A stretch of DNA of 64,000 nucleotides from an uncultured Azospirillum sp. (GTDB taxonomy: Bacteria > Pseudomonadota > Alphaproteobacteria > RF32 > CAG-239). Of this stretch, positions 1 through 64,000 are shown piece by piece. Both the position numbers and the translations under genes were made by a program. Every line of letters starts with the position of its first letter. Position 1 is the stretch's first letter. The notes below the pieces were generated by a model. That model searched no databases. It worked only from the letters and a program-made list of their open reading frames with translations, and had not been told where the DNA came from. Where the stretch lies: the NCBI GenBank assembly GCA_902489795.1, contig CABUBU010000004.1:817-64816 (forward strand), written 5' to 3'.

Positions 1-20
1 GACAAGAAGAAAATCCGCTT

Positions 21-878
21 TCAGCGATTGTTGCTGTTGTCTTTGACTATGCCGGCCGGCAGTGAACTAGTCTGAGGTTTGCGCACCCGACGCACTTTTG
101 CCGGCTTAGGCAGCCGCGCTTTCTCCACCCGCTCTTCGCCGCCGCATTCATAAGCCTCCCATTGTTCTCCGGCAGGAGAAACCGGCGTTCCCTCATCGCT
201 GTCGGCGGCGACAGGTTTGCCGTCTTCGTAAAAATCTTCCGTCTGCGCTTTCCCGTTCTCGGCAGCAAGCTCGTCAAGACCGGAAACCGCCGTCTCTTTT
301 TCAGGCACATCAATACGAGAAAGCTCGTCCGCACGGGTCTGATCCGCGGTTTCATGCACATCTTCCATCGCTTTCAGAATTTCCCGGCATTTCAAAGTTT
401 CGTCTTCCACCATCTGATCAAGTATATCCGCCATAACGGCATCTTTTTCATAAAGGTCAAAAACGGCGGTTTCCATATCGCCGGTCAGATGAATTTTGTT
501 TTCCGGAACAACTTCCAGCAGCCTTTCAAAAAAATTGGGTTCTTTCTCCCGCAAGGCAAAATGATGAGTATCCAGCTCATCAAAACCGCGGATGTCAATA
601 TCGTCGGCAAACTGTTTGAAATAATAATCGCCCTGTTTGTTCTGATAAATTGATAAGCCGAACTGGTACATATATTCTTTCAGTGCCTCTTCGATCAGTT
701 CCGGCCGGGAAAGCAGCTCATCCTCGTAATCATAGTCGTCGTCCTCGTCATCAAGATCCCAACGGCCGTATTTTAGCTTTTTGTCTTTGATGCGCTTGAG
801 CTTTTTTTCTTTCAAAAGCCGGCGCATTTTAAACAACCGCTCCATTTTTTTTAAGATTGTCTCTTCTTCCATCGGCAA
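21..878 (-). CDS. hypothetical acidic protein (285 aa)
   Basis: Complete ORF with a K/R-rich N-terminus followed by D/E-rich tracts (DDEDDDYDYEDE). No recognisable family. The overlapping plus-strand ORFs look like shadows. Confidence 0.5.
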   Translation of the reverse strand: MPMEEETILKKMERLFKMRRLLKEKKLKRIKDKKLKYGRWDLDDEDDDYDYEDELLSRPELIEEALKEYMYQFGLSIYQNKQGDYYFKQFADDIDIRGFDELDTHHFALREKEPNFFERLLEVVPENKIHLTGDMETAVFDLYEKDAVMADILDQMVEDETLKCREILKAMEDVHETADQTRADELSRIDVPEKETAVSGLDELAAENGKAQTEDFYEDGKPVAADSDEGTPVSPAGEQWEAYECGGEERVEKARLPKPAKVRRVRKPQTSSLPAGIVKDNSNNR

Positions 879-919
879 AAACTCCCTCGAAATTTGTTTT
901 TAATTATAACACATAAAAA

Positions 920-940
920 GTAAATTTAAACCTAATTTAC
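920..940. promoter_or_regulatory. inverted repeat GTAAATT-N7-AATTTAC, candidate TetR operator
   Basis: Perfect 7-bp arms in the intergenic region upstream of the TetR-family gene and pump operon. Confidence 0.3.
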
Positions 941-1113
941 GGATTTTTGCCGCCCCTTCCCGTTTGCTCAAAACTTTTTCCCGTCCGCGAAAATATACAG
1001 ATGACCGCAACTTTAAAAACAAAAAACAGCAACTATACAAAAGATTTCGCTTGCAATTTTTTTTCTTTCGCTATACATACCTACCGGAATGTATATTTAA
1101 CTTTGAAAAGAAA

Positions 1114-1725
1114 ATGGCGCGCAAAACCCGTGAAGAAAGCGAAAACACCAAAGCTCTGATCTTAAAATCCGCTTTGGACTGTTTTTACGAAAAAGGATTT
1201 TCCCGCACGACTTTTGAAGATATTGCCCTGCGCATTCATCTGACAAAAGGCGCGGTTTATTGGCATTTTAAAAACAAAGCCGAACTTCTGGCCGAACTGA
1301 TTCGTCAGCGCGTTGCCAAAGACCGGGAAGAAATCGGCAGCCAATACATCTCTCCGCGTTCCGTCGCCGAACTCAGGGAATTTTTCCGACGCGAGGCGGA
1401 ACACATCGAAAAAAGTCCGGAAGTGAGGAAATTCATTTTTTTCACCCTATTTCAGGTGGAATGGTCCGACAGTATATTCAACCAGGTTCAGGCCAAAACC
1501 GGGGAAATACACGATTTTCATTTCAAAACGGCCAAACAGGCCTTGACATCAGCTAAAAAAAATGGAGAGATATCTGCTCAAACAGACATCAAAACGGTCA
1601 GCACCCTTGTCGTCAGCATCTGGCGCGGGCTGATCAACACTTATGTATGCAAAGAGGTAAATTTCAGTCTTTCCCGTACTTTTTTGGAAGGATTTGACGC
1701 GGTGATTGAAAAAATCAAAAATTGA
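1114..1725 (+). CDS. TetR/AcrR-family transcriptional regulator
   Basis: N-terminal HTH signature LILKSALDCFYEKGFSRTTFEDIALRIHLTKGAVYWHFKNKAELL. Internal ATG at 1114 chosen within ORF 964..1725. Lies immediately upstream of the RND pump genes. Confidence 0.85.
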   Translation: MARKTREESENTKALILKSALDCFYEKGFSRTTFEDIALRIHLTKGAVYWHFKNKAELLAELIRQRVAKDREEIGSQYISPRSVAELREFFRREAEHIEKSPEVRKFIFFTLFQVEWSDSIFNQVQAKTGEIHDFHFKTAKQALTSAKKNGEISAQTDIKTVSTLVVSIWRGLINTYVCKEVNFSLSRTFLEGFDAVIEKIKN

Positions 1726-1738
1726 AAGGTTAAGGAAA

Positions 1739-2905
1739 ATGAAAGTTGGAAAAATGAGCAATCGCAAAATATTAAGACAAGTCTTTGTCTTATGTTTGTG
1801 TGTGGCGGCCGGCTGGTTTTTAAAAACTAAGCTCAGTCCCCATACGATGACGGCGCCCGCGGGTGCCGGCGGCGATCCGTTCGTACTGGTGGAAGAAGCG
1901 CAATTGAAAGACGTGACGCCCGCCCAGAAATTCATCGGCCATGTGGAAGCCGTCAACGAAGTAAACATCCAGCCGCAGGTAAGCGGTTATCTGGAAAAGG
2001 TGCTGTTCAACGAAGGTTCCGCGGTCAAAAAAGGCGACATTCTGTTTGTTATCGAACAGCAGAAATACATCGCCACCGTCGACCTGCGCAAGGCCGAACT
2101 CGACAAGGCCAAAGCCAGTTTTACCCAGCTGGAAAAAGAATATAAGCGGCAAAAATCCCTCAACCAGCAGAAATTTGCTTCCGAATCCAAACTGGACGAG
2201 GCCTATTCCAACATGCTGCAGGCTCAGGCCGCCGTCAAACAGGCGGAAGCCAACTACGAGCTGGCCAAAATAGACCTTGAACACACTGAGATTCGCTCGC
2301 CGATCAACGGTTACATCGGCAAGGCCATGATCACCGTCGGCAACTACGTCAGCACATCAAGCGGCACCCTGGCCAACATCGTACAGACCGACCCGGTGCG
2401 CATCGTCTTTTCCGTCACCGATAAGGAAATGCTGAATTTAAGACAGGACTATGACAAACGCGGCGGCGAAGTATACAGCAAAATCATTCTCGCCAACGGC
2501 AAGGTCATCAAAAAACCGATTCTTTCCCGCTTCAACGACAACTCGATCAACACCGGCACCGCAACCATGTCGGTTTATTCCGAATTCGAAAACAAGGACG
2601 ACATGCTGATCCCCGGCGGCTATGTCGACATCATGATCGGTTCCGGCCCCGAGAAAAACGCGGTTGTCATTTCTCAGGCGGCGTTGGCGCAGGACGAACA
2701 CGGAAACTATGTCATGATCGTTAACAAGGACAACGTGGTCGAACAAAGACGCATTGCTCTGGGCGAAATTGCCGACAACCGACAGATTGTCACCTCCGGA
2801 CTGAAAGCAGGCGAAAAGGTTATCATCCAAGGCCTGCAGAAAGTTTCCGACGGCAAGAAAGTACGCACCGGAACGGTTAACGAACAGACCACAGAAGGAA
2901 AATAG
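1739..2905 (+). CDS. RND efflux membrane fusion protein (AcrA/MexA-like periplasmic adaptor)
   Basis: N-terminal TM/signal segment, coiled-coil hairpin region (KAELDKAKASFTQLEKEYKRQKSL ... AQAAVKQAEANYELAKIDLEHTEIRSPINGYIG) and beta-barrel C-terminus. AAGGA RBS before the ATG at 1739. Confidence 0.85.
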   Translation: MKVGKMSNRKILRQVFVLCLCVAAGWFLKTKLSPHTMTAPAGAGGDPFVLVEEAQLKDVTPAQKFIGHVEAVNEVNIQPQVSGYLEKVLFNEGSAVKKGDILFVIEQQKYIATVDLRKAELDKAKASFTQLEKEYKRQKSLNQQKFASESKLDEAYSNMLQAQAAVKQAEANYELAKIDLEHTEIRSPINGYIGKAMITVGNYVSTSSGTLANIVQTDPVRIVFSVTDKEMLNLRQDYDKRGGEVYSKIILANGKVIKKPILSRFNDNSINTGTATMSVYSEFENKDDMLIPGGYVDIMIGSGPEKNAVVISQAALAQDEHGNYVMIVNKDNVVEQRRIALGEIADNRQIVTSGLKAGEKVIIQGLQKVSDGKKVRTGTVNEQTTEGK

Positions 2906-2908
2906 TTT

Positions 2909-5900
2909 ATGTTTTCGAGGATTTTTATTGAACGACCTCGTTTTGCGATGGTCATTTCGATTGTGCTGACACTTGCCGGCGCAATCGCTGCCTTCTCGCT
3001 GCCGATCACGCTTTATCCGGAAATTACTCCGCCGACCATCAGGGTTTCGGCTGTTTACCCCGGCGCCAGTGCCGAGGTTATCGCCAACACGGTGGGGATT
3101 CCGTTGGAAGAAACGATCAACGGCGTGGAAGACATGCTTTACATGGATTCGTCTTCGGACGCAACCGGCAGCTACGGTCTGACGATCACCTTCAAGGTCG
3201 GCACCGATCCCGATATGGCGCAGGTCAAGGTGCAAAACCGCGTGTCTCAGGCATTGAGCAAACTGCCGGCGGAAGTTCAGCAGCAGGGCGTTACCGTCAG
3301 CCGCCGCTCTTCCGACCAGCTGGGCTTTTTGACCGCCCGTTCACCCAACGGCACCCATGACACGTTGTTCCTGAGCAACTACGTTCAGAACAACATCAAG
3401 AAAAACCTGATCAGAGTGGACGGCGTCGGCGAAGTCAACGTTTACGCCCCGCCTTTGTCCATGCGCGTATGGCTCGACGCCAACAAGATAACCGCTCTCA
3501 ACCTGCCGGTATCCGCCATCCAAGCAGCAATTGAAAGCCAGAACATCCAGCCTTCGCTGGGTAAGGTGGGTTCCATGCCGGGCGACGGTTCTCAGCAAAT
3601 GGTCTATGCTCTGCTCAGCAGCGGCCGTATCAACAACGTTGAAGAGTTTAAGCAGATCATCGTCCGCACCGATGAAGAAGGCGGCCTTGTTCGTTTGGGC
3701 GACGTTGCCAGGATCGAAATCGGTCAGGAAGACTATAATGCGGAATCTCAGTTCGACGGCGCTCCTTCGGTAGCCATTGCCGTCAACATGCTGTCTGGGG
3801 CAAACGCCATCAACGCGATGTCCAACCTGCGTGCGGAAATGGCTCGTCTGGAACAGTTCTATCCCGACGATATGGAAATTTTCATAGCCTATGACGCTAC
3901 CGAGTACATCACGTCATCAATCGAAGAAGTGGTCTTCACCCTGATTCTGACTTTTGTGTTGGTGGTTGCCGTCTGCTATATCTTTTTGCAGGACTGGCGC
4001 GCGGTACTGGTACCAACTTTGACCATTCCGGTATCTCTCTTTGCCACTTTTGCCGTTCTTCTGGCACTTGGTTACAGCTTGAATACCCTGACCCTGTTTG
4101 GTCTGGTACTGGCGATCGGTCTGGTGGTTGACGACGCAATCGTTGTGGTCGAACGCGTTTTGTTCCTGATGGAAAACGAAAAGCTGTCGCCCAAACAGGC
4201 CACAATCAAAGCTATGGAACAGGTGTCGGGGGCGATTGTCGCCACCACTCTGGTACTGTTGGCCATTTTCGTGCCAATCGGCTTTATCGGCGGCATCACC
4301 GGCAAAATCTATCAGCAGTTTGCGGTCGCTATTTCGACGGCGGTTGCTTTCTCATCACTAAACGCCCTGACTTTGTCGCCGGCGTTGTGCGCCACCATGC
4401 TGCGTCCGCTGAAACCGTTCCGGCACGGTCCACTGTTCTGGTTCTCGCGCGCCGTTGACAAGTCGCGCGACCGCTACGCCGGCATCGTCGGCATTGCCAG
4501 CCGCAAGGTCAGCGTCATCGCTTTGATCTTCGCACTTATCGTTGCCGGCATCGTCGCGCTGCTTCATATCAGCCAGACCAGTTTCATCCCGAGCGAAGAC
4601 CAGGGCGCGTTCTTCATCAACATCCAGCTGCCCGAAGGCGCTTCCCGCGAACGGACGGACGCTTTGGTTAAGAAAGTTATCCCGCTGATTCTGGAAGAAA
4701 AAGGCGTCGCACATGCCATGAACATTACCGGACACAGCATTATCGGCGGTTCGGGCGAAAATGTTGCGTTCATCGTCACAATATTAGAGCCATGGGCTAA
4801 ACGTGCAGATAAAAATTTGTATTCAACCAACATTTTGAATCGCATCAAAGCCAAGCTCGATAAATTTCCAGAAGCTAACATAAACCTCTTTGAAATGCCG
4901 GCTATTCAAGGACTTGGCAGCACTAACGGTATGGATTTCCGTTTACAGGCACTCGATTCTCCGGATCCGAAGAAGCTGGACGCCGCTTTGCAGGGCTTCC
5001 TCGGACGCTTAAACCGGTCGCCGTACGTTTCTTATGCGTTCTCGACCTATAACGCGACCACGCCGCACATCTTTGTTGACATTGACCGCACCAAAGCGGA
5101 ATCGATGAAGGTAACCACCGGTGACATCTATACCACTCTCGGCCGGTATTTGGGATCATCTTACATCAACGACGTCAACTTCGGAACTCAGGTAAACCAG
5201 GTAATCATCCAGGCCGACTGGCCGTACCGCAAGGGCGTTGACAACATCAGCAGCCTTTACGTTCAAAACAGCTTGGGCGAAATGGTTCCTCTGGGCGGCA
5301 TGATCAACCTGAGCAAGGTTCTGGCGCCGAGCACCATCGACCGTTACAACCAATATCCGGCGGCAGCCATCAATATTGTCGGCAACCAAGCCTTCAGTAC
5401 CGGCGAAGCCATGAACGCCATCGAACAACTGGCCAACGAAGCCCTGCCGAATGGTTACAGCTATGAATGGTCGAGCATGAGCTATCAGGAAAAGGCCAAC
5501 CAGGGGCAAATCGGTTACCTGATTGCTCTGGCGCTGACTTTTGCCTACCTGTTTCTGGTTGCACAGTATGAAAGCTGGAGCACCCCGATCCCGGTTCTTG
5601 CCTCAGTTTCCGTTGCCATGGTTGGCGCCCTGCTCGGCTTGTTCATTCACGGACTGCCGCTCAGTATTTATGCCCAGCTGGGGCTGATTCTGCTGGTCGG
5701 TCTGGCTGCCAAAAACGCGATTCTGATTGTTGAGTTCTCCAAGGAAGAGCGCGAAAAAGGCACTTCCATCAACAAAGCCGCGATGATCGGTCTGAAAGAA
5801 CGGTTCCGCGCGGTATTGATGACGGCCTTCACCTTCATCCTCGGCACCCTGCCGATGGTGGTCGCCACCGGCGCCGGCGCCAACAGCCGAATCGCCATCG

Positions 5901-6040
5901 GCATACCGGTATTCTACGGAATGCTGGTCGGCACCATGGTCGGTCTGATTATTATTCCGATGCTCTACGTTCTGTTCCAGACGTTGACGGAAAAGGTAAG
6001 CGGACCGGTCAAGGTCAAAAAAGCCAAAAAGCAGGCCTGA
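2909..6040 (+). CDS. RND (HAE1, AcrB/MexB-like) efflux permease, 1043 aa
   Basis: Typical start [24 protein letters not shown], 12-TM architecture with two large periplasmic loops, conserved [10 protein letters not shown] motif. No outer-membrane factor gene follows. Confidence 0.9.
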
Positions 6041-6048
6041 GGATCAAT

Positions 6049-6098
6049 CAGCAACAAAAAACTCTGCAATCTCCGGATTACAGAGTTTTTTTGTTGCT
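6049..6098 (+). terminator. intrinsic terminator after the RND operon
   Basis: Long hairpin CAGCAACAAAAAACTCTG/CAGAGTTTTTTTGTTGCT ending in a T-run. Confidence 0.6.
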
Positions 6099-6180
6099 CA
6101 AAACAGATTTTTGTTTAAAACTAAAAGCCGGGCTGAACCCAATCGACACAATCACCATATCGGAAATAAAAGGAGGAAAC

Positions 6181-6573
6181 ATGAACAAGCTTTTTTACAC
6201 CGCGCTGACCGCCCTTGCCCTTGCCGGCTGTTCACTCAAGTCGGAAATCTGTGGAACCTACAACGGACTGCTGCCGGCCGCCGACGGCCCTGGGATAGAC
6301 ATGACCCTGCAACTTAACGCCAACAACACGTTTGTCAACAAACTGGTTTATGTCGGCGAAAAAGACGGCACCTTTTACGAAAAAGGCACCTACAGCATCG
6401 ACGGCAGCATCATCAAACTGGAAACCGGCAGCGAAATTTCCTATTACAAAAAGGAAAAAGGACAGCTTCGCCTGCTCGACTACGAGAAAAAGGAAATCAC
6501 CGGCGCTCTGGCTGACAATTACATCCTGAAGAAAATCAAAGACTGCGCGGGAAAAGCGGAAAATGGAAAATAA
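6181..6573 (+). CDS. lipoprotein with NlpE N-terminal-like domain
   Basis: Lipobox LALAGC. YNGLLPAADGPGIDMTLQLN resembles the NlpE_N motif Y-x-G-x-L-P-C-A-D-C-x-G-I with the cysteines lost. ATG at 6181 within ORF 6091..6573. Confidence 0.55.
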   Translation: MNKLFYTALTALALAGCSLKSEICGTYNGLLPAADGPGIDMTLQLNANNTFVNKLVYVGEKDGTFYEKGTYSIDGSIIKLETGSEISYYKKEKGQLRLLDYEKKEITGALADNYILKKIKDCAGKAENGK

Positions 6574-6781
6574 AGAACCGGAATTAAAAGAGGAAGAACG
6601 GCAGAAATGTGAAATATGGACCCGCATCATGGGCTATTTTCGTCCGCTTTCCGTTTTTAATCCCGGCAAAAAATCCGAATTCCGCGCACGGCAGTATTTC
6701 AACGAAAAAAAAGCGCTGACGCCGGTAGAAAAAGACGCCGCCTCCCGGGCAAAAGAACCGTCTCTTTCAGACAAGCTGTAA
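6563..6781 (+). CDS. 72-aa protein resembling only the extreme C-terminus (glycyl-radical loop) of class III ribonucleotide reductase NrdD
   Basis: CEIWTRIMGYFRPLSVFNPGKKSEFRARQYF matches the NrdD C-terminal pattern R-x-x-G-Y-x-R-P-x4-N-x-G-K-x-x-E-F-x-x-R. There is no catalytic barrel. Confidence 0.5.
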   Translation: MENKEPELKEEERQKCEIWTRIMGYFRPLSVFNPGKKSEFRARQYFNEKKALTPVEKDAASRAKEPSLSDKL

Positions 6782-6942
6782 AAACAACCGCGGAAAAAAG
6801 TCCGCTCCCGCAACAGCAGCCGTAAACAAGAAACGGAACCCCCGCCCCGAGGCGGCGGCACAGCAACCGACTGCAGCGTTTTCCGCCGCTTTTGCCGTAC
6901 CCCGGCATTCAGCAAACTTTTCACCCGCTGTGTTTTTTTGTG

Positions 6943-6976
6943 TTGACTTTTTATTTGAGAATGATAATCTTTCTCA
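6943..6976 (+). promoter_or_regulatory. promoter (TTGACT -35) overlapped by a Fur-box-like palindrome TGAGAA-N9-TTCTCA
   Basis: -35 TTGACT at 6943-6948. Palindrome at 6956-6976 with core AATGATAATC resembling the classical Fur box. Lies ~35 nt upstream of the Fur-family CDS. Confidence 0.5.
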
Positions 6977-7009
6977 AACAGACGACAACCAACATACCGG
7001 GAGCAGATA

Positions 7010-7456
7010 TTGTCCGCATTTGAACAGACATTCAGACAAAAAGGCATCAGCCTCACTTCGTCGCGGCTGGCCATTTTCGAGGTGCTTGAAAACGCCTCCG
7101 CCCACATGACCGTCACCGATATTTTCAATGCTGCCAGACAAAAGGATCCCGGCCTCGGTATGGCCACCGTCTATCGCACCCTCAACATGCTCTGCGACCT
7201 GGGACTGGCGGAAAAGCACGAGTTTCCCAACATCGACGCGGTTTATGAAAAAAACGGCGCCGAAAACGGGCATCACCACCACATCATAGACGCCGACAGC
7301 GGCCGGATAGAAGAGTTTTCCACCGCCGAACTCGACGTTCTGCTGGAAAAAATAGCCCGCGAGCACGGCTATGAAATGCTCGGCCACAAAATCGAAATTT
7401 ACGGAAGGAAAAAAGGAAGAAACGCAGCAACCGGCGTTGCCGGCGAAGGAAAATGA
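7010..7456 (+). CDS. Fur-family metalloregulator (Fur/Zur/PerR not resolved)
   Basis: Winged-helix region SRLAIFEVLENASAHMTVTDIFNAARQKDPGLGMATVYRTLNMLCDLGL and an HHHH metal-site region. TTG start preceded by GGGAG. Confidence 0.8.
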   Translation: MSAFEQTFRQKGISLTSSRLAIFEVLENASAHMTVTDIFNAARQKDPGLGMATVYRTLNMLCDLGLAEKHEFPNIDAVYEKNGAENGHHHHIIDADSGRIEEFSTAELDVLLEKIAREHGYEMLGHKIEIYGRKKGRNAATGVAGEGK

Positions 7457-7642
7457 ATTATATAGAGTTTTCAGGATCCGTCAAAAATATTTCACATCTG
7501 ACAGAAACCATGAAGAGCGCGGCGGATCCTGGAAAATTTTTAAGACCGGAAGGTCTTAAAAATTTACTTAAAGCCTGTCGCCCTGCTTAAAATATTTCAA
7601 AATCGACAGGCTTTTTATTTTGAACAAACAACGGAGACAAAA

Positions 7643-8080
7643 ATGAAAGTAAACATCTTATACGGCAGCGAAACGGGCAATTCGGAAAATCTGGCCGGCG
7701 CGGCGGCAAACGAGCTGAAGAAAGCCGGTTTTGAAGCCGAAGTTCAGGATATGAGCGACATTCGTGCGGCCGATCTGGAAAACATGACGCAGCTTTTAAT
7801 CATCACCAGCACCTGGGGCGACGGCGAACCACCGTCAAACGCCGCCGAACTGCACGACGAACTGTCTGCCGCAAACGTCAGCCTGAGCGGCCTTGCCTAT
7901 GCCGTTTTGGGATTGGGTGAATCCTACTACGACCGTTTCTGCCAGGCGGCCATTGATTTTGATGAATATCTGGCCGCCCTCGGCGCCGAAAGAATCCTCG
8001 AACTGGAAAAGGCCGACGGCGAATTCGAAGACGTCTTTTCCGCCTGGATCGGCAACGTGATTGCCAAACTGAAAGCCTGA
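7643..8080 (+). CDS. flavodoxin (short-chain type)
   Basis: [21 protein letters not shown] phosphate-binding loop (T/S-x-T-G-x-S/T) and [10 protein letters not shown] motif. Confidence 0.8.
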
Positions 8081-8113
8081 CCGCTTTCAAATATGACAAG
8101 TATAACTTCCTTA

Positions 8114-8148
8114 AAAAATATGCCCGGAATCCGGGCATATTTTATTTT
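8114..8148 (+). terminator. intrinsic terminator after flavodoxin
   Basis: AAAATATGCCCGG-aat-CCGGGCATATTTT followed by a T-run. Confidence 0.6.
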
Positions 8149-8274
8149 CCGGCAAAACTATCATCCATATTTAAAAAAAACGGACAGCCATTATCTACGG
8201 CAGAAGAATGTCTTTTCGCCTGATTTTCCGCCTGACATTCAATCGACAACAACAACACAAGAAGGAGATTATTC

Positions 8275-9543
8275 ATGACAGCACCATTAGAAGGCATAAA
8301 AGTCATCGACATGACAGAAGTTCAGTCCGGTCCGTCCTGCACCCAGATGCTGGCCTGGTTCGGCGCGGAAGTGATCAAGATCGAACGTCCCAGCGGCGGC
8401 GATCCGACCCGCAGCGAACTGACCGACATTCCCGGCATGGACGGACTTTATTATTTGCAGCTCAACAGCAACAAACGCTCCGTGGGGCTCAACGTCAAAA
8501 CACCCGAAGGCAAGGAAATTCTTACCAAACTTCTGCGGGAAGCCGACGTCTTCGTCGAAAACCTGCACCCCGGCGCCGCCGACGAACTCGGCTTTTCCTG
8601 GGAAGAAGTACACAAAATCAACCCCCGCATTGTCTACGGTTCCATCACCGGTTTTGACGAAAACTCGCCTTATGCCAACGTCAAATGCTACGAACCGATT
8701 GCCCAGTGCGCCGGCGGCGCCGCTTCCACCACCGGCTGGTGGTCGGGGGAAAACAACCTTCCGACCCAGTCCGGCGCCGCGCTCGGCGACAGCAACACCG
8801 GCATGCACCTGCTGATCGGCCTGCTGGCGGCGCTGCTCCAGCGCAACAAAACCGGCGTCGGCCAGCATGTGCGCCAGTCGATGCAGGCCTCGGTACTCAA
8901 CCTCTGCCGCGTAAAATTGCGCGATCAGCTGATTTTGGAACACACCGGACGACTGACCAACTATCCGCAATATCCGAACAGCGTTTTCAACGACACCGTT
9001 CCCCGTTCGGGCAACATTGAAGGCGGAGGCGTTTTCGGCTGGTGTTACAAGTGCAAAGGCTGGGAAAACGATCCCAACGCCTATGTCTACATCGTTCTGC
9101 AAAGGGAAGACAAGGCTTTTGAAGCGGCCGCCAAAGCGCTCGGCAAACCGGAATGGATCAACGATCCGAAATTTTCCACCGCCGACGCCCGCGACAAGAA
9201 CAAGGAAGAAATCTACCGGGAAATTGAGCAGTTCACCATCGGCAAAGACAAATTCGAAGCGGTTGCCGAACTGAGCAAGGCTGGCGTTCCCTGCGGCCCG
9301 GTGCTGAGCCTGAAGGAAATCGAAAACGACCGTTCGCTGCGCGAAAACGGCACCATCGTCGAAGTGGAGCAGATCAAACGCGGCAAATATCTGACCGTCG
9401 GCATGCCGATGAAATTTTCCGACTTCACGCCCGAAATCAAAGGCGCGCCCCTGCTCGGCCAGGATACGGACCCGATTCTCGCCGGGCTGGGCTACACTCA
9501 GGAACAAATCGTCAAACTGCGCAACGACAAAGTCGTCGCCTGA
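8275..9543 (+). CDS. frc: formyl-CoA:oxalate CoA-transferase (family III CoA-transferase)
   Basis: Collinear by eye with Oxalobacter formigenes Frc / E. coli YfdW. Shared motifs: [104 protein letters not shown]. Length is similar (422 vs ~428 aa). Confidence 0.85.
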
Positions 9544-9617
9544 CAAAACGGCCCTTCCACGGCCGGTTTTTCCCTGCCGCGGATTTTCGCCCGGCATTTT
9601 TTATCGGAGGTAACAAC

Positions 9618-11318
9618 ATGAACGCCACTGCAAACACCACCAACCTGACCGACGGCATGCGGCTGACGGTCGAAGCACTCAAGAAAAACGGCATTGACAC
9701 CATTTTCGGCGTCGTCGGCATTCCGGTGACCGACCTGGCCCGCTATGCGCAAAAAGAAGGCATTCGCTATATCGGCTTTCGTCACGAACAGTCGGCCGGC
9801 AACGCTGCGGCCGCCAGCGGTTTTATCACCGGCCGGCCGGGAATTCTGCTTACCGTTTCCGCTCCCGGTTTCCTCAACGGCCTGGGCGCGCTGGCCAACG
9901 CTACCGTCAACGGCTTTCCCATGATTCAGATCAGCGGTTCCAGCGACCGCGCGATCATTGACCTTGAACAGGGCGATTACGAAGGGCTGGACCAGCTGAA
10001 CATCGCCCGTCCGTTTGCCAAGGCGGCCTACCGCGTCAACCGTCCAGAAGACATCTGCACCGGCCTGGTCCGAGCCGTCCGCGCCGCCGTGTCGGGACGT
10101 CCGGGCGGAGTTTATCTGGACCTGACAACGGCCATGCTGGCTGCCGAACTCGACCGGGACGCGGCAGCGGCTTCGCTTTTTTCACCGGTCGATCCGGCAC
10201 CGGCCATCATTCCCTCCGCCGATTCCGTCGAACGCGCGCTTAAGCTTTTGTCCGCGGCCGAAAAACCGCTGGTCATCCTCGGCAAAGGTGCCGCCTATGC
10301 GCAGGCAGACCGGGAAATCAGGGAATTTGTCGAAACAACCGGCGTTCCCTACCTGCCGATGTCAATGGCCAAGGGACTGCTGCCCGACGACCACCCGCAA
10401 AGCGCGGCCGCGGCACGTTCTTTCGTATTGGAAAACGCCGACGTGGTGATGCTGGTCGGTGCCCGCCTCAACTGGCTGCTCACTCACGGCCGGGGCAGAC
10501 ATTGGAATCCGCATAACAAATTCATCCAGCTCGACATTGATCCCGTCGAAATTGACAGCAACCGTCCGATCGCCGCGCCGGTGGTCGGCGACATCGCCTC
10601 TTCCGTGCGCCTGCTTTTGAACGGTCTGGAACGACACCCCGTCAGGGCTCCCGCGGACTGGCTCTCGGCCGTTGATGCCGCCAAACGGCCCAACGTTGCC
10701 AAAATGGAAGAAAAACTGAACGCCGAAGCTGCCCCGATGAACTTTTTCACCGCCCTGAACGCCGTGCGCAAAGTGCTCTCCGCGCACCGCGACATTTATC
10801 TGGTCAACGAAGGTGCCAACACGCTTGACGACACCCGCGACGTCATAAACATGTACCTGCCCCGCCGGCGGCTGGACTGCGGCACCTGGGGCGTCATGGG
10901 CATCGGCATGGGATTTGCCGTCGGTGCCGCCGTCACCGGCAAAAAACCGGTGGTGGCGATTGAAGGCGACAGCGCTTTCGGCTTCTCGGGCATGGAAATC
11001 GACACCATCTGCCGTTACAAACTGCCGGTAACGATCGTCGTTTTCAACAACGGCGGCATTTACCGCGGTGACGATCCCAATCTCGGCGGCGGCAGCGATC
11101 CCTCGCCCACTGCCCTGTCCTCTTCGGCCAGATATGACAAACTGATCGAAGCCTTCAGCGGCGCGGCTTACAATGCCGCCACGCCGCAGGAACTGGAAAA
11201 CGCCCTCTCCGCAGGTCTGGAATCCGGCCGGCCGACCCTGATCAACTGCGTCATCGACCCGGCCGCCGGCACCGAAAGCGGGCATATCGGCAGCCTTAAC
11301 CCCAAAACGCTCGTTTAA
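9618..11318 (+). CDS. oxc: oxalyl-CoA decarboxylase (ThDP-dependent)
   Basis: Shared motifs with Oxc/YfdU: LTDGMRLTVEALKKNGIDTIFGVVGIPVTDLA, FRHEQSAGNAAAASG, LTVSAPGFLNG, SGSSDRAIIDLEQGDYEGLDQLNIARPFAKAAYRV, VRAAVSGRPGGVYLDL. ThDP motif GDSAFGFSGMEIDT...NNGG. Confidence 0.85.
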   Translation: MNATANTTNLTDGMRLTVEALKKNGIDTIFGVVGIPVTDLARYAQKEGIRYIGFRHEQSAGNAAAASGFITGRPGILLTVSAPGFLNGLGALANATVNGFPMIQISGSSDRAIIDLEQGDYEGLDQLNIARPFAKAAYRVNRPEDICTGLVRAVRAAVSGRPGGVYLDLTTAMLAAELDRDAAAASLFSPVDPAPAIIPSADSVERALKLLSAAEKPLVILGKGAAYAQADREIREFVETTGVPYLPMSMAKGLLPDDHPQSAAAARSFVLENADVVMLVGARLNWLLTHGRGRHWNPHNKFIQLDIDPVEIDSNRPIAAPVVGDIASSVRLLLNGLERHPVRAPADWLSAVDAAKRPNVAKMEEKLNAEAAPMNFFTALNAVRKVLSAHRDIYLVNEGANTLDDTRDVINMYLPRRRLDCGTWGVMGIGMGFAVGAAVTGKKPVVAIEGDSAFGFSGMEIDTICRYKLPVTIVVFNNGGIYRGDDPNLGGGSDPSPTALSSSARYDKLIEAFSGAAYNAATPQELENALSAGLESGRPTLINCVIDPAAGTESGHIGSLNPKTLV

Positions 11319-11336
11319 CACGGGAGGAAAAAGATT

Positions 11337-12296
11337 ATGCTGAACATCATGCTGACCGACCTGGTTCCCATTTTCGTCATTATGATTCTCGGTTACGTTT
11401 CCGGCAAAAAAGGCGAATTTAACGCCGCAAACGCCAGAAGCCTCAATCAGTTCGTCTTAAATTACGCTTTGCCGGCGGGACTTTTCGTTTCCATCGTCAA
11501 AGCCAACCGAGCCATGCTGTTTTCCGACATCCGCCTGTCGCTGGTCAGCCTCGGCGTTATCGTCGGCTGTTATTTCTGGTCTTATTTTTCCTGTCTGAAA
11601 TTTTTCAAACACAGCAAAGCCGAAGCTTCGATTGCCGGACTTGTCGGCGGTGCGCCGACTATCGGCTATCTGGGCTTTGCCGTGCTGGAACCCATTTACG
11701 GCACCAGCGCCACCGTCGGCCTGGTGGTTGCGGTGGTGGCCATCGTCGTCAACGCGATCACTATTCCGATCGCCCTCTACCTGCTCAACCCCGGACGGCA
11801 GTCGGCAAACGCCGCCGGCAATCCGCCGGTCAAGCCGTCAAACGCCCTCATCAACGCGTTGAAAGAACCGGTCTGCTGGTCACCGATACTGGCGGTCCTC
11901 ATCGTCTTGACGGGGTTCCGCTTTCCCGGCAGCCTGGATCCGGTTTTCAACCTGATTGCCAATGCCAACGCCGGCGTTGCCGTTTTCGCCGCAGGCATCA
12001 CCCTTTCGACCAACAAATTTGAGTTTAACGCGGAAGTGATTTACAACTCTTTTGTTAAACTGATCTTCATGCCGGCGGCAATGCTTGTCATCGGCCTGCT
12101 GACGGGAATGAACGGCGAAAAAGTGCAAATGCTGGTTTTATGCGGCGCGCTGCCGCCGGTTTTTTCCGGCATTATCATCGGCAGCCGTTTTCAGACTTAC
12201 GTACAGACGGGCACTTCTTCGCTCGCCGTCAGCACCTTCCTGTTTATGGCCACGGCGCCTTTGTGGATTTGGCTGTCCCGGCTGATTGCCGGATAA
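11337..12296 (+). CDS. AEC-family (auxin efflux carrier, PF03547-like) membrane transporter, YfdV-like
   Basis: ~10 TM segments, start [24 protein letters not shown] typical of the AEC family. Same position as yfdV after frc/oxc homologues in E. coli. Confidence 0.7.
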
Positions 12297-12318
12297 AAAA
12301 GCCGCCACGGTCAAAAAA

Positions 12319-12346
12319 AATACCCGGCCTTCAACAGCCGGGTATT
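12319..12346 (-). terminator. intrinsic terminator (minus-strand T-run; may also stop the plus-strand operon)
   Basis: AATACCCGGC-cttcaaca-GCCGGGTATT, preceded on the plus strand by an A8 run (a T-run on the minus strand). Confidence 0.5.
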
Positions 12347-12363
12347 AAAAATGCCGCAAAAAA

Positions 12364-12855
12364 CTAAATGACCTTGGCCATAAAATATTCGTCGGCATAT
12401 TTGTCGCCGAAGCTGACCGCCTTCTTGCGGATTCCTTCCCGTTCATAATGATGCTTCTCAAACAGGGCGATCGCCGGAAGATTGTCGGTAACCACCGTAA
12501 TTTCCAGCCGTCCGATGCCCTTTTCCCTCGCCCAGTTTTCGGCAAAGGCGATCAGCTTGTCGGCAATTCCCTGCCGCTGACTGTCACGCAGCACGCCGAC
12601 AGTAAACCGGGCGGTATGCTGCAGCTTGGACAAATGGCTGCGGGAAATGCCGAGATAAGCGACGATTCGTTCGCCTTCGGTCGCCACGAAAACCTGTTTG
12701 TAGTCATCGTAATCCTCAATATATTTCTGTTCCTGTTTGGCTTTTTCCGCCGTTTCCTTCGGCGTAAACATCAGGTAGTCGCTTTCTTTGACCAGCTTTT
12801 CGTAAAACTCCACAAACTTTTCGGCATCGGCCGGTCTGATTTTTCTGATTTCCAT
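12364..12855 (-). CDS. GNAT-family N-acetyltransferase
   Basis: Motif A region VGVLRDSQRQGIADKLIAFAENWAREKGIGRLEITV (Q/R-x-x-G-x-G/A). Confidence 0.75.
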   Translation of the reverse strand: MEIRKIRPADAEKFVEFYEKLVKESDYLMFTPKETAEKAKQEQKYIEDYDDYKQVFVATEGERIVAYLGISRSHLSKLQHTARFTVGVLRDSQRQGIADKLIAFAENWAREKGIGRLEITVVTDNLPAIALFEKHHYEREGIRKKAVSFGDKYADEYFMAKVI

Positions 12856-13153
12856 AATATACCTCCAACTGATTGATTGTAAACGCCCCTTCCCCTCCTG
12901 TTCCGATAAGGTATTTTCGACTTTCTTTTTTTCAACCGCCGTTATCCGAAAGTTGAGAGCTGGACGGCCGCCGCCGCGTTTTCCGAAACCGTCGTTTTCC
13001 GCATTTCATCCGCTTGTGCCCAATGTCTTCTTTGACTTTTGTCGTCAAATTTCAGACAAAACAAAAAAATCCTTTACAAAAGCAAATAAATCCGTTAACA
13101 TTTAAAAATAGTCTAAAATGAGTAAAAGAATGACCGCATTAATATTAACATCC

Positions 13154-13242
13154 CTGCGCTTACGCAGATTGACACTGCGACGATGACTTGTCCGCAAAGG
13201 TAAGTTCGTCGCAAGATTTGAGTTTGCTCAAATCTTTTTTTT
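13154..13242 (+). promoter_or_regulatory. attenuator-like leader: mutually exclusive hairpins plus an intrinsic terminator abutting the downstream ORF
   Basis: Hairpin CTGCG-ctta-CGCAG (13154-13167). CGCAG can instead pair with CTGCG at 13175-13179, which overlaps the hairpin GCGACGA...TCGTCGC (13177-13212). Terminator AAGATTTGAG-tttg-CTCAAATCTT plus T8 lies at 13213-13242. Confidence 0.35.
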
Positions 13243-13275
13243 ATGTCAAATCTCAGAAAAACGCAGAGGTTCCAA

Positions 13276-14094
13276 ATGAGCACAAAACAGTTAACGGTCA
13301 AAAAATTAAACATTGAAAATTTAGCCGATGTTATGAAATTGCAACAAAAAATCATCGGCAACCTGCATCCTGACGAGCAGCACTTTATCCTGCACAGAAC
13401 AGCAGAAGACTACATGAAATCGCTTGACGGTCACAGCTCAAACATGCTGGGGGTCTTCGACGGCGAAACTTTAATTGCCCAAACGGTATACAGCCTGCCT
13501 CATAACGGCGAAAGCAGGGACATGCCCGAGTTTAAGCCGGAAATTGAAAACAAAGACCTGGTTTTGTACGAGGCCATCCTGGTCGATCCGGTTTACCGGG
13601 GTTCCAGCCTGATGAAAAGAATGCTCGAATATATCGAAAACAACGCCCTTGACAGCGGCAGGACTCATGCCATCATCCAAATTGCCGTCGACAACCCGGC
13701 CAGCTGGATTAACGCGCTGCATCACGGCATGTCTATTACCAAAGTCGACCGGGATCCTGCCGACGGAGCAAAAGTCATTTATCTGGAAAAAGATATTTCC
13801 CGGAAATCCGCGCCGGTTTCATTCCCCGTCCAAAACAATGCCCGGGTTTACAGCATGCACCTCGGGGAAAACATCCATGCGGCAATCCCCGCTCTTTTTC
13901 ACAAAATGCAGCATCTGATAAAAAACGGTTATCATGGGGTTGCCCTCAACAAAGAGAGCAAAAGTCTGATTTGGGAACAACAAAACGCCTCAAAAAGCAA
14001 CGGCCTTGCTCTCGCTCACACGCCCGAAGATAAAACATCTTCCTTTATCGATCCGTTTTCCCTGCTGTCCCGAAATAATACCACTCGGTATTGA
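13276..14094 (+). CDS. GNAT-domain protein with a ~90-aa C-terminal extension
   Basis: ILVDPVYRGSSLMKRMLEYIENNALDSGRTHAIIQIAVDNPASWINALHHGMSI is an acetyl-CoA-binding-like core. ATG at 13276 (MSTKQ) preferred over 13243. The 3' end overlaps the convergent deacylase gene by 50 nt. Confidence 0.6.
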   Translation: MSTKQLTVKKLNIENLADVMKLQQKIIGNLHPDEQHFILHRTAEDYMKSLDGHSSNMLGVFDGETLIAQTVYSLPHNGESRDMPEFKPEIENKDLVLYEAILVDPVYRGSSLMKRMLEYIENNALDSGRTHAIIQIAVDNPASWINALHHGMSITKVDRDPADGAKVIYLEKDISRKSAPVSFPVQNNARVYSMHLGENIHAAIPALFHKMQHLIKNGYHGVALNKESKSLIWEQQNASKSNGLALAHTPEDKTSSFIDPFSLLSRNNTTRY

Positions 14095-14905
14095 CCGGCG
14101 CCTGCAAGTTGGGCAGAAGAATAAAACCGTCATTTGAAGCGTACAACGCCTCTCCGTCATCATAAAGCGCAATACGTTCGCCCTTGCACACCGGATCCAG
14201 GTGCTTATAACTGCGGCAGAGCCTGCCTTCCTTGTTCTTGAGCACATAGCTCTCCATCCGGATGTGCTTTTTCGCCCGAGGCGCCGGCAGCGGCAAATCA
14301 ACCATCCCGAAGGCAGACAACGCGTTTACAATCGCTTGATAAGCCAGTTCGGCCGCCTGCGGATCTTTGTGATAACCGCACTCCAAAGTCGTGGCCGTGT
14401 TGCCGTACGCATGAGCGCACCATTCGGTGGAAAAGTCGCGGATTTCGGTCTGCCTGCCGTAAATGTCCGGCCAGCCTTCCAAAACAAAATCCACGGGCAG
14501 CGCATCGATCAGCTTTTGGTTATAAACATCGGGATAATCGCAAAAGGCAAAAGGAACATCGCCGACGCAATGCGTCGAATGCAAATCCAGCGTAAACCTG
14601 TGCTCCCGGATGAGAGGACAAATTTCATTGGCAAGTTTCTGCTCGTAAGACCGCGGATCGTCATGCACGGTCATCACCCGGTTCAAATTCTCGTCAATAT
14701 TGCGTACGTCCCGGCGGTACGCTTCCGGATTGCAAACCGGAACCAGCGTCATCTTCCCGTTTTTTAACGCCAGCACGCCGCGCTCAATTTCGTCAACGAT
14801 CCTGCGGCAGGCCTTTGTGCCGGCGGTTTCGTTGCCATGAACCGCCGCCAAAACCAACAGGCTCAGCCCGTCATGTTTCTCTTTGAACTCATGTTTTTCT
14901 ATCAT
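14045..14905 (-). CDS. succinylglutamate desuccinylase/aspartoacylase (AstE/AspA, M14-like zinc hydrolase) family protein
   Basis: LLVLAAVHGNETAGT zinc motif (H-x-x-E) and LDLHSTH second His motif. AAGGAGAG RBS before the ATG at 14905. Confidence 0.7.
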   Translation of the reverse strand: MIEKHEFKEKHDGLSLLVLAAVHGNETAGTKACRRIVDEIERGVLALKNGKMTLVPVCNPEAYRRDVRNIDENLNRVMTVHDDPRSYEQKLANEICPLIREHRFTLDLHSTHCVGDVPFAFCDYPDVYNQKLIDALPVDFVLEGWPDIYGRQTEIRDFSTEWCAHAYGNTATTLECGYHKDPQAAELAYQAIVNALSAFGMVDLPLPAPRAKKHIRMESYVLKNKEGRLCRSYKHLDPVCKGERIALYDDGEALYASNDGFILLPNLQAPVNTEWYYFGTAGKTDR

Positions 14906-15143
14906 TTTGTCATCTCTCCTTAACAGCATAATACATTTATCCGACAACTTTACAAGTGCCGATTTTTTTACTTATTCATTTCTTGCTGCACGCCGACAAC
15001 CGCCTCCGGCGGGAAAAAACAAATCCAGCAGCCAAAACTGTTAACTATGACAGGACTTGGCTGTTTTGATTTCAATTTAACTTGAAACATAATACAATAC
15101 ACGATACAATAATGTTATATTTTTCGAATTTGGAACTAACATT

Positions 15144-15938
15144 ATGAATTTTGAAAAGCTAAATGAAACAAACTGCCGGATCAGCAACATTCAGAACAAT
15201 GACAAAATTTTAATAGGAGGTTCATTTTTTGGCAAACTTGATTTGGCGGTTACGGCAGATATTGATAATTTTGAAAACTTTTTTAAAACAGCCGAAAAAA
15301 ATGCATCAAATTTTGAAAACAACAAGAACATGAAAAAATGGCTGGAAAGCTTTGCTCCTGATTTTGATGTCAAAATATTTTCCCATATGTATGCTTTTGA
15401 TAATATTTTAAGGAAAATGTACCCGGATTTATCTTCCAATATTTCCAAACGTCAAGATTTCTATGACAAAGAGGGAAGTAAAACCTTATCACAATCTTTT
15501 AATACAGGCGTATGCCAGTGTGCCGAAATAGCAATTTTAGCCCAAACATATTTCCAAAGACAAGGAATTGAAACAAAATATTTTGGTGGTGAATTATTGC
15601 GTTCGGCCAATGAAGAATTCGGCGAAGCACACAGCTTCATCACAATTAAATCAGAACAAAATGATTATATTTATGATCCTGCAAATCCAATGCTTAACTC
15701 CGGCATATACCTGCCACGAATATCTACTATAGAAGCCACGCCGTCTCAAAAGAAGCAATTTGAAAATAAAATACACACCGAAAACAACAGAAGAAACTGC
15801 GCCTTTCTGGAGGCTAAAAATATATTAACAAAATCCAGTTGGTATTATGGTTGTGGCGACGGTGCCAATGTATTTCCTTCATTTATTATTTCTAAAAATA
15901 ACATACATATTCCACCAACAAAAAAATACGAACTGTAG
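15144..15938 (+). CDS. hypothetical protein with a transglutaminase-like cysteine-peptidase core
   Basis: Ordered Cys-His-Asp candidates in the spacing typical of the transglutaminase-like fold: GVCQCAEIAILAQTYFQRQGI ... EAHSFITI ... YIYDPAN. AT-rich gene. Confidence 0.45.
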   Translation: MNFEKLNETNCRISNIQNNDKILIGGSFFGKLDLAVTADIDNFENFFKTAEKNASNFENNKNMKKWLESFAPDFDVKIFSHMYAFDNILRKMYPDLSSNISKRQDFYDKEGSKTLSQSFNTGVCQCAEIAILAQTYFQRQGIETKYFGGELLRSANEEFGEAHSFITIKSEQNDYIYDPANPMLNSGIYLPRISTIEATPSQKKQFENKIHTENNRRNCAFLEAKNILTKSSWYYGCGDGANVFPSFIISKNNIHIPPTKKYEL

Positions 15939-16039
15939 TCAAGGTATTGAAAAAAATACGAACTAACAAGTACGGAAGCTTCTCCCAAAACGCAATTTTT
16001 AAATTTGCGACACCTAAACCAGATTAAGCCTTGATTTAT

Positions 16040-16095
16040 AAATAGATACCCCCACTAAAACGGGGAAACTACAGCAGCTGCAGATCTAACGTTTT
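16040..16095 (+). repeat. 56-nt intergenic motif, copy A (copy B at 31279-31334)
   Basis: Ungapped hand alignment gives 42 of 56 identical positions. Both copies contain a C-rich/G-rich hairpin and the near-palindrome TA(C/T)AGC-A-GCT(G/A)(C/T)A, then CTAACGTTTT. Confidence 0.5.
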
Positions 16096-16312
16096 GAGCA
16101 TAATGGCAAAGAACTGCCTCCGATTAAATTCAGAATTAACTTACTTAACCAAACAGGAATAAAGAGTTAAAGAATTATGAACTACCGTTTGCAAACATCA
16201 CCGGCACCAAAGGAAACTCAAGACCTGCATTTGAGTGTGATGTTTGCAGGCGGAAATGTCGGTAATGATATGAAAGCAGACGGTTATAACGCTCTGGCCA
16301 AGGACGTGGATA

Positions 16313-16573
16313 TTAACGTTGGCGGAGATATGAGCCTCTCCGAACGCCGTGACTTTGGCAAGACGTTGATATCATTGGACTATTACAACACCCACAGGTT
16401 AGAAGTCCTCGTAAAATTCCCACTTCATTTTTCTTAAATAAACAAGTGCGTTCTCTTTTTTCTTTAGTTTTTAACATAAATTGCACAGCTTCAAAAGTTT
16501 GAGGTCTAACGATTGCCTGATGTTGACCGTCATATATGGCAAATGTCTTTTCCGGTGTTAAAGAATCATCCAT
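16313..16573 (-). pseudogene. fragment of a large serine recombinase (recombinase domain/zinc-ribbon region only)
   Basis: GQHQAIVRPQTFEAVQFML...LRGLLTCGCCNSPM resembles the H-x-x-I-I-x-x-x-x-F-x-x-V-Q ... L-x-G-L-L-x-C-G-x-C-G segment. The N-terminal resolvase catalytic domain and the C-terminus are missing. Confidence 0.55.
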
Positions 16574-16585
16574 TTTTTCAAGAAG

Positions 16586-16783
16586 CTATTTGGTTTTAGC
16601 ATCTAGCCTGCCAAAACGTAATTCCTGTAAACAGTGGGTAACACGCCATATAAAGAATTTTTTGCTTGTTGTTGCTTTGGGTGGCTCTTGATTATAAAGG
16701 GATAGATACAATTTTTTCAGTTCAGAAAAAGTAAGATTAAATATTTCTCTTAAATCAACATTCAAATCAGGCATTTTTATCAT
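16586..16783 (-). CDS. DUF2924-like small protein (usual partner of phage/ICE serine recombinases)
   Basis: SELKKLYLSLYNQEPPKATTSKKFFIWRVTHCLQELRFG matches the DUF2924 pattern (L-x-x-L-W ... p-P ... L-x-x-R-l-a-Y-r-l-Q-E). Confidence 0.45.
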   Translation of the reverse strand: MIKMPDLNVDLREIFNLTFSELKKLYLSLYNQEPPKATTSKKFFIWRVTHCLQELRFGRLDAKTK

Positions 16784-17266
16784 ACTGACCTCCTGCTTGA
16801 TGAATGTTTGGAATAACAGATAAGTCCAGTAGATTATTGCTGTTCACGTCACTTTCTTGCTCATTTAAAAGTTCGGTAACCGGAGCACTTAAAAGTTCTA
16901 ACAACTGCTCAAATTCAAAATTCACAAAACTCTCCTGTTATGATTAAACACAACAGGAACACCCGTTAAAAAATCAAAACTGTTTCCATTTTTTTTATTT
17001 TTGTTATGGTTAAGTGTTCGCTTATTTGTATGGCGCGCCATAAAGAACAAAAATCATCAAAAACGTAGCACATTGAAACAATACATTTTTTTCTCGATAT
17101 AAGCTCTGAGTAAAAGTATCTTTTTTGCCGATAAATTCAAAAAAACGCTCCCCAAAAAAGGATATAAAAAGAGAGATAAAGTTTAGACCAAGTAAGTCAA
17201 AACCGCGCAAATTGTGGGCTTTTGAGGGTACAAAAAAGCTCCGATTATTAATCGAAGCTTTAACAA

Positions 17267-17343
17267 TGGTGGGCCCTGCCTGACTCGAACAGGCGACCAG
17301 ACCGTTATGAGCGGCCTGCTCTAACCAACTGAGCTAAGGGCCC
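17267..17343 (-). tRNA. tRNA with anticodon CAT (Met, or Ile2 if lysidine-modified)
   Basis: Minus-strand sequence GGGCCCTTAGCTCAGTTGGTTAGAGCAGGCCGCTCATAACGGTCTGGTCGCCTGTTCGAGTCAGGCAGGGCCCACCA folds as a cloverleaf with encoded CCA. The body resembles E. coli ileX-type tRNA-Ile2, so Met versus Ile2 is unresolved. Confidence 0.85.
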
Positions 17344-17529
17344 GGCATTTGAAAACGGTTAAAAAATAGGCCAAATATTCTCCGAAGTCAAGCGCTTTTT
17401 GGGCACCCCGCCGATCCGCGCCGCGGGAAATGCGGAAACCGCGCCGAAAAGAATTGACTTCCCTTCTGCTTTACACTACAATTTCACTGCTTTACATACG
17501 GATTATGTTTAACTTTTAATTATATTATC

Positions 17530-18210
17530 ATGAACAAGATTGATGAAATCATCCAAAAATGGGGCAACAGGGAAGAAGCCTACCGCTTGTATCGTCTTGT
17601 CCTTTTTGACTATTACCTCACCCGCTATTTTGAACTGACGGAAAGAAAACTCGACGGAATTAAACATCACGGAATTAACGACAAAGCCCTGATCAACCTT
17701 TTGTTCGTCTGCCTCAACAGCGTGGAAAAGGAAAGCTGCGGCCTGTTTGAAGCGTTTCGTAATTTTAAAATCGTCTGCGGCTGGAGCCGGCGGATACTTA
17801 CCGTTTCGCAGCCCGACGTCGAACGTTTGTTCGTACTCATTCCCGAACACCGTTCCAATAACGGGAAATGGGAAAAACGCCCGGCCGGGCAACGGACAAA
17901 AATCTGGACGGCTCTCGGCGAAAAAAGAATTGCCGACTATATCCGGGATTCTTCGGTCGGACATTACGCGCGCCTGATTGACCGCGGCGTTGACGAAGTG
18001 CTGGAAAAACTGCCGCCGTACTGTCTGGTCGACCTGACGGCCGGACGCCGCGCTCAAAGCGAATGGGTCGAATGGATCAATCGCACCGCCCGAATGCACC
18101 TGACCAACGACATCGCCGTCGGATCCGCCGGCCGTTATTATGACATTTGCAAGCGCTTTTCGACGCAAATGCTGGAAGAAGACAAAATGCTCCTGCTGAG
18201 CGGCCTTTAG
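17530..18210 (+). CDS. hypothetical protein (226 aa)
   Basis: Plus-strand ORF has normal residue composition. The fully overlapping minus-strand ORF 17509..18243 has the F/V/G/R-rich composition of the shadow ORFs seen elsewhere in the window. Confidence 0.5.
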   Translation: MNKIDEIIQKWGNREEAYRLYRLVLFDYYLTRYFELTERKLDGIKHHGINDKALINLLFVCLNSVEKESCGLFEAFRNFKIVCGWSRRILTVSQPDVERLFVLIPEHRSNNGKWEKRPAGQRTKIWTALGEKRIADYIRDSSVGHYARLIDRGVDEVLEKLPPYCLVDLTAGRRAQSEWVEWINRTARMHLTNDIAVGSAGRYYDICKRFSTQMLEEDKMLLLSGL

Positions 18211-18239
18211 CGCATCCTGCCTCAAAAACACCGGACTTT

Positions 18240-18800
18240 TCACAGTTCCGGTGTTTTTTTATCCGCCGTTTCCCGCACCCGGGGTTTGCAACCGCAGTAA
18301 TCCTGGGCATAAAGCCCCAATTCGCGGATCAGTAGCTGCCGCCGCTCCTGCATGCCGCCCTTGCGCCCTTCAATTTCGACATACGGCACGCCGCATTCCG
18401 CCGAAGCCTTCTGCGCCGCACGGTTCACCTGCGCCAGATCCTTATAGCGGGAAACGCCCAACACGGACGCCACCGCGTCAAAACCGTTCTCCCTTGCATA
18501 TTCCATAACCCGCTTTAACCGCATGTAAAAGCACACGTCGCAGCGGCGGCCCCGTTCGGGTTCGTTTTCCAGCCCCTTTATCAGGTTGCGCCAACGTTCG
18601 TTGTCATATTCCAGTTCAATAAACGGAATTTTCCGCGCCACGCACAAACGCCGGTTTTCTTCTCTTCTTTTTTCATATTCGGCCGCCGGCACGATATTCG
18701 GATTATAAAACGCCACCGCAAAATCATACCCGTCCCGCGCCATTTTTTCGATCACCGCACAGCAACAGGGCGCACAGCAGGACAACAGCAATATTTTCAT
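18240..18800 (-). CDS. queH: epoxyqueuosine reductase QueH (DUF208)
   Basis: MKILLLSCCAPCCCAV start and CDVCFYMRL / YCGC cysteine motifs typical of QueH. ATG at 18800 within ORF 18240..18923. Confidence 0.75.
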   Translation of the reverse strand: MKILLLSCCAPCCCAVIEKMARDGYDFAVAFYNPNIVPAAEYEKRREENRRLCVARKIPFIELEYDNERWRNLIKGLENEPERGRRCDVCFYMRLKRVMEYARENGFDAVASVLGVSRYKDLAQVNRAAQKASAECGVPYVEIEGRKGGMQERRQLLIRELGLYAQDYCGCKPRVRETADKKTPEL

Positions 18801-18915
18801 TCTTTTACACCTTCCGCACCGTTTTTCGGTTTTATAGCACAAATTTCGCAAAATGCAACAAGCCCGGTCAGCATAATGCTGTCCGGGCCTGTTTGCAAAA
18901 CATCGGGTCAACGGC

Positions 18916-19512
18916 TCAGGCATTCCTCATCAGACTGCGGCGGTTAACCTCGTTCCATATTTCCAGCTCGTCGTTGACGTAAGCGCGGTAACTTTTCTTT
19001 CCGGCCACGTTTTTATAATCCCGGAAAGCCTTGTCACCCTTGAAAATGCAAATCGTCACGTTTTTCAAAAATCCCTGCGCCAGCGGGGCATAACTTTCGA
19101 TTGCCGAAAGCATCGCCTTGGCCGACCGGGTAAAACTCAGACTGCCGCTTTTGCCGGTTCCGAGAGCGGGCATAACGATCCTGTCAAGACCGTTTCTTTC
19201 GGCTTCGGCCAAAGCGGCAAAAGTCGAAAGCTGCACCACATTGAAAGCATCCGGCGCTGACACGCCCAAAAGGGAAACGTTAAGCATCTTGACACCGTCA
19301 CGGCCGTCGGTAACGAAAGAATAACCGAAAGGAAGCCGTCTCTGGCGGACAACAACGGCATAATCGCGAATACCGCAAAAATGACCGTTCTGACTTAAAA
19401 TACCGGACACTCCGGTCAACGACATTTTATCGGCAAATTGAGGAACGACAAAACCCTTTGCCTCCACACTCAAAACATTGCCTTGCACGATTTCTACAGA
19501 AATTTTTTTCAT
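18916..19512 (-). CDS. macro-domain-like protein
   Basis: IVQGNVLSVEAKGFVVPQ and MPALGTGKSGSLSF resemble macro-domain motifs (G-D-I-t...vdaIVNaAN; P-A-I-s-T-G-x-x-G). ATG at 19512. Confidence 0.45.
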   Translation of the reverse strand: MKKISVEIVQGNVLSVEAKGFVVPQFADKMSLTGVSGILSQNGHFCGIRDYAVVVRQRRLPFGYSFVTDGRDGVKMLNVSLLGVSAPDAFNVVQLSTFAALAEAERNGLDRIVMPALGTGKSGSLSFTRSAKAMLSAIESYAPLAQGFLKNVTICIFKGDKAFRDYKNVAGKKSYRAYVNDELEIWNEVNRRSLMRNA

Positions 19513-19715
19513 ATTCCCAATGATTAAATTAATAATTTTAAAACACTTTAATATACCCAAATGCGGCAATTTTGTCAATTTGATTTTACTCAACACGGCG
19601 AACAAACCGCCGGCCAGTTTTCCGCATTTTTTTACATTCCGGCAAAAAAATCTTGATTCCGCCAAATTTAACGGACATAATCAGACAGATAAATGCCAAC
19701 GATCAGGAACAACAA

Positions 19716-20786
19716 ATGAAAATTTTAGTCGGATTGAGCGGCGGTGTAGATTCCGCAGCAACAGCCTATCTTTTGAAACGTGACGGTCACGATGTGATTG
19801 GCGCCACCATGTCCATCTGGGACAAAAACACCAACTTCCGCGGCAGTGCTTCAGCCGATTCCTGCTTCAGCCCGCATGAGGAAAAGGATGTGGAATCCGC
19901 CCGCAAAATCTGCCGCGAACTCGACATTCCCTATTATGTTTTCGACTGCGCGGAAGAATACAAACGGATCGTGCTGCACAATTTTAAACAGGAGTACACC
20001 GCCGGCCGCACGCCCAACCCCTGCGTGTGGTGCAACGCCGTTGTTAAATTCGAAGCGCTGCCGGCAGCCGCCCGCAAAGCCGGCCTTGACTTTGACAAAT
20101 TCGCCACCGGCCACTATGCCCGTCTCGATTTTGACGACAGTGCCAGCCGTTGGCATCTCCGCCGCGGCATTGATCCGAAAAAAGACCAGTCCTATTTTCT
20201 TTACCGTCTTTCTCAACAACAGCTTGGCCGCATTCTGCTGCCGCTCGGCGGTTATCAAAAGGCCGAAGTGCGGGAATTTGCCCGGCTGGCCGGGTTGGAA
20301 GTCTGCGACAAGCCGGACAGTCAGGACTTTTACAACGGCGACATCAACGATATTTTGCAAAAAGAACCGGAACCGGGAAACTTTGTCGACAAAGAGGGAA
20401 AAGTTCTCGGCCGCCATCAGGGAATCTGGAACTATACCATCGGCCAGCGCCGCGGCATGGGCATTTCTTCCGAACGACCGCTTTACGTCATCGGCATCAA
20501 TCCCGAACGGCGGGAAGTGATGCTCGGACACGACAGCGACACGCTTCGTGCTTCTCTCACTTGCGAAAACCTGAGCTGGCTTTCAATCCCCGGTATTGAG
20601 CGGCCACGGCCGGTAACGGTCAAAATCCGTTCGTCACAAACACCAGTCGCCGCATTGCTGTCGATGATCGGCGAAGACAAGGCAGAAATCCGCTTCGACG
20701 ATATGCAGAAAGCGGTAGCACCCGGACAAAGCGCCGTATTTTACGACGGCGACACGGTTCTCGGCGGCGGCATCATCTGCCGCTGA
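19716..20786 (+). CDS. mnmA: tRNA 2-thiouridine(34) synthase MnmA
   Basis: PP-loop MKILVGLSGGVDSAATAYLLK, NPCVWCN, ATGHYAR, KDQSYFL motifs. Confidence 0.9.
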   Translation: MKILVGLSGGVDSAATAYLLKRDGHDVIGATMSIWDKNTNFRGSASADSCFSPHEEKDVESARKICRELDIPYYVFDCAEEYKRIVLHNFKQEYTAGRTPNPCVWCNAVVKFEALPAAARKAGLDFDKFATGHYARLDFDDSASRWHLRRGIDPKKDQSYFLYRLSQQQLGRILLPLGGYQKAEVREFARLAGLEVCDKPDSQDFYNGDINDILQKEPEPGNFVDKEGKVLGRHQGIWNYTIGQRRGMGISSERPLYVIGINPERREVMLGHDSDTLRASLTCENLSWLSIPGIERPRPVTVKIRSSQTPVAALLSMIGEDKAEIRFDDMQKAVAPGQSAVFYDGDTVLGGGIICR

Positions 20787-22326
20787 AAGCTTCCTTGAAA
20801 TCGTCAATATCCGGCAGCTGCGGCAGCAGTTTGTAATCTCCCTGGCCGTTATAATACACATAAAGCGGTATGCTGCTGCGGCCGAAAGCCGCCAGCGCCC
20901 GGGAAATTTCCGGACTGCGGTTAGTCCAGTCTGCTTTGAACAGACGCACCTTATGCTTTTTGACCAAGCGGGCAAAATCCTGCCCCGAAAACACCGACTT
21001 TTCGTTGACCAGACAGGTGATACACCATTTGGCGGTAAAATTGAGCAAAACCTTTTCACCGCTTTCAAGCGCGGCTTCCACTTTTTCCGGCCGGTAAGGT
21101 TCCCATGCCGACGGCACCGTTTCCGCCCCGCTCCACAATACCCACAGCAGCCAGCCGCAGGTTGCAAGCATCGGCAGGGCAAACAGTTTTTTTACCGTTT
21201 CCATCCAGCGTCCCGGCCGCGGCAAAATCTTCTTCAGCGCCGCTGGATAAATGCCCGCCAGAAAGAACGGCAGTGCATAGCCGACACCCAGCATCAGAAA
21301 TACCGGATAGTAAAAATAAGCCGGTCGGTCGGTCGTCAGTGCCCAGCCGACGGCAGCGCCCATAAACGGCGCCGTGCAGGGACTGGCGATTAAAACAGCC
21401 AGAAGCCCGGTCATAAACGAACCGGCGGGAAGATATTTCAAACTCCAGTTGATTTTGATGACATTTAAGAACATCAGCGCCAGAAGCAGAAACAGCAGTG
21501 CCATCGCAGCGACGAAATAAGGCGACTGCAGCTGAAAGCCCCAGCCGATTTCCGCCCCCCGGTACCGCAACCAGGAAAGCAGCGCTGCGGTCAGGACAAA
21601 GCAGGAAAGAACGCCGCCCGCATATTGAAAAGCCTCGACGACATTGCGGCGGCGTTCCTTTTCTCCGGTTACCGACATAATTTTGATAAACAAAATCGGA
21701 AAAACACAGGGCATAAAGTTAAGAACGATTCCTCCGGCAAACGCCAGCAGCAGAATTTCCAGCCAGCCGCCGGATGACTGCGCCTTTTCCGCCCCGGCAT
21801 AGGGCGAACGACCGGCGGAATTTTTGCCCGGCAGGGACGAAACTGCAAACAGGCCGGGAACGTTTTTCGCCGGCGTCGCGGCAAAAACTTCCGGCGTCAG
21901 CTTAAAGGCCAGACTTTCCGGCACACATTCCCCGTTGCAGGCCATCCAGGAAATTTCCAGATCCGGCATTTCGCCCGCCGCCTTGTCCAGCACCGCGGAA
22001 TACGCGGCCGGCCGGCGGTAGACGTTCAACCCGTAACCTTCGTAAATGATGTCTTCGCCTTCGCTCCACTCTTCGGCCACCAGGCGATGGTCATGAAGCC
22101 GCCATTCGACTTTGGTCGGCAAACCGACTTCGCCGGGATTGTGCGAATATATCTGCCAGCCGTTCTGCGGTTCAATTTTCAGCTTCACCCGGATCTGCCC
22201 GCCGTCCTCAACCGCGGAAACCTCGACCGCGTTACGCGGCGTCTGTTTGCGCACCGCCGCGTCGGCACCGGCGGCGGCAAGCGTCAGAACAAGCGGCAGC
22301 AGACAGCGCAGAAAAACTTTTTTCAT
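20773..22326 (-). CDS. DsbD-family thiol:disulfide interchange protein (N-terminal domain + TM core + thioredoxin domain)
   Basis: Signal peptide, TM core with FMPCVFPIL and ASPCTAPF motifs, C-terminal thioredoxin CxxC (AKWCITCLVNE). Confidence 0.8.
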   Translation of the reverse strand: MKKVFLRCLLPLVLTLAAAGADAAVRKQTPRNAVEVSAVEDGGQIRVKLKIEPQNGWQIYSHNPGEVGLPTKVEWRLHDHRLVAEEWSEGEDIIYEGYGLNVYRRPAAYSAVLDKAAGEMPDLEISWMACNGECVPESLAFKLTPEVFAATPAKNVPGLFAVSSLPGKNSAGRSPYAGAEKAQSSGGWLEILLLAFAGGIVLNFMPCVFPILFIKIMSVTGEKERRRNVVEAFQYAGGVLSCFVLTAALLSWLRYRGAEIGWGFQLQSPYFVAAMALLFLLLALMFLNVIKINWSLKYLPAGSFMTGLLAVLIASPCTAPFMGAAVGWALTTDRPAYFYYPVFLMLGVGYALPFFLAGIYPAALKKILPRPGRWMETVKKLFALPMLATCGWLLWVLWSGAETVPSAWEPYRPEKVEAALESGEKVLLNFTAKWCITCLVNEKSVFSGQDFARLVKKHKVRLFKADWTNRSPEISRALAAFGRSSIPLYVYYNGQGDYKLLPQLPDIDDFKEAFSGR

Positions 22327-23043
22327 TTACTTTCCTTTGCGGAAGGGAACGATCACAAAATTGTAATAAGCGGCAACGATCATGCTGAAAGCCTTGATCA
22401 GCGACAATACGCCGAGCAGAATCGCCATCACCGGAAACCAGCCGGGAAACAGACAGAGAATCATCAGCGCGATCAGCGTTTCCGACCCCTGAGCCAGACC
22501 GCCGAGATAAAAAGGCGAATGGTCAAGGTTAAGCTGCCGGTCGGCATGGTTTTTGTAGGCAACCACCGAATAGGCCAGCATCGCGCAGCCGGCAGCGGCA
22601 AAACCGAACAGCATGCAGGCCGCGGCCAGGCCGTTTTCGGCCGGGTCGGCAAGGGCAAAGGCAAAAATGACGCCGCCGTAGAAAATATAGTCAAGCGTCG
22701 CATCGAGGAAAACGCCGAAATCGGTTACTTTGGTCGACCGGGCAATAGCACCGTCCAAACCGTCGCAAAAGCGGTTCAGCAAAATGGCAAGCAAAGCCCA
22801 CCCGTACATTTCCATAGCAATAAAATTGACAGCAAACACACCGATGACAAATCCGCTCCAACTGACCGCGTTGGCCGAAATGCCGATCTGTCCGAGATAA
22901 GTTCCGGCCACGTTGATTTTGTTGTAAGCCTTGGCATATATTTTGCGCGACAGCGCCGTAATGTAGGCGCATTGCTCTTTAATCCGCAGGTTGCGCCAGA
23001 AGTCTTTTACTTTTTGCTTGAGAATTCGGAAATATTCTTTCAT
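22327..23043 (-). CDS. CDP-alcohol phosphatidyltransferase family protein
   Basis: DGLDGAIAR...G...D...D motif (NRFCDGLDGAIARSTKVTDFGVFLDATLDYIFY). ATG at 23043. Confidence 0.7.
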   Translation of the reverse strand: MKEYFRILKQKVKDFWRNLRIKEQCAYITALSRKIYAKAYNKINVAGTYLGQIGISANAVSWSGFVIGVFAVNFIAMEMYGWALLAILLNRFCDGLDGAIARSTKVTDFGVFLDATLDYIFYGGVIFAFALADPAENGLAAACMLFGFAAAGCAMLAYSVVAYKNHADRQLNLDHSPFYLGGLAQGSETLIALMILCLFPGWFPVMAILLGVLSLIKAFSMIVAAYYNFVIVPFRKGK

Positions 23044-23130
23044 AATGAATTGCCTTTCATAAAAAACGACTATTTTATTGATAAGATAACACAAAATAAT
23101 AAAATTTTTACTAATTCCGGACCCGAAAAC

Positions 23131-24147
23131 ATGCGCCTTTTAAAATATATTCTCATTTTTATCATCGTTGCCGCCTGCATTTTCCGGCTGTGGCAGGAAC
23201 GCCCGTCCTACGAAACGATTTCCGGCCGGACCATGGGCACCTACTACGGCATCAAAATCAAAAACTCTCCCGCTGCCGCCGACCTCGCCGCGGAAATAGA
23301 AAAAACGCTGACCGAAGTCAATGCGGAAATGTCTGTTTTCGACCCGGATTCGGAACTGTCAAAAATCAACGCCGCCCCCGCGGAACAATGGCTGGAACTT
23401 TCCGAACCGATGCGAAAGGTGATGAAAAAGGCCCATGAAATATACCGCCTGAGCGGCGGCGCTTTCGATCCCACCGTCGGCCGGCTGATCGACCTTTGGG
23501 GATTCGGCGTCAAAAAAGAAAAAAAACGTCCCGACGACAAAGAAATACGGGCATTGCTGGCGGTTTCGGGGTTTGACAAGATCCGCTTCGGCCAAGATTA
23601 TCAAAAACTGAAAAAAGACAACGGCGAAGTCACGCTTAACCTTTCGGCCATTGCCAAAGGCTACGGCGTCGACCGCGTGGCGGAAAAACTGGAAGAACTC
23701 GGCATTCGCGACTACGTGGTCGAAATCGGCGGCGAAGTGCGGGCAGCCGGCCGCAAATCGGAAGACGTTGACGGCTGGAACATCGGCATCGTCAAACCGG
23801 AAGGACATTATACCGAAAACGCCTACGTCATTACCGTCAAAAACCACGCCGTCGCCACTTCCGGCGACTATCGCAACTTTTATTACGACGGCAGCAGGAA
23901 ATTTTCCCACACCATCTCGCCCCAAACCGGCTATCCGGTTGAAAACGATCTGGCGTCCGTCACCGTATTTCACGCCGACTGCATGACTGCCGACGCTCTG
24001 GCCACCGCCCTAACAGCCATGGGCGAAAAAGAAGCCCTCGCTTTTGCCGAAGAAAACGACCTGGCCGTTATTCTGTTCGTCCGCGGCGGCAGCGGCATCG
24101 TTCCGCAGTTTTCGTCAGAAGCCAAAAAAATGACGGGAGAAAAATAA
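23131..24147 (+). CDS. apbE: FAD:protein FMN transferase ApbE
   Basis: GRTMGTYY, FDPTVGRLIDLWGFG, NLSAIAKGYGVD, VEIGGEV, ATSGDY, HTISPQTGYP motifs. Only the C-terminal third of ORF 22087..24147 is coding. Confidence 0.8.
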   Translation: MRLLKYILIFIIVAACIFRLWQERPSYETISGRTMGTYYGIKIKNSPAAADLAAEIEKTLTEVNAEMSVFDPDSELSKINAAPAEQWLELSEPMRKVMKKAHEIYRLSGGAFDPTVGRLIDLWGFGVKKEKKRPDDKEIRALLAVSGFDKIRFGQDYQKLKKDNGEVTLNLSAIAKGYGVDRVAEKLEELGIRDYVVEIGGEVRAAGRKSEDVDGWNIGIVKPEGHYTENAYVITVKNHAVATSGDYRNFYYDGSRKFSHTISPQTGYPVENDLASVTVFHADCMTADALATALTAMGEKEALAFAEENDLAVILFVRGGSGIVPQFSSEAKKMTGEK

Positions 24148-24148
24148 A

Positions 24149-24556
24149 ATGGAAACCCACGAACGCGCCGGCATCATAACCGCCGTCGGCAAACACACGG
24201 TCACGGTAACCTTCAAACGATCGGAAGCCTGCGGCGGCTGCGCCGTCAGAAACTTCTGCCACGCCGGAAACGACGGCGAAAACAAGGTAGAAATCAAAGT
24301 TGCGGACGCTTCGTCCTATCGTGTCGGCGAACGGGTCACACTGACGATCAGCGAAAAAAGCGCCGTCTATGCAGCTTTCATCGCCTATGCACTGCCGCTT
24401 GTCCTCACGCTTGCCGGCCTGTTCATTCCGCTTGCCGCCGGCGCCGGGGAAGACACCGCCGCATTTTCCGCGCTGGCGGCGCCCGCTCTTTATTACCTGC
24501 TGCTGTTTTTCTTCCGCCGACATATCGGGGCAAAAACAGAAATTAAATTGCGATAA
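24149..24556 (+). CDS. RseC/MucC-family protein (SoxR-reducing system/Rnf-associated)
   Basis: AGIITAVGKHTVTVTFKRSEACGGCAVRNFC followed by two TM helices. Position directly upstream of rnfB. Confidence 0.7.
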   Translation: METHERAGIITAVGKHTVTVTFKRSEACGGCAVRNFCHAGNDGENKVEIKVADASSYRVGERVTLTISEKSAVYAAFIAYALPLVLTLAGLFIPLAAGAGEDTAAFSALAAPALYYLLLFFFRRHIGAKTEIKLR

Positions 24557-24634
24557 GTGCAAAAAAAGATTTTGCATCCCCTGAATTTATGTTATGTATA
24601 AACGCATAATTTATAAATTCTCAAGAGAGTTGCC

Positions 24635-25489
24635 ATGAGCGAACTAATTATAGCCAACATTGTCGTTTTGTCGCTGATTGCCCTGGCGGCGGCGCTGGTC
24701 CTTTACTTTGCCGCGCAGAAATTCAAGGTTGCCGGCAATCCGCTGGCCGACAAAATCGCCGCACTTTTGCCGCAGGCCAACTGCGGCGCCTGCGGCAAAG
24801 CCGGCTGTCAGGATTTTGCCAACGCCTGCGTCAATGCCGACGCGGAAGCCTTTGCCCACCTGTACTGCCCGGTCGGCGGCAGCAAAGTCATGAACGAAGT
24901 AGCCAAACGGCTCGGCTATTCCACGCCGGAGCACGAACCGACGGTAGCGGTGCTGCATTGCAACGGCACCTGCGAAAACGCTCCCGACAAAGTAGAATAC
25001 ATCGGCCTGCAAAGCTGTCGGCTGGCCAACCGCGCCTTCGTCGGCAAAACCGGCTGCCCGAACGGCTGTCTCCGGCTCGGCGACTGCGTCCGCAACTGTC
25101 CTTTCGGCGCCATCGAAATGGACGATCAGACCGGCCTGCCCAGAGTCAACCCCGACAAATGCACTTCCTGCGGCGCCTGCGTCCGTATCTGCCCGCGCGG
25201 ACTGTACGAAATCCGCCCCCGCGGAAAAAACGGGGTAATGGTTTATGTGGCCTGCAGCAACAAACAAAAAGGCGCAACCGCCCGCAAAAACTGCAAAGCC
25301 GCCTGCATTGCCTGCATGAAATGCACCAAAATCTGCCCGGAAGTCACCGTTGAAGAAAACCTTTCTCGCATTCCGCCTTCGGTTTCGGCCAAGCTTTACG
25401 GTGCGGAACTGGCGGCCGGCTGTCCGACTGGCGCCATCGTCTATACCGGAGCCAAAGGAGGCAAAGGAGGCAAAAATGAGCAAAATTAA
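24635..25489 (+). CDS. rnfB: Rnf complex subunit B (polyferredoxin)
   Basis: N-terminal TM, CGACGKAGC motif, several CxxCxxCxxxCP 4Fe-4S motifs. Confidence 0.85.
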   Translation: MSELIIANIVVLSLIALAAALVLYFAAQKFKVAGNPLADKIAALLPQANCGACGKAGCQDFANACVNADAEAFAHLYCPVGGSKVMNEVAKRLGYSTPEHEPTVAVLHCNGTCENAPDKVEYIGLQSCRLANRAFVGKTGCPNGCLRLGDCVRNCPFGAIEMDDQTGLPRVNPDKCTSCGACVRICPRGLYEIRPRGKNGVMVYVACSNKQKGATARKNCKAACIACMKCTKICPEVTVEENLSRIPPSVSAKLYGAELAAGCPTGAIVYTGAKGGKGGKNEQN

Positions 25490-26795
25490 AACTTTTTCCG
25501 TCGGCGGCATTCATCCCGATAAGTTTAAGAACACCTCATATCTCCCGATCGAAGACGCCGGCATCCCCGAAACCGTATATGTACCGGTCAAGCAGCATAT
25601 CGGCGCACCGGCCAAAATTCTGGTCAAGAAAGGCGACCGGGTCAAAGTCGGCACCATGATTGCCGATGCCGACGGCATCGTTTCCGCCGACGTACACTCT
25701 CCCGTTTCCGGCGAAGTGATCAAAGTGGAAGAGGTAACCGGCGAAGTCGGTTATCTGGAAAAAATGATCACCATCAGGACCGAAGGCGACGAATGGGAAG
25801 AAACGATCGACCGCACCCCCGATCTGGTCAAGGACATCACCGCTTCGCCGGAAGAAATCGTCAGCATTATCCGCAACGCCGGCATTGTCGGCATGGGCGG
25901 CGCCGGTTATCCGACCCCAATCAAAGTTACCCTGCCGGCCGGCAAAAAAATCGATTGTATTATCCTAAACGGCATCGAATGCGAACCCTATCTGACCGCC
26001 GACGACCGCCTGATGCAGGAAAAGGCGGAACAGATCATCATCGGCGCCAAAATCTTAAACCGGGCGCTCGGCATCCAGAAAGCGGTAATCGCCATTGATG
26101 AAAACAAACCGGCGGCAATCGAAGTCATGCACAGGCTCACCCGCCGCTATGTCGGCGTCAACGTCGTCGTCTGCAAAACCAAATATCCGCAGGGCGCGGA
26201 GCGGCAGCTGATCGCCGCCGTCACCGGACGCGAAGTACCCCCCGGCTGCCTGCCGATCGACGTCAACTGTCTGGTGCAAAACGTCGGCACCGTTCATGCC
26301 GTATACGAGGCCGTACAAAAAAGAAAGCCGCTGTTTGAGCGCATTGTCACCGTCAGCGGTGACGATTTGCAAAGCCCCGGCAACTACCGCGTGCGTATCG
26401 GCACGCCGGCCTCCTATCTGATTGAAAAGGCCGGTCCGCTGGAAACGCCGGGCAAAATCATCTTCGGCGGACCGATGATGGGCGTAGCCGCCACCAACCT
26501 GTCGGCGCCGATAACCAAAACCACCTCGGGCATTCTGCTGTTAAAGGAAGGTTCCGTCTTCAATCCCGAACAAACCGCCTGCATCCGCTGCGGGCGCTGC
26601 ACGGAAGTCTGCCCGCAGGGGCTGGAGCCTTTTGCCATCACCGGTTTTGTCCGCCGGGGCGAATATCAGGAAGCCAAGAAAATTCACGTTCTCGACTGCA
26701 TCGAATGCGGCAGCTGTTCCTACATCTGCCCGGCCCGGATTCCGCTGACCGACTACTGCAAACTGGCAAAATACGAAATACGCAAAAAGAAATAG
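25476..26795 (+). CDS. rnfC: Rnf complex subunit C
   Basis: GIVGMGGAGYPT NADH/FMN motif, NGIECEPYLTADDRLM, two C-terminal 4Fe-4S motifs (CIRCGRCTEVCP, CIECGSCSYICP). ATG at 25476 overlaps the rnfB end. Confidence 0.9.
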   Translation: MSKIKTFSVGGIHPDKFKNTSYLPIEDAGIPETVYVPVKQHIGAPAKILVKKGDRVKVGTMIADADGIVSADVHSPVSGEVIKVEEVTGEVGYLEKMITIRTEGDEWEETIDRTPDLVKDITASPEEIVSIIRNAGIVGMGGAGYPTPIKVTLPAGKKIDCIILNGIECEPYLTADDRLMQEKAEQIIIGAKILNRALGIQKAVIAIDENKPAAIEVMHRLTRRYVGVNVVVCKTKYPQGAERQLIAAVTGREVPPGCLPIDVNCLVQNVGTVHAVYEAVQKRKPLFERIVTVSGDDLQSPGNYRVRIGTPASYLIEKAGPLETPGKIIFGGPMMGVAATNLSAPITKTTSGILLLKEGSVFNPEQTACIRCGRCTEVCPQGLEPFAITGFVRRGEYQEAKKIHVLDCIECGSCSYICPARIPLTDYCKLAKYEIRKKK

Positions 26796-26808
26796 GACTT
26801 TGACCGAC

Positions 26809-27801
26809 ATGCTGAAAATTTCCACCGCTCCGCATTTTTATTCTCCTGTCGACACCCGCTCGATCATGCGCGACGTTATTATCGCGCTTGCACCGGCCGG
26901 GCTTGCCGCCGTCGCCCTGTTCGGCATGGCGGCGCTTATCACCATGGTGACCGCTGTGGCCGGCTGCGTGTTGTTTGAATACGTCTGCTCAAAATGGTGG
27001 CTGAAAACAACGCCGTCCACCCGCGACCTTTCGGCCGTGGTTACCGGTCTGCTGCTTGCCTACAACCTGCCCTGCAACATGCCGGTCTGGATGACGCTGA
27101 TCGGCTGTTTTGTTGCCATCGTCATAACCAAAACAGCATTTGGCGGCATCGGCAAAAACCTTTTTAACCCGGCGCTTGTCGGCCGCGTTTTCCTTTTCAT
27201 CTCTTTCCCCGTACAAATGACGACCTGGGTACGGCCGCATCTGTTTGACTTCATGAACGCCGACGTTACCACTTCGGCCACCACGCTCGGCATTCTCAAA
27301 CATGTTGACGCTGCCACTTCCGCCACACAACTGACCGGCAGTTTGAGCGAGCTGCCCGGTTATCTGGAAATGTTTCTGGGCTACACCGGCGGTTCGATGG
27401 GAGAAGTTTCGGCTCTGGCGCTGCTTATCGGTTTTCTTTACCTTTTATACCGAAAAGTCATTTCCTGGCATATTCCGCTTTACTATCTCGGTACCTTTTT
27501 CATCCTCACCGGCATCTGCTGGCTGACTACCGGTTCACCGGCAGCCGAACCGGTAACGCACTTGCTGTCGGGCGGACTTCTGCTCGGTGCCTTTTTCATG
27601 GCAACAGACTATACCACCTCGCCGATGAGCAAAAACGGCCGCATCGTCTTTGCCGTCGGCTGCGGCGTGCTCACCTTTGTCATCCGCCGTTACAGTTCCT
27701 ATCCGGAAGGCGTTTCCTTTGCCATTCTGATCATGAACGCCTTCGTACCGCTGATTGACCGCTACGTCCACCCGCGCATTTTCGGAACCGGGAGAAAATA
27801 A
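26809..27801 (+). CDS. rnfD: Rnf complex subunit D
   Basis: MLKISTAPH start, polytopic, FFMATDYTTSP flavinylation-region motif. A TTG at 26800 is an alternative start. Confidence 0.85.
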   Translation: MLKISTAPHFYSPVDTRSIMRDVIIALAPAGLAAVALFGMAALITMVTAVAGCVLFEYVCSKWWLKTTPSTRDLSAVVTGLLLAYNLPCNMPVWMTLIGCFVAIVITKTAFGGIGKNLFNPALVGRVFLFISFPVQMTTWVRPHLFDFMNADVTTSATTLGILKHVDAATSATQLTGSLSELPGYLEMFLGYTGGSMGEVSALALLIGFLYLLYRKVISWHIPLYYLGTFFILTGICWLTTGSPAAEPVTHLLSGGLLLGAFFMATDYTTSPMSKNGRIVFAVGCGVLTFVIRRYSSYPEGVSFAILIMNAFVPLIDRYVHPRIFGTGRK

Positions 27802-28398
27802 ATGAAACCGATAAAATCAACTTTGTTCAACATGATTGCCGCCCTGCTTGCGGTCGCCGTGCTGTCGGCCGCCGCCCTCGGATATGTATATCAAATCACC
27901 AAGGAGCCGATCGCCCGGGCCAAAGACCAAAAAACGCTTGACGCCATCCGCGAAGTGGTCGGAACTTTCGACAACAATCCGTTTGCCGAAAAAACAACCA
28001 TCGCCACCCCCGACGGAAAATCCGAACTTGAACTTTATCCGGCACGGGAAAACGGCATCATTACTTCGGTTGCGATCAAAACTTTCTCTGACAATGGTTT
28101 TGGCGGCAGAATTGAATTGATCATCGGTATGCTGATGGACGGCACCGTTACCGGTTACAAAGTCATTGAGCAAAAAGAAACACCGGGACTTGGCACCAAA
28201 ATTGCGGAAAGCAGATTCGCCGACCAGTTTATCGGTCTCAACTCTTACCACAACCAATTCAAACTAAAGAAAGACGGTGGGGAAATCGACGCCGTCACCG
28301 GTGCCACCATCAGCTCACGAGCGGTGATCGACGCGGTGGAAAAAGCGGTTTCAACATACAGAAAATTCAATGCGGGAGCAACAGGTCATGAAAAATAA
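27802..28398 (+). CDS. rnfG: Rnf complex subunit G
   Basis: N-terminal TM and FMN-attachment motif DAVTGATISSRAV. Confidence 0.85.
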   Translation: MKPIKSTLFNMIAALLAVAVLSAAALGYVYQITKEPIARAKDQKTLDAIREVVGTFDNNPFAEKTTIATPDGKSELELYPARENGIITSVAIKTFSDNGFGGRIELIIGMLMDGTVTGYKVIEQKETPGLGTKIAESRFADQFIGLNSYHNQFKLKKDGGEIDAVTGATISSRAVIDAVEKAVSTYRKFNAGATGHEK

Positions 28399-28984
28399 AA
28401 GCCTCTCCAACCTCACCCGCGGCATCGTCCGCGAAAATCCGGTTTTCGTCATGATGCTCGGCATGTGTCCGACCTTGGGCGTTACCACTTCGCTCGAAAA
28501 CGCGCTCGGCATGGGCGTTGCCACCGCCTTTACACTGCTTTTGTCCAACTGCGTTATCTCGCTTTGCAAAAACTTCATCCCCGCCATGGTGCGCATTCCC
28601 TGCTATATCGTACTGATCGCCTCAATCGTCACCGTCATCGACATGATAATGGCCGCCCGGTTACCGGCTCTGCACGCCAAACTGGGGATCTATATTCCGC
28701 TGATCGTGGTCAACTGCATCATTCTCGGCCGGGCAGAAGCATTTGCTTCGAAAAACAACGTTTTTCAATCTTTCCTCGACGCTCTCGGCATGGGCATCGG
28801 TTTTACCCTGGCACTTTCGCTGCTCGGCTCGGTGCGTGAAATTCTGGGCGCCGGCAGCCTGCTCGGCCACAGTCTGATCGGAGAAGAAGGATACCCCGTC
28901 CTGCTGTTTGTCATGCCGCCGGGCGCTTTTCTGGCGCTTGCCGGGCTGATCATTGTCTTCAACCGCCTGCGGGGAGTAAAATAA
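28388..28984 (+). CDS. rnfE: Rnf complex subunit E
   Basis: RENPVFVMMLGMCPTLGVTTSLENALGMG and NCIILGRAEAFA motifs. ATG at 28388. Confidence 0.85.
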   Translation: MKNKSLSNLTRGIVRENPVFVMMLGMCPTLGVTTSLENALGMGVATAFTLLLSNCVISLCKNFIPAMVRIPCYIVLIASIVTVIDMIMAARLPALHAKLGIYIPLIVVNCIILGRAEAFASKNNVFQSFLDALGMGIGFTLALSLLGSVREILGAGSLLGHSLIGEEGYPVLLFVMPPGAFLALAGLIIVFNRLRGVK

Positions 28985-29566
28985 ATGAGCATTACCATGA
29001 TTTTTGTTTCCGCCATTTTGGTCAACAACATCGTCCTGTCGCAGTTTCTGGGCATTTGCCCGTTCCTCGGCGTATCCAAAAAAATCTCTACCGCGGTCGG
29101 CATGGGGCTGGCCGTCATGTTCGTCATGACCATTTCGTCCGTCGCCACTTACCTGATTTACTACCGGCTGCTGGTGCCGTATCATCTTGAATTTATGAAC
29201 ACGGTCGTTTTCATTCTGGTGATCGCCGCTTTGGTACAGATGGTGGAAATCATTATCAAAAAAGTTTCCCCCGCCCTATATCAGGCGCTCGGCATCTATC
29301 TGCCGCTGATTACCACCAACTGCGCGGTCTTGGGCGTTGCCATCCTCTCCATACAAAAAGGCTTTTCGCTGTCGCTTTCGGTCTGCTTCGGCCTGGCCAA
29401 CGCCGCCGGCTTTACTCTCGCCATTGTGCTGATGGCGGGTTTGAGGGAACGCATCAGTCAAAATCAGGACGCCTTGCCGCAATCCGTCCTCGGCGCGCCG
29501 ATCGCCCTCATCACCGCCGCCCTTCTCTCAATGGCTTTCATGGGCTTTTCGGGAATCGGCAACTAA
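28985..29566 (+). CDS. rnfA: Rnf complex subunit A
   Basis: NNIVLSQFLGICPFLGVS and ITTNCAVLGV motifs. Confidence 0.9.
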   Translation: MSITMIFVSAILVNNIVLSQFLGICPFLGVSKKISTAVGMGLAVMFVMTISSVATYLIYYRLLVPYHLEFMNTVVFILVIAALVQMVEIIIKKVSPALYQALGIYLPLITTNCAVLGVAILSIQKGFSLSLSVCFGLANAAGFTLAIVLMAGLRERISQNQDALPQSVLGAPIALITAALLSMAFMGFSGIGN

Positions 29567-29631
29567 ACAATATTCCCGACGAAACCCGCTCCGTCTGTTA
29601 TCATTTTTCTTAAATCATAAGGATAAAGACA

Positions 29632-31239
29632 ATGATAAGCGAACATTCCCTTTGGATTGACAAAATGCAGGATTTTGCCGGCGCTCTCAGACAAGAAGCG
29701 GAAGCGCCGGAAATTGCCAGACCGCAGACCGTCTACCTGGTTGACCATGATCGTCTGGAAAGGGAATTTTTGCACCGAAAGGCGGACAACGAACTTTGCG
29801 GCCTCGGCTCGGACGACGAACGGCTGAAGTTTGAAACCGCCCGGCGGGCGCTGCGGAGTTTCGGCGTTTCCGACCGGGAAACGGAACAAGCTTACCAAAA
29901 CTTTCAGCGGCAGACACAACAATCCGGCAGCCGAGGGGAAATATCTTACGAACAGTTTGTCGCCGGCTTTTACAACCTCGGCAACAACACGAACTTTATC
30001 ACGATGTTTGACCGTTCTTTTATTTTTCTTGACAACAAGGAAAAAAACATGGCTGCAAGCGGCAAAATCATGTTTTCCGGCGTTTCGCCGGAACTGCGGG
30101 AGGCTCTGAACGGCGTCGACATTTTTGAAGTGAGCAAAAAACGCGGACTGTATCACGAAGCCGTTCATTGCACGGGAACCGACAACGAAGCTTATTGCGA
30201 CGCGTTTGCCTGCCTGAAAATCGTACAGGAGCACTCCAACCCGGCAATCGCAGACTTTCTTGCCAACGCGCGCCTGAACGGCATGATGTATCCTCTGGCG
30301 GTTATGAGCGCCCGGTTGCGCAGCGACGACAAAGAGGGCGCCGACAAATGGCGATCTTATATTATGAACCCTGCCCTGAAACAAATAAAAAACCGCACCC
30401 GATCCCTGTGGCGGAACGGAAAACTGTCGGCCTTAAACGATCGGGAACTGCTGGCAGAAGCCCTGACGATTTCACAAACCGCTCAATATTCACCGGAAAC
30501 CATGCAGGAACTGGACGAGGCGCTTGCCGCCCCGCTGACTTTCGAAAGTTTGAAAAACACGACCGTTATTAAAGACACGTTTGCATTGGCGGGTATTGCC
30601 GACGAGCAGGCGCAAAAACGCTTTTTGGAAGACGGGCTGATTTACAACGGCATGTTCAGAGTGCTGTGCGACGGCGGAAAAGACATTGAAAAGGAAGTTT
30701 TAAATCATCCGCAAAGATGGGAACAGGCCCGCCGGATCATGCGGAAATGGGGGATGGACGAAGAACGGCAAAGAGAATTTCTCAACCGCAACCGACAAAC
30801 GGAAAACAACAACGACGCGGAAAAGAAACTGCTTCTGCTGCGCGGACAAAAATTCATCAACGAAGAAGGCGACACACTCAAAAAACAATATCCCGGCCTT
30901 TCCCTTCGGGAACTGCAATATCAACTGACACACCGCTTCATCGACTACAATTTAGAACAGATATCCGCCGTAGGATTACGGTTCAGACAAAATCCCCGGC
31001 TTTATTTTGACCGGGCAGAAGCCGGCAAAAGTTCCTCCCTTTGCCGTTTATACCTGCAACAGGCAACAGCCTCCGCAGAGATCGTAAACAACTGCCTGAC
31101 CGGCCACAACCGTTCAATTGCCGGAAAACACTCTGTCAAAGAGCAGGAAAGCCGGCTTCCCCTTTACGAATACACTTATCCTCATATGTCAAAGCAGTCC
31201 GCCGCTGGAAAGGCGCTTGCCGATCAGCTTGAAAAATAA
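29632..31239 (+). CDS. hypothetical 535-aa protein containing an HExxH motif
   Basis: GLYHEAVHCTGTDNEAYCDAFAC (HEAVH). No other recognisable domain. Lies between the rnf operon and the prophage junction. Confidence 0.5.
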   Translation: MISEHSLWIDKMQDFAGALRQEAEAPEIARPQTVYLVDHDRLEREFLHRKADNELCGLGSDDERLKFETARRALRSFGVSDRETEQAYQNFQRQTQQSGSRGEISYEQFVAGFYNLGNNTNFITMFDRSFIFLDNKEKNMAASGKIMFSGVSPELREALNGVDIFEVSKKRGLYHEAVHCTGTDNEAYCDAFACLKIVQEHSNPAIADFLANARLNGMMYPLAVMSARLRSDDKEGADKWRSYIMNPALKQIKNRTRSLWRNGKLSALNDRELLAEALTISQTAQYSPETMQELDEALAAPLTFESLKNTTVIKDTFALAGIADEQAQKRFLEDGLIYNGMFRVLCDGGKDIEKEVLNHPQRWEQARRIMRKWGMDEERQREFLNRNRQTENNNDAEKKLLLLRGQKFINEEGDTLKKQYPGLSLRELQYQLTHRFIDYNLEQISAVGLRFRQNPRLYFDRAEAGKSSSLCRLYLQQATASAEIVNNCLTGHNRSIAGKHSVKEQESRLPLYEYTYPHMSKQSAAGKALADQLEK

Positions 31240-31278
31240 GCAGAGAAATGTCCCATAAATGATAATCTGTTATTCGCT

Positions 31279-31334
31279 AAACAGATATCCCCGGCAAACC
31301 GGAGGATCTATAGCAGCTATAAAGCTAACGTTTT
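31279..31334 (+). repeat. 56-nt intergenic motif, copy B (copy A at 16040-16095)
   Basis: See copy A. The palindrome TATAGC-A-GCTATA here versus TACAGC-A-GCTGCA in copy A includes a paired C:G to T:A change. Confidence 0.5.
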
Positions 31335-31581
31335 ACCCACGGTCAAAGGTGTGAAGCAGTGTCTAACGACACCTTAGCATGCGGCACAGGGCAAACTCGG
31401 GGTGAATACTGAGGCATACAATAAAATTTACTACAAAGTGCCGCAAAAAAGCTCTCCCCTTTTTTGAGCTTGATCACCCAGCCTCACTGTGTCCCGACAA
31501 TAACGGCTTTTATAATAACGGGACATGCCCCGGATCCAGATGCATAAAAAAATCCCTGCAGAAATGCAGAGATTTTTTAAA

Positions 31582-31626
31582 TGGTAGGCGCGTGGAGGCT
31601 CGAACTCCAGACCCACTGATTAAGAG
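31582..31626 (-). other. 3' fragment of tRNA-Lys(CUU): anticodon loop to CCA; candidate prophage attachment-site core
   Basis: Minus strand CTCTTAATCAGTGGGTCTGGAGTTCGAGCCTCCACGCGCCTACCA = anticodon loop CTCTTAA, 3' anticodon stem, variable loop, T-arm TGGAG-TTCGAGC-CTCCA, acceptor 3' strand, A73, CCA. The D-arm and 5' acceptor are absent. Very AT-rich phage DNA follows. Confidence 0.7.
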
Positions 31627-31742
31627 TAATAAACCCTTATTTTATTTTATACATATAAATCAAACAATTAAAAAACAACAAGAAGCAAATTGTGCAAAAT
31701 TTGTACAACTTTACTTTCTGTATCACCTCTCCCAACATCAAA

Positions 31743-31931
31743 TCACCGCCAGTAATCATGGACTTGATAATCCGGCGGGTTATTCAGCTTCTCTCGTATT
31801 TTTTCAAGCTTTTCCCTATACAAAGTTTCTTCGTCCCTTTTCCAGTCATAGTAATTTTGCCCGCGGTGATTAAACAAGCATACCGGATCAACACGGTTGG
31901 CCAGATCCGGCCGATATATCCAAATCTTCAT
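31743..31931 (-). CDS. hypothetical small phage protein (62 aa)
   Basis: MKIWIYRPDLANRV... start chosen inside ORF 31743..32066. Its ATG overlaps the o-spanin stop. Confidence 0.4.
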   Translation of the reverse strand: MKIWIYRPDLANRVDPVCLFNHRGQNYYDWKRDEETLYREKLEKIREKLNNPPDYQVHDYWR

Positions 31932-32161
31932 TTTCCGCACACCTCCAGCTCCTGCCGAAGTTTGTCGATCCGGCCGATCCATTCCCAGGTGTTCGGAAAT
32001 TCCGAATAGCTGGCGTTTTCCAATTCTGCCGCCACCTTTTCGCCCGCAACCGGATAAACCGGACAACCCGGACTATAGCCGACCGGCGCGCATGAGCTTA
32101 AGCAGATCATCACGGCCGGCATTAGGCTTAGCATGAATTTCCGCCTTCTTCTTTTCAACAT
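31928..32161 (-). CDS. o-spanin (outer-membrane lipoprotein spanin component)
   Basis: Lipobox LSSC after a signal peptide. The gene starts inside the 3' end of the i-spanin gene in another frame (overlapped spanin architecture). Confidence 0.6.
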   Translation of the reverse strand: MLKRRRRKFMLSLMPAVMICLSSCAPVGYSPGCPVYPVAGEKVAAELENASYSEFPNTWEWIGRIDKLRQELEVCGK

Positions 32162-32303
32162 ATCGGATTACCTCCACTTGTTTCTCCACCACTTGAACTC
32201 TGGCCTTGCTCCGGCCGACTTCCTGCCCTACCTCGTAAAAGGCAAAGCAGAGGGCGGCAACCATCACAAAAGTTACCGCCCAGCGTATCAATCGGTTTAC
32301 CAT
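32073..32303 (-). CDS. i-spanin (Rz-like, N-terminal TM + periplasmic coiled coil)
   Basis: MVNRLIRWAVTFVMVAALCFAFY TM followed by a charged helical region. Located downstream of the endolysin. Confidence 0.55.
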   Translation of the reverse strand: MVNRLIRWAVTFVMVAALCFAFYEVGQEVGRSKARVQVVEKQVEVIRYVEKKKAEIHAKPNAGRDDLLKLMRAGRL

Positions 32304-32452
32304 AGCAGCCCCGCCAGCCCGAACCGCCACGCACAGATGCCGACAACAATCAACATACCCCACAGCAGCCAGTAAATTCGCCGATTTTTCAAGGCCAGCT
32401 CAATCAGCCACCGCCAAAACCGGTACCGGCAGTTTTTGTGTTCTTTTTCCAT
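32297..32452 (-). CDS. 51-aa membrane protein (holin/pinholin candidate)
   Basis: Hand-translated: MEKEHKNCRYRFWRWLIELALKNRRIYWLLWGMLIVVGICAWRFGLAGLLW. The ATG overlaps the endolysin TGA by 1 nt, and the stop overlaps the i-spanin ATG (ATGGTAA). Confidence 0.4.
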   Translation of the reverse strand: MEKEHKNCRYRFWRWLIELALKNRRIYWLLWGMLIVVGICAWRFGLAGLLW

Positions 32453-32850
32453 CAGTCAATCCCCTTAAAAAACAAATGATGCCCGCAAACATAACAAGGC
32501 TTCATGCCGGCAGCCCATTTAGGCACCGCGCAAACTTTCGGATTATAGTAGTGTGTCGCGCCACCGGTCGGATCCGGCTCAAATTCCGCCTCTTCAATCA
32601 ACTCAATATACGGTTTAAGCTCAATATAAGTCAGTTCTTCCATCTTCGCCCGGTTCGGATCGGTTTTGTTCCAACAAGAATATTGCCAGGGCTTTTTGCA
32701 AGTCGCCGCAATTGTCTTGCCCGCAAACCACCGCCCCGACTTAAAACGATTAAAGACGGTATGAATTACCGCCTTTTGTCCTTCCGTCCCCTCGCCTCTG
32801 GCCTCGCCCCACACGGTTCGCGCCAGCGTCAAAATGTCTTCTTCCCTCAC
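32452..32850 (-). CDS. endolysin, SleB-type cell-wall hydrolase (Hydrolase_2 family)
   Basis: ILTLARTVWGEARGEGTEGQKAVIHTVFNR ... QYSCWN ... GATHYY motifs. Confidence 0.8.
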   Translation of the reverse strand: MREEDILTLARTVWGEARGEGTEGQKAVIHTVFNRFKSGRWFAGKTIAATCKKPWQYSCWNKTDPNRAKMEELTYIELKPYIELIEEAEFEPDPTGGATHYYNPKVCAVPKWAAGMKPCYVCGHHLFFKGID

Positions 32851-33101
32851 AGCTTTTCTCCTCTCTTCTTTTTGGCTTTGTCCTCAAACATCAAATCCAA
32901 CTTAACCTTCAGTTCCGTCAGCAGTTGCGTTTGCACATCGTTTTTCCGCAAAAGCTCGCCGATTGAACGTTCAAACGCATCCATCCGTTTTTCCAGATTG
33001 TCAACTTTCGTTTCCTGCCTTGCTTTCCACTCCCCCATTCTGATAAAGTTGCACAAAACGCCGATTAATGCCGATATTCCGGCAAACAAACTCCAATCCA
33101 T
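32847..33101 (-). CDS. single-TM + coiled-coil protein (holin/antiholin candidate)
   Basis: MDWSLFAGISALIGVLCNFI TM then charged helix. 4-nt overlap with the endolysin start. Confidence 0.4.
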   Translation of the reverse strand: MDWSLFAGISALIGVLCNFIRMGEWKARQETKVDNLEKRMDAFERSIGELLRKNDVQTQLLTELKVKLDLMFEDKAKKKRGEKL

Positions 33102-33147
33102 TACTTTTTTTCTCCAACAAAAAAGGGAGCGTTTCCGCTCCCCGTCG

Positions 33148-33360
33148 TTACAGTTCCTCACCGTGCTCATGATGTTTCATCATCCAAATTGTCTTGGCTT
33201 CCGACTTCATCATGTGGCCAACGGTTTTGGCCATGTCGGCCACCGTTTCGGACGAGATTTTCTCGCCCTTGTCCAGTTTGGCCTCGATTTTATCCAGCAG
33301 TTTCTCGCCGACATCGCTCAATCTGCTGTAAAAATCCTCATGTTCGGTTAAAGTTTTCAT
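33148..33360 (-). CDS. hypothetical phage protein (70 aa)
   Basis: ORF in operon context, overlapping the stop/start of the upstream gene. Confidence 0.4.
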   Translation of the reverse strand: MKTLTEHEDFYSRLSDVGEKLLDKIEAKLDKGEKISSETVADMAKTVGHMMKSEAKTIWMMKHHEHGEEL

Positions 33361-33686
33361 TTCATGACTCCTGCTATTTTTTGGATCAGCGGCGCCGCCT
33401 GCTGATAAATCTCTATCAGACGAAATTTTCCATCAGGCACAATTGCCGCCAGATTACCCGAAAGATATTGTTTAATTTTGGAACCTTCGATTTTTCCCTG
33501 ATCATCCATCAGCGGCCGCACCAGATGTTCAAATTTATCAATATATTTCTGGACTTGTCCGGAAATATTGACTTTGAAGATACCGGATCCGACCGTCATG
33601 TGTTCGGAGGAAACACCGCCGAACAAATCGGTTAAAATCTCTTGTTCAAAAAGATCAAGCTCAGTTTGCTTCAGGGATTCAATCAT
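33357..33686 (-). CDS. hypothetical phage protein (109 aa)
   Basis: ORF with coupled overlaps on both sides. Confidence 0.45.
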   Translation of the reverse strand: MIESLKQTELDLFEQEILTDLFGGVSSEHMTVGSGIFKVNISGQVQKYIDKFEHLVRPLMDDQGKIEGSKIKQYLSGNLAAIVPDGKFRLIEIYQQAAPLIQKIAGVMK

Positions 33687-34078
33687 AACAGCCTGTCTCC
33701 CCGTTCGGCACGAAGTTCGGCCAGTTGCCGGCGCAGTTCTTCGTTTTCTTTTTCCAAACCCGCCGCATGCCGGCCGAACTCTTGGGCCGTGTTCGCCACC
33801 ACGTCGATATATTCTTCCGCCAAAGCGGCAAACACGGGAATTTGCACAAACTCGTCCTTGAAGCGCTCAAACAGCCAGTCGTTGAAAGTTGCCATCATCT
33901 GCTGTCGCTTGGACAAGGCTTTCTCATCGCCGTTGACAAACGCCTGCTGATCGTTCGACATCTTGTTGACCAACTCATCAAAACGCTGCCATACCGGCGC
34001 CCGCACCGGAGCGCTGCCCTGGCTTTCTATCTGATAAAGCTTTTGCTTAAATTCCTCGATTGCGTCGATTTTTCCCAT
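33683..34078 (-). CDS. hypothetical phage protein with C-terminal coiled coil (131 aa)
   Basis: MGKIDAIEEFKQKLY start chosen inside ORF 33683..34165. LEKENEELRRQLAELRAE heptads. Confidence 0.45.
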   Translation of the reverse strand: MGKIDAIEEFKQKLYQIESQGSAPVRAPVWQRFDELVNKMSNDQQAFVNGDEKALSKRQQMMATFNDWLFERFKDEFVQIPVFAALAEEYIDVVANTAQEFGRHAAGLEKENEELRRQLAELRAERGDRLL

Positions 34079-34095
34079 GATGCCGCTCCCCTTTG

Positions 34096-34674
34096 CTAGG
34101 CTGCCGGAGTGCTCGAATCTGTCGGCGCTTTCCAGTCGTTGTACCGCGGCATGGCTGCCGGACAAAGATTATCAAGCGGCATTACCAGCTTGCCAGGAAC
34201 AAAAGTAGCATTGCAGTAACACAGAATTTCGTTTTTGGTCGTGTCGATGCGGTTATTGAGATAGGCGAAGTTGTCAACCGTCGCCTGCTTGTCAACCGCC
34301 ACCTGCTTGTCCAAAGCGGCAAAGGCTGCCGCCAGCTCTTTGTAGTTGGCGTTGATTTTGTCGTCGTTTTTATTCGACAACGCAATCGCCTCTTTATAAA
34401 CGTCAATGCCGACGCTGTCTGTATAACGTTCGGCTTCCAGTTTGGCAATATGTGCTTCCAAAGCCGAAATCACCCGGCTGTCACCAACCGCGGTTGCGCC
34501 GGCTGCAACGGCACCGGCATTTCCCAGACCGCCGAACAGACCGCCCAGCAAACCACCACCGTTTGAAAGCTGGTTAACCAGCGCCACAGTTCCCGGAATA
34601 GCCAGACCAAGAGCGGCTCCGGCCAGTCCTTTAGAGGCGACGGACTTCTCTCCGTCTGCTGTTTTAATCATCAT
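34096..34674 (-). CDS. hypothetical phage protein: glycine-zipper segment + coiled coil + Cys-containing C-terminus
   Basis: GLAGAALGLAIPGTVALVNQLSNGGGLLGGLFGGLGNAGAVAAGATAVG. GGAGA RBS before the ATG at 34674. Confidence 0.45.
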   Translation of the reverse strand: MMIKTADGEKSVASKGLAGAALGLAIPGTVALVNQLSNGGGLLGGLFGGLGNAGAVAAGATAVGDSRVISALEAHIAKLEAERYTDSVGIDVYKEAIALSNKNDDKINANYKELAAAFAALDKQVAVDKQATVDNFAYLNNRIDTTKNEILCYCNATFVPGKLVMPLDNLCPAAMPRYNDWKAPTDSSTPAA

Positions 34675-34800
34675 GATCGTTTCTCCATTTTTGTTAAACA
34701 ATGAAGAAAGCCTTCGAAAACTTATTTATAAAAATAACCCCGGACACTTTCTTCATATCCAGAGTAACCGCCACAATAATCATAAAGAACGCCGCCGGTT

Positions 34801-35076
34801 CTACTTTCCGGGACACTCCAAGAGCCTTGAAATATAAGCCGTTAAAAGATCAGCGGACATTTCGAGGGCTTTGTTATACCGGCGGGAAATCGTTTTGACT
34901 TCCCGCCCTGCGTCAAAAGCAATTTGCTTTTGCGGAATTTTCAAAACATCAACCTCAATCAAAATTTTCTTTTGCTCTTCCAGCAACGGAAACGAATTGA
35001 TCAAATCGACCGCTCTTTCTTTCGACATCCGTTGAAATATAAATTTTGCAAACTCCTTTTTGACCGCAGACCGCAT
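34801..35076 (-). CDS. small HTH protein (sigma-70 region-4-like), possible phage regulator
   Basis: EQKKILIEVDVLKIPQKQIAFDAGREVKTISRRYNKAL. Start MRSAVKK chosen inside ORF 34801..35181. Confidence 0.35.
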   Translation of the reverse strand: MRSAVKKEFAKFIFQRMSKERAVDLINSFPLLEEQKKILIEVDVLKIPQKQIAFDAGREVKTISRRYNKALEMSADLLTAYISRLLECPGK

Positions 35077-35086
35077 AAGACCTCCA

Positions 35087-35443
35087 TCACTTCCACCCCT
35101 TTGAAATCTGGTATAATTCAACAAAGGCATAAACCACCCACGGCTTCCATGAGGTATACCAGCGTTCTCCCAGCCCGGCATTTTTCCAGAGCTTCAGCAA
35201 AATTGACGTTGCTTCCCGCCGGCGGTACTTTTCTTTGTGCCCGCACATAAAATCGTGTACGCAGGCCGCCTCGATCCCTTCTTTCAGCTCGTTGTGCGTA
35301 AACATCCACATCACGAACCACGGCACCGAAACGCCGTCAAAAACAAAACCGGCGGGAACTTTCACCCCCTGCCGGCTTAACTTATCTAAGGTAATATATT
35401 TCTTGCGCCCGTATACGGCAAATAACAGCTTTTCCATATTCAC
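35087..35443 (-). CDS. DUF1353-family phage protein
   Basis: PAGFVFDGVSVPWF ... AACVHDFMC matches the DUF1353 pattern (f-x-t-D-G-a-S-x-P ... H-D-x-x-y). Confidence 0.6.
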   Translation of the reverse strand: MNMEKLLFAVYGRKKYITLDKLSRQGVKVPAGFVFDGVSVPWFVMWMFTHNELKEGIEAACVHDFMCGHKEKYRRREATSILLKLWKNAGLGERWYTSWKPWVVYAFVELYQISKGWK

Positions 35444-35507
35444 CTCACAAAAAAAGCCAGAGCATCAGCCCCAGCCATAAAATAATTAAAAACCTGACAA
35501 ACATCGT

Positions 35508-36989
35508 TCAAGCACCGCCCATAACCCAGCGTTCAGCTTTCTCCTGCGCGGTTATCTGCAATTCGGTCAGTCCCAAATAATCGTTGTCTCTTCCCTGACC
35601 GGAGGATGTATAGAAACGATGATACTTGTGCCAACTTGGGTTGGTTATGCTGAAAGACCAGTTGCCGCCCGCCGTGGTGTTGGTGTTGGTTCCGCTTGCG
35701 ACATCAACCCACGTCGTTCCATTGTCCGAAACCTGAAATTTCCAGTCAAGCGGCAAAACATTATCCCCGCCGTTATAAACCGTGACTGATGATACTTTCA
35801 AAGGGTGCGGATTATAGAACTCAAGCCAATGCGGTTGCCCGCTGCCGGAGTGCCATTGGTCATTTTCCGTGTCCTCTAACACGGTATTCCCGTCAAAAGC
35901 CTTCCAAGCTGCCCGATATGTATTGTTTTCGCTGTCCGCCTCAACGGCAAAGCTGTCTCCGCCAACCGTTCCGTTGCCGGTAAGAACGGGTTGCTCAAAA
36001 TCCGAAACAATTTCTTTTTTTACAATATGCGCCGGCAAGCTCAAATCCGCCGTTTCTGTCATGTCCGCATAGCCTTCCGGACGATCGAACGTGTCATCCG
36101 GCGACAACAGATAAAGCGCCGGCTTGCCCGCCCCCGTCAAAAGATACATCTTCAGATCAACCGCCGAACCTTCGTCAACGTAATTAATCAGATTGCCGCC
36201 CTCGGCATACGGCTTCATAATCAGCGTCTGCGCCTCGATAACTTCTCCTTCATGATAAAAAGGCTGCGTAATCAACTTCATATAATCGGTCAGAGAAACC
36301 CTGACTTCCGGCGTCATGTTGGCCGAGGATAACGTGCAGAAAACATTACCGCCGACAACCTCCAGACGAAGTTCCGAAAGACCGCTATAAACGCTGTCAT
36401 TCTCCAGCATATAGTACGTGTAAGCCGTATCGGCTCCAACTTCCAACTCGCTTAAAGACGCCGCCGAGGCCGGCATTTTCAATTCCTTTACCAGCGTCAT
36501 CAGCGAAGTGTCTCCCAGATAATCCGCTTCGTTGGTCGCATATATCCTCAAAGTCTGCCTGTCTCCTGCAACTTTTATACTTTTCAACATAACCGGCCGG
36601 CTAAACTTAAAATATTTCGGCTGCGCAAAATTGCCGGACGTGGTAAAGTTGTTGTCAAACCACGGAATCCAGCCGCCGCCGTACGCGGTACAATAGGTTG
36701 CAAACTCATATCTTGAGGCTTTGAAACCTTCCAGATCGTCAACAAAATTAAACGGAAATGTTTTCCAACCGGCTTCCGTCATCTCGTCGACCGGATAGCT
36801 CTTTGCCTTCGTCGTATTTTCAAAAATATACGACGCCGCGCTTTTCCCGCCCTCAATCTCCGCAATCTTTTCCGCATACGCCCGAAAAGTCACCTCGTCG
36901 CCGACCTCAACCCCTTTTTTGACAATTGCCGACCTGATTGCGCTTTTGGTCCCGGCAATATAGCGGATTTTTTCAACCACCGTCCCCAT
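35508..36989 (-). CDS. tail fibre / receptor-binding protein with C-terminal F5/8 type C (discoidin-like) carbohydrate-binding domain
   Basis: AAWKAFDGNTVLEDTENDQWHSGSGQPHWLEFYNPHPLKVSSVTVYNGG...YLGLTELQI. The start overlaps the stop of the fibre N-terminal gene. Confidence 0.65.
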   Translation of the reverse strand: MGTVVEKIRYIAGTKSAIRSAIVKKGVEVGDEVTFRAYAEKIAEIEGGKSAASYIFENTTKAKSYPVDEMTEAGWKTFPFNFVDDLEGFKASRYEFATYCTAYGGGWIPWFDNNFTTSGNFAQPKYFKFSRPVMLKSIKVAGDRQTLRIYATNEADYLGDTSLMTLVKELKMPASAASLSELEVGADTAYTYYMLENDSVYSGLSELRLEVVGGNVFCTLSSANMTPEVRVSLTDYMKLITQPFYHEGEVIEAQTLIMKPYAEGGNLINYVDEGSAVDLKMYLLTGAGKPALYLLSPDDTFDRPEGYADMTETADLSLPAHIVKKEIVSDFEQPVLTGNGTVGGDSFAVEADSENNTYRAAWKAFDGNTVLEDTENDQWHSGSGQPHWLEFYNPHPLKVSSVTVYNGGDNVLPLDWKFQVSDNGTTWVDVASGTNTNTTAGGNWSFSITNPSWHKYHRFYTSSGQGRDNDYLGLTELQITAQEKAERWVMGGA

Positions 36990-37567
36990 CAGATCACCTC
37001 CCCGTTAATCTCGTCCGCAAGCGTTCCCAACTCATTAACCACCGCTTCGGCCCGTTCAACCAGCGCAGTTGCTGTTGCTGCCGCCGCTACTGCTTCGTTC
37101 GCCGCCGCCTGCGCCGCGTTCTTATACTTGAGCACCGTTTCCACAATGTTTTGCGGATCATCGCCGGAAACCGGATCCACCAACAACGCGCGGGAGAGCT
37201 GCTCCTGCAGCTCCTGCAAATTCATGAAAACCCCATCAAACGAATCCTCCAGCTGCTCCATATCAAACAACTGGCCGTTGATATAATCCGCTTCCTGCAA
37301 AAACGGTTTGTTGCGCAAAACCGCCAGCTTCACGTTTTCCGCCGGCGGCGCCGCAAACACCACCTTGCCCGTGATTTCCTCGCCGCTGCCCGCCACCGTA
37401 TAATCGGTACCTTCCGTCAAAACCTTCAACGCGTCGCCGCTGCCGGAATAAACCTTTATCTGCGCGGTACCGTCTTTGTTCCTGTAAAACTTAAACGGCA
37501 CCGGAAATTCCAAAGCCGTCCCGTCCGCCACATAATTGACTTTGCTCACATCCGAAAATAAAGTCAT
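36989..37567 (-). CDS. tail fibre proximal (T7 gp17 N-terminal-like adaptor) protein
   Basis: VNYVADGTALEFPVPFKFYRNKDGTAQIKVY ... TDYTV ... VVFAAPPAENVKLAVLRNKP resembles the Phage_T7_tail N-terminal pattern, followed by a coiled coil. Confidence 0.6.
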   Translation of the reverse strand: MTLFSDVSKVNYVADGTALEFPVPFKFYRNKDGTAQIKVYSGSGDALKVLTEGTDYTVAGSGEEITGKVVFAAPPAENVKLAVLRNKPFLQEADYINGQLFDMEQLEDSFDGVFMNLQELQEQLSRALLVDPVSGDDPQNIVETVLKYKNAAQAAANEAVAAAATATALVERAEAVVNELGTLADEINGEVI

Positions 37568-37633
37568 CTATCACTCCATAAAATAAGCCGCCCCAAAGGA
37601 CGGCCGGTTACAAAAAACATAAACTCATATAAA

Positions 37634-37663
37634 GAAAAGCCGTTGACTGCTCAACGGCTTTTC
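37634..37663 (-). terminator. intrinsic terminator inside the leader upstream of the fibre genes
   Basis: Minus strand GAAAAGCCGTTGA-gcag-TCAACGGCTTTTC followed by TTTAT. Confidence 0.6.
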
Positions 37664-37679
37664 CCACAAAAGTTTGTTC

Positions 37680-37758
37680 TTATAGTGATTTGGAAAGGTC
37701 TATAACTAACATTTTTAACTTTCTCCTAGATTGTATTAAAAATATATCCCTTTGTCAA
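37680..37758 (-). promoter_or_regulatory. consensus-like sigma70 promoter + RBS + 10-codon mini-ORF
   Basis: Minus strand TTGACA (37758-37753), 17 nt, TACAAT (37735-37730). AGGAGAAAG RBS. ATG at 37712, encoding MLVIDLSKSL, stop at 37680-37682. The terminator follows immediately. Confidence 0.5.
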
Positions 37759-37778
37759 CATGTAATTTCTTGTAATGC

Positions 37779-38040
37779 AAAAGGAGAACCGTTGCCGGCT
37801 CTCCTTCCCTCCTATCGTCTAATCGACAGGAAAATTCGGATTTTCCGAATGATAATAATAAACTTTATTATCATAACTTTCCTTTCAGCCTTATCGGCGG
37901 TTGGGAAAGGGAAAACCCAATACCTATTGACTTTTTACACCAAATAGGCTATCTTTAACTCATGGAAGGTTAAAGAATGGGTTTAACCCTTTCCGAATTA
38001 AAGAATCGTCCGGTGTTCCAGCACCGGACTTTTTCTTTAT
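37779..38040 (+). repeat. ~260-nt prophage intergenic element, copy 1 (copy 2 at 51590-51853)
   Basis: Shared order with copy 2: GGAGA..TCTCC hairpin with a minus-strand T-run; AATGAT(G)ATAATAA hairpin; TTGACT-17 nt-TATC(T/C)T promoter; CCTTTCC; CCGGTGTTCC(A/C)GCACCGG + CTTTT(T)CTTTAT terminator. Confidence 0.6.
37962..38036 (+). ncRNA. predicted ~75-nt small RNA (copy 1), antisense to the late transcript
   Basis: Promoter TTGACT (37927-37932), 17 nt, TATCTT (37950-37955). Internal hairpin GGAAGGTTAAA/TTTAACCCTTTCC. Terminator hairpin 38010-38027 plus T-run. The TSS position is inferred. Confidence 0.4.
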
Positions 38041-38060
38041 AGCCTAAGCCTTATATGCTG

Positions 38061-38621
38061 TCAATCGGCTTTCGCTAATGCTTCTTTTTTCGCAAACCAG
38101 CGGTCGGACTTCTCCTTTGTGTTCACCGACCACAGCCAGACAAAACGTTCGGCAAACGCCGCCACCGCCAACCGGTCACTAAGAAAAATACAATTCTCAC
38201 TGTTTTTGACGGTAGCCGGTTCCGTCCAGTTATAGCTCCCCGTCACCGCCGTTCGTCCGTCAAATACCGCAAATTTGTTGTGCTCAATCTTATGTTTCGA
38301 GTGCACCCGGATATTAACCCCGGCCCGGTAAAGCTCCCACACCTTGGAACTTCTGCCGGCCGCCTGCAAACGGTCGGTCAGGATCCGCACTTTCACCCCG
38401 CGGCGGTCAGCCTCTTTCAAAGCCTCCACAATATCCACATTGTTCAGCGAATAGACGGCAACGTCAATTTTCCGGCGGCTGCCGTTGATCATCTTAACAA
38501 TGCTTTCCTCACAGGCATTTGAGGGCGAAAAATACACCTCAACACTCCCGGCCGGCTGAAAGCCCGCCGCCAGCACCGCCCCACAGAGAAAAACACAAAT
38601 AAGAATTGACAGCTTTCGCAT
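38061..38621 (-). CDS. secreted PLD-superfamily endonuclease (Nuc of pKM101-like)
   Basis: Signal peptide MRKLSILICVFLCGAVLAAG. Single HKD motif HNKFAVFDGRTAVTGSYNWT. ~185 aa mature size and KNSEN motif as in periplasmic Nuc. ATG at 38621. Confidence 0.75.
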   Translation of the reverse strand: MRKLSILICVFLCGAVLAAGFQPAGSVEVYFSPSNACEESIVKMINGSRRKIDVAVYSLNNVDIVEALKEADRRGVKVRILTDRLQAAGRSSKVWELYRAGVNIRVHSKHKIEHNKFAVFDGRTAVTGSYNWTEPATVKNSENCIFLSDRLAVAAFAERFVWLWSVNTKEKSDRWFAKKEALAKAD

Positions 38622-38725
38622 AATACAACCTTTCGATTGTATTTTTACACAAATAATACTTCTCGTCAACAACAAAGGGCTGCATTTTTACAAATACAGC
38701 CCTTTTGAATTGCAAACAATAATTA

Positions 38726-39382
38726 TCAGACAATCAAATTACTTTTTTTTAACCTCTCCTCCAATTCTAACATCAAATTTGTCCCGAAAAAGGCACGCCA
38801 GCTTCTCATCTTTTCAATAACTTGCGCTTCTTCTTCCGACAACTGATAATCCTTTCGGCTCCGGTTTTCTTCATCCAAAACCTTACGAACAGCATTTTTA
38901 TATATAGAACCAAAACTGTCTTCGCCGGCAGGCTTTATAGTTTTCCTGCCAACCGCCTTAACTTTACAGCCGGCCATTTCTTCACGAACAGCCACCGCTA
39001 CGCACTTCTTGACCATTTCACCAATCGCTTCCATGTCAACAGTTACCATTTTGGAAATAGTTCCATAACCTCCTGTCTTGCGAATTGAGGGAAGCACTTC
39101 ATGAGTAACCCATCTCTTAAACCTTTTGGCTTCCTGTTTACGGGAATCCAATGTAATATTATATAATCCAAATTCATTAACGATATTAGCCTTTCCCTGA
39201 CGACCTATTTTTAACATAGACCGCTCATCATCATCTAATTTTTGAACAGCCTGAGTTGTGTTTTTTATTTCTAAAACTTTACAAACATCACAGGCAACAA
39301 ACCAAGGCTCTCCGTCTAACAAAATTGTTCTTATTTGATTTTTGTTGAAATTAAAAACTGAAATTTCGGCACTGTTACTCAT
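38726..39382 (-). CDS. Bro-N domain protein (phage antirepressor-like)
   Basis: ISVFNFNKNQIRTILLDGEPWFVACDVCKVLEI ... NEFGLYNITLDSRKQEAKRFKRWVTHEVLPSIRKTGGY is a classic Bro-N pattern. ATG at 39382. Confidence 0.75.
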   Translation of the reverse strand: MSNSAEISVFNFNKNQIRTILLDGEPWFVACDVCKVLEIKNTTQAVQKLDDDERSMLKIGRQGKANIVNEFGLYNITLDSRKQEAKRFKRWVTHEVLPSIRKTGGYGTISKMVTVDMEAIGEMVKKCVAVAVREEMAGCKVKAVGRKTIKPAGEDSFGSIYKNAVRKVLDEENRSRKDYQLSEEEAQVIEKMRSWRAFFGTNLMLELEERLKKSNLIV

Positions 39383-39494
39383 GGTGACTGCCCTCCAACA
39401 GTTCAACCACTTCCTTCAATTTGGCCAGCACAAAATTCAAGGTGCTTTTCAGCGCCTCGTTTTCAACTTCCAACTCTTTATTTGATTTTTCCAT
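39375..39494 (-). CDS. 39-aa coiled-coil peptide
   Basis: Hand-translated MEKSNKELEVENEALKSTLNFVLAKLKEVVELLEGSHHE. The stop overlaps the Bro-N start. Confidence 0.3.
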   Translation of the reverse strand: MEKSNKELEVENEALKSTLNFVLAKLKEVVELLEGSHHE

Positions 39495-39559
39495 CGCTTA
39501 AAATCCTTATGAGAATATAGGCGATGTGGATGCTCATAACCAGTAAGCGAACTGGCGTG

Positions 39560-39709
39560 CTTATTCAATATATTCGCAACCATCCACACCATATTTAAAA
39601 TTAAAAAATACCGAAACTTTCGGGCGGCTTCCGTCGCTTAATACAACCTTATGAGGGGTTGAAGCTTCCGCTTGTTTATAATAATAAACAGAAATATATG
39701 GGTTGTCAA
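39560..39709 (-). promoter_or_regulatory. consensus-like sigma70 promoter + short leader with weak terminator upstream of the Bro-N/PLD block
   Basis: Minus strand TTGACA (39709-39704), 17 nt, TATTAT (39686-39681). Leader contains the direct repeat CGGAAGC x2 and CCGAAA-gt-TTCGG followed by TATTTTTTAATTTT. Confidence 0.45.
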
Positions 39710-40245
39710 TATTCATTCGACTGAAGCAAAACTTTCATATCTTTAATATCTTCAATCTTTAACAAAATATCTACATTATCAATTTTTTTCTCCTTAACAA
39801 TATCACAAAGTTTTTTAAAATCATCAAAAGTAGAAAACATTCTACATCTGTCTAAAGAAAGCCTTGCCCGATATGGAGGAAATACATTGAGTCGATAATT
39901 AATTGATATTACTTTTGCAAGTTCTTTACCTTCAAAAGTATTTCCATGAACTTTATTTATTTCACGTACAATATCCCAATCTGTATCATATATCATCTCT
40001 GCAAGTTCATAAACATCTTTCAATTTCTCCATACTACATTCCAGATTTTTATATTCCTGAATACAACGGGAAAATCCCTTATCGGTATCTTCACCAGAAA
40101 GGTAAGAGCCATAAAGACTATCTGTTTTTAACATGCCTAAACATTTTCCGCCTATTTTTCCACATAAATCACTGCTAGCGGCCATAACCGAAGATGAAAG
40201 GAAAAACACACCCCAAACGACTAAAAAACAAAGAATCTTTCTCAT
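39706..40245 (-). CDS. secreted hypothetical protein (179 aa), AT-rich moron
   Basis: Sec-type signal MRKILCFLVVWGVFFLSSSVMA. Markedly AT-rich codons versus neighbouring phage genes. No family recognised. Confidence 0.55.
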   Translation of the reverse strand: MRKILCFLVVWGVFFLSSSVMAASSDLCGKIGGKCLGMLKTDSLYGSYLSGEDTDKGFSRCIQEYKNLECSMEKLKDVYELAEMIYDTDWDIVREINKVHGNTFEGKELAKVISINYRLNVFPPYRARLSLDRCRMFSTFDDFKKLCDIVKEKKIDNVDILLKIEDIKDMKVLLQSNEY

Positions 40246-40305
40246 ATCACCACTCCTTAATACAATAAACTAATAATATACAACCAAAATTAATTATCAA
40301 TAATT

Positions 40306-43300
40306 TTATTCATCCTCAAAGTCCCGCAAGGCATACGGCGACCAGCCGAGCCACAGCATAATTTCCTTGCCCGGTTCTCCGGCTTTGGCATAATCGCCGA
40401 AATTGTTGACAACGTCCTGCACATATTTCAGCGGCAGCCCCGTCAATTCACCCAAGGTCTTAACCGCTTTCAGCACATCTTCCGCTTCCAAATCCTCATC
40501 GGCAAATTTCAATACCATATTTTTAAAGTCTTCCAAACTTCCCCAAAACGGCACCAATTCCCGCACCGACATTCTGGCTTGATACATTCCGCCCTGGCCG
40601 GTCAGTGTATTATAAACATTTTCCAACACTTTATTTATAAGGAACCATCCGTTTAATGATCCCAGCGCGGCCGCCCTCATCTGGCTGTCGTCATCCCAGC
40701 GAAAACTGTCAGCGACAAACTGGAAAAACATCGGCAACAAAAAATGATAGATAAACAGCATTTTCGCAACCTGTTTTTTGCTCATCCGTCCGCTCAACAA
40801 TCCGTTAACAGCCATTATTTCTTTGCGTAGATACTGGTTTTGCGAACTCGTAAACATTGTAAACGCCCGCCACATCGCGTTGCTTTGCATATAGCTCTGC
40901 TGGCTCAGGCGGCCGGATTGCTGCGTTTCGTCCGTCACCCTCTCAAATGTATCCAAGGCCTTTTGCTTTGCCTCAGTTTCACTCATCCCCGCTTTCAGGT
41001 TCTTTTTCAGTTCCGATTTATAAAGCGCCCAACCGCCCATATAAATCGCACCACGGTCACCAAACTTAATATTAGCCATCAAAAAATCATTCCATTTGAA
41101 TTTACCTTTGGCTTTTTTCATATTCTTAAACATTTCCGATTTTGACATCACTTCAAAATCGCGAATAATATTGACATCCCGGCTTTTCATCAGGGTTGTG
41201 TTGCCCAAAATCTCCATAGCTTCCTTGGGATGAAGGAAGAAATCGGCAACGCCTTTGATAAAATCAGTTGTCGATACATTCTCCCAATAAGCCGGAAATG
41301 ATGTTAATTGCTTAATGGCCAGCGCCGGCTTCAAACCCAGCACGGATTTGGCATACCGCGCCCGCACCTTGGACAAAGCGCTCCAAACATCTTTCTTTTC
41401 CCCGTTGTTGGCAAAGTTCCCAATCTCATAGCGGATTCTCTCATTCATCTTTGCGCCGAAAACATTATCGATAATCGCCTTGATCTTTTTATCGCCAAAA
41501 ACGGCGTTAATATCCAGCAAGGCATCGGCAAACCCCATATAATGGTTAAGATCCTGCACATATTTATGCAAAGCGGCAAAGGCTCCTCGAAAGTTGATGG
41601 TTGCGCTGCCAGCCTGCGCCACACGCTGCTTGGCGCCCGAAAAGCTGGCATAAGCTCTTGGTGTTCCGTCATCAACATTCACACCGTTTCTGGTCATCGA
41701 GCGCGGCGAGTAAAACTTATTATGTGTCAGGCTGATGCCAAAATGATCTTCATAAAATTGGTTAAACCGCTCATAGTTTTCATTATAGAACTCAAACAAA
41801 GCCTTTGCTACCGCAATATCATCCTCCGTCAGTTCCTCATTCACCCGCCGCAAAAACTCCTCGTTATACTGGTTGATCGGATCTGCTGCCATAATTTCCC
41901 GAGTATCTTTGTCTTGTGCTTTCATATAAACATCAATTAACTGATCTTTGCTGAACTCCTTGCGCATCAAAATCGGCCTAACCGGAAGTCCGCGCTTGCC
42001 GATGTTCTCGTTACCAACCCATTCGATCATTGTTTTCTGATCAAGTTCTTTGTCCATATAACGGCTAACGCTGATAGCCTTGTTGGCGCTTCCTTTTAAT
42101 GCGTTCATCAGCTTTTCCGAAACATTGTCGCCATCTTTGATAATCCCGGCATACATTTTCTGCTCGGCGTTGAATATGTCCATATTCTGGCTGAGCTTGC
42201 TGTTGGAGCTTTTAGAAGCTTTATCGTTTCGCGACAAAACATCCATCAGCCCGCCCCACGAAAGCTGTCCACGTTCCGCACCTCCAAGCATTTTCCACGC
42301 CTTGTCTTTCCAGCCTTTTTTCTCATCCCGCCAGTTAATTCGGCCGCCGCCGGTCAAAACTTCTTCGGCTTCGGCAATCAGTCGCGCTTTTCTCTCCTTT
42401 CTGATTTCTCCGGTTATCATTGCGGACAAACGACCTGCATTGTAGCTGTCAGACAACCCTTCATAAACTTCCAAAAGCGCCCGGTCGCTTATTTTTCCGG
42501 TTGCCAGACCCAGCAGTTTGTTTTCAAAGACAAGCTTTTCAACATCAATATCGCCGCCTTCGCGCATAAATTCTTCAATCAGTTTGGCGTTTTCCTGCTG
42601 CTGTTCTTTGGCCGCATCCTTGTCCATCGCCACCAGTTCACGGAAACGGTCAAAAGCGTCGTTCAATTTTTTGTCCGGGAAACGTCCGACCAACTTGCCG
42701 TTTTGCGTCCGCGGCTTTGTCCAAGTCAAAAGTCTCTCTATCCTTGAGCGCATATTTTCTCGGTCAAAAACCAGATTTTCAAGCTGACGGCGATACAAAT
42801 TATAATCATATTCACTCAATTTCTCTTTGTTAATATTTGGCGATACAGCAAAATCTTTCAGCTTTTGCTTAAAATCCACAGCGCTGACTTCATTGCTTTT
42901 CATTTGCTCAATCAGGCTTTGCATTTCCGCCTTGCTGATTTTGCCTTCATGCAGCAGTTCCATCGCTTTATTAATGTCCCAGTTAGAAATAAAACCGCGT
43001 TGCAGGCGGTTTTCCATATTTACTGTACTCTGCTGCATGGCAAAATCAATTTTTCTGCCGCCCAGCATATCATCAAAGGTTTTGCGAATCTCATCATCTA
43101 ATTTAACATACTCCAAGCGTTTAACTTCATTATAAAGATTACGCAGCCAACTCTTAAAACGACGAAACACTTTTTTCAAAAGCGCATTAGGCGAACGCCC
43201 TTCCAGCAAATAAGCTTCAAAGGAATCGGCAAAATACTCATGCTGCTCTCTTGTCAGATTTCCATCCGTTGAACCGACATAACGATATATTGCCTGCAAC

Positions 43301-46300
43301 TGTGCCGCCGTTTCCGGGTTATCGGCAAAACGCCGCATATCGTCCAAAAAGAAATGCCCCAACTCATGAACGACGGTTGAGGCATCGGCGGTTTGAAAAA
43401 GTTTTATAATTGCTTCCCCGGTATCCGGTCGCCGGGTAAAACTCCCTCGCGGATTATCTTCTCCCTGCCCCCGCACCGGCGTAACCTCAAGGTTCAGCTC
43501 TCCGTCACTCGGCATTCCCAACTGATAAAACTTGTCAATTACCTGTATATCGTCAGGATTAAAGATCACAAAACACCGTCCGTCTTGCTCTCCGACATAG
43601 GTTATGCCTTTAATTCCATATTTTTCCAGTAACTGAGAGGAGGCTTTGTCCGAGCCTAAAATATTTGATATTTTCCGATAAACATCTCGACCGGTTATTT
43701 TTTGTAAACTAGAACCAGCGGCAAATTTTGCCGTAAAACCATACTTTTCAACAATTTTTTCTTCCAGATTTTTTAGCTTTTCTTTCACAAAATCGCTTTG
43801 TTCACTGAAAGTTTTTTGTTCATCAAGCAAATACGGATTTTCAGGTATATCAACCTCGTGCACTTGCCCCTTAGGTAATTTCGACAAATCAGAATCTTTA
43901 ATTTCCTGAATAGCCTTTTTAACATTTTCACTGTTATATCTGTAATCAAGATTAGAGAAGAAATCCTTTGTTGCTTGATTTTCGCTGATTATATCGGAAT
44001 ATAATGCTGGGTATTCCTCTATCTTATTTTCAATTTCATCGATTTGTTTTATTTTTTCTTTTTTCTCCTGTCTAATTTTATCCAGCTCTGCATCAGCGCC
44101 TTCCTTTTTGTATCCCCATTCATCATAATAGCTATCACTTTTTTTATCTAAATTTCTTATTTCGTCTTGAATAGCATAAATTTCAGAATAGAGATTTGTA
44201 CGTTCCTTTTGAATGTCTAATATGTTATTCAGCTTTTTTATAAAAAAGTCTTTTCCCTTTTCATTAACAGCCAAAAGTCTCATATATTCACCATTAGACA
44301 TGTCTGCCGGTTTCGATTCTGCTATGAATTTCTTACGATAATGTTCTGCAACATCTTTATCCAAAGCATAATAAAGCCCCCAGCCGTGCGACTGCGCTCC
44401 TTCACCAGTACCGATTGCCTCCAAACTCGGCCGGTCATAATCAACACGGCTGCCGGCATACGCTATCTGATACAAAGTATCATTGACATTGCCCGCATTT
44501 TGTGTTACATTATCATTATAAGCGGTTTCCGCTTTAAGGCTCTCCGAGAGCCCGCCTTGTACGGCGGTGTCTATGGAGGTACTAAGCCCCTTATCCCCCG
44601 GATTTGTAGCCGGATCGGTGCGAGGGGCTTTTTCATTTACCTGTGCATCCCAAAAGAAATTGCCGTTGTTGTCTTCCTTAACCGTTAAATGGACATTATA
44701 AGTATCATTGTCAATGTTTATCGGCAAATCAGCCTTCCAATAAGCGACAATATTACTTTCCGTTTCCGGGGTATAGGTATTTTCACTGACAAAATTTGCC
44801 CTTTCCAACAATTCGGGAACATAAGGAACGATCAACCTTTTGTTTTTGTCGGCAAAAAAGCTCTTATATTTTTTGATTGACGAAGTCCTGATTTCAATCT
44901 CACCGTTTAAGGACTGATTAAAAATTTTCTTCCCTTTGAACGACTTTAAGATTTCCAGCATCTTGAGCTTGTAATCATCTTCGGAAAGCCCACCCATCTC
45001 TTCCCGAGAATCAATAGTCAGTTTTACATCGTTCCCATTAGCAACAACCTGCCCTTGATAATAAATGTTGTCGGACGCCGGATCAAACGTCCCGCGGTTA
45101 TAAACGGATTTTATCTGGTTGGGATTAAAGACGATATAGTCGGTTGAACGAACATTTGATATATCAACAGTATCATTCACATCTTTTATGATAACTCCAT
45201 CATATCCATTCCTTTTGGCGTATTCTGCCCATTCCTCTGTCGAACGTGCTTTTTCTCCTTTTACTTTGGCAAGATTAACATACCCCTCCGGATCTTCTTT
45301 TGCGTTTTCTGTATAATATTCTTTCGCCTCTTCAAAACTATCGAAACCAAGTGTCACCAAATATTTTATATCATCATCAGTCAATTCGGAATATTTCTTT
45401 TTGTTACCTTCCGCATTATATATTTTTTCGAAAGACTGCCCATAGGCGTCAATGACAAGAGGATTCCTCATCAACAGATAGACCTGCATAGGATTTTTAG
45501 AACCATAAGCACCCGCTACATCAATGCTATCCGAAAAGAAGTAACGCTTTCCCTTAAAAACATCAAACTCCGCGCTCGTCCCATGAAACCCCTCAACCAC
45601 AACAGGTTTTCCGGTCTGAAAATCATAATTTCGGGCGGCCGAAGGTGCAACAACATCAACGCTGCCGCTCCACCGCTTAAATTCCGGCGTGTCAATATCC
45701 GCTTTGCCATCAACACCGTATGCTTTTTGAGGTAATTGATACAAAGTATCGTTGACATTATTGTCCAGAACTGATATAATATCAGACATACTCCGACTAG
45801 AGAGCAGTCCCTTTTGGGTAGTGGATGCCGTTTGCATCGCTCTAGCGGAGTTATTTTTTATCCAGTTGTCAATATTAGCGTCCGTATCTTTAAAAGCCGT
45901 TGTAACAATATTGCGCCCGCTTTTCATATGCTCAAAAACAACGCCGTACTTTCCATTGGGAGTAGCCACTTTCATCAATACAGATTGTCCATCAAATCTT
46001 TTTTTGGAGGAAAGTGCCGCGCTTTCAATATTATCTATATTTGAAGCGACTTCTGTCCATTCTTTAGCTGTCAACGAGTGTTTTTTATCGTGTAAAACCG
46101 TATCTCGAGGAATATCAAAATTAACCCCACTGTTTGATAAATTGGCAAAATATCTTGCGCTTGTATCTTCTGGATTGTTAAAAATATCATTAACAAAATT
46201 CTCTAAAGTATCAAACTTACTTTTATACATTGACTGTTCAAAGTTTCCGTTTCCTTCTCTTTCTGCCAGATAAACGGCGCTTCCTTGTTCGCCGTCTTCA

Positions 46301-48228
46301 ATACGCAACTGCCAGCGCTCCAAAATATCCGCTGCCGATTTTCCTTCGTTGACTGCCAACGTTACCGCTCGCGCCGCAATAATTCTAGCGTCTGCATCCG
46401 CTTCCGCATTTGGACGTCCTGCCGCCGTCAGCTGCTCGTAAAAGTTTTGATAAACTTCGTTATACTGGTTTCTGGCATCAATCATCGGCGCAACAATCTT
46501 AACCCATTGGTCAATTTGTTCGTCCGTCACACCAAAACGCTCTTTCATCACCTGCCGGCTCACCTCTGAGATACTCCGGGCATCTATTCCTTCCGGCATC
46601 GTGTCCGGATCTTTTTCCTTGTTCAAGAGCTGATTCAGTTCATCCATGACCGGCACGCTTTCCTGCAAAAACGTTTCCTGCAGCAAATCTGCCGTTGTTT
46701 GCGCCGTCTGATCGTCAATGCCCGGGTTATAAGCTTTCACCTGGTCTTTTATCTGCCGGTTCCAGTTTCTCATACGATGGTTGTAAAGCATAGTGCCGCC
46801 CGCGCCAAAGCCTGCACCCGTAATACCCCCAACAAAACCAGAAAACATCCCGTCCGCCCAGATATCCGCCTGCGACTTATCCTGCCAGCCGATGGCATTT
46901 CGGTATTCGTCCCCCAGCACGTTCTGTACGGTTTCCTCAAACGGCCCTTCAGTCAAAAAACCTTTTGCCGCTGCCTTAAAAACCGAGGACTGGCGGGCTA
47001 CGTTTTTAACCGCTGTTTTAACCGGCGCCGCCACCGCTCGGTTGTTCAGGATTTTTTCAACCGATCCGACAAAGGCGTTTTTCAATACCTTGGAAGCCGG
47101 AGCCGTTCCCACTTTGGCAATCCCCATCATAATGAAATCGCCGATTCCTTCCAAAGCTCCGTCAAAAGCTCCCAGAATGTCAGAATGCAGATCCGCCGTG
47201 TCAAAATCCTCTCCTTGTGCCATTGCCTCTTGAAAAGCTTCGCTTTTGGACGAATCAAAATAAGCTTTGCTGATCATACCGGCCGCTACATACGGATTTT
47301 TAGTTGCCAGCGTTATCGCCATGGAAGCTGCGATAGACGTCGCGCTATTGCCGATCCCATACATAACGTTCTGAAAATCTTTTTTGCCGCGCATTTCCTC
47401 GGGCATCAGCCCCAAACTGATTTTGTTGATAGTTTCAACGTTATGCTGCCGCCATTTGTCATACAAAGCCACCGCTTTTTGGTTCAACTCCTGCGCATTT
47501 TTCTGCGCGGCATTGAGCGCTTTGTCAGACACCGGTTGATCAAACCTGCCGCCATACATCAGAGAAACCGGGTTTTCCGCCATTTCCCGAGATACCCGGC
47601 TTTCTCTGGTTTCTCTCATTTCATCGGCAATATAAGTCGCTTCGCCGGCTGCCCTTCCGGCTTCGACCACATCATCGGGCAAAAAAAGCTCCGCTAAGCC
47701 CAAACGCGGCATCGATGAGGATGCCTCGTTTTTCCCTTTTTCGGCTCTCTCCTTCATTCGAAAATAATCAAACAACAGATCCGTTTCCCCTCTGGCAATG
47801 CTCCCGGCAATGTCCAGCGCTCCGGCCGCGGCAGATTTCGGCGCCTGTTTAGCCTCACCAACCGTTTCTCTTGCTTTTTCTTTGGCATAATCAAGCGCCA
47901 ACTGCCCGCCAAACAACAAAATTTTACCCAAGAAATTATCTTTGTTTATCTTTTCTGCCTGCGTATGGATGGCAAAGCGGGTGTCGGTTTCATCCATCGT
48001 TGCCGGCACCGAATAAACTTTGTTGGTGTCCGCATCCAGCGTTGTATAACTGGGAATATTGACCGGCACCCATTCGATTACTTCATCATCAACAACTTCT
48101 TCTTCAGCAACAGGAATATTAACCGGCACCCATTCGATTACTTCATCATCAACAACGTTGGTTGACCGTTCACTTCCGCGCAAAACCGCCAATTCATTGT
48201 CAATATTCTGTATCAATTCCTCATCCAT
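40306..48228 (-). CDS. giant (2640 aa) internal-virion/ejection protein at the T7 gp16 position; polyvalent multi-domain protein
   Basis: Follows the gp13/14/15-like genes. Contains FHGTSAEFDVFKGKRYFFSDSIDVAGAY...GYDGVII...VFNPNQIKS (ART-like), IGTGEGAQSHGWGLYYA (second, H-less copy), VLHDKKHSLTAKEW...VVFEHMKSGRNIVTTAF (barnase/EndoU-type nuclease-like), and VVHELGHFF...EYFADSFEAYLLEG (HExxH zincin). Confidence 0.75.
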   Translation of the reverse strand: MDEELIQNIDNELAVLRGSERSTNVVDDEVIEWVPVNIPVAEEEVVDDEVIEWVPVNIPSYTTLDADTNKVYSVPATMDETDTRFAIHTQAEKINKDNFLGKILLFGGQLALDYAKEKARETVGEAKQAPKSAAAGALDIAGSIARGETDLLFDYFRMKERAEKGKNEASSSMPRLGLAELFLPDDVVEAGRAAGEATYIADEMRETRESRVSREMAENPVSLMYGGRFDQPVSDKALNAAQKNAQELNQKAVALYDKWRQHNVETINKISLGLMPEEMRGKKDFQNVMYGIGNSATSIAASMAITLATKNPYVAAGMISKAYFDSSKSEAFQEAMAQGEDFDTADLHSDILGAFDGALEGIGDFIMMGIAKVGTAPASKVLKNAFVGSVEKILNNRAVAAPVKTAVKNVARQSSVFKAAAKGFLTEGPFEETVQNVLGDEYRNAIGWQDKSQADIWADGMFSGFVGGITGAGFGAGGTMLYNHRMRNWNRQIKDQVKAYNPGIDDQTAQTTADLLQETFLQESVPVMDELNQLLNKEKDPDTMPEGIDARSISEVSRQVMKERFGVTDEQIDQWVKIVAPMIDARNQYNEVYQNFYEQLTAAGRPNAEADADARIIAARAVTLAVNEGKSAADILERWQLRIEDGEQGSAVYLAEREGNGNFEQSMYKSKFDTLENFVNDIFNNPEDTSARYFANLSNSGVNFDIPRDTVLHDKKHSLTAKEWTEVASNIDNIESAALSSKKRFDGQSVLMKVATPNGKYGVVFEHMKSGRNIVTTAFKDTDANIDNWIKNNSARAMQTASTTQKGLLSSRSMSDIISVLDNNVNDTLYQLPQKAYGVDGKADIDTPEFKRWSGSVDVVAPSAARNYDFQTGKPVVVEGFHGTSAEFDVFKGKRYFFSDSIDVAGAYGSKNPMQVYLLMRNPLVIDAYGQSFEKIYNAEGNKKKYSELTDDDIKYLVTLGFDSFEEAKEYYTENAKEDPEGYVNLAKVKGEKARSTEEWAEYAKRNGYDGVIIKDVNDTVDISNVRSTDYIVFNPNQIKSVYNRGTFDPASDNIYYQGQVVANGNDVKLTIDSREEMGGLSEDDYKLKMLEILKSFKGKKIFNQSLNGEIEIRTSSIKKYKSFFADKNKRLIVPYVPELLERANFVSENTYTPETESNIVAYWKADLPINIDNDTYNVHLTVKEDNNGNFFWDAQVNEKAPRTDPATNPGDKGLSTSIDTAVQGGLSESLKAETAYNDNVTQNAGNVNDTLYQIAYAGSRVDYDRPSLEAIGTGEGAQSHGWGLYYALDKDVAEHYRKKFIAESKPADMSNGEYMRLLAVNEKGKDFFIKKLNNILDIQKERTNLYSEIYAIQDEIRNLDKKSDSYYDEWGYKKEGADAELDKIRQEKKEKIKQIDEIENKIEEYPALYSDIISENQATKDFFSNLDYRYNSENVKKAIQEIKDSDLSKLPKGQVHEVDIPENPYLLDEQKTFSEQSDFVKEKLKNLEEKIVEKYGFTAKFAAGSSLQKITGRDVYRKISNILGSDKASSQLLEKYGIKGITYVGEQDGRCFVIFNPDDIQVIDKFYQLGMPSDGELNLEVTPVRGQGEDNPRGSFTRRPDTGEAIIKLFQTADASTVVHELGHFFLDDMRRFADNPETAAQLQAIYRYVGSTDGNLTREQHEYFADSFEAYLLEGRSPNALLKKVFRRFKSWLRNLYNEVKRLEYVKLDDEIRKTFDDMLGGRKIDFAMQQSTVNMENRLQRGFISNWDINKAMELLHEGKISKAEMQSLIEQMKSNEVSAVDFKQKLKDFAVSPNINKEKLSEYDYNLYRRQLENLVFDRENMRSRIERLLTWTKPRTQNGKLVGRFPDKKLNDAFDRFRELVAMDKDAAKEQQQENAKLIEEFMREGGDIDVEKLVFENKLLGLATGKISDRALLEVYEGLSDSYNAGRLSAMITGEIRKERKARLIAEAEEVLTGGGRINWRDEKKGWKDKAWKMLGGAERGQLSWGGLMDVLSRNDKASKSSNSKLSQNMDIFNAEQKMYAGIIKDGDNVSEKLMNALKGSANKAISVSRYMDKELDQKTMIEWVGNENIGKRGLPVRPILMRKEFSKDQLIDVYMKAQDKDTREIMAADPINQYNEEFLRRVNEELTEDDIAVAKALFEFYNENYERFNQFYEDHFGISLTHNKFYSPRSMTRNGVNVDDGTPRAYASFSGAKQRVAQAGSATINFRGAFAALHKYVQDLNHYMGFADALLDINAVFGDKKIKAIIDNVFGAKMNERIRYEIGNFANNGEKKDVWSALSKVRARYAKSVLGLKPALAIKQLTSFPAYWENVSTTDFIKGVADFFLHPKEAMEILGNTTLMKSRDVNIIRDFEVMSKSEMFKNMKKAKGKFKWNDFLMANIKFGDRGAIYMGGWALYKSELKKNLKAGMSETEAKQKALDTFERVTDETQQSGRLSQQSYMQSNAMWRAFTMFTSSQNQYLRKEIMAVNGLLSGRMSKKQVAKMLFIYHFLLPMFFQFVADSFRWDDDSQMRAAALGSLNGWFLINKVLENVYNTLTGQGGMYQARMSVRELVPFWGSLEDFKNMVLKFADEDLEAEDVLKAVKTLGELTGLPLKYVQDVVNNFGDYAKAGEPGKEIMLWLGWSPYALRDFEDE
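48055..48156 (-). repeat. in-frame tandem duplication near the 5' end of the giant gene
   Basis: AATATT(G/A)ACCGGCACCCATTCGATTACTTCATCATCAACAAC occurs twice, 60 nt apart, encoding VVDDEVIEWVPVNIP twice. Confidence 0.85.
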
Positions 48229-50651
48229 TACTTTTGTCCTATATAAGATTTATATTGTTCTTCGCTGATATCTTTAATTTTACCATTGGCAAACATCGCT
48301 TTATATTTGCCGCCGACAGTTCTACCGATGTTTACAATTCTTTCGTCAACCAGCTTCTCGCCGCGACCTTTATCATCGGCACCGCTCAACACCCGCTGCA
48401 AACCGTTTTCACTGCTTAAAATATTGGTCGGATTAATTGCCACCACATCCGCATTCTGATAAATCTGTTGCGCAAACAGCTTTTTGGTTTCCTCCAGCGC
48501 CTCGGAGGAAATCACTTCTTTTTGCCCGCTGTCGTTGATGCCCTTGTAGCTGGTGTCTTCAAGCCCATGTTTCTTTGCCACTGTAACCAGCGCCGCCCGG
48601 TAAATTGCGCGTTGCATCACCCGGTACTTTGCATTTCTTGCATTTTGCGCACGTTTAACCGCCCGTTCCGACACCGTTCCTTGTTTATCGTTGATTGAAA
48701 CCATCTTAAAGTTCTCATCCAGATAATCTTGTATCGTATTGTTGATGGTGTTGATCTGAAGCGCGTGTTGCCCCGCATCTCCTTCTTCCGCCATCAATGC
48801 CGCGTCAAACGCATCATAATCCAGCGAAAGCTCATTATAAAAAGATGTCGCCTCGGCCTTAGGCAGAGCTCCCTCTCTTTGCAGATTGTCCAGATCTTCG
48901 GCAAGTCTGGCATATCCTTCCGCTGTCGGGTTAAGATCCAAAGCCGCTTTTCTATCCTGCAAAGCATTCATATTTTCCATTTTCTCGCCTTCGGTGATTT
49001 TTTTCGGCTCAAATTCCTTCTTTTTATTTACCCGTGCCGTTCTCAGCTTGCCGGCCTGTTCTTCAGTCAAAGCCCCGTTGCGTACCAACTCGTTGATTTC
49101 TGTTTCCCCCGGCAGCTCTCCGGCATTTGCCGCATCGGCAATCTGATTGCGCAAATCAATATAGGTATTGAGCCGGTTTTCTTCTTTCAGTTCCTTAATT
49201 GTCTGCAATTCTTTGTCAATGGCCTCATCCCGTTCCTTTTTTTCCGCCTTCAGCTTTTCCTGCTCTGCTTTCTTCTCCTCTTCCGTTTTTTTGGCAATTT
49301 TGTCTTGATACTCCCTCAAACCGTTGACTTTCTCAGTTGCCAGCGCCGGATACGGGGCGTTTGCCAGCTCTTTGTCCACGTCCACGACCTCATTGCGGGA
49401 CATCCTCAGTTTCAAATCGGCTTCCCACGCGGCCGTTGCGTTTTTTTCTCTGTTCTCAATGTCCTTCAACAGGGCGTCCCTGGTCGTCTTATCAAAGTCG
49501 CCGCGGGCAAAAGCCTGATTAACCGCGTCCCGCCCCTCGTCAACAAGCGACAGATTGGCGCGGTATTTGGCGTCTTTGTCCTCCCCGTCTTTCGCCCACA
49601 GTCCAAGCTCTTTTCCCTGAGCAAGCAACTCTTTGTAATCCTCGTCGCTCAGCTCCTTGTCTATGTTGGCAAAAACAATCTCTTCTTTAGTTGCCGTCTT
49701 GTTTTTAATTTTTTCCTCAAGCTCTTTTAACACATCCGGGTCGCTCATTGCTTTGCCGGGTGACAGGATCTGATCCCGTATTTTTTTGGCAACTTCAGGA
49801 GAAGCGGCATAGTTGTTATCTATAATTTTCAGCGCCTCCTCCTTACTCATTTGGTTGTTGCTGACAAGATAATTAGCCCGCCACATTTCCGTATCAGCCT
49901 TCGTTTTAACCAGCTTCTCTGCCCTTTCTTCCGCCGCAATCCGGTCTTTTTCTTTGGCAAGCAACAGATTGTCGGCTTTTTGCAGATATTCCTTGCGTTC
50001 AATATCCGACAGGTTGGGGAAACGTCCCGGATCGGACAATGCCCTTTTGGCAACTTCCGGGTTGGTGTTTACCATCCCATTGATAGACAGCTTCGCAAAA
50101 TTCTCCTTCGCTTTCTCTTTCTCGGTCGGCGTCAGATAAGTGTCGGAGGCAATCAGCCTGTCAGCGTCGGCGGATAAAAAAGCCGCCTCGTCTTCCGGCG
50201 CAGCGGCAATCTGATCGGCATAGGCTTTCAACGTGTCGTTCAGGCTGATCCCGGCCAACTCTTTTTCTTTAGCCCTGAACGCGTTTTGAACATCCTGCTG
50301 GTTATACGAAAGAAAACCGCTGCCGAGGTTTTCCATCCACTCCTTGCCCCATTTCTGGCCGCGCATGTTGTCTTTGAGCTTCTTCTGAAAGTTTTCGACA
50401 ATGCCCGGAATTTCTTCGATCGATTTTGCGGTTTTAATTGCGTTCAGCTCTTCGGTCTGCAAATTCGCCGCCTCAAGGTTTAAGCGCTTCCACACCAGCT
50501 GCTTTTCCCTCTCGAAATAATTGTTTCCCGCTTCCACCGCGCCGGCCACGCTGTTTGCGACCTCATTGATGCCGCTGTCGCGCCAGGTCGGGCGTTTCTC
50601 GGTCACAAGCCTGGTGCCGCTCAAATACCCTCTTTTTATCTCTCCGACCAT
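48228..50651 (-). CDS. internal virion protein, T7 gp15-position (807 aa, coiled-coil rich)
   Basis: Size and position comparable to T7 gp15 (~747 aa). Long K/E-rich helical regions. No enzymatic motif seen. Confidence 0.5.
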   Translation of the reverse strand: MVGEIKRGYLSGTRLVTEKRPTWRDSGINEVANSVAGAVEAGNNYFEREKQLVWKRLNLEAANLQTEELNAIKTAKSIEEIPGIVENFQKKLKDNMRGQKWGKEWMENLGSGFLSYNQQDVQNAFRAKEKELAGISLNDTLKAYADQIAAAPEDEAAFLSADADRLIASDTYLTPTEKEKAKENFAKLSINGMVNTNPEVAKRALSDPGRFPNLSDIERKEYLQKADNLLLAKEKDRIAAEERAEKLVKTKADTEMWRANYLVSNNQMSKEEALKIIDNNYAASPEVAKKIRDQILSPGKAMSDPDVLKELEEKIKNKTATKEEIVFANIDKELSDEDYKELLAQGKELGLWAKDGEDKDAKYRANLSLVDEGRDAVNQAFARGDFDKTTRDALLKDIENREKNATAAWEADLKLRMSRNEVVDVDKELANAPYPALATEKVNGLREYQDKIAKKTEEEKKAEQEKLKAEKKERDEAIDKELQTIKELKEENRLNTYIDLRNQIADAANAGELPGETEINELVRNGALTEEQAGKLRTARVNKKKEFEPKKITEGEKMENMNALQDRKAALDLNPTAEGYARLAEDLDNLQREGALPKAEATSFYNELSLDYDAFDAALMAEEGDAGQHALQINTINNTIQDYLDENFKMVSINDKQGTVSERAVKRAQNARNAKYRVMQRAIYRAALVTVAKKHGLEDTSYKGINDSGQKEVISSEALEETKKLFAQQIYQNADVVAINPTNILSSENGLQRVLSGADDKGRGEKLVDERIVNIGRTVGGKYKAMFANGKIKDISEEQYKSYIGQK

Positions 50652-50654
50652 TGT

Positions 50655-51167
50655 TTATTCTCCCCACAGCCACGAAAATTTTTTCTGTCCTTCCTTATCT
50701 ACCGGCTGGCTGGCATTATATGCCGCGGCAATGCCGTTCGCCGCCCCTGAAAGCAAACTCATCCGAAACGCGTTCTTCCCCTGCTTTTTGGCCTGTTTGG
50801 CATAAAAATTCATATCGCTTGCCTGCTGCATGTAGTTTCTGGCCGCCGTCTCCGTCTGATAACGGATGTTAAGCGCGTTTTGTTCGGCGTTGGCCGCATC
50901 TTGCGCCAGAGAACCGATCACGGTTGCGCTGTCGGCAATTCCCATTTCCCCCATCAAAGCCCTTGTTTTTGACAACTGCTGCCGGTTCTCGGCCCGCTGT
51001 ATGTCTTCGTTAAGCGCTCCCTCCAAACGCACCTGCCGGGCGTTTCGTCGCAAAATATCGGCGTTGGCGTTATAAGCCTCGGCTTTAGCCTTTCCCTGCC
51101 GATAAGCCTGATAACCGCCGATAACGGTTTGAGCCGCCGCCAAACCGCCCATTACTCCCGCACTCAT
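50655..51167 (-). CDS. internal virion protein, T7 gp14-position (170 aa)
   Basis: Small, Ala/Gln-rich with a hydrophobic N-terminus MSAGVMGGLAAAQTVIGG. Assignment is by position. Confidence 0.45.
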   Translation of the reverse strand: MSAGVMGGLAAAQTVIGGYQAYRQGKAKAEAYNANADILRRNARQVRLEGALNEDIQRAENRQQLSKTRALMGEMGIADSATVIGSLAQDAANAEQNALNIRYQTETAARNYMQQASDMNFYAKQAKKQGKNAFRMSLLSGAANGIAAAYNASQPVDKEGQKKFSWLWGE

Positions 51168-51571
51168 TGAAATATCCTCGCAAACAGTTGATAATCCTTG
51201 CCGTTAAAAACCTTTCTCATGGTTCCTTCATATTCAAAGCCCAGCAGCCGCGCCAGCCGCTCACCGGCCTTAAAACCGTTCAAGACCGTCATTTCCAGCC
51301 TTTCGGCCGAAAGTTCCTGGCTTCTTTGTTCAATCAGCCGGCGCATTGCCTTCACAAAAGGAAGCATCTTCCGCCCGGCTCCGGCATTGATGACGGAAAA
51401 CAACGCGAAACGTTTAGGGGTTATCTCCACGTACCAGAAAACAGCCACCATTACCCCGCCCGTCTCAAACGTTTCGGCGCCGTCGGGAATAGCCTCTGGT
51501 ACAAATTCCCCTTCCTGCTCCCTTTGAATTACGATCCGCCTCAGATCCGTTTTTTCAAATTTTTTTATCAA
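51164..51571 (-). CDS. GNAT-fold-like small protein at the T7 gp13 position (135 aa)
   Basis: C-terminal ...GFKAGERLARLLGFEYEGTMRK resembles a GNAT C-terminus. Size matches T7 gp13 (~138 aa). TTG start with GGGAGG RBS. Confidence 0.4.
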   Translation of the reverse strand: MIKKFEKTDLRRIVIQREQEGEFVPEAIPDGAETFETGGVMVAVFWYVEITPKRFALFSVINAGAGRKMLPFVKAMRRLIEQRSQELSAERLEMTVLNGFKAGERLARLLGFEYEGTMRKVFNGKDYQLFARIFQ

Positions 51572-51589
51572 AACAACCTCCCGACCAAA

Positions 51590-51853
51590 AAAAGGAGAGC
51601 AATTGCTTGCTCTCCTTCCAAAATCTACTTCTTTATCAAGAAGAAAATTTTTAGTTTTTTAATGATGATAATAATTTTTACCATCATCCTTTTCACCTCC
51701 GTTTCGCATAATGCGGAAAGGAGTTGAAAGCTTACTTGACTTTTTAATCAAATAAGGTTATCCTATACCCATAGGTTGGAGTTATAGGACGTTCAACTCC
51801 TTTCCTAGGTTTAGGAAATTGCCCGGTGTTCCCGCACCGGGCTTTTCTTTTAT
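51590..51853 (+). repeat. ~260-nt prophage intergenic element, copy 2 (copy 1 at 37779-38040)
   Basis: Same module order as copy 1. The left hairpin GGAGAGCAattgCTTGCTCTCC has a T7 run on the minus strand, i.e. an intrinsic terminator between the nozzle gene and the gp13-like gene. Confidence 0.6.
51771..51850 (+). ncRNA. predicted ~80-nt small RNA (copy 2), antisense to the late transcript
   Basis: Promoter TTGACT (51736-51741), 17 nt, TATCCT (51759-51764). Hairpin GGAGTT...AACTCC then CTTTCC. Terminator hairpin 51822-51841 plus T-run. The TSS position is inferred. Confidence 0.4.
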
Positions 51854-51877
51854 ATCTTAAAATCCCCCCATTGTCAA

Positions 51878-53971
51878 TTATGCCGAACTTTGCATACTCG
51901 GTACAATCGCCTGGATCAGCATCGGATAAACGCTTTTGTTTTGGATAATAATGTTTGCCCCGCGGTCTTTCAACAAAGAAGTACCGTCAGGCCACGGAAT
52001 AACCACATTGCCGGTAAACAGGCGAACTTCGCCCGCTGCCAATTCTTTGCCGCTATGATATAAAATATCCTGCTGCCGGTCATAGGCCGGCCCCGCCGTC
52101 CCGCCGCCGGAACGGTAAACCATCAGCGTCAGGTGATCAATCCGCTGAACACAGGACATCCCCATGCCTCTGTCCGACTGAAGATATATCTTTTGCGGCT
52201 GAAGCACCGAACTGATCGGCAGCCCGACCACCACCCGCGCGTCCGTTTCCTTAATCTCGATCGAACCATCATCGGCCACAATCTGATGCGGGCGCTCCAG
52301 TCCGTTGGCCGAAATCGCCACTTCGCAGCCTTTCAGATGATCAAGCCCGGAGAGCTTTGTCGTCACATCACCGACCGGCCGGTTGTAAATCAGGCCGCTG
52401 TCAACAAAAAAGCCGGAATCGCGAATATAATCCAACTCTGCTTTCTCTCTTTCAACCGGATCACGAATATATTCCACGTCGTCCGGGTAGTCGGAACGGG
52501 TCCCATTGTCAATCCATTCCGCATATCGTTTCATCACGCTGCCGATTTTACGCTTAACGATCACCCATACGTCATCGCGGCGTTCATCATTTGAGGGAAT
52601 TACCGCCACCGCCTCGACCGAACCCGACAAATCATGTTGCGCCAAGGCCGCCACCTGCTGCTGGGCGTCGAAGGTAAAAGACACCAGACGCCCGTCGGCC
52701 ATTACCAGCCACAACAGTTTGTCCGGCACGTCCTGCCAGTCCCAGCTGACAATACCCGACGACAACAGATGTTTGCCCAAGAGCGAGGCGTCAAGCGGAT
52801 CATAACCGTCGCGTTCGTAACTGTAAACCAGATCGCGGATTGACGTGCCGAAACGGTCGACAAACAAAATATGCCCACCCACCGCTATCGGCTGGATCGG
52901 CTTGCTGCCGATACCTGAAATCTGACGGATCGCCACATTGTCCGCGGCCAAAGCTTCGCCGTTGGAAATCGCGTCGATATAAAACTCTCCGCTTGAGGTG
53001 CCGACAAACAGAACGTCGCCGCCCGCAATCCAGCGTCCCTGATTGTACTCCTTTGAGTTAACCGGCACCGTAACCGCGCATTCCGCCGTCACTTCGCCAA
53101 ATTCCTGATCGGCGAAATTGTTGAAATCACCGGAATAAGACCCGCAGGCTTTCAAACCGTCGGCGGCATCAATCAGTAACCAGAACCGGTTTTTATAAGA
53201 ACAGCCCGACAACGGACAATTCCGCCCGGGATAAATCATGCCAAATTCAAAATGCGAGGTTACCAGCGCCTTCGGCATTTCAATAATCACTTCGGCCTTG
53301 ACCTCGGTCGCCGAAACGTATTCGGTGATTTTGGCGGTACCATAGCCGGCATGCAGATATTTCCACGTCACTTTCCCGTCGGAACGGCTGCCTTCCGTGT
53401 GCACCGGCTTCACGTTGCCGGTGGTACCTTCATTCAAGGCTTCGTAATATTTACCGTCCGACGTCCACACCGCTCCCTTGCTGACACTCTCCTCGACCTG
53501 CCATGCCGTCGTGTCATCATTGACCAGCGTCAGACGGATCAGACGTCCGACGTCGTCTTCAGCGAACAAATTTGCATCTGCCGTCAAACTGATGGTTCCG
53601 GTCGTTCCGCTTGCGGTGATTTTTATATCTTCGGTGTTAACGTGATTCCACGGGCCGTTTAAGAGTTCCCAGTCCTCCAGCCGCCAGTCGTCGTTGGCAT
53701 AACGCGTCAGCTTTTTCATATATTTCGGGTGAAAAATATAAAGCACGTCGCCAATTTGCGCAAATTGCAAATTGTAGCATTCAAGCTCATCGTTCCAAAT
53801 GTCTTCAAGCGTATACGGGCTCTCCAGTTCATAAACTGCATCGTCTTTCAAAACTTGGCCGTGGTTGGCAAACAGCCGGATGTATTTGTCGCCGAACTCA
53901 AGCATAAAACCGGCGTTGCCGGCAAACTTAAACTTGATCAGATCGGCTCTTTTGCTTGTTTTCTCCGCCAT
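51878..53971 (-). CDS. tail tubular protein B / nozzle (T7 gp12-like) lacking the canonical N-terminal ~55 aa
   Basis: Starts MAEKTSKRADLIKFKFAGNAGFMLEFGDKYIRLF (the 'rLipFeFs..qaYilEFgd.yiRfy' segment of the family). C-terminal SGLDHLKGCEVAISANG...VVVGLPISSVLQPQKIY...RLFTGNVVIPWPDG is family-typical. The ATG lies 1 nt after the upstream stop. Confidence 0.65.
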   Translation of the reverse strand: MAEKTSKRADLIKFKFAGNAGFMLEFGDKYIRLFANHGQVLKDDAVYELESPYTLEDIWNDELECYNLQFAQIGDVLYIFHPKYMKKLTRYANDDWRLEDWELLNGPWNHVNTEDIKITASGTTGTISLTADANLFAEDDVGRLIRLTLVNDDTTAWQVEESVSKGAVWTSDGKYYEALNEGTTGNVKPVHTEGSRSDGKVTWKYLHAGYGTAKITEYVSATEVKAEVIIEMPKALVTSHFEFGMIYPGRNCPLSGCSYKNRFWLLIDAADGLKACGSYSGDFNNFADQEFGEVTAECAVTVPVNSKEYNQGRWIAGGDVLFVGTSSGEFYIDAISNGEALAADNVAIRQISGIGSKPIQPIAVGGHILFVDRFGTSIRDLVYSYERDGYDPLDASLLGKHLLSSGIVSWDWQDVPDKLLWLVMADGRLVSFTFDAQQQVAALAQHDLSGSVEAVAVIPSNDERRDDVWVIVKRKIGSVMKRYAEWIDNGTRSDYPDDVEYIRDPVEREKAELDYIRDSGFFVDSGLIYNRPVGDVTTKLSGLDHLKGCEVAISANGLERPHQIVADDGSIEIKETDARVVVGLPISSVLQPQKIYLQSDRGMGMSCVQRIDHLTLMVYRSGGGTAGPAYDRQQDILYHSGKELAAGEVRLFTGNVVIPWPDGTSLLKDRGANIIIQNKSVYPMLIQAIVPSMQSSA

Positions 53972-53972
53972 C

Positions 53973-55322
53973 CTAAACCTGCCCCAGATAAACAATCTTA
54001 ACATAACCGTTGGTACCGCCGGCACCGTTTTCGCCCAAATCTCCCGCCTTGCCGCCGGCGCCAAATCCGTTTTGCAAAAGCGAAGACGTCGACTCTTTCT
54101 TGCCCGCGGATTTAATGGTGGAAGAAACGATTTTCAAAGTGCCGACCTCCAGTTTGCCGCCGTCGCCGCCGCCTTCGGCATATGTTCCGGTACCGTGGCC
54201 GCCGCGGCCGCCCCACAGATCAATCAGGCTTTTTCCTTTGAAAGCCAAATAAGTCAGGCCGTTGACTTCCAGCGCGGAAGAATAACCCCACCACTCGCCT
54301 CTGGTCGCGTTACGCCCGCTGGCCCATCCGCCGCGGCCGCCTTCGCCGACTTTGATCGTGTAGTCCCCGGCATCAAACCAGACTTTGCCCATAAAGGCCG
54401 CACCGCTGCCACCATTGCCGCCGTACCACGCATGGGCACCGGCCGATCCGCCGCCACCGCCGCCGGCACCGCAACCAGACAAATGATAATAGCCGCTGAT
54501 TTTTACTTTCAGCTTATAAGTACCCGGTTTACTTTTCTCAAAAACGACTTCGTTTAAGGCATAACCGCTTTCATCCAAATCAACATATAAAACCGTCGAT
54601 CGCTCAATCGTCTGGCTGCCGCTTTGGGTTTTGTAGCCGGGCTTTGATACGGTCCAGGTAACCAAATCGCCCTTTTGAACTTCAATTTTGCTTTGCTCTG
54701 TGCCGTTGATGACAATTTTTGCCCCCGTTTCCGCCGTGCGGATTTCAAAACTCATTGCCAGTTTAACCGTAATTTCCGTATCAGCATTAACCTGAACACT
54801 GCCGGTCTTTGTATCATAGCCGTCTTTTGCAACCTCGAACGAAGCCGTCGCGCCGCGGGTGACCACCGCCGGATTTTGCCGCAAACTGTTGATGAAGACG
54901 TCCGCGTCTTCGGGAACCGACACAACCGTCAGCGTGGCCCGGTAGAGCGTGGATACCAGAGAGATGTTCAGCGTCGTGTCTTCCTCGACGATATAAGTGC
55001 CGCTCACCGGATAATAACCGTCAAGTTTAACGGAATAGCTCACCTTCTCACCCGGCGCCACATAAAGTTCGTCGGCAATCTCGTTGTTGATGTAAACGAT
55101 TGCCTCAGAGGGCTCAACCACAATCTTAAACAAAACCGCGTCCACTTCCTTGACCGGCGCCACAAAATGCGACCCGCCGCGGCGCTTCACCCCGCCTTCC
55201 ACTAAAGGAATAAAATTCAGCATTTTGGCCGCCGAGTAATTATATTTAGGCAAATCGATCCGCCCCTCCAGCCACGGACTGATCTCGCCGCCGTTGAATT
55301 GATTTAAGACCGGTTTTACCAT
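53973..55322 (-). CDS. fusion protein: nozzle-family N-terminal segment + three PEGA-like repeats + glycine-rich fibre-type domain
   Basis: N-terminus MVKPVLNQFNGGEISPWLEGRIDLPKYNYSAAKMLNFIPLVEGGVKRRGGSHFV equals the canonical nozzle-family start. Then EPSEAIVYINN / VPEDADVFINS / ETGAKIVINGT PEGA-like units, then GCGAGGGGGGSAGAHAWYGGNGGSG... The ATG at 55322 overlaps the upstream stop (ATGGTAA). Confidence 0.6.
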   Translation of the reverse strand: MVKPVLNQFNGGEISPWLEGRIDLPKYNYSAAKMLNFIPLVEGGVKRRGGSHFVAPVKEVDAVLFKIVVEPSEAIVYINNEIADELYVAPGEKVSYSVKLDGYYPVSGTYIVEEDTTLNISLVSTLYRATLTVVSVPEDADVFINSLRQNPAVVTRGATASFEVAKDGYDTKTGSVQVNADTEITVKLAMSFEIRTAETGAKIVINGTEQSKIEVQKGDLVTWTVSKPGYKTQSGSQTIERSTVLYVDLDESGYALNEVVFEKSKPGTYKLKVKISGYYHLSGCGAGGGGGGSAGAHAWYGGNGGSGAAFMGKVWFDAGDYTIKVGEGGRGGWASGRNATRGEWWGYSSALEVNGLTYLAFKGKSLIDLWGGRGGHGTGTYAEGGGDGGKLEVGTLKIVSSTIKSAGKKESTSSLLQNGFGAGGKAGDLGENGAGGTNGYVKIVYLGQV

Positions 55323-55930
55323 TCGCCCGCACTCCACGTGTCACGGATGGTTACCCAGCTGTTGTCCGGCATCGTTTCCATATCACGCACAATCTCATTG
55401 TTAAGTCGCGCCTGCGTGATATAACTTTCAAACTCGGCCAGAAAAAGCTGCTTATAATCCGCGCCCTGCTTAATTCGCACGCTCATTTCGGCGGCAACCA
55501 GGGCAATCAGCGCTTCTTTGAAAAGCGGCGTGAAAAGCTTCGGATCGGAAACGTCGGCAATATAGGTGATGTTGATATTGCCGGGCTGTCGGCAAAGCAG
55601 CCGGTTGCCTTCGATCGAGTAACGGACGTCCGGGGCAACCACCACGTCGCTCACGTTCGGCATTTTATAAAACTCGCCGAAATCTTTTAAGACCAGATAA
55701 TCAGCCGGCAGGGCATAGGCGTAAGCAAACAGCGTCGACCCCGTTTCTTCGTCCAACTCCGCCAGACGTGCGCGTTTTAAGGCAAAACGCCAGTAGTGGG
55801 TTGAGAGCAGCATCTTACGCTGATCCTCATAAACATAACCCATCAATTCGCCATACGGGGTTTGCGAAAGCGACGTGATCGTTCCTTCGCCGATTTTGAT
55901 CAAAGCGCGATTGATTATCTCGATACTCAT
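55316..55930 (-). CDS. tail tubular protein A / adaptor (T7 gp11-like)
   Basis: MSIEIINRALIKIGEGTITSLSQ parallels T7 gp11 VNDILASIGEPPVSTLEG. Size ~200 aa and position before the nozzle gene. Confidence 0.55.
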   Translation of the reverse strand: MSIEIINRALIKIGEGTITSLSQTPYGELMGYVYEDQRKMLLSTHYWRFALKRARLAELDEETGSTLFAYAYALPADYLVLKDFGEFYKMPNVSDVVVAPDVRYSIEGNRLLCRQPGNINITYIADVSDPKLFTPLFKEALIALVAAEMSVRIKQGADYKQLFLAEFESYITQARLNNEIVRDMETMPDNSWVTIRDTWSAGEW

Positions 55931-56009
55931 TATTCAAAAAAACTCTAAAAAAAAACAGAAGCCGGCAACCCAGCCCCTGTTTTGTTAACAAAAAAACCCG
56001 ACTTTTGCG

Positions 56010-56321
56010 TCAGGCTTCGTTTTCGGGAGAATTTCCCTGCTCGCCGGCTTTAAGCATCTCGCTCACTCTTGCCATCACGTTTTCGGTGATTTTATCCTCG
56101 AGTTCGGAAAGAGCCGCCGCCTTTACCTGTTCAAGGACTTTGGCAATCTGCTTATCGGTGATAACCGGTTTGTTCTCCGTTGCTGTCAAACTTTCCTGTG
56201 CGTTTGCCTTGCGGAAAAGCTTCGGATTGAGTTTATCCAAATCTTTTCCTTCAACAACCGTCCCGGCGGCAATAATCTTGCCGCCGTCAAGCGTTTCTTT
56301 CAAAGCTACGAATTTTGCCAT
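56010..56321 (-). CDS. hypothetical head-module protein (103 aa)
   Basis: ORF in the operon. No family recognised. Confidence 0.45.
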   Translation of the reverse strand: MAKFVALKETLDGGKIIAAGTVVEGKDLDKLNPKLFRKANAQESLTATENKPVITDKQIAKVLEQVKAAALSELEDKITENVMARVSEMLKAGEQGNSPENEA

Positions 56322-56331
56322 GTCTCATCTC

Positions 56332-56703
56332 CTATCTGGCCAGATAACCGAGGGTTACGCAAATAGTGCCGCTTGCGCTGCTGTTGCCGGCGACTTTGCC
56401 TTTAAGCCAGGTTTTGACATCGGGCGCCAGCGCAATTTGCGCAATCAAATCACCGGCGGCATAATCTCCCGCCGTCAAATTCGCGCTTGTTTCCGTTGTC
56501 GAGAAACCGCCGTCTTTGGCATCATCGCCCAAAATCGTAACCGTAACCGTACCGGCAACCTTAACCGCGCTTTCGGCAATCACGTTGACGACCAGGCCAC
56601 CGTTGGTACCTCCGCCGATAACCGCCTCACCGTCAACGCTGGTTTGAGAAATATCCGCAACCGCCAGATCCTCCCCCCACACCTGCAATTTATGTTTATA
56701 CAT
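56332..56703 (-). CDS. small head-associated protein (possible decoration protein, 123 aa)
   Basis: Directly downstream of the capsid gene. Gly/Ala/Val-rich beta-type sequence. AAGGAG RBS before the ATG at 56703. Confidence 0.4.
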   Translation of the reverse strand: MYKHKLQVWGEDLAVADISQTSVDGEAVIGGGTNGGLVVNVIAESAVKVAGTVTVTILGDDAKDGGFSTTETSANLTAGDYAAGDLIAQIALAPDVKTWLKGKVAGNSSASGTICVTLGYLAR

Positions 56704-56716
56704 TCTTGTTCTCCTT

Positions 56717-57637
56717 TTAATCCAAAACCACCTTCGGCTCGTCACCTGCCATAAACTGATACGACGATACCATCGGAATACCGTTCCAACTGCCGATCAG
56801 GAAGTTTAAGCCCTGTTCGGTATTGCTCATGCGGATCATTTCCTTTTTGTAAGCCTCGCCCAGCCAGTTTAATACCCGCGGATGCATCATCATCCGGGTG
56901 TTACCCGGTTTGGCCTGCACCTGTAAAAGCGCTTCGTTAATCTGTCGGATCGTCGGCAGATTGCCTTCTGCAATGTTGACGATTGTCGCACAGGTCTTGG
57001 GATTCATCAGCTGCATACCGAAGTAGCCTTTAACCTGCGTTAAATAACCGGCAACGCCGTTTTCGTCGTGGCAGAGCTGGCCACCGTAAAGCGGCTGCAC
57101 ATCAAGCATAGCCCCCTGCTTAAATCCTTCCGGTGAATAAAGCCCGCAGCATTCATATGGAACTTGACGAACAATCACGATCGAATATAAATCGGCACTT
57201 CCCCCTGCTGTCTGAGCATTTCCGTTGTCAATCGCATACTGCCGGTAGTTCCTGTAAATAATGTGTTTTTCCGTCTGCATGCCGGCTTCTGCCAAAATGC
57301 CCGGCATCTGTTTGGCAAGATATTTTGCCAGTCCGCCGAAAGCCACCGCCTTATCCTGCTGTACAAAAATCTCGCCGCCCATAATATCGAGATCAACTTG
57401 TTCCAGTTTGGAACCGGTTGACATTTTTGGCAGAGGCGAATTCAGTTTCACAAAACCGGCGCCGTTGATTTCGGTTTTTTTCTCCGCTACATTCCACAAC
57501 GGATGGGAAGACTGCTCAAATTTGATGCCCGCCAAAATCGGCGTTTCTTCCAACAGATAATTAATCTGATGCGGTTGTTTTTTAGCATATTCGACCGACA
57601 GCTCCTGTAAAGTTGCCGGCCTGTCAATATTAGCCAT
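56717..57637 (-). CDS. major capsid protein (306 aa)
   Basis: Position after the scaffold and size are consistent. The family was not verifiable by eye. Confidence 0.6.
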   Translation of the reverse strand: MANIDRPATLQELSVEYAKKQPHQINYLLEETPILAGIKFEQSSHPLWNVAEKKTEINGAGFVKLNSPLPKMSTGSKLEQVDLDIMGGEIFVQQDKAVAFGGLAKYLAKQMPGILAEAGMQTEKHIIYRNYRQYAIDNGNAQTAGGSADLYSIVIVRQVPYECCGLYSPEGFKQGAMLDVQPLYGGQLCHDENGVAGYLTQVKGYFGMQLMNPKTCATIVNIAEGNLPTIRQINEALLQVQAKPGNTRMMMHPRVLNWLGEAYKKEMIRMSNTEQGLNFLIGSWNGIPMVSSYQFMAGDEPKVVLD

Positions 57638-58283
57638 TTCTCATTCCTTTCGCTTTTTCAAAAATTTCGGTTAAATAATCGACGGTCGACATTGCCTCGT
57701 CTTTCAAAGCCCCGCCGCCGCTCAGGCCTTTGGCCGTGTCTTCACTCAAAGCGTTTCCGAGCTTCAAACAAAGATCCATAAAGTTCCTGGTGCCGATTGC
57801 CGCTTCCATTGCACCGACCGCCTCTTCACCAAGACCAAGAACCGCCGCACCCCGGCGCGCCAGTTCCTGATTTTTTGCCAGCCCGTCGCCCTGCGCCTGC
57901 TGCCAGGCTTCCATCTCGGCTTTGGACCGTTCGTTCCACATTTTTGCCTGTTCTTCCTGCATGTCGTCCCAGGCCTTGACTAAACCGGCCGCCGCCTTCC
58001 GGCTCAGCCCGTTGTCAAAAAAAGCCTTTTGCATGGTGGCTGCAAAAGGCTTGTCCGTTTCTCGAAAACTGATTTCATACTTGTCCGGCGCTTCCGGACG
58101 ACCCAAACGGGAATAAAGTTCGTTCCATTCCTCCGGCTTGTCTTCTGCCGGAATATAAAACTTGTCGGCCGGCGCTGCATTCTCTGCTTCGGCCTTATCA
58201 ACCGCCGGTTCGGCAGTGTTGCTTTCCGCCGTCGGCTCATCCGGCAGCGTGTCAATATCTTCGCTCATTCCTTTTCCTTTCAA
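57630..58283 (-). CDS. scaffolding protein
   Basis: Acidic, Ala/Glu-rich, helical, between the portal-side genes and the capsid gene. Confidence 0.55.
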   Translation of the reverse strand: MKGKGMSEDIDTLPDEPTAESNTAEPAVDKAEAENAAPADKFYIPAEDKPEEWNELYSRLGRPEAPDKYEISFRETDKPFAATMQKAFFDNGLSRKAAAGLVKAWDDMQEEQAKMWNERSKAEMEAWQQAQGDGLAKNQELARRGAAVLGLGEEAVGAMEAAIGTRNFMDLCLKLGNALSEDTAKGLSGGGALKDEAMSTVDYLTEIFEKAKGMRNG

Positions 58284-58624
58284 ATTTGCGTTAAATCATT
58301 AAACAAATCGTCTTCTCTTTTGGCCTCGGTCATGGCCGCCAGGTTAAACACCTCGGTTTCGTCAACCGCCAGCCTTGAGATCAGCAGATCATAAACCCGG
58401 CGGCTGCCGGCCATATACGCTACCGCCGCCGCGTCAAAGCGTCCGTCCGCGGAAAAAAGCAGTGACATTCCGCTCTCATTTAACCGCCGCCCTTTAGCAC
58501 CGACTTCATCCCTCAACCATTCAAGAACGATTTTGGCATCCTCTTTCAATTTGCCGTCAGGCTCAAAAAAAAGGCGCTTTAACGCCCGCACCTGCTTATA
58601 CTTTGCCCATAAATTAATTATCAT
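58280..58624 (-). CDS. hypothetical phage protein (114 aa)
   Basis: ORF coupled (4-nt overlaps) to portal and scaffold genes. Confidence 0.45.
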   Translation of the reverse strand: MIINLWAKYKQVRALKRLFFEPDGKLKEDAKIVLEWLRDEVGAKGRRLNESGMSLLFSADGRFDAAAVAYMAGSRRVYDLLISRLAVDETEVFNLAAMTEAKREDDLFNDLTQI

Positions 58625-60222
58625 GCACCCGCCTCCTTCAAATTCTTCATCGACTGCGACAAAACCGGCGCCGCCTGCAACAGCTGCTCGGCCTGCTGTT
58701 GTTGCGCCCTGGCCTCACCAAGCGCCTGAATTTGTTCCGGCGTCCGCAAAATCCGGCTCGGCACGCCTTTGTAGTTGGCAATAATCGTCAAGGCCTCGCC
58801 CATATCGATCCGGTCAAGCACCGTCGGATCCACCTGCGAGAGCGACATTGCGCTCTCCAACGTTTCAAACACGCCTTTAATCTCTCCCGCCTGCTGCATA
58901 TGTACCAGCGGGCTTTCAAACTCAATCTGCAAACTGCCGTCCTCCATCAATTCATCCGGCACTTCGTCCAAAAGCCCGTACTCACGGATAATGTCAATTT
59001 CCCGTTCACAATTGCCGACCATCCACTCGGAGTTGATCCTCTCGCCCATCGGCGCCAGCAGCATTGCCTTTTCCTGTTCGCGCAAACGGGCTTCCTCGGC
59101 CGTCATCTCCTTGGTTTGCGCCAAGGACAAGAATAACGGCTGCAAAAAGGCGTTGTGGATCGCCTCCCGCACCTGATTTTGCAACTCAAGTGTTATCGAC
59201 AGATTGTTGCCGTACTGCATCGGCGCCAAGAGCGGCCGCCCCTGTGCATCCAACCCGCCGGGAATCAACGCGCCGGCGGTACCGGCTCTGGCGGCGTTGG
59301 CAATGTTGGCGGCAGATAAAATCGGCGGATTGCCCTGCAGCTGTCCTGTACGAAGCACGGTTTTGCCCATTTCGTTAATGGTCAGGATATCGAAAAAGGC
59401 CTGCAATGCCGGACTGTCGCCGTATGCCGACCCGGGAATTCCCAGATAATGCGGCACCATATACGGCTGCGTGCGGTAGCCGCTCTCATATATCAATTCA
59501 CCGCCCTCATCGTCCAGATTAATGTGATACGACACAAACGGCATTCCCGAATAATCCTGCCGCAAAGGCTGCCTATCCTCACGCGGCTCCACCACATGCA
59601 ACAGCCGGATATTGCTGTCCGGCTGCTTTTCGAATCGTTCCTTCATCTTTGCCGTCGAACGAGAGCCAAATTCCTTAATTGCCTGCCTCAGCGACATTTC
59701 ATATTCCCGATAAACCGTATCCACCCGGTTAGACCGGTTCACGTCACAATAGACTTCGGACATCAAAATCGTGCGGTAAGAAATGCCGCGGCCGACATTG
59801 TCCTCAACCAGCCACGGAGATTGTCCGTATAACCCCAGCTGTGTCAGCATCATATCCGCCTCGCTCGAAAAGCTGGAACCGGCGGCATAACGAAATTTAA
59901 ACAGCAAATTGTTGACGTATTCCAAAAAACGCTGCACCCCATCGTTATCGTCCAGCCCCGGCCTGCTGGCTTTGATCCTGTGATAACGCTGATTACTCGG
60001 CACCAGAATTGATTTTAATGCCGCGGCAAAACGGGTGAGATCGGAACGGGCAGTTGTATCAAACACCTTTTGGACAAAACGTCCCTTGTCGTCTTTGATG
60101 TAAATTCTGGAATTAATCGAACACAGTTCGGCCGCCTTGTCCCAATACGGCTCCCAGAATTTCCGTTTGTCTTTCAGCGCCGACAGCCGTTTCAAGGCAT
60201 ATTTCACCCGTTCTTCCGTCAT
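58621..60222 (-). CDS. portal protein (T7-type head-to-tail connector family)
   Basis: N-terminus ALKRLSALKDKRKFWEPYWDKAAELCSIN ... FDTTARSDLTRFAAALKSILVPSNQRYHRI fits the Head-tail_con (PF12236-like) pattern. 533 aa. Confidence 0.7.
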   Translation of the reverse strand: MTEERVKYALKRLSALKDKRKFWEPYWDKAAELCSINSRIYIKDDKGRFVQKVFDTTARSDLTRFAAALKSILVPSNQRYHRIKASRPGLDDNDGVQRFLEYVNNLLFKFRYAAGSSFSSEADMMLTQLGLYGQSPWLVEDNVGRGISYRTILMSEVYCDVNRSNRVDTVYREYEMSLRQAIKEFGSRSTAKMKERFEKQPDSNIRLLHVVEPREDRQPLRQDYSGMPFVSYHINLDDEGGELIYESGYRTQPYMVPHYLGIPGSAYGDSPALQAFFDILTINEMGKTVLRTGQLQGNPPILSAANIANAARAGTAGALIPGGLDAQGRPLLAPMQYGNNLSITLELQNQVREAIHNAFLQPLFLSLAQTKEMTAEEARLREQEKAMLLAPMGERINSEWMVGNCEREIDIIREYGLLDEVPDELMEDGSLQIEFESPLVHMQQAGEIKGVFETLESAMSLSQVDPTVLDRIDMGEALTIIANYKGVPSRILRTPEQIQALGEARAQQQQAEQLLQAAPVLSQSMKNLKEAGA

Positions 60223-60226
60223 CTTA

Positions 60227-60430
60227 TCAGGCTCCGAGCGTGGTTTTGGTCGTGGTTATACCGCCGGTCGTCGTCTGTCCGGCCAAGAACTGGCTGGCCG
60301 CACCCTGACGGCGTCTCCGACGGCGTTCTTCTTCCTGCGTTTTGGCAGAATTGTCGATTACTTCGGGTTTCACCTCTTCCACCACCGTCGGCGCCACCTT
60401 CGGGCTGCCCCCAATTAAAGAACTCATCAT
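60227..60430 (-). CDS. hypothetical small protein (67 aa) between terL and portal
   Basis: ORF with an Arg-rich centre (EEERRRRRRQ). Confidence 0.35.
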   Translation of the reverse strand: MMSSLIGGSPKVAPTVVEEVKPEVIDNSAKTQEEERRRRRRQGAASQFLAGQTTTGGITTTKTTLGA

Positions 60431-60436
60431 CTTCTC

Positions 60437-61771
60437 CTAAACATAAATATTGCCGTCGACAAAGCCTTCGGCACCGGTTTCAACATAAACGTTGCCGTCT
60501 ACAAATTCCGCCCGCACCGTTTGCAGCGAAGAAGGATAAAAGGCCTCGGCAAACGTCAGCGCCAGCGCGTCGCCCAAATCCGGCGAGAACCCCAGCCGCT
60601 TTTTTATTTCTCTCTTGTCCTCCAAAAGCAGCCGCCCGCGATTGTCAAACTGCTTGTTAACCGCCGTCAGATCTTCCAGAATCCCCGGCATATCGGTGAG
60701 AGAAACGCCGCTTTCGGTTTTTAGCCAGTCGTTCAAACGCCCCCACATTTCCGCCCGCCGGTTGGCATAACGGTCCTCGTCCTGCGCTTTGGATCCGAAG
60801 TTCACTTCCCGCACCACCTCCCGGTAACCGCGGTCATACAGCAAATCAATCACCCCGGCGCCGTTCTGCCCGGCGTCGACATTCACCCGCACCGGCTTTT
60901 CTTCCCGGATTATCCGCACAATCAGGTTGGCTACCGCCACCGTATCCAGATGTTTATAAGTCTGCATCCGGTAGGCCTGCCGCCCGCGCCGCCGGCAAAT
61001 TGCCGTCCGGTCGTCGCCAAACCGCGCCACATCAACCCCGACGATCAGCGGCAGCGTGTCGTTGGCGTTGTCAATCTTAAACGCCAGCGCCCGGTGAACA
61101 TCGGCGCTTGAAATCAGCTTCAGCGTTCCCTGCGGCAGCGGATCGCCTTCCCAGATATGCAAATAACCGTCAAAATCCTCGCGCCGGCACTTTTCCGCCT
61201 GATTTTTCAACTCTGCCGGGCAAAAAGGATTGTCATAATAATTCACTTTACGCACCAGCGTCCGTTCATCCGGGTTGGCGGCCAGAGCCACCCACAAAGC
61301 GTCCGTTTCTTCCTCCCGGTTCATCGAAATCCAAATTTCCGATCCGTCTTTGCGGATGGTCGGGTCCAAAATCTCCCAGCTTTTGCGGGTGATCGTTTGT
61401 CCTTCCTCAATCCAGCAATAGTCAACACCTTCAAGCGATTTGATATTCTGGCTGTTCTGGTCGCGCAGCCCTTTGAAAATAAACCTGCTGGCGGTTTTAA
61501 CATTGTCAATTCTGTCTTCATAAAAGCGATAGCCGGGCAACCCGTACAAAGTGATCCGCTCACACAAAAGCTTGTAAACGGAATCTTTGATACTGTCTTG
61601 AATCTCGCGCAAACAGGCGACAAATATCTTCTTTTGCGCGCCCAAAAGCGCCAGACTGTCGGCAAAAGCATAGGATTTGCCGCCGCCGCGCCCGCCGTAA
61701 TAAAACTTATAACGCCATTTCTCGGTCAAAAGCGGCGCAAAAGCTTCAGGTATTTGCATGTCCGCCATCAT
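60437..61771 (-). CDS. terminase large subunit (PBSX/Terminase_3 type)
   Basis: Walker A YYGGRGGGKSY, Walker B-like VDYCWIEEG, nuclease motif VGVDVARFGDDRTA. Confidence 0.85.
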   Translation of the reverse strand: MMADMQIPEAFAPLLTEKWRYKFYYGGRGGGKSYAFADSLALLGAQKKIFVACLREIQDSIKDSVYKLLCERITLYGLPGYRFYEDRIDNVKTASRFIFKGLRDQNSQNIKSLEGVDYCWIEEGQTITRKSWEILDPTIRKDGSEIWISMNREEETDALWVALAANPDERTLVRKVNYYDNPFCPAELKNQAEKCRREDFDGYLHIWEGDPLPQGTLKLISSADVHRALAFKIDNANDTLPLIVGVDVARFGDDRTAICRRRGRQAYRMQTYKHLDTVAVANLIVRIIREEKPVRVNVDAGQNGAGVIDLLYDRGYREVVREVNFGSKAQDEDRYANRRAEMWGRLNDWLKTESGVSLTDMPGILEDLTAVNKQFDNRGRLLLEDKREIKKRLGFSPDLGDALALTFAEAFYPSSLQTVRAEFVDGNVYVETGAEGFVDGNIYV

Positions 61772-62249
61772 TGCCGCCGCTTTCCTGCTTTTCCTCTTCC
61801 GCCCCGCCGGCCATATTTACAAACCGAACCGTCACCCCGCCGACCTCACCGCTCAGATTGACGTCGCTTTTCTCTTTCCACTCGTCGGCAAAGGCGTTCT
61901 TCAAAATAAAATCGGCTTTGTTGCCCGGTTTTCCTTCAACACATTGCTCAACAAAATACTTTTCGACAATCTGGCGGAACTGCGCCAGCATCACCCGATA
62001 CTTCGGCTTTTTGGCATAATCATAAAAGGTTGTTTTGGTAATGCCGGCAAAAGCGCAAAAGCCCTCAATCGTAATCGGCGCCGGGCTTATCATCGTTTCC
62101 ACCCCGCCTTTGGTCGCCACCTCAACAATCCGGTTTTCCTGGCGCTCCAAAAAAGCGTACAGTTTCTCCAGCATCTCGTCCGGCGAATTAAAAGCCTTCG
62201 GCCGCCCGCCGAGCGGATATTTTGCTTTTATTTCCGTCAAATCTGCCAT
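61746..62249 (-). CDS. terminase small subunit (gp3-type DNA-packaging protein)
   Basis: GGRPKAFNSPDEMLEKLYAFLE ... PITIEGFCAFAGITKTTFYDYAKKPKY is an HTH typical of small terminases. ATG at 62249 after GAGGG. Overlaps the terL start. Confidence 0.7.
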   Translation of the reverse strand: MADLTEIKAKYPLGGRPKAFNSPDEMLEKLYAFLERQENRIVEVATKGGVETMISPAPITIEGFCAFAGITKTTFYDYAKKPKYRVMLAQFRQIVEKYFVEQCVEGKPGNKADFILKNAFADEWKEKSDVNLSGEVGGVTVRFVNMAGGAEEEKQESGGNDGGHANT

Positions 62250-62383
62250 TTTTGCCCTCAAACTGCCTTATTAAAGCCCCATATTTAACCACCCGCAAGC
62301 CCTTATTTTCCAAGGCCTTGCGCTTATATTTTTCTCTCGCGCGCGTATTTTCGAGTAAGAAAACTACCCCACGTTGACGTTTC

Positions 62384-62423
62384 CATAGAAAAACCCCGGA
62401 AAGCTTAAGCTTTTCCGGGGTTT
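62384..62423 (-). terminator. strong intrinsic terminator upstream of terS
   Basis: Minus strand AAACCCCGGAAAAGC-ttaa-GCTTTTCCGGGGTTT followed by TTCTAT. Confidence 0.65.
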
Positions 62424-62483
62424 CCAACAATTTTTTAAGCGAGAAATATCTGAACAAACCGTTTCGTTTCCAAAAAAACAAAA

Positions 62484-62638
62484 GCTCCGGTAAGGATTTG
62501 CACCTTACATAACAGTCCACTCCCCTCCTCAATCGAGCCTTGACAAATCAGCTATTTCACTGTGTCATTGTCAGGTGGTATCGAACCACTAGAACCGCCT
62601 TATCTGCTGTTAGCGTCTACCTATTCCGCCACGGAAGC
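62484..62638 (-). ncRNA. 155-nt tRNA-like RNA (class II tRNA-type acceptor/D/T arms with ~90-nt insert replacing the anticodon loop)
   Basis: Features:
- 5' GCTTCCG pairs with 3' CCGGAGC (6 of 7 pairs including one G-U)
- TGGCGGAATAGGTAGACGC is nearly identical to the E. coli tRNA-Leu D-arm
- TAACAG/CTGTTA 6-bp stem encloses an insert that itself carries a canonical T-arm GTGG-TTCGATA-CCAC
- 3' T-arm TAAGG-TGCAAAT-CCTTA
- followed by TTTTGTTTTTTT. Confidence 0.45.
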
Positions 62639-62725
62639 AAAGTCTAATAACAAGCTCTCGCTTTTTTAACTTTTAGTCTTCGTTTTTTAAGAAACAATCT
62701 GAACCCATTTGTTCATCATATAAAA

Positions 62726-62755
62726 ATTATAGCGCAAAACCGCAAAAAATGTCCA
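62726..62755 (-). promoter_or_regulatory. sigma70-like promoter directing transcription towards the tRNA-like RNA and terS
   Basis: Minus strand TGGACA (62755-62750), 18 nt, TATAAT (62731-62726). Confidence 0.45.
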
Positions 62756-62763
62756 ACACAAAA

Positions 62764-62783
62764 ATGTTTAAACATGTTTAAAC
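62764..62783. repeat. tandem ATGTTTAAAC x2 (each containing the palindrome GTTTAAAC) between divergent promoters; candidate operator
   Basis: Perfect 10-bp direct repeat. ATGTTTAAACAT is also a 12-bp perfect palindrome. Confidence 0.5.
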
Positions 62784-62820
62784 AAATGCTTGCGGATAAC
62801 TTTTTTTATAAAAAAACCGC

Positions 62821-62849
62821 TTGACATGTCACCAAAAGTGACATATAAT
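62821..62849 (+). promoter_or_regulatory. perfect-consensus sigma70 promoter with an inverted repeat in the spacer (operator)
   Basis: TTGACA (62821-62826), 17-nt spacer TGTCACcaaaaGTGACA (perfect 6-bp inverted repeat), TATAAT (62844-62849). Confidence 0.7.
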
Positions 62850-62906
62850 AACTTTATAAAAGGAAGCCAAAGGGGCAAGCCTTCTATTTCTAAAAGGGAA
62901 ATCAAA

Positions 62907-63251
62907 ATGAAAAAATTCAATATCAAAAAAGCCACGTCTGAACAGCTTCGCAGCAAACTTCGCAAAATCATCCATCTTGGAAACGGTGATATGAAATATT
63001 TTGAAATCGCCGAGAAATTGAATGATTTCGCAAATAAAATTCATCGTGAACTGGATCGGCGTAATCGGGCTGCTATTTATAAAAAAGCATGCCAGGTTTT
63101 GAAAAACAGGACCTTTCCAAACCAATTCGCTGCCGCGGCACACTATGCCGACACTGTTATCAACAGCTCTGATTATTTCGACACTGAGGATAATCACGAA
63201 ATCAACGGCTTATACACTAAATCAGGACACCCTGAAATCGTTTATTTTTAA
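62907..63251 (+). CDS. orphan small protein (114 aa), first gene of the early-type operon; anti-defence candidate
   Basis: ATG at 62907 after AAAGGGAAA, ~58 nt downstream of the -10. AT-rich. No family recognised. Confidence 0.55.
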   Translation: MKKFNIKKATSEQLRSKLRKIIHLGNGDMKYFEIAEKLNDFANKIHRELDRRNRAAIYKKACQVLKNRTFPNQFAAAAHYADTVINSSDYFDTEDNHEINGLYTKSGHPEIVYF

Positions 63252-63271
63252 AAATTCTAAAGGGGACAAAT

Positions 63272-63562
63272 ATGAAAAAACAATTATGCACTACGATTGC
63301 AGACAAGGGGTGCGTTTGTATGAACGGAATTTGCTTTTCGTGTGACGGCGACGGCTGGAAAACTGTCATTTTAACAGACGAGATTGAGCGAAATCCCAGC
63401 AGACCTTGGATTGATCTGCGTGAAAGCGAGTTATTTATCTGGCGAAGCGACTGCGACCCCGGAATTGTTTATAAATTTGACGAGAAAGAATTAGAGACAT
63501 GGGCGGTCGAGATATTCTGCGATCCTGCAAATGATATAATTTACTTGATTAAATTTGATTAA
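63272..63562 (+). CDS. orphan small protein (96 aa) with an N-terminal Cys cluster including a CxxCxGxG (DnaJ-type zinc-finger-like) motif; anti-defence candidate
   Basis: CTTIADKGCVCMNGICFSCDGDGW. AAAGGGGA RBS upstream. Confidence 0.55.
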   Translation: MKKQLCTTIADKGCVCMNGICFSCDGDGWKTVILTDEIERNPSRPWIDLRESELFIWRSDCDPGIVYKFDEKELETWAVEIFCDPANDIIYLIKFD

Positions 63563-63579
63563 TTTTTTAAAAAGTTAAA

Positions 63580-64000
63580 ATGACAAAAAAAGGTTTTTTA
63601 ACAGCCGAAGAATACAAAACCATCCGCCAAACCCTCGGCTTTTCGCAGGCCGAGGCGGCGGCTTTCCATAAACTGCAAAACATCCGCACAGTCAAAAGAT
63701 GGGAGAACGGCGACAGTTTTGTGTCAGAACTGGCTTGTAACAAAATCACCCGGTTGTTCGAACTTATCAAAGCACAGATCAAATCAGCCGTTGAAAAAAT
63801 CATCCAAACGCCGAGAGATACGGAGATTGTTCTTGTTGTTTATCCCGAAGGTTGCCGCGACCTGATACCGGGACTTGGTGACCTGCCAATGTCTGTGCAT
63901 AACGCCATGATCCGCCGGGTTTATATTGCCGCCAGAGAACTCGGCCAAGACGTCGGAATTGTGACTTTCAACCCGCAATCGTATTTTTCTTTTCTTGCGG
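63580..64000 (+). CDS. Aca2/YdiL-like HTH protein (HTH + DUF1870), 3' end beyond the window
   Basis: Hand-translated MTKKGFLTAEEYKTIRQTLGFSQAEAAAFHKLQNIRTVKRWENGDSFVSELACNKITRLFELIKAQIKSAVEKI...VVYPEG...SVHNAMIRRVYIAARELG. It parallels E. coli YdiL (ELQALRHIFAMTIDECATWI...SWRQWENGKCAIPDRVVEQLL...HLHAIIEKI...RVYPDG...YQSVAAELYAHDLE). There is no stop before position 64000. Confidence 0.6.
   Translation, partial: MTKKGFLTAEEYKTIRQTLGFSQAEAAAFHKLQNIRTVKRWENGDSFVSELACNKITRLFELIKAQIKSAVEKIIQTPRDTEIVLVVYPEGCRDLIPGLGDLPMSVHNAMIRRVYIAARELGQDVGIVTFNPQSYFSFLA

Follow-up and report, generated by a model that had tools for sequence, protein, structure and literature searches.

What is encoded by the two structured intergenic regions that interrupt the virion operon of this prophage? 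In the window (the whole stretch of DNA that was analysed, 64,000 nucleotides), the original prediction recognized a structured element of about 260 nucleotides, present twice, that was read as a promoter, a small RNA and a terminator antisense to the late operon. Both copies lie where it placed them and contain all of the identical blocks it listed. Their neighbors are podovirus virion genes (portal PF12236, TerL, gp14-like and a polyvalent ART/LPD3 protein), and both copies share the orientation of the late genes. What had been overlooked is the opposite strand, which carries a complete gene with a promoter, a structured leader, a Shine-Dalgarno (SD) site, a 20-codon ORF and a terminator. 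[quoted passage not shown] Such a cassette accounts for the two intergenic regions and for the terminators that interrupt the virion operon; its peptide gene is missed by gene callers because the ORF has only 20 codons.

An alignment of the two copies spans 352 columns, 78% of them identical. When the whole 1.6-Mb genome was searched by BLAST with copy 1, copy 2 was the sole match (67% identity, E 6.7e-8), and a profile search of the same genome found no full cassette beyond these two. The cassette is slightly longer than the span first described because the minus-strand promoter lies at its upstream edge (Table 1). In copy 1 the -35 box of this promoter overlaps the TGA with which the upstream PLD-like gene ends, and in copy 2 the promoter directly adjoins the TAA stop of a 728-aa gene. 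Genomes of the host family were searched with a sequence-only Infernal model of the cassette, and a whole-unit profile recovered 50 distinct units. A scan of viral contigs for the pattern of the P1 hairpin gave 109 stretches, most of them matching only in the ~30-nt terminator-like stretch around the hairpin; L029, L024 and L028 alone were informative.

Table 1. Features of the two cassette copies, in positions of the window (SD, Shine-Dalgarno; MFE, minimum free energy)
Copy	Feature	Position	Strand	Sequence or remark	Evidence
1	whole cassette	37777-38064			
1	sense promoter	38036..38064	-	TTGACA (38064-38059), 17-nt spacer, TATAAA (38041-38036)	
1	P1 hairpin	38008..38029	either	5' stem-loop of sense mRNA; on the plus strand, terminator of antisense RNA, then TTTTTCTTTAT	top-ranked plus-strand terminator; compensatory changes
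1	predicted peptide (toxin) mRNA	37779..38029	-	~250 nt	fold; ends placed by promoter and terminator
1	S1	37987..37994	-	GGAAAGGG, 5' leader segment pairing with S2	MFE fold, covariation
1	antisense promoter	37927..37955	+	TTGACT-N17-TATCTT	scan; kept in 50/50 distinct units
1	predicted antisense RNA (antitoxin)	37962..38040	+	~75-80 nt, two hairpins	predicted ends
1	S2	37904..37911	-	CCCTTTCC, anti-SD-like	two alternative MFE folds: S1 or SD as partner
1	SD region S3	37877..37886	-	GAAAGGAAAG	
1	ORF	37812..37874	-	MIIKFIIIIRKIRIFLSIRR, 20 codons + stop	
1	sense intrinsic terminator	37779..37806	-	AAGGAGAGCCGG..CGGTTCTCCTT, then U run	folds; compensatory changes
2	whole cassette	51588-51877			
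2	sense promoter	51849..51877	-	TTGACA (51877-51872), 17-nt spacer, TATAAA (51854-51849)	
2	P1 hairpin	51821..51842	either	5' stem-loop of mRNA and terminator of antisense RNA	
2	predicted peptide (toxin) mRNA	51587..51842	-	~255 nt	fold
2	S1	51797..51805	-	GGAAAGGAG	fold, covariation
2	antisense promoter	51736..51764	+	TTGACT-N17-TATCCT	scan, conservation
2	predicted antisense RNA	51771..51853	+	~80 nt	
2	S2	51715..51723	-	CTCCTTTCC	folds, covariation
2	SD site	51696..51700	-	GGAGG	
2	ORF	51625..51687	-	MMVKIIIIIKKLKIFFLIKK, 20 codons + stop	
2	sense intrinsic terminator	51587..51617	-	GGAGAGCAAGCAATTGCTCTCC, then U7	folds; compensatory changes

The short ORF occurs in all of the units that were found independently of it (copy 1, copy 2, L029 and L010-L012) and is intact, at 18-24 codons, in 47 of the 50 distinct units. 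Entropy at codon positions 1, 2 and 3 is 0.68, 0.40 and 0.95, respectively, and 2653 of 3259 nonsynonymous codon differences stay within one residue class. Between copy 1 and copy 2, 20 of 60 bases differ and the replacements are all I/V/M/L/F or K/R swaps. As judged from these aligned sequences, the ORF carries the pattern of substitution of a coding region. A mini-ORF on the plus strand of copy 1, MGLTLSELKNRPVFQHRTFSL, was rejected because copy 2 does not conserve it.

The plus-strand unit of promoter, ~75-nt RNA and terminator holds up as originally predicted, its sequence signals being conserved in all 50 distinct relatives. Its promoter sits in the same place in every unit, with a -35/-10 spacing of 16-18 nt and a replaced spacer sequence; it is kept even where an unrelated GC hairpin replaces the spacer, and all three ORF-defective units retain it. 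The plus-strand terminators of the two copies (38008-38029 and 51821-51842) are the best-ranked on that strand over a 20-kb stretch. The two minus-strand terminators were not listed by the consensus terminator scan, though every fold predicts them. For the sense promoter, TTGAC and TATAA are invariant and the spacer is variable in 15 aligned units, and the promoter was found in 49 of 56 units. In the predicted transcripts, the antisense RNA is perfectly complementary to mRNA nucleotides 1 to ~68. The signals thus mark out an antisense gene that has a promoter and a terminator of its own and whose RNA would be complementary to a toxin mRNA, and the putative target of the short RNA is the 5' UTR of the cassette's own gene rather than the late operon as such.

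Both strands are predicted to fold far more stably than shuffled sequences: the minus strand at -105.5 (copy 1) and -102.4 (copy 2) kcal/mol, with z of -9.2 and -10.2, and the plus strand at -94.1 and -89.2 kcal/mol, with z of -8.3 and -8.6. Covariation among additional homologs, on which the original prediction had staked the idea of a conserved structure, is seen in P1 and exceeds that of shuffles for the S1:S2 pairing and for the structure as a whole. P1 (helix 1) is 95.7% paired, with compensatory changes in 7 of its 8 pairs; the whole-structure covariation score is 0.219 vs 0.154 in shuffles, of which 0 of 500 reach 0.219. Segments S1 and S2 co-vary as GGG/CCC, GAG/CUC, AAG/CUU and AGGG/CCCU, a value reached by 0 of 2000 shuffles. 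The start codon of the copy 1 ORF is predicted to be buried within a 9-10-bp A/U hairpin. Across relatives this hairpin is 82-100% paired and shows compensatory pairs as well as many G.U pairs (GU 20, UG 17), the latter becoming mismatches if read on the other strand. The structure-preserving divergence that had been noticed between the copies, TGATAATAA/TTATTATCA in one and ATGATG/CATCAT in the other, belongs here: the pairing stands, and it joins the start of the ORF to codons 6-9, so that coding also constrains these bases. The motif CCTTTCC had been taken for a single-stranded loop complementary to GGAAAGG-type SD sequences. It lies instead in the 3' arm of the 5' hairpin of the short RNA (probability of being unpaired 0.0-0.4 in 14 relatives) and is the complement of S1 in the leader of the partner mRNA; this predicted pairing gives no indication of a free anti-SD loop that would act on other genes.

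These features suggest a mechanism. On the minus strand, a σ70-type promoter would give rise to a ~250-nt mRNA that begins with the stable P1 hairpin and continues through a structured leader of ~150 nt, a strong SD, the 20-codon ORF and an intrinsic terminator, and that would yield a very hydrophobic, highly cationic peptide of 20 residues. On the plus strand, a convergent promoter within the leader would produce a two-hairpin RNA of ~75-80 nt that ends at the reverse of P1. In the free mRNA, the 5' purine segment S1 (GAAAGGRG) would pair with the pyrimidine segment S2 (CYCCUUUC) and hold it off the identical-looking SD (S3, GAAAGGAG). Binding of the antisense RNA to S1 would free S2 to fold onto the SD and, together with the start-codon hairpin, turn translation off; the long sense/antisense duplex probably also draws RNase III. 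Upon loss of the antisense RNA the peptide would be made, with presumed harm to the cell.

Folding calculations are consistent with such a switch. With mRNA nucleotides 1-68 blocked, the SD became harder to open in each of the 13 units folded, by a predicted 2.8-7.4 kcal/mol (from 0.4-7.8 kcal/mol in the free mRNA to 5.7-12.8 kcal/mol), and 0 of 160 shuffles of the 5' 68 nucleotides reached the observed rise. Occlusion of the ribosome binding site and start codon in the fold of the toxin mRNA, as is expected of type I systems, is therefore predicted here as well. The S2:SD helix itself gave a negative or uninformative result in the covariation test. In several units, such as L123 and L134, the SD is largely sequestered in the predicted fold even without antisense RNA, so that the mRNA as first transcribed may be inactive until it is processed.

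Fozo et al. (2010) looked for tandemly repeated candidate toxin genes that encode <60 aa, with at least 10 hydrophobic residues per 15-aa stretch and charged residues at the C-terminus (PMC2887945). The cassette ORF, at 20-23 codons and with charged C-terminal residues, falls among such small hydrophobic protein genes; in the copy 1 peptide, 11 of the first 15 residues are I/V/L/F/C/M/A and the C-terminus is RR. Peptides of the main subfamily, A, have a charge of +6 and a longest uncharged run of 5 residues, and are atypical for a membrane toxin. An amphipathic helix is unsupported as a description of them, the helical hydrophobic moment, μH(100°), being 0.04-0.15 and below that of shuffles. 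On the same RNA scaffold, the related subfamilies B and C encode transmembrane-like peptides (MLIKIIIIIKLILDILLTILQ, MINLIKVLSIIIHLLKIIILLMK) with GRAVY >2, which are typical hydrophobic mini-peptides. Five representative peptides found no match in Pfam and NCBIfam at E up to 10, a search in which such short peptides are hard to score.

Of 151 genomes of the host family, 71 contain the cassette; a single genome can give as many as 12 matches, and tandem arrays are frequent. Its sites include podoviruses, myoviruses and the chromosome, in either orientation relative to neighboring genes. At the myovirus loci L124 and L125 it is antisense to the flanking genes (the inversion is seen in L124/L127 and L125/L128/L132); chromosomal examples include L136, beside PFK/LepA, and tandem cassettes beside OMP/TPR genes at L133. 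In a related phage (L029) the two virion genes are adjacent with no cassette between them, and in the relatives L024 and L028 only the promoter, P1 and terminator are left at the copy 1 site. The suggestion that this might be a small mobile intergenic element is borne out by its independence of orientation, its phage and chromosomal sites and its multiple copies; such multi-copy and tandem occurrence on chromosomes and mobile elements is also characteristic of type I systems. With up to 12 matches in genomes of 1.3-1.9 Mb and residence in at least two unrelated types of phage, the cassette is likely a major mobile/selfish or defense element.

Other explanations of this anatomy have to be weighed. 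It would also serve a small-protein gene with a cis-antisense regulator that tunes the level of a non-lethal peptide, for example one that modulates a target in the membrane or the ribosome, takes part in superinfection exclusion or times lysis; the main-subfamily peptide has no well-defined transmembrane segment and lacks amphipathicity as a helix, and some candidates predicted by Fozo et al. are not toxic (PMC2887945). Against this, the multi-copy, tandem and mobile occurrence, with ORF-dead copies that keep the antisense promoter, is a pattern of the addiction type, the sister subfamilies encode classic hydrophobic mini-peptides on the same scaffold, and the several layers that heavily occlude the SD and AUG suggest a need to keep expression very low; we regard a non-toxin role as unlikely. 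It is highly improbable that the ~75-nt plus-strand RNA is a trans-acting phage sRNA whose CCUUUCC targets SDs of other genes, with a non-functional opposite strand. Its promoter and terminator are conserved and CCUUUC is complementary to GAAAGG-type SDs, the cassette's own included; that opposite strand, however, has a conserved promoter, an SD, an ORF with a coding signature and a terminator, the G.U pairs of the ORF hairpin fit the minus strand only, CCUUUC is engaged in pairing in the predicted fold of the sRNA, and a perfect cis target of 68 nt would outcompete 7-nt matches in trans. That hairpins are dense on both strands and that a genome can have many copies might also bring to mind a DNA-level element without RNA or protein product (a single-strand origin, a packaging/recombination site or a MITE-like repeat), which is hardly credible in view of the codon-position substitution pattern and maintained 20-codon frame, the two promoters with conserved spacing, the strand-specific G.U pairs and the lack of terminal inverted repeats in the alignments. 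A conjugative-element or ssDNA promoter (Frpo/sso) was dropped because the neighbors are podovirus virion genes and a coding ORF emerged.

A cis-acting gate on the late operon deserves separate mention. Here translation of the mini-ORF or the folded leader would decide whether RNA polymerase enters the virion genes, as in a leader-peptide attenuator or a put-like or PR'-tR'-like device, with the antisense RNA setting read-through. In λ PR'-6S-tR' and HK022 put, the late genes are preceded by a short structured transcript that is made from a constitutive promoter and ends at a terminator, and HK022 has two put copies per phage; these elements act in cis at a fixed place and have neither an ORF nor an antisense partner. 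The cassette likewise combines promoter, short structured transcript and terminator, in two copies as in HK022. Both copies are co-oriented with the late genes, ~15 nt separate the strong sense terminator of copy 2 from the RBS of the virion gene that follows it, and the stop codon is near enough that a terminating ribosome would overlap the 5' arm of the terminator. Unlike the phage elements, the cassette is orientation-independent and also chromosomal. The fixed, co-oriented upstream position that antitermination or attenuation calls for is contradicted by the inverted, chromosomal, tandem and cassette-less loci described above (L124/L127, L125/L128/L132, L133, L136 and L029) and by the remnants in L024 and L028, and it is the peptide sequence itself, not just codon composition, that is conserved. 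Put-like or Q-type antitermination and leader-peptide attenuation were thus rejected on context, and a late-operon gate is very unlikely as the function of the cassette.

The type I-like reading also has to be placed among known systems, to none of which the cassette is related by sequence. Across the whole window no Rfam family (Sok, Sib, RdlD, IstR, OhsC, RatA, SR4 and others) gave a match at its gathering score, and at E up to 10 either copy returned noise only, with weak hits to PyrR, ctRNA and similar families being terminator look-alikes. No similarity to known type I families (Hok/Gef, Ldr, Ibs, TisB, Fst and others) was found in Rfam, Pfam or NCBIfam, nor did BLAST of copy 1 against 50,697 GenBank phage records produce a match, so the search for a known family that the original prediction proposed yielded nothing meaningful. 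In architecture, the cassette is predicted to resemble Hok/Sok and Ldr/Rdl, which occur on plasmids, chromosomes and prophages of Enterobacteria: the toxin mRNA is stable and highly structured, a short antisense RNA encoded in cis overlaps it on the 5' side of the ORF, as T1TAdb records for both systems (PMC8594479), and long-range pairing of a 5'-proximal element governs access to the SD. The cassette is also multi-copy and prophage-borne, and hokW-sokW is carried in phage Sp5 (PMC8621323). It differs from Hok/Sok and Ldr/Rdl in the lack of any sequence or covariance-model similarity, in a peptide of 20 aa vs 35-52 aa with an mRNA of ~250 nt, in having no mok-type overlapping leader ORF, and in an antisense RNA that covers the extreme 5' end, where the 5' hairpin doubles as the antisense terminator.

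The closest parallel for the switch is timP/TimR of Salmonella and E. coli, a type I system with a purely structural RNA switch. Its 5' UTR contains a stem-loop that sequesters the SD and a long-range pairing that competes with it, and the antitoxin, by binding within this UTR, disturbs the activating interaction (PMC13000454). The predicted competition of S1:S2 with S2:SD would work alike, although the two systems are unrelated in sequence and host, the cassette showed no pseudoknot, and its switch is a prediction whose S2:SD helix is without covariation support. Small peptide size and many, often tandem, paralogs in a small genome recall Ibs/Sib of E. coli and AapA/IsoA of Helicobacter pylori (PMC2887945), where Ibs has 18-19 aa and AapA1 30 aa (PMC5416894), and the CU-rich anti-SD sequence of the cassette mRNA has counterparts in the mRNAs of these systems (PMC6733600). 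In those systems the antisense RNA overlaps the ORF or RBS (PMC8594479), whereas that of the cassette would end ~85 nt upstream of the SD; Ibs, moreover, is uncharged and hydrophobic, unlike the +6 main-subfamily peptide. A small toxin and antisense pair inside a prophage is also known from Firmicutes, where C. difficile phiCD630 CD0977.1-RCd11 and others, and B. subtilis SPβ bsrG/SR4 and yonT/SR6, stabilize the mobile element (PMC7699646, PMC5848175). There the antisense RNA overlaps at the 3' end, the toxins have 34-58 aa and the hosts are Gram-positive; the cassette has no homology to these pairs.

Type I systems are listed for Proteobacteria, Firmicutes and Tenericutes generally (PMC12390103). 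In the literature searched, none was found described from uncultured small-genome gut Alphaproteobacteria, and neither T1TAdb (PMC8594479) nor Fozo et al. (PMC2887945) mentions Alphaproteobacteria; the cassette would add a type I toxin-antitoxin-like family to this group. Its 50 natural variants are a ready covariation data set for a switch built from SD, anti-SD and anti-anti-SD segments. More speculatively, and quite improbably, the cassette in phages might double as an RNA-gated valve on the virion operon, and the 20-mer, whose +6 charge and richness in Ile are unusual for a type I toxin, might hit something other than the membrane, for instance the ribosome or nucleic acid. Depletion of the antisense RNA would then allow translation of the mini-ORF, whose stop lies 5-8 nt before the terminator stem, and the terminator would be melted so that transcription enters the internal-virion genes; if true, toxin release, host shut-off and late-gene read-through would be linked in one 290-bp unit. 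A point against the type I-like reading lies in the sense promoter, the -10 box of which is TATAAA or TATAAG, without the usual final T. This box overlaps the U-tract of the antisense terminator, an overlap that could partly explain its conservation.

Copy 1 and copy 2 of the cassette, both within the prophage, align with 78% column identity, and every block that the original prediction listed as shared is indeed common to both. Apart from the query itself, BLAST of copy 1 over the whole assembly (1.62 Mb, 62 contigs) matched copy 2 alone (67% identity, E 6.7e-8), and a profile search of the genome found these two as the only full copies. Both strands fold far more stably than dinucleotide shuffles, the minus strand (-105.5 and -102.4 kcal/mol for copies 1 and 2; z -9.2 and -10.2) more so than the plus strand (-94.1 and -89.2 kcal/mol; z -8.3 and -8.6). 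Read on the minus strand, each copy has the predicted parts of a complete gene, which the original prediction overlooked. The whole is probably best explained as a new type I toxin-antitoxin-like family, in which a minus-strand mRNA for a small peptide is faced by a short plus-strand antisense RNA.

Window coordinates of the repeat and of the predicted minus-strand features; RNA ends as predicted from promoter and terminator sequences
Feature	Strand	Copy 1	Copy 2	Form and position
Aligned repeat		37779-38040	51590-51853
Sense promoter	minus			TTGACA-N17-TATAAA; starts on or beside upstream stop codon
Sense -35 box	minus	38059-38064	51872-51877 (to 51880 with the abutting TAA stop)
P1 hairpin	minus			G+C-rich; at predicted mRNA 5' end
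Leader	minus			~150 nt; between P1 and SD
Strong SD	minus			GAAAGGAAAG or GGAGG; upstream of ORF
20-codon ORF	minus	MIIKFIIIIRKIRIFLSIRR	MMVKIIIIIKKLKIFFLIKK
Intrinsic terminator	minus	37779-37806	51587-51617	textbook form; 5-8 nt past ORF
Second mini transcription unit	minus	37625-37758		directly past copy 1 terminator, before 192-aa gene

The ORFs of the two copies differ at 20 of 60 bases, with all replacements among I/V/M/L/F or of K for R. Among the 50 distinct units collected in all, an ORF of 18-24 codons is intact in 47, the three exceptions having lost a start or stop codon. Entropy at codon positions 1, 2 and 3 is 0.68, 0.40 and 0.95, and 2653 of 3259 nonsynonymous codon differences stay within a residue class. 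Three peptide subfamilies occur on one RNA scaffold: A (cationic, the window's type), B (MLIKIIIIIKLILDILLTILQ) and C (MINLIKVLSIIIHLLKIIILLMK). A C-type unit (MMDLIKVLSILIMVLKIIIIIIQ) lies at 8779-9081 of the viral contig L029, which also bears an A-type unit; one phage can therefore hold two subfamilies on the same scaffold.

Conservation extends to the signals for both transcripts. The sense promoter was found in 49 of 56 units, and in 15 aligned units its TTGAC and TATAA boxes are invariant while the spacer is free; its -10 box, TATAAA, departs from the canonical form and shares positions with the U-tract of the antisense terminator. The promoter first proposed on the plus strand is retained throughout the 50 units, 49 by the pattern TTGAC[AT]-N16-18-TAnnnT and the remaining one as TTGACA-17-GATACT, and in the relatives' loci L123 and L134 its spacing is kept despite an unrelated GC hairpin replacing the spacer. 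The signals for a short terminated plus-strand RNA were likewise borne out: with a predicted start opposite mRNA nt 67-72, it would be ~71-80 nt long, fold into two hairpins and end in the reverse of P1 plus a U-tract, and the plus-strand terminators of both copies ranked top on that strand in a 20-kb scan. The same consensus terminator scan left both minus-strand terminators unlisted, though they are perfect by eye and present in every fold; the scan has a blind spot for these two hairpin-plus-U-run terminators.

Covariation was assessed on an alignment built with a sequence-only model, and thus not fitted to any structure. Placed on it, the copy 1 structure has 77.1% pairing (shuffles 72.5%) and a covariation score of 0.219 (shuffles 0.154); none of 500 shuffles reaches 0.219, and every slid control fell below it. 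Pairing in P1 stands at 95.7%, and 7 of its 8 pairs have undergone compensatory change, which is seen in the sense terminator too. The "structure-preserving divergence" noted earlier (TGATAATAA/TTATTATCA against ATGATG/CATCAT) holds as pairing, but it is the pairing of codons 1-3 with codons 6-9, a start-codon hairpin within the ORF. Pairing in this hairpin is 82-100% and rich in G.U pairs (GU 20, UG 17, GU 8, GU 7), which on the opposite strand would be A.C mismatches; the hairpin is therefore one of the minus-strand RNA. S1, a purine segment near the 5' end (GAAAGGRG), and S2, a pyrimidine segment just upstream of the SD (CYCCUUUC), form a long-range helix. Its variable positions co-vary (GGG/CCC, GAG/CUC, AAG/CUU, AGGG/CCCU), and 140 of 176 pairs were counted against 128.5 +/- 2.1 in shuffles, of which none in 2000 reached that number.

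By folding, S2 is equally able to pair with the SD itself (S3, GAAAGGAG), a few bases downstream. The S1:S2 and S2:SD conformations are nearly isoenergetic, and small changes to the transcript ends flip the MFE from one to the other; the S2:SD helix has no covariation support. In each of 13 units, constraining nt 1-68 to be unavailable adds 2.8-7.4 kcal/mol (mean 5.0) to the ensemble cost of opening the SD, an effect that depends on the native 5' sequence (reached by 0 of 160 shuffles). From these blocked-5'-end foldings and their sequence dependence we infer a switch in which S1 would hold the anti-SD (S2) off the SD in the free mRNA, the antisense RNA would remove S1 by covering it, and the freed anti-SD would close the SD. 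The principle is that of timP/TimR (PMC13000454), where a long-range interaction competes with an SD-sequestering stem-loop. The proposed switch also recalls the 5' activator element in hok mRNA. For some units, folding predicts a closed SD even in the free mRNA, so mRNA processing may be needed, as is seen in many type I systems. Transcriptional interference may add a further layer, since the antisense RNA extends into the -10 region of the sense promoter. Over the first 70 nt of each mRNA, predicted duplex energies are -133 and -144 kcal/mol for the cognate antisense/mRNA pairs and -67 and -69 kcal/mol for the two cross pairs between the copies; the two copies are thus predicted to be partly, not fully, insulated from one another.

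The genes flanking both copies all lie on the minus strand of a podovirus-type prophage: small and large terminase, a T7-type portal (PF12236, E 1e-89), a head-fibre protein, a gp14-like internal virion protein and a 2640-aa polyvalent ART/LPD3 protein; accessory genes (Bro-N and PLD-like) come next. Copy 2 occupies the gap that separates a 728-aa virion gene from the block of internal-virion genes. Copy 1 has the PLD-like gene on one side and, on the other, a 192-aa ORF and the gene of a 493-aa protein that bears an F5/8 type C domain. The sense -35 box of copy 1 overlaps the TGA stop of the PLD-like gene and that of copy 2 directly abuts the TAA stop of the 728-aa gene, so that the cassette exactly fills the intergenic gap. 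The mini unit (TTGACA-17-TACAAT, RBS, 10-codon ORF MLVIDLSKSL, strong terminator) has no counterpart past copy 2.

This setting had suggested a regulator antisense to the late operon, a role that the relatives argue against. At the copy-2 site the cassette is present in four viral contigs whose 728-aa protein is 92-99% identical; the more distant L029 has it at a copy-1-like site and lacks it between the same two virion genes. Two myovirus-type contexts have it inverted relative to its neighbours (DUF3383 sheath-like and gp32 tube-like genes; collar gp28-like and major capsid genes), and at non-phage chromosomal sites it adjoins PFK and LepA or, as a tandem pair, lies between genes for an OMP beta-barrel protein and a TPR-methyltransferase. 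The regulator role was accordingly rejected, and the interruption of the virion operon by the cassette terminators is a side-effect of the landing site. Two phage relatives (L024:7560-7800; L028:1500-1720) have at the copy-1 site a short form, apparently the remnant of a deletion, in which the terminator follows immediately on the sense promoter (TTGACA-17-TATGAA), P1 and S1, with no antisense promoter, S2, SD or ORF. Together with the inversions, the chromosomal sites and the absence in L029, these remnants indicate an autonomous, mobile cassette; the option of a small mobile intergenic element, also raised originally, agrees with its presence in phage and chromosome, in either orientation and in tandem. 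The first reading thus stands as an observation and only in part as an interpretation.

A search with a degenerate ORF pattern matched 13 stretches of viral and 4 of genome sequence, the latter all in records titled uncultured Alphaproteobacteria or Rickettsiales gut MAGs. R1, an Infernal model that describes the entire unit by sequence alone, matched 71 of 151 sampled genomes of the host family (17 of 23 genera), often in tandem and up to 12 times per 1.3-1.9-Mb genome; 150 further families sampled from the class yielded just two marginal matches (E about 4e-4). Some genomes of just 1.5-1.8 Mb (G105, G115, G042, G069, G033, G116) have 9-12 matches, a very high load for genomes so small, and three to four units adjoin in arrays (for example G105:C3 36250-37278 and G127:C34 4565-5490).

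In layout the cassette conforms to the operational definition that Fozo et al. (PMC2887945) use for type I systems: fewer than 60 aa, a 15-residue stretch with at least 10 hydrophobic residues, a charged C-terminus and tandem repeats. Neither copy matches Rfam at gathering score (noise only at E up to 10), and with no Pfam or NCBIfam match either, the cassette falls outside all known families. Its architecture is very probably as proposed, and a toxin function of the peptide is fairly likely. Judged by sequence, the subfamily A peptide would be unusual among type I toxins; its charge is +6, its longest uncharged run is 5 residues and as a helix it is not amphipathic, so that action as a membrane pore is not assured. 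Prophage-borne type I systems can stabilise the prophage (PMC7699646) or aid phage release (PMC8621323), and by analogy either role is plausible for the cassette.

Follow-up and report, generated by a model that had tools for sequence, protein, structure and literature searches.

A probable polyvalent ejection protein of the Bbp10 family in an epsilon15/BPP-1-type podovirus prophage

Introduction

What does a 2,640-aa protein carry in the slot where T7 has gp16, and how might it be used? The question is raised by one gene of the window, the 64,000-nucleotide stretch of DNA analysed here. A first-pass annotation, made from the sequence alone, had read its product as a string of enzyme-like modules fused to the DNA-ejection machinery of a podovirus, and implied that such a fusion was new. 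This novelty was overstated, since modules fused to the internal virion protein IVP-D, and polyvalent effectors embedded in virions, are already in the literature (PMC4819975, PMC5512222, PMC9503650).

Virion-embedded polyvalent proteins and IVP-D cargo destined for the cytoplasm were described by Iyer et al. 2017 (PMC5512222) and Hardies et al. 2016 (PMC4819975); the latter includes the N4 vRNAP among the cytoplasm-destined domains hosted by internal virion proteins. PMC5512222 and PMC9503650 proposed polyvalent proteins as such, with the ADP-ribosyltransferase (ART) as the most frequent of their modifying enzymes, and processing by a metallopeptidase (MPTase). The protein described here is a good example of these 'polyvalent' injected proteins and not a new type of system. 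Because the principle is already published, it leaves current understanding unchanged.

Results

The 2,640-aa ORF begins at an ATG, according to the ORF list and the translation, with its start and the stop of the 807-aa ORF upstream sharing one base (Table 1). The ORF and every motif quoted in the first-pass annotation were found in place. Three human-gut metagenome contigs encode an identical protein. Its size, said to be about twice that of T7 gp16, is indeed double the 1,318 aa of that protein. The reported lack of a lytic transglycosylase motif was borne out, as Pfam searches detected neither SLT nor lysozyme families, at E ≤ 1 in the whole protein or at E ≤ 10 in its segments. Searches with the whole protein by phmmer against PDB sequences, and against NCBIfam, returned nothing.

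Table 1. Features of the 2,640-aa protein and neighbouring genes, with positions in the window.
Feature	Residues (aa)	Position (nt)	Strand	Description
Whole gene	2,640 aa	40306..48228	minus	Bbp10-family internal virion polyvalent protein, IVP-D slot
807-aa protein	807 aa	48228..50651	minus	gp15 (IVP-C) slot, assigned by synteny only
gp14-like protein		50655..51167	minus	internal virion protein (IVP-B); PF24072 T7_gp14, phrog_418
Protease-like gene		57630-58283		protease-like
Module A	1-664	46237..48228	minus	conserved N-terminal backbone
Module B	~665-825	45754..46236	minus	MuF-C/PBECR-like domain (BECR-fold RNase-like)
Junction 1	826-831	45736..45753	minus	NDTLYQ
Module C	872-1044	45097..45615	minus	ART-PolyVal ADP-ribosyltransferase, Pfam PF18760
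Junction 2	1053-1058	45055..45072	minus	DNIYYQ, recurrent break-point
Module D	1085-1192	44653..44976	minus	LPD3, Pfam PF18798
Junction 3	1249-1254	44467..44484	minus	NDTLYQ
Module E	1255-1564	43537..44466	minus	second, divergent ART-like domain
Junction 4	1565-1569	43522..43536	minus	DKFYQ
Module F core	~1595-1700	43129..43446	minus	HExxH...E metallopeptidase-like; H1621, E1622, H1625, E1664
Module G	1760-2640	40306..42951	minus	conserved C-terminal backbone
VLHDKKHSLTAKEW	711-724			motif
VVFEHMKSGRNIVTTAF	763-779			motif
FHGTSAEF...	881-901	45526-45588	minus	motif
GYDGVII	1008-1014			motif
NPNQIKS	1035-1041			motif
YAGS	1257-1260			motif
IGTGEGAQSHGWGLYYA	1272-1288	44365-44415		motif
HELGH	1621-1625	43354-43368		motif
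EYFADSFEAYLLEG	1664-1677			motif

The genes are ordered as terminase, portal, protease-like, epsilon15-type capsid, tail tube A, tail tube B, the gp14-like gene, the 807-aa gene and the 2,640-aa gene, with tail-fibre-type genes beyond. The gp14-like protein was matched by PF24072 (27.2 bits, cut-off 27), by phrog_418 (E 6e-18) and, in BLAST, by epsilon15 gp14 (E 5e-5). The 807-aa protein gave no match in Pfam, PHROG or NCBIfam, and no transglycosylase. The tail tube proteins are of the T7 type and the capsid is of the epsilon15 type. The phage is an epsilon15/BPP-1-type podovirus, a prophage of a Gram-negative gut bacterium; the slot given to the gene by the first-pass annotation holds, but the element is not strictly T7-like.

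An iterated profile of the C-terminal region matched aa 1441-2048 of Bbp10 from BPP-1 (E 3e-136), and also Xanthomonas SAC gp23, and a tblastn link to Bbp10 covered aa 1517-1732 (E 7e-16). The 2,640-aa protein belongs to the Bbp10 family, with homology lying outside a promiscuous domain. PMC4819975 lists Bbp10 as the epsilon15-group homologue of IVP-D, and the literature equates it with T7 gp16; gene order and homology to Bbp10 together support the gp16 (IVP-D) slot. The link to T7 gp16 and epsilon15 gp17 rests on the joined multi-group HMMs of Hardies et al. 2016 (PMC4819975). In hhalign comparisons the C-terminal profile found no support against T7 gp15 or gp16, epsilon15 gp15, gp16 or gp17, or N4 gp50 or gp51; the probability was ≤1.2% against T7 gp16 or epsilon15 gp17 as single sequences. 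The searchable literature yielded no proteomics of Bbp10. The names 'lysin' and 'crystallin' carried by homologues were rejected as functional clues; the 'lysin' labels are annotation transfers.

Three parts make up the protein: at the N-terminus a conserved region (aa 1-664), in the middle an array of cassettes that can be exchanged, and towards the C-terminus a conserved block. The array comprises a MuF-C/PBECR-like RNase fold, an apparently active H-Y-D ADP-ribosyltransferase, LPD3 and a degenerate second ART-like domain, and the conserved block an HExxH...E peptidase-like domain followed by a C-terminal region of ~900 aa. Module A is common to the relatives P0001-P0017 at 23-86% identity, had no match in Pfam, and holds a tandem duplication of 20 aa (aa 25-59, DNA repeat D2). 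Module G was found in 72 of the 99 relatives; a hydrophobicity scan gave a single hydrophobic segment in it, at aa 2487-2509.

The ART-like module of the first-pass annotation is strongly supported, with PF18760 matching Module C at E 2.3e-14 and 54.8 bits, over a curated cut-off of 31.2. This family is carried by 27 of the 99 relatives. H882, Y917 and D1010 sit in family-invariant columns and would be the strand 1, 2 and 5 residues of the H-Y-D configuration of ARTs, as defined in PMC5512222, with the strand assignment deduced. Module C is an H-Y-D ADP-ribosyltransferase, apparently active. Module D, overlooked earlier, was matched by PF18798 (E 8.7e-18, 65 bits, cut-off 27). Compared with P0001-P0004 it is an insertion of one cassette, with an exact indel at q1059-1248.

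The suggested second, diverged ART copy with its His replaced also found strong support. Module E aligned with the Module C profile in hhalign at 96.4% probability (E 1.3e-9, 158 columns), and its N-terminal part alone aligned with the ART profile at 90% (E 1.5e-6). It spans about 310 aa, an extent missed earlier, and contains a coiled-coil insert of ~130 aa. The family consensus yHGS reads YAGS here. At the catalytic positions A1258 replaces His, a His replaces Tyr and a Lys replaces Asp, which leaves the module without the H-Y-D residues of ART-PolyVal. With all three gone, at least one of the 'enzymes' is probably not an enzyme.

Module B had been likened to a nuclease of polyvalent proteins. 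A word-indexed homologue search with the module alone gave just 2 matches; an exhaustive search of the representative library was therefore needed, and matched 253 clusters at E ≤ 1e-3. H718 and H722 are near-invariant, and a GRN..TAF motif is present. The AF2 core (pLDDT 80-90) consists of helices followed by a 4-strand meander. In BFVD, whose targets are predicted viral structures with names taken from UniProt, the matches of the model, each with a probability of at least 0.99, were to a 'Nuclease' at E 5.7e-5, to a minor capsid protein of the MuF type at E 8e-4 and to a protein with a MuF C-terminal domain at E 1.4e-3. Foldseek against PDB gave no match at E ≤ 1e-3; the match of best probability was the RelE-fold RNase BrnT (probability 0.90, E 0.04). 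The Module B profile found nothing among PDB sequences. No PBECR or MuF_C model in Pfam matched above its cut-off: MuF_C reached E 0.12 on the query, and the best values among 40 homologous segments were 8e-4 for MuF_C and 5e-3 for PBECR3, all sub-threshold. MuF_C, PBECR3 and PBECR2 were the only Pfam families recurring in module-only segments of the homologues. These lines agree, each being sub-threshold, and point with moderate strength to a widespread MuF-C/PBECR-like domain; the nuclease claim gains from the BFVD matches, from the recurrent Pfam signal and from the PBECR1 domain that Bbp10 itself carries just ahead of its zincin.

Module F, the zincin of the first-pass annotation, was found in 91 of the 99 relatives, and H1621, E1622, H1625 and E1664 are invariant across 76 distinct homologues. 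Its AF2 core (pLDDT >90) has three short strands, then the HExxH helix (52-69 in model numbering) and the helix bearing the Glu (96-112). Weak sequence matches were to ATLF, M78 and M66 (E 0.01-0.06), FtsH and Spartan, with PDB sequence matches at E ≥ 0.04. No Pfam peptidase family matched, PF18818 included, and Foldseek against PDB gave no match at E ≤ 1. A profile of the domain aligned the motif residues with the MPTase region of N4 gp50, at a probability of 2.6% with this single-sequence template. The module is homologous to Bbp10 aa 768-932, a region that Lenart et al. 2013 placed in a zincin family. A zincin-like domain at aa ~1595-1700 is supported, most strongly by the conservation of the motif; the claim stands on this count, but without a matching Pfam family or PDB fold. 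The Pfam parsing advised by the first-pass annotation thus placed ART-PolyVal and LPD3 over their cut-offs, but left the zincin and the nuclease module below cut-off or unmatched.

The N(V)NDTLYQ linker that had been noticed ahead of both ART-like modules is present as Junctions 1 and 3, which are identical at 22 of 23 nt (NVNDTLYQ; repeat D8, 44468-44490 versus 45737-45759). Junctions 2 and 4 had not been picked up. In all close relatives, Module B gives way to the ART cassette at Junction 1. For eleven relatives (P0001-P0007, P0013, P0034, P0037) the BLAST alignments stop exactly at q1058, the end of Junction 2, after which the relatives carry different cassettes; the P0012 alignment continues through it. 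Alignments to P0005, P0006, P0007, P0015 and P0016 restart at q1567-1593, at or shortly after Junction 4. Whole cassettes are thus what distinguishes close relatives, and the break-points fall on junction motifs. Within aa 560-1600 the motif occurs 5 times against 0.72 expected, a count reached in 0 of 2,000 shuffles, and family-wide the strict motif lies ≤12 aa from 20% of module starts, compared with 1.9% of random positions. A mere chance repeat was rejected on these two results. Cassettes of about 190-240 aa, bounded by '..[YF]-Q' junctions that are also the break-points of swapping among relatives, are possibly a new detail; no discussion of the junction motif was found in the accessible text of Iyer et al. 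2017 (PMC5512222).

Discussion

Domain identities, gene order, Bbp10 homology and the mosaic of modules among relatives were observed directly. They make the 2,640-aa protein very probably a Bbp10-family ejection protein in the IVP-D slot, with the design of a phage-type polyvalent protein, encoded by a podovirus prophage of the epsilon15/BPP-1 type. ART-PolyVal and LPD3, together with the HExxH...E and MuF-C/PBECR-like modules, occur in one polypeptide, and its gene sits among phage virion genes. Delivery into the host with the DNA is predicted. The protein would be packaged in the capsid core alongside the gp14-like and 807-aa proteins and expelled through the tail at infection, where its backbone may help to form or traverse a conduit across the envelope. 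The cassettes would then enter the cytoplasm ahead of the leading DNA or together with it. Once inside, the ART may modify a target of the host, the RNase-like module may act on RNA, and the metallopeptidase may cut the chain into units.

The junctions could instead mark a polyprotein, in which either the in-cis HExxH peptidase or the prohead protease of the epsilon15 gp6 type would cleave at '[ND]x1-4[ILVMFYT]-[YF]-Q' sites, the cassettes would act as free proteins, and the junction-coding DNA would provide joints for cassette exchange. The four junctions fall exactly at module boundaries and at the break-points of relatives, and the excess over shuffles, the enrichment near module starts and the near-identity of Junctions 1 and 3 at the nucleotide level all favour such a reading. 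So do the peptidase being the most conserved module, the protease-like gene in the window, and the MPTase autoprocessing proposed by Iyer et al. (PMC5512222). However, 'YQxA[YW]HGS' is the start of the domain in the second ART-type family, so the motif may be structural; the MPTase-bearing N4 vRNAP enters the virion unprocessed, according to the same paper; and in distant relatives the motif weakens or is missing. We consider a polyprotein rather unlikely, and hold as similarly tentative the proposal that cleavage at '..[YF]-Q' by the invariant in-cis metallopeptidase would free each ~200-aa cassette in the host while the same junctions, conserved at the nucleotide level, serve as recombination joints for the exchange of effector cassettes between related gut prophages.

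It is improbable that the role of the modules is mainly structural, as decayed passengers or spacers that set core size or conduit length without effector function in the host. The loss of the H, Y and D positions from the second ART-like domain would fit this, as would P0008-P0011 (2,048 aa), which are apparently complete and show no Pfam-detectable cargo, and the MuF-C of phage Mu, considered an inactive PBECR in PMC5512222. Yet Module C retains the invariant H, Y and D of its family, the Module B His is near-invariant over the 253 clusters, HExxH...E is invariant, and close relatives show turnover of entire cassettes, a pattern typical of effectors in an arms race and not of spacers. Still more doubtful is that the HExxH domain, in place of a processing protease, is a peptidoglycan or lipoprotein peptidase that breaches the envelope and stands in for the absent transglycosylase. 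No SLT or lysozyme domain was detected in either the 2,640-aa protein or the 807-aa protein of the gp15 slot, and homologue records are named 'lysin' or 'lysis protein'. The 'lysin' labels, however, are annotation transfers, and the weak matches of the domain are to zincins that cleave proteins (anthrax lethal factor, FtsH, Spartan). Moreover, BPP-1 carries this same zincin, in Bbp10, alongside an SLT domain in Bbp11, and the zincin is therefore no substitute for a transglycosylase.

For the preferred reading of an injected polyvalent protein, the locus offers a clean, well-delimited effector array in the podovirus ejection protein of a human-gut Gram-negative prophage. As its close relatives are distinguished by entire cassettes, it is a convenient system for asking which defences or processes of the host are the targets of the ART and RNase-like modules, whether the chain is processed by the conserved peptidase, and whether the junction motif is a site of cleavage or recombination.

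Among the closest known counterparts is Bbp10 (2,052 aa), with relatives in podoviruses of Xanthomonas, Caulobacter and Pseudomonas. It shares the slot after the gp14-like and gp15-slot genes, the homologous HExxH domain and the homologous C-terminal ~600 aa, and both proteins are giants with a PBECR-type domain upstream of the zincin (PBECR1 in Bbp10). Bbp10 differs in having LPD22 at its N-terminus and neither ART nor LPD3, and the N-terminal 660 aa of the 2,640-aa protein have no sequence relation to it. In BPP-1 the gene before Bbp10 encodes a transglycosylase; none is detectable in this prophage. Compared with the polyvalent proteins of Iyer et al. 2017 (PMC5512222) there is no difference in kind: they too combine several unrelated enzymatic domains (H-Y-D ART, PBECR/MuF-C, zincin-like MPTase, LPDs), are encoded among virion genes, and are predicted to be injected and possibly autoprocessed. 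What the 2,640-aa protein contributes is its own order of domains, a second ART-like domain that is degenerate, and a junction motif that stands out.

Other likenesses are found in model phages. T7 gp16 (IVP-D) is alike in gene position and, as far as can be deduced, in its role as the largest core/ejection protein, but is half the size, has an N-terminal lytic transglycosylase and shows no detectable sequence or profile similarity. N4 gp50 vRNAP, classed as an IVP-D homologue (PMC4819975, PMC5512222), is likewise a giant ejected protein with a cytoplasmic enzyme, an HExxH domain and a C-terminal region needed for encapsidation; its cargo, however, is an RNA polymerase, and no significant profile match links it to the 2,640-aa protein. 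T4 Alt, likewise an ADP-ribosyltransferase, is carried in the phage head and injected together with the DNA (PMC5512222 and PMC9503650), but it is a separate ~70-kDa myovirus protein of the Alt/VIP2 ART family and forms no part of an ejection-conduit protein. Among cultured podoviruses, Octadecabacter Antarctic BD virus 1 (OANV1) has a gp16 of 2,986 aa that carries ART-PolyVal (E 2.6e-15) in the same slot, following an acetyltransferase, gp14 and a lysozyme gp15. OANV1 gp16 differs in its N-terminal LPD22 and its ART has 29% identity; it was annotated as a lysin by its authors (PMC9239159).

Genomic setting of the giant gene

Chromosomal DNA makes up the first 30 kb of the window, and the genes of this flank identify the adjoining element as a prophage of a Gram-negative gut bacterium, which may be Oxalobacter-like. 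The family III CoA-transferase and TPP enzyme of the flank form an frc/oxc-like oxalate-degradation pair, and the edge of the prophage lies near 29.5-31.3 kb.

Read along the minus strand from 61.8 kb, the gene order matches the epsilon15/BPP-1 layout, with the 2,640-codon ORF in the position of bbp10 in BPP-1 and of gp16 and gp17 in epsilon15. The first-pass annotation had placed the product in the gp16 slot of a podovirus. This interpretation is supported, and the phage type can be refined to an epsilon15/BPP-1-like prophage. The 217-aa ORF is, from its sequence similarity, a candidate prohead protease, which could also process internal proteins. No domain was detected in the 807-aa protein in Pfam, PHROGs or NCBIfam; it lacks the transglycosylase present in BPP-1 Bbp11 and epsilon15 gp15. 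The discoidin-domain protein is probably a fibre, and the Bro-N and PLDc_2 genes (38061-39406) are possible morons or have an accessory (anti-)defence role.

Tail tubular B (51878-55337, minus strand) appears split or remodelled. The first ~75 aa of ORF 53973-55337 (449-454 aa) match the N-terminus of phrog_376 (tail tube B) and are followed by PEGA and three head-fibre dimeric domains, and ORF 51878-54064 matches the remaining phrog_376 (positions 60-709).

Genes of the prophage and its chromosomal flank
Feature	Position	Strand	Remarks
AcrB-type RND pump; family III CoA-transferase beside TPP enzyme; membrane transporter; DsbD; ApbE; RnfC	within 2909-12296 and 20773-26795		chromosomal flank
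Large terminase, then portal	from 61.8 kb	-	start of order
217-aa ORF, weakly like epsilon15 gp6 protease	57630-58283	-	between portal and capsid; BLAST E 9e-4; phrog_458 'protease' E 1e-6
Major capsid protein, epsilon15 gp7-type		-	NCBIfam NF045672, E 9e-29
Tail tubular A, then tail tubular B, then 135-aa ORF		-	after capsid
gp14-like protein		-	PF24072; phrog_418
807-aa protein, gp15 slot	48228-50651	-	directly before 2,640-aa gene
2,640-aa protein	40306-48228	-	ATG shares one base with stop of the 807-codon ORF
Bro-N domain gene	38726-39382	-	between giant gene and fibre-type genes
PLD-family nuclease-like gene (PLDc_2)	38061-38621	-	between giant gene and fibre-type genes
Small genes, discoidin-domain protein, cell-wall hydrolase		-	after 2,640-aa gene

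Modular architecture of the 2,640-aa protein

Three contigs from human-gut metagenomes, of up to 78,978 bp, encode an identical protein. All motifs quoted at first pass were found in place; the stated size of about twice T7 gp16 (1,318 aa) is correct, and no transglycosylase or lysozyme family was detected in the protein, as had been reported for the motif. In BLAST comparisons with 99 relatives the protein is a mosaic, breaking sharply near aa 832, 1058, 1249 and 1567-1593. Successive segments are referred to as modules A to G, from the N- to the C-terminus. The backbone consists of module A (aa 1-664), which is common to close relatives only and is without a known domain, and module G (aa 1760-2640), present in 72 of the relatives, whose last ~600 aa match the C-terminus of BPP-1 Bbp10 (E 3e-136 after iteration).

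Module C (aa 872-1044) exceeds the Pfam cut-off for ART-PolyVal (PF18760, found in 27/99 relatives), in line with the ART-like module proposed earlier. Its H882, Y917 and D1010 sit in family-invariant columns, and fit the H-Y-D configuration described by Iyer et al. (PMC5512222). Module D (aa 1085-1192) is LPD3, also over the cut-off, and is to be added to the modules recognized at first pass; relatives P0001-P0004 lack it through an exact one-cassette indel. Module E (aa 1255-1564), which carries a ~130-aa coiled-coil insert, had been described as a second, diverged ART copy with the His replaced, and hhalign of the module E and module C family profiles agrees with this (96.4%, E 1.3e-9, 158 columns). 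The module E family consensus starts A-[WY]-H-G-S, with Lys or Arg at the position of the strand-5 Asp of module C. In the 2,640-aa protein itself, the three catalytic positions are occupied by Ala (in place of His), His and Lys, and judging from these residues module E is probably not an active ART.

ORFs of the crAss-like gut phages NC_055901 (cr130_1), NC_055869 (cr55_1) and NC_055873 (cr1_1) match the ART/LPD3 part (27-33% identity, E 6e-6 to 3e-5), indicating that the same cassettes circulate in unrelated gut phage lineages. The close relatives P0008-P0011 (2,048 aa; from NCBI genomes, contigs up to 214 kb) have the same backbone, a different ~200-aa cassette replacing the ART, and no LPD3 or Pfam-detectable cargo. 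They would form a natural "cargo-swap" comparison set.

Module B (aa ~665-825) corresponds to the segment previously called nuclease-like. An exhaustive profile search matched it to 253 clusters at E<=1e-3, among both giant and short proteins, with H718, H722, one aromatic residue and one Trp near-invariant. The confident core of its AF2 model consists of helices followed by a four-strand meander. Comparison with PDB structures gave no significant match, the best-probability one being the RelE-fold RNase BrnT. Among predicted viral structures, it matched "Nuclease" (E 5.7e-5), MuF-type minor capsid protein (8e-4) and "Phage MuF C-terminal domain-containing protein" (1.4e-3). Pfam scans of the module B stretches of 40 homologues returned MuF_C, PBECR3 and PBECR2 recurrently, all sub-threshold, and others as singletons; MuF-C is classed as a PBECR domain by Iyer et al. 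(PMC5512222). This convergent, not formally significant evidence leads us to assign module B to the MuF-C/PBECR-like domains, as a divergent member.

Module F (aa ~1595-1700), claimed earlier as an HExxH zincin, occurs in 91/99 relatives. The motif and the downstream Glu hold up, H1621, E1622, H1625 and E1664 being invariant across 76 distinct sequences. Foldseek returned no match, and Pfam and PDB sequence matches to several zincins (anthrax lethal factor, M78, M66, FtsH, Spartan) were weak, with unrelated families at similar E-values. The model has three short strands, the HExxH helix and then a Glu-bearing helix, which is the topology given for a minimal zincin in PMC5512222. The homologous Bbp10 residues 700-1000 have been put in a CLCA-related zincin family (Lenart et al. 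2013, PMC3650047).

Relation to known polyvalent proteins

Polyvalent proteins, as defined by Iyer et al. 2017 (PMC5512222) and restated in PMC9503650, have ARTs as the commonest protein-modifying enzyme and MPTases as the commonest domain; packaging, injection and autoprocessing are proposed by the same authors. In the same slot, gp16 of the isolated phage OANV1 has ART-PolyVal and LPD22, and Bbp10 combines LPD22 with a PBECR1 domain immediately preceding its own zincin. The 2,640-aa protein is a further case of this already described type. The initial observation is confirmed and its interpretation supported; we infer its packaging and ejection, as well as its processing and enzyme activities. 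No direct profile link was reproduced to T7 gp16, epsilon15 gp17 or N4 gp50, so the "gp16" label rests on synteny, Bbp10 homology and the literature, in which Hardies et al. 2016 (PMC4819975) list Bbp10 for the epsilon15 group as its homologue of IVP-D (T7 gp16).

Junction motifs

Four [ND]x1-3[ILF]-[YF]-Q motifs end at aa 831, 1058, 1254 and 1569, exactly at module boundaries, and two of these junctions have 22/23 nt in common. Within aa 560-1600, five matches were observed versus 0.72 expected, a number reached in none of 2,000 shuffles. Close relatives contain ~190-240-aa cassettes, each ending ...YYQ, ...LYQ or ...FYQ, and the same junction precedes different cassettes. Family-wide, 20% of module starts have the strict motif within 12 aa, versus 1.9% of random positions. 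The junctions may be protease sites, recombination joints or both. In the module E family, "YQxA[YW]HGS" belongs to the domain's own start, and the motif may therefore be structural in origin. The regular, junction-delimited cassette structure is the sole detail that is possibly new, and would matter if the junctions are cleavage sites.

At 48053-48156, a 44-nt stretch is repeated with 60-nt spacing (98% identity), so that a segment of 20 aa (VVDDEVIEWVPVNIP...) occurs twice in the N-terminal part of the giant protein.

Follow-up and report, generated by a model that had tools for sequence, protein, structure and literature searches.

Analysis of a 64-kb stretch of DNA (hereinafter the window) uncovered a small prophage-borne operon that is probably a self-contained accessory unit, or 'moron', under the control of an Aca2-like autorepressor and with cargo most likely devoted to anti-defense or host takeover. 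The cassette comprises three tightly spaced genes: ORF1 (114 aa), ORF2 (96 aa), and ORF3, which codes for a helix-turn-helix (HTH) regulator and is cut by the window edge; the intergenic gaps are 20 nt (ORF1-ORF2) and 17 nt (ORF2-ORF3). The element carrying it is a temperate prophage integrated in an uncultured human-gut alphaproteobacterium, where it adjoins the host genes AcrB, Rnf, ApbE, and DsbD and encodes a divergent pair of cI/Cro-like HTH proteins. The nearest match to the host is 'Azospirillum sp. 51_20', with 97% identity in AcrB. A sequence-only reading of this DNA had placed the cassette in the early region of a T7-order genome; instead, it lies within this prophage with the packaging module on one side and the replication module on the other, on the strand opposite to both. 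The same reading was right about the AT-richness of the small genes, whose GC content is 38.8% (ORF1) and 41.2% (ORF2), whereas the remaining prophage has 48.1% and the flanking host DNA 51.4%. The window's 31 kb of host DNA contains no CRISPR array. Rfam has no matching family for the 5′ leader of the operon or for an upstream tRNA-like piece.

The window includes the first 140 of the 164 codons of ORF3 (63580..64000, plus strand), with 75 nt more beyond its edge, and the full-length 164-aa protein was obtained from identical contigs (L001:10309-10803). The Pfam DUF4447 profile (PF14590) matched ORF3 with 41.1 bits, above its cut-off of 27.2, aligning residues 1-158 with positions 1-165 of its 166, and a precomputed DUF4447 match is present on all close relatives. 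Likewise, a profile built from 16 homologs recovered the structure of SO3848 (PDB 2OX6; E 5.5e-14), with query residues 1-158 placed on chain residues 1-165. The protein had previously been assigned to the Aca2/DUF1870 family; on checking with profile searches, this assignment stood for the HTH, which passes the cut-off of the Aca2_YdiL profile (PF08965) marginally (24.2-24.6 bits vs 23.8), and fell for the full-length protein, which is of the DUF4447 type. The Aca2_YdiL match is limited to residues 9-76, equivalent to profile positions 3-71 of 118, and the relatives of ORF3 score 23.3-25.2 bits against it; the Aca2 and YdiL chains in the PDB align just to the N-terminal 55-75 residues (E 0.004-0.07). 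Only the HTH of ORF3 matches Aca2, and its C-terminal half fits DUF4447 instead; rather than a canonical Aca2 (DUF1870), the protein is a full-length DUF4447/SO3848 member, a long Aca2-like form. Earlier taken as a mark of Aca2, the segment VYP(D/E)G is a DUF4447 feature (VVYPTQ in SO3848) and is gapped in the alignment with the Aca2 of phage ZF40. Profile-profile comparisons with hhalign linked ORF3 to ZF40 Aca2 (probability 90.5, 53 columns) and to ORF78 of the Pasteurella phage Pm86 (probability 98.7, 138 columns), whose HTH is 47% identical to that of ZF40 Aca2; membership of ORF3 in the Aca2 structural superfamily is supported. A pattern scan of the GTDB representative genomes for DUF4447 relatives returned none, and in the literature searched DUF4447 surfaced in an unrelated context only.

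The genes are preceded by a sigma-70-type promoter (62821..62849, plus strand) with TTGACA at 62821-62826 and TATAAT at 62844-62849, separated by 17 nt; the consensus promoter noticed earlier is thus present and matches at 12 of 12 positions, with a transcription start predicted near 62856. Exact TTGACA-17-TATAAT matches number two in the 64 kb versus about 0.02 expected, the other copy being at 45752. The inverted repeat that the sequence-only reading had proposed as an operator, TGTCAC-caaaa-GTGACA (62827..62843, no strand assigned), is likewise there: it exactly occupies the promoter spacer, and we predict it to be the operator for an ORF3 dimer. Its arms extend to 7 nt with the flanking bases (ATGTCAC/GTGACAT), and no second copy exists in the window at up to one mismatch (0.05 expected). 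L009, L013, L019, L023, L109, L117, L127, L128, and Pasteurella phage Pm86 all retain the -35 box, a spacing of 17 nt, and a hexamer resembling the -10 box; the repeat occurs as one copy per related locus, always between the -35 and -10 elements of the promoter of an operon ending in a DUF4447 gene. While its position and symmetry are kept, its arms vary symmetrically and in step with the recognition helix of the regulator, which supports an Aca-type autorepressor. Three perfectly symmetric variants were found, namely TGTCAC/GTGACA, TGTCAT/ATGACA (L117), and TGTCGT/ACGACA (L023); recognition helices of the form N[IV]RT[VI]KRW pair with the CAC arm, NLRTIQRW pairs with CGT or CAT arms, and GVLTIKRW (L013) pairs with TGTTAC, a correlation drawn from about four lineages for which shared ancestry could account. 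We set aside the possibility that the L013 operator is merely degraded, as its helix differs too, reading GVLT where the window protein has NIRT, an R-to-L change. ORF3 is accordingly predicted to be the autorepressor of the cassette, and we infer that it binds both the operator repeat and the leader RNA.

This leader, between the promoter and ORF1, is predicted to form two hairpins that are conserved across the related loci with some compensatory changes. Hairpin 1 (62860..62883, plus strand; AAGG-AA-GCC-AAAGG-GGC-AAG-CCTT) has an outer stem of 4 bp, an internal loop, an inner stem of 3 bp, and the apical loop AAAGG; it is invariant in most relatives and was found by RNAalifold without guidance. 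Compensated forms of its inner stem are GUC/GAC (L128), CGUC/GAUG (L127), and GGC/GCC (Pm86); in Pm86 the outer stem is GAGC/GCUC. Hairpin 2 (62886..62902, plus strand; AUUUCU-AAAAG-GGAAAU) contains the Shine-Dalgarno sequence of ORF1, and its pairs survive both one-sided and two-sided changes; the apical loops of both hairpins are AAAGG-like. Minimum-energy folds gave hairpin 2, and the same two-hairpin shape, in 10 of 11 leaders. Against this reading of the leader, the folding energy of the window's own leader is no different from that of shuffled sequence (z = -0.2), and for the window sequence itself the thermodynamic support for hairpin 2 is weak. The covariation term of RNAalifold is small; its counts understate the pairing because MAFFT fails to align the two most divergent leaders correctly, and the folds of the individual sequences give the common architecture. 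A covariance model of the leader, run over 158 kb, recovered a single copy in each operon and no others. A scan of IMG/VR for the leader 17-mer and 19-mer retrieved no true member; the same scan of JGI metagenomes yielded three, namely L109, L117, and L110 (the phage of the window itself), the remaining matches being due to chance.

Both small proteins described earlier were recovered, the 96-aa one with its CxxCxGxG cluster. They had been called orphans, a label that nearly fits ORF2 and does not fit ORF1, which belongs to a family of about 50 clusters. ORF1 (62907..63251, plus strand) codes for a basic protein (pI 9.5) and is the commonest cargo family of the DUF4447 operons, with 28 close clusters, and 52 representative clusters among 1.84 billion in an exhaustive profile search; two long 'fusions' from that search proved to be low-complexity artefacts. 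A longer, TTG-started frame from 62790 was rejected, given that its start precedes the promoter and that all homologs begin at MKKF. In Pfam, PHROG, NCBIfam, and PADLOC the ORF1 sequence gave nothing beyond sub-threshold noise, and it had no match in the PDB or by tblastn against 50,697 GenBank phages. An AlphaFold2 model of ORF1 has a pLDDT of 90.9; Foldseek searches of PDB and BFVD with it returned nothing at E<0.001, nor below E 0.1, and the best TM-scores were 0.36-0.39. The C-terminal half of the protein is strongly conserved, unlike many fast-evolving Acrs, and ORF1-family genes usually lie directly ahead of the DUF4447 gene, a pairing more faithful than that of typical acr-aca pairs; both observations count against an acr-aca reading.

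That pairing, with a spacing of 10-12 nt in at least four phage backbones, would also fit a toxin-antitoxin (TA) or addiction/abortive-infection module, in which ORF1 is a toxin with a new fold, the DUF4447 HTH protein is the antitoxin repressing the shared promoter via the inverted repeat, on the model of toxin-first systems like MqsRA or HicAB, and ORF2 is a passenger. In line with this, the promoter contains a palindrome, the best NCBIfam match of ORF3 is to the MqsA-family HTH (TIGR03830; E ~1e-5), HicAB directly adjoins the cassette in L023, and a DUF4447-annotated mycobacteriophage protein appears among phage genes tabulated in a screen for overexpression toxicity (PMC7474061). However, the MqsA match covers only the HTH and, at 25.4 bits, falls far short of its cut-off of 61.8, ORF1 shows neither a toxin-family nor a fold match, PADLOC yields nothing significant, and ORF2 separates the supposed toxin from its antitoxin in the window. 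Moreover, the two genes are separable: in L015-L018, relatives of ORF1 are coupled to an unrelated 125-aa partner, with the repeat and the leader both absent, and DUF4447 genes are found either on their own or beside five further small proteins, all unrelated. A reading of the 125-aa gene as a divergent DUF4447 member was dismissed, the hhalign probability being 0.2. We hence regard a TA or addiction module as improbable, relative to a moron run by an Aca2-like autorepressor.

ORF2 (63272..63562, plus strand) codes for an acidic protein (pI 4.4) and is an inserted extra cargo gene. Its cysteines include C14, C16, C21, and C24, the segment C21-F-S-C24-D-G-D-G fitting CxxCxGxG, and C16, C21, C24, and C61 form a probable zinc site. 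One other cluster is known (53% identity), within an unrelated run of small phage genes; a copy is present in L128, and the gene is missing from L013 and L019. Searches of Pfam, PHROGs, NCBIfam, and PADLOC with ORF2 gave only sub-threshold noise, PDB sequences gave no match, and Foldseek with its weak model (pLDDT 63), an uninformative search, returned nothing. More generally, the slot upstream of the DUF4447 gene is empty or filled from a pool of at least seven small proteins that are unrelated to one another, as counted over the window, L009, L010, L013, L109, L126, L127, and Pm86. Besides the ORF1 family and ORF2, these are proteins of 104 aa (L109), 66 aa (L009), 107 aa (L127), at least 82 aa (L126), and 76 aa (Pm86); L010 has no small gene ahead of its DUF4447 gene, and L009, L010, L126, and L127 have DUF4447 without ORF1. 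Neither ORF1 and ORF2 nor the five further cargo proteins matched Pfam, PHROGs, NCBIfam, or PDB sequences, and no sequence-level likeness was seen between the cargo proteins and known Acr or anti-defense proteins, including those with solved structures. Conservation of the regulator combined with swapping of the small genes upstream, as in acr loci, is supported by these comparisons of gene content. The HicAB genes beside the cassette in L023 indicate that the site also collects toxin-antitoxin or defense cargo; this, like the missing likeness to known Acr proteins, weighs against an anti-defense reading.

The surroundings of the regulator gene bear on another alternative, namely that ORF3 is a general phage regulator (e.g., of late or packaging genes) and the small genes are ordinary regulatory or assembly accessories. 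The DUF4447 gene does lie next to terminase genes nearly always: its neighbor is the small-subunit gene in L009, L013, L109, and the window, and in the lambda-like L010 it lies between gpW and the portal gene. Yet the operator is confined to the cassette's own promoter, both across the 64-kb window and across the 20 kb of L002, the leader motif occurs once per locus, transcription of the cassette runs away from the terminase genes, and the cargo varies among phages with the same structural genes; a general regulator is therefore highly improbable.

Under the moron reading, host RNA polymerase would use the consensus promoter when the phage DNA enters, giving one mRNA with ORF1, ORF2, and ORF3. 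As ORF3 builds up, the HTHs of its dimer would occupy TGTCAC-N5-GTGACA in the -35/-10 spacer and exclude the polymerase, such that expression would drop to a low level persisting in the lysogen. The leader, with the ribosome-binding site inside its second hairpin, probably also regulates translation of the first gene in a manner resembling Aca2, for which such control through an RNA leader has reportedly been demonstrated. The genes ahead of the repressor would be exchangeable cargo, with ORF1 as the commonest family and ORF2 as a recent insertion; by analogy with acr-aca loci they would most likely be early-acting anti-defense or host-takeover genes. We infer an anti-CRISPR or other anti-defense function of ORF1 and ORF2 by guilt by association from this architecture.

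The same low expression in the lysogen could also serve a lysogenic-conversion operon, whose cargo benefits the lysogen through superinfection exclusion, anti-phage defense, or host physiology and is held at a steady low level by the autorepressor. The integrated state of the prophage, a host-type promoter independent of the phage circuits, a between-module place like that of classical morons, the HicAB genes at the same spot in L023, and the constant low expression maintained in lysogens by Aca2 autorepression in ZF40 (PMC6765145) all speak for it. On the other side, none of 5,027 PADLOC defense models matched, and the cargo proteins are small, soluble, and single-domain as against most defense effectors. 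Further, a 12/12 promoter, an operator filling its spacer, and a translational leader are together what has been described for anti-defense operons that are expressed in a burst and then shut off. On balance we hold lysogenic conversion to be unlikely, though less so than an addiction module.

Going beyond an anti-defense or host-takeover moron, a more specific version can be put forward tentatively: DUF4447 might be an undescribed Aca family exerting control through both a DNA operator and a two-hairpin RNA leader, with each AAAGG loop read by one subunit of the dimer, and ORF1 might typify an anti-defense family with a new fold that is widespread in gut prophages, those of uncultured human-gut bacteria. 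Association with Aca-type regulators is the chief route to new anti-CRISPR and anti-defense genes, and the branch of the Aca2 fold formed by DUF4447 has a solved crystal structure and no assigned function. If DUF4447 acts as an Aca, it would be a new search key for anti-defense cargo in phages of uncultured gut bacteria and would offer at least seven candidate proteins, including ORF1 with its confident model and no detectable fold relative; it would also be a second, independent case of HTH repressors of this fold possibly reading RNA hairpins. Were the cargo to be toxins or lysogen functions, the locus would still be a compact, portable, autoregulated expression cassette.

Among known systems, the claimed resemblance to characterized anti-CRISPR loci is borne out by acrIF8-aca2 of the Pectobacterium phage ZF40. 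There too an inverted repeat, IR1, fills the 17-nt spacer of a strong promoter (TTGCTT-GTTCGCGATTGCGAACA-TATAAT), and IR1 is an experimentally determined high-affinity Aca2 site that blocks the -35/-10 region (PMC6765145). The two loci further share the order of small gene(s) first and HTH autorepressor last, a prophage location, a structured 5′ leader before the first gene, and a homologous HTH. They differ in that ZF40 Aca2 has 116 aa and ORF3 164 aa, the latter with a DUF4447/SO3848-type C-terminal half containing extra helices that does not fit the full-length Aca2/YdiL architecture (~116-120 aa, an HTH plus a compact C-terminal dimerization domain). The operator is TTCG-N6-CGAA in ZF40 and TGTCAC-N5-GTGACA here; the present leader has two AAAGG-loop hairpins without an operator half-site, unlike IR2 of ZF40, and the ZF40 leader gave no match to our covariance model. 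A validated Acr gene precedes aca2 but not ORF3. Toxin-first type II TA systems (MqsRA, HicAB) resemble the cassette in having a small gene followed by an HTH repressor, a promoter palindrome, and weak MqsA HTH similarity; they are set apart by the lack of a toxin-family match, by partners that are separable and exchangeable here, and by an MqsA score far under the cut-off. SO3848 of Shewanella oneidensis (PF14590), a published two-domain structural homolog of Aca2, is a full-length relative of ORF3 in the same length class, and its gene is also preceded by a small gene with a repeat at the promoter (Usher 2021, PMC8434428). It differs in being chromosomal with no recognizable prophage and in having an SMI1/KNR4-like upstream gene, and it gives ORF3 a fold and no function. 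Finally, the ORF79-ORF78 pair of Pm86 (MH238467, both annotated as hypothetical) combines TTGATT and a repeat, TGTTCT-N6-AGAACA, overlapping CATAAT with a two-hairpin leader whose stems are compensated, a 76-aa gene, and then a 148-aa full-length relative of ORF3. It differs from the present locus in its 29% identity, another half-site, a gammaproteobacterial host, and an HTH nearer to canonical Aca2; through this HTH and its hhalign match to ORF3, ORF78 bridges the DUF4447 and Aca2 families.

The three-gene plus-strand cassette near the end of the window lies in a prophage. Positions 1 to ~31,000 are bacterial chromosome, with genes for an AcrB-type pump (97% identical to the AcrB of MAG 'Azospirillum sp. 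51_20', an uncultured human-gut alphaproteobacterium), a TPP enzyme, DsbD, ApbE and an Rnf subunit. Beyond ~31,000, the minus strand of the prophage encodes a T7-type portal, a large terminase (Terminase_3), a P22 gp3-type small terminase and a 2639-aa polyvalent protein (40306-48228). Near-identical metagenome contigs reaching past the window end place minus-strand replication genes (a DnaA_C-domain protein and a 442-aa protein) 3′ of the cassette, followed by a divergent HTH_3 pair of the cI/Cro kind and then small early genes and a methylase. From this gene order, the cassette forms an island on the plus strand, bordered on one side by the start of the late (packaging) genes and on the other by the end of the early (replication) genes. 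The sequence-only reading had placed it in a T7-order genome; as the genome is not a T7-order lytic one, the argument from where Ocr sits is inapplicable. The polyvalent protein combines ART-PolyVal (ADP-ribosyltransferase) and LPD3 domains; such proteins are thought to be injected together with the DNA, and this one is likely another anti-host factor of the prophage. Additional accessory or defence-related cargo may be present close to its left end (38061-39406, minus strand), where a Bro-N protein and a PLD-like nuclease-family protein (PLDc_2, 203 aa) are encoded. We also found, 5′ of the small terminase gene, a tRNA-Leu-like fragment (62570-62639, minus strand), called by neither ARAGORN nor Rfam, with a D-arm (GTGGCGGAATAGGTAGACGC) and T-arm (GTGGTTCGATACCAC) without a matching acceptor stem. 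It is flanked on one side by a minus-strand promoter-like site (TGGACA-18-TATAAT, 11/12; 62726-62755) and on the other by a terminator-like hairpin (a perfect 17+17-nt palindrome; 62390-62423), and its sequence is identical in the close relatives L006 and L007; the region may represent a relic of a tRNA or, alternatively, a phage non-coding RNA ~330 nt long.

The cassette opens with a sigma-70 consensus promoter (TTGACA, 17 nt, TATAAT; 62821-62849, plus strand; 12/12 match), the entire spacer of which is taken up by the inverted repeat TGTCAC-caaaa-GTGACA (62827-62843), the sole match in 64 kb with one mismatch allowed (0.05 expected). The exact promoter string occurs twice in the window, against ~0.02 expected; the second copy (45752-45780, plus strand) is antisense within the 2639-aa gene, its -10 falling inside the palindrome TGATATAATATCA. 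ORF1 (114 aa; 62907-63251), ORF2 (96 aa; 63272-63562) and the HTH gene ORF3 (from 63580; truncated at the window end, 164 aa in full) follow on the plus strand with gaps of 20 and 17 nt, and the GC content of the first two is 38.8% and 41.2% versus 48.1% for the prophage. The promoter, its repeat, the small AT-rich genes and the cysteine cluster of ORF2 are all as first described from the sequence. A stretch containing TTTTTAAAAA recurs at the junctions before ORF2 (63245-63270) and ORF3 (63564-63589), with 73% identity over 26 nt, and these junctions may be seams of an ORF2 insertion. No obvious Shine-Dalgarno precedes ORF3 in the window; the related locus L013 has AAGGA at the same place.

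Full-length ORF3 matches Pfam DUF4447 from end to end (41.1 bits, cut-off 27.2), whereas the match to Aca2_YdiL covers residues 9-76 only (24.2 bits, cut-off 23.8). A profile of 16 ORF3 homologues likewise recovered PDB 2OX6 (Shewanella SO3848) over its full length (E 5.5e-14) and the Aca2 chains 8W35, 7VJO, 7B5J and 7EZY and YdiL 1S4K over the HTH only (E 0.004-0.07), while hhalign aligned it with the Aca2 of Pectobacterium phage ZF40 over 53 HTH columns (probability 90.5). On the strength of these comparisons, ORF3 belongs to DUF4447 and is not a canonical Aca2; the two are sister families of a single structural superfamily. The sequence-only reading stood in its architecture and regulator superfamily; its Aca2/DUF1870 label, like its T7 analogy and the orphan status it gave ORF1, did not. 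Judging from its sequence, a 148-aa protein of Pasteurella phage Pm86 (MH238467) links the two families, aligning with ORF3 over 138 columns (probability 98.7) and sharing 47% identity with the ZF40 Aca2 in its HTH; some ORF3 relatives score higher against Aca2_YdiL than against DUF4447. In the SO3848 structure the strands are longer, a helix is inserted and the C terminus bears two extra helices; its authors proposed an autorepressor role for this protein without known function (Usher et al. 2021, PMC8434428). In the literature searched, DUF4447 is named in a single unrelated paper and PF14590 is not mentioned.

We compared the promoters of all related loci whose sequence was retrievable. All except L010 and L015-L018 have a -35 box followed by a 6+5+6 repeat inside or overlapping the spacer and -10. 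The arms are TGTCAC/GTGACA in the window and L128; L009, a very common gut prophage, has the same arms around the reverse complement of the window centre, with the repeat shifted by 2 nt. The other variants are CGTCAC/GTGACA (L109), TGTCAC/GTGTCA (L127), the perfect TGTCAT/ATGACA (L117) and TGTCGT/ACGACA (L023), TGTCAT/ACGACA (L019), TGTTAC/GTATCA (L013) and, in Pm86, TGTTCT-N6-AGAACA. Changes in one arm are mirrored in the other, as required of a dimer site, and the variants track the predicted recognition helix: N(I/V)RT(V/I)KRW goes with CAC arms, NLRTIQRW with CGT or CAT arms, GVLTIKRW with TGTTAC, and TQRSWAYW (Pm86) with TGTTCT. At L010 (3880-4507, GCA_951801185.1), a solitary DUF4447 gene (51% identical) separates gpW from portal in a lambda-like prophage and lies on the strand of the structural genes, downstream of a TTGACT box; both the TGTCAC-type repeat and the leader motif are absent there, and the helix differs (SVNTIKRW). 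Predicted binding of ORF3 to TGTCAC-N5-GTGACA is well supported by comparison, with few independent lineages behind it, and we consider it quite probable that ORF3 is the autorepressor of its own operon.

After the predicted transcription start and before the start codon of ORF1, the leader contains 22-24 nt, AAGG[A/T]AGCCAAAGGGGCAAGCCTT (62860-62883), that most relatives carry unchanged, even with a different operator and genes. When each leader was folded separately, 10 of 11 gave the same two hairpins. In the first, an A-rich internal loop separates a 4-bp outer stem from a 3-4-bp inner stem, which is capped by the apical loop AAAGG (in Pm86, AAGGG); the second has an AAAGG-like loop and encloses the ribosome-binding site. 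Compensated changes take the inner stem from GCC/GGC to GUC/GAC in the close relative L128, to CGUC/GAUG in L127 and to GGC/GCC in Pm86, and the outer stem from AAGG/CCUU to GAGC/GCUC in Pm86. Unguided RNAalifold returned the same consensus, with double changes in 5 of 12 pairs and a small covariation term; the folding energy of the window leader is in line with that of shuffled sequence (z = -0.2), and the minimum-energy fold of L128 is a different structure. A covariance model built from the leaders found one copy per operon, no further copy in 158 kb and none in ZF40. Since operator and leader occur once each, ORF3 is unlikely to be a general late-gene regulator.

The family of ORF1 is small: 28 clusters lie at 49-100% identity, and a search of 1.84 billion proteins gave 52 representative clusters. 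It is absent from annotated GenBank phages and has a variable N-terminal and a strongly conserved C-terminal half (...NQFAAAAHYAD...). The confident AlphaFold2 model of ORF1 (pLDDT 90.9) comprises four helices and a small β-hairpin, and Foldseek found nothing at E<0.001 in PDB or BFVD. ORF2, acidic (pI 4.4) versus the basic ORF1 (pI 9.5), is confined to the window lineage and L128; its one distant relative, within an unrelated run of small phage genes, retains C16, C21, C24 and C61. None of ORF1, ORF2 and the other cargo proteins matched Pfam, PHROGs or PDB sequences.

Across several phage backbones, the usual place of ORF1-family genes is immediately 5′ of a DUF4447 gene. Elsewhere this position is taken by a protein of 66 aa (L009), 107 aa (L127), at least 82 aa (L126) or, before the Pm86 relative, 76 aa; L109 has a 104-aa protein plus an ORF1 relative, and the lambda-like L010 has nothing. 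In L015-L018, with neither repeat nor leader, the gene that follows the ORF1 relative is an unrelated one of 125 aa. A 78-aa gene is added downstream in L019, and in L023 (3960-4596) a HicA/HicB toxin-antitoxin pair lies immediately 3′ of the DUF4447 gene, indicating that the same intermodule spot gathers varied accessory cargo. It was through such a pattern, in which the regulator is conserved and its small partners are exchanged, that Acr genes were discovered; the pattern argues against an obligate two-gene system. That the cassette is itself a toxin-antitoxin system is improbable: ORF1 and DUF4447 are separable, ORF2 is inserted between them, and there is no toxin signature of any kind. 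An anti-defence role of the cargo has somewhat less than an even chance in our estimate, and an anti-CRISPR role specifically is doubtful; lysogenic conversion, which sequence cannot separate from anti-defence, is unlikely, if a little less so than toxin-antitoxin.

An Aca-type circuit is the best-supported reading. In such a circuit, the consensus promoter would give an immediate burst of expression, the last product, ORF3, would shut it off at the spacer-filling operator, a leader able to hide the ribosome-binding site would probably reinforce the shut-off, and the payload would be cargo of anti-defence or host-takeover type. The locus is a good experimental lead more than a surprise. In ZF40, the promoter of the acrIF8-aca2 operon reads TTGCTT, GTTCGCGATTGCGAACA, TATAAT, and IR1, shown by experiment to be the high-affinity site at which Aca2 blocks this promoter (PMC6765145), fills the 17-nt spacer exactly, like the window repeat. 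The leader recalls the two 5′ UTR hairpins through which a bound Aca2 dimer blocks translation (Feussner et al. 2026, PMC13551039), though the sequence differs; that ORF3 might bind its own leader hairpins in the manner of Aca2 is a conjecture by analogy. The locus is an Aca2-like operon whose regulator comes from the uncharacterised DUF4447 branch and whose operator and leader motifs are its own.
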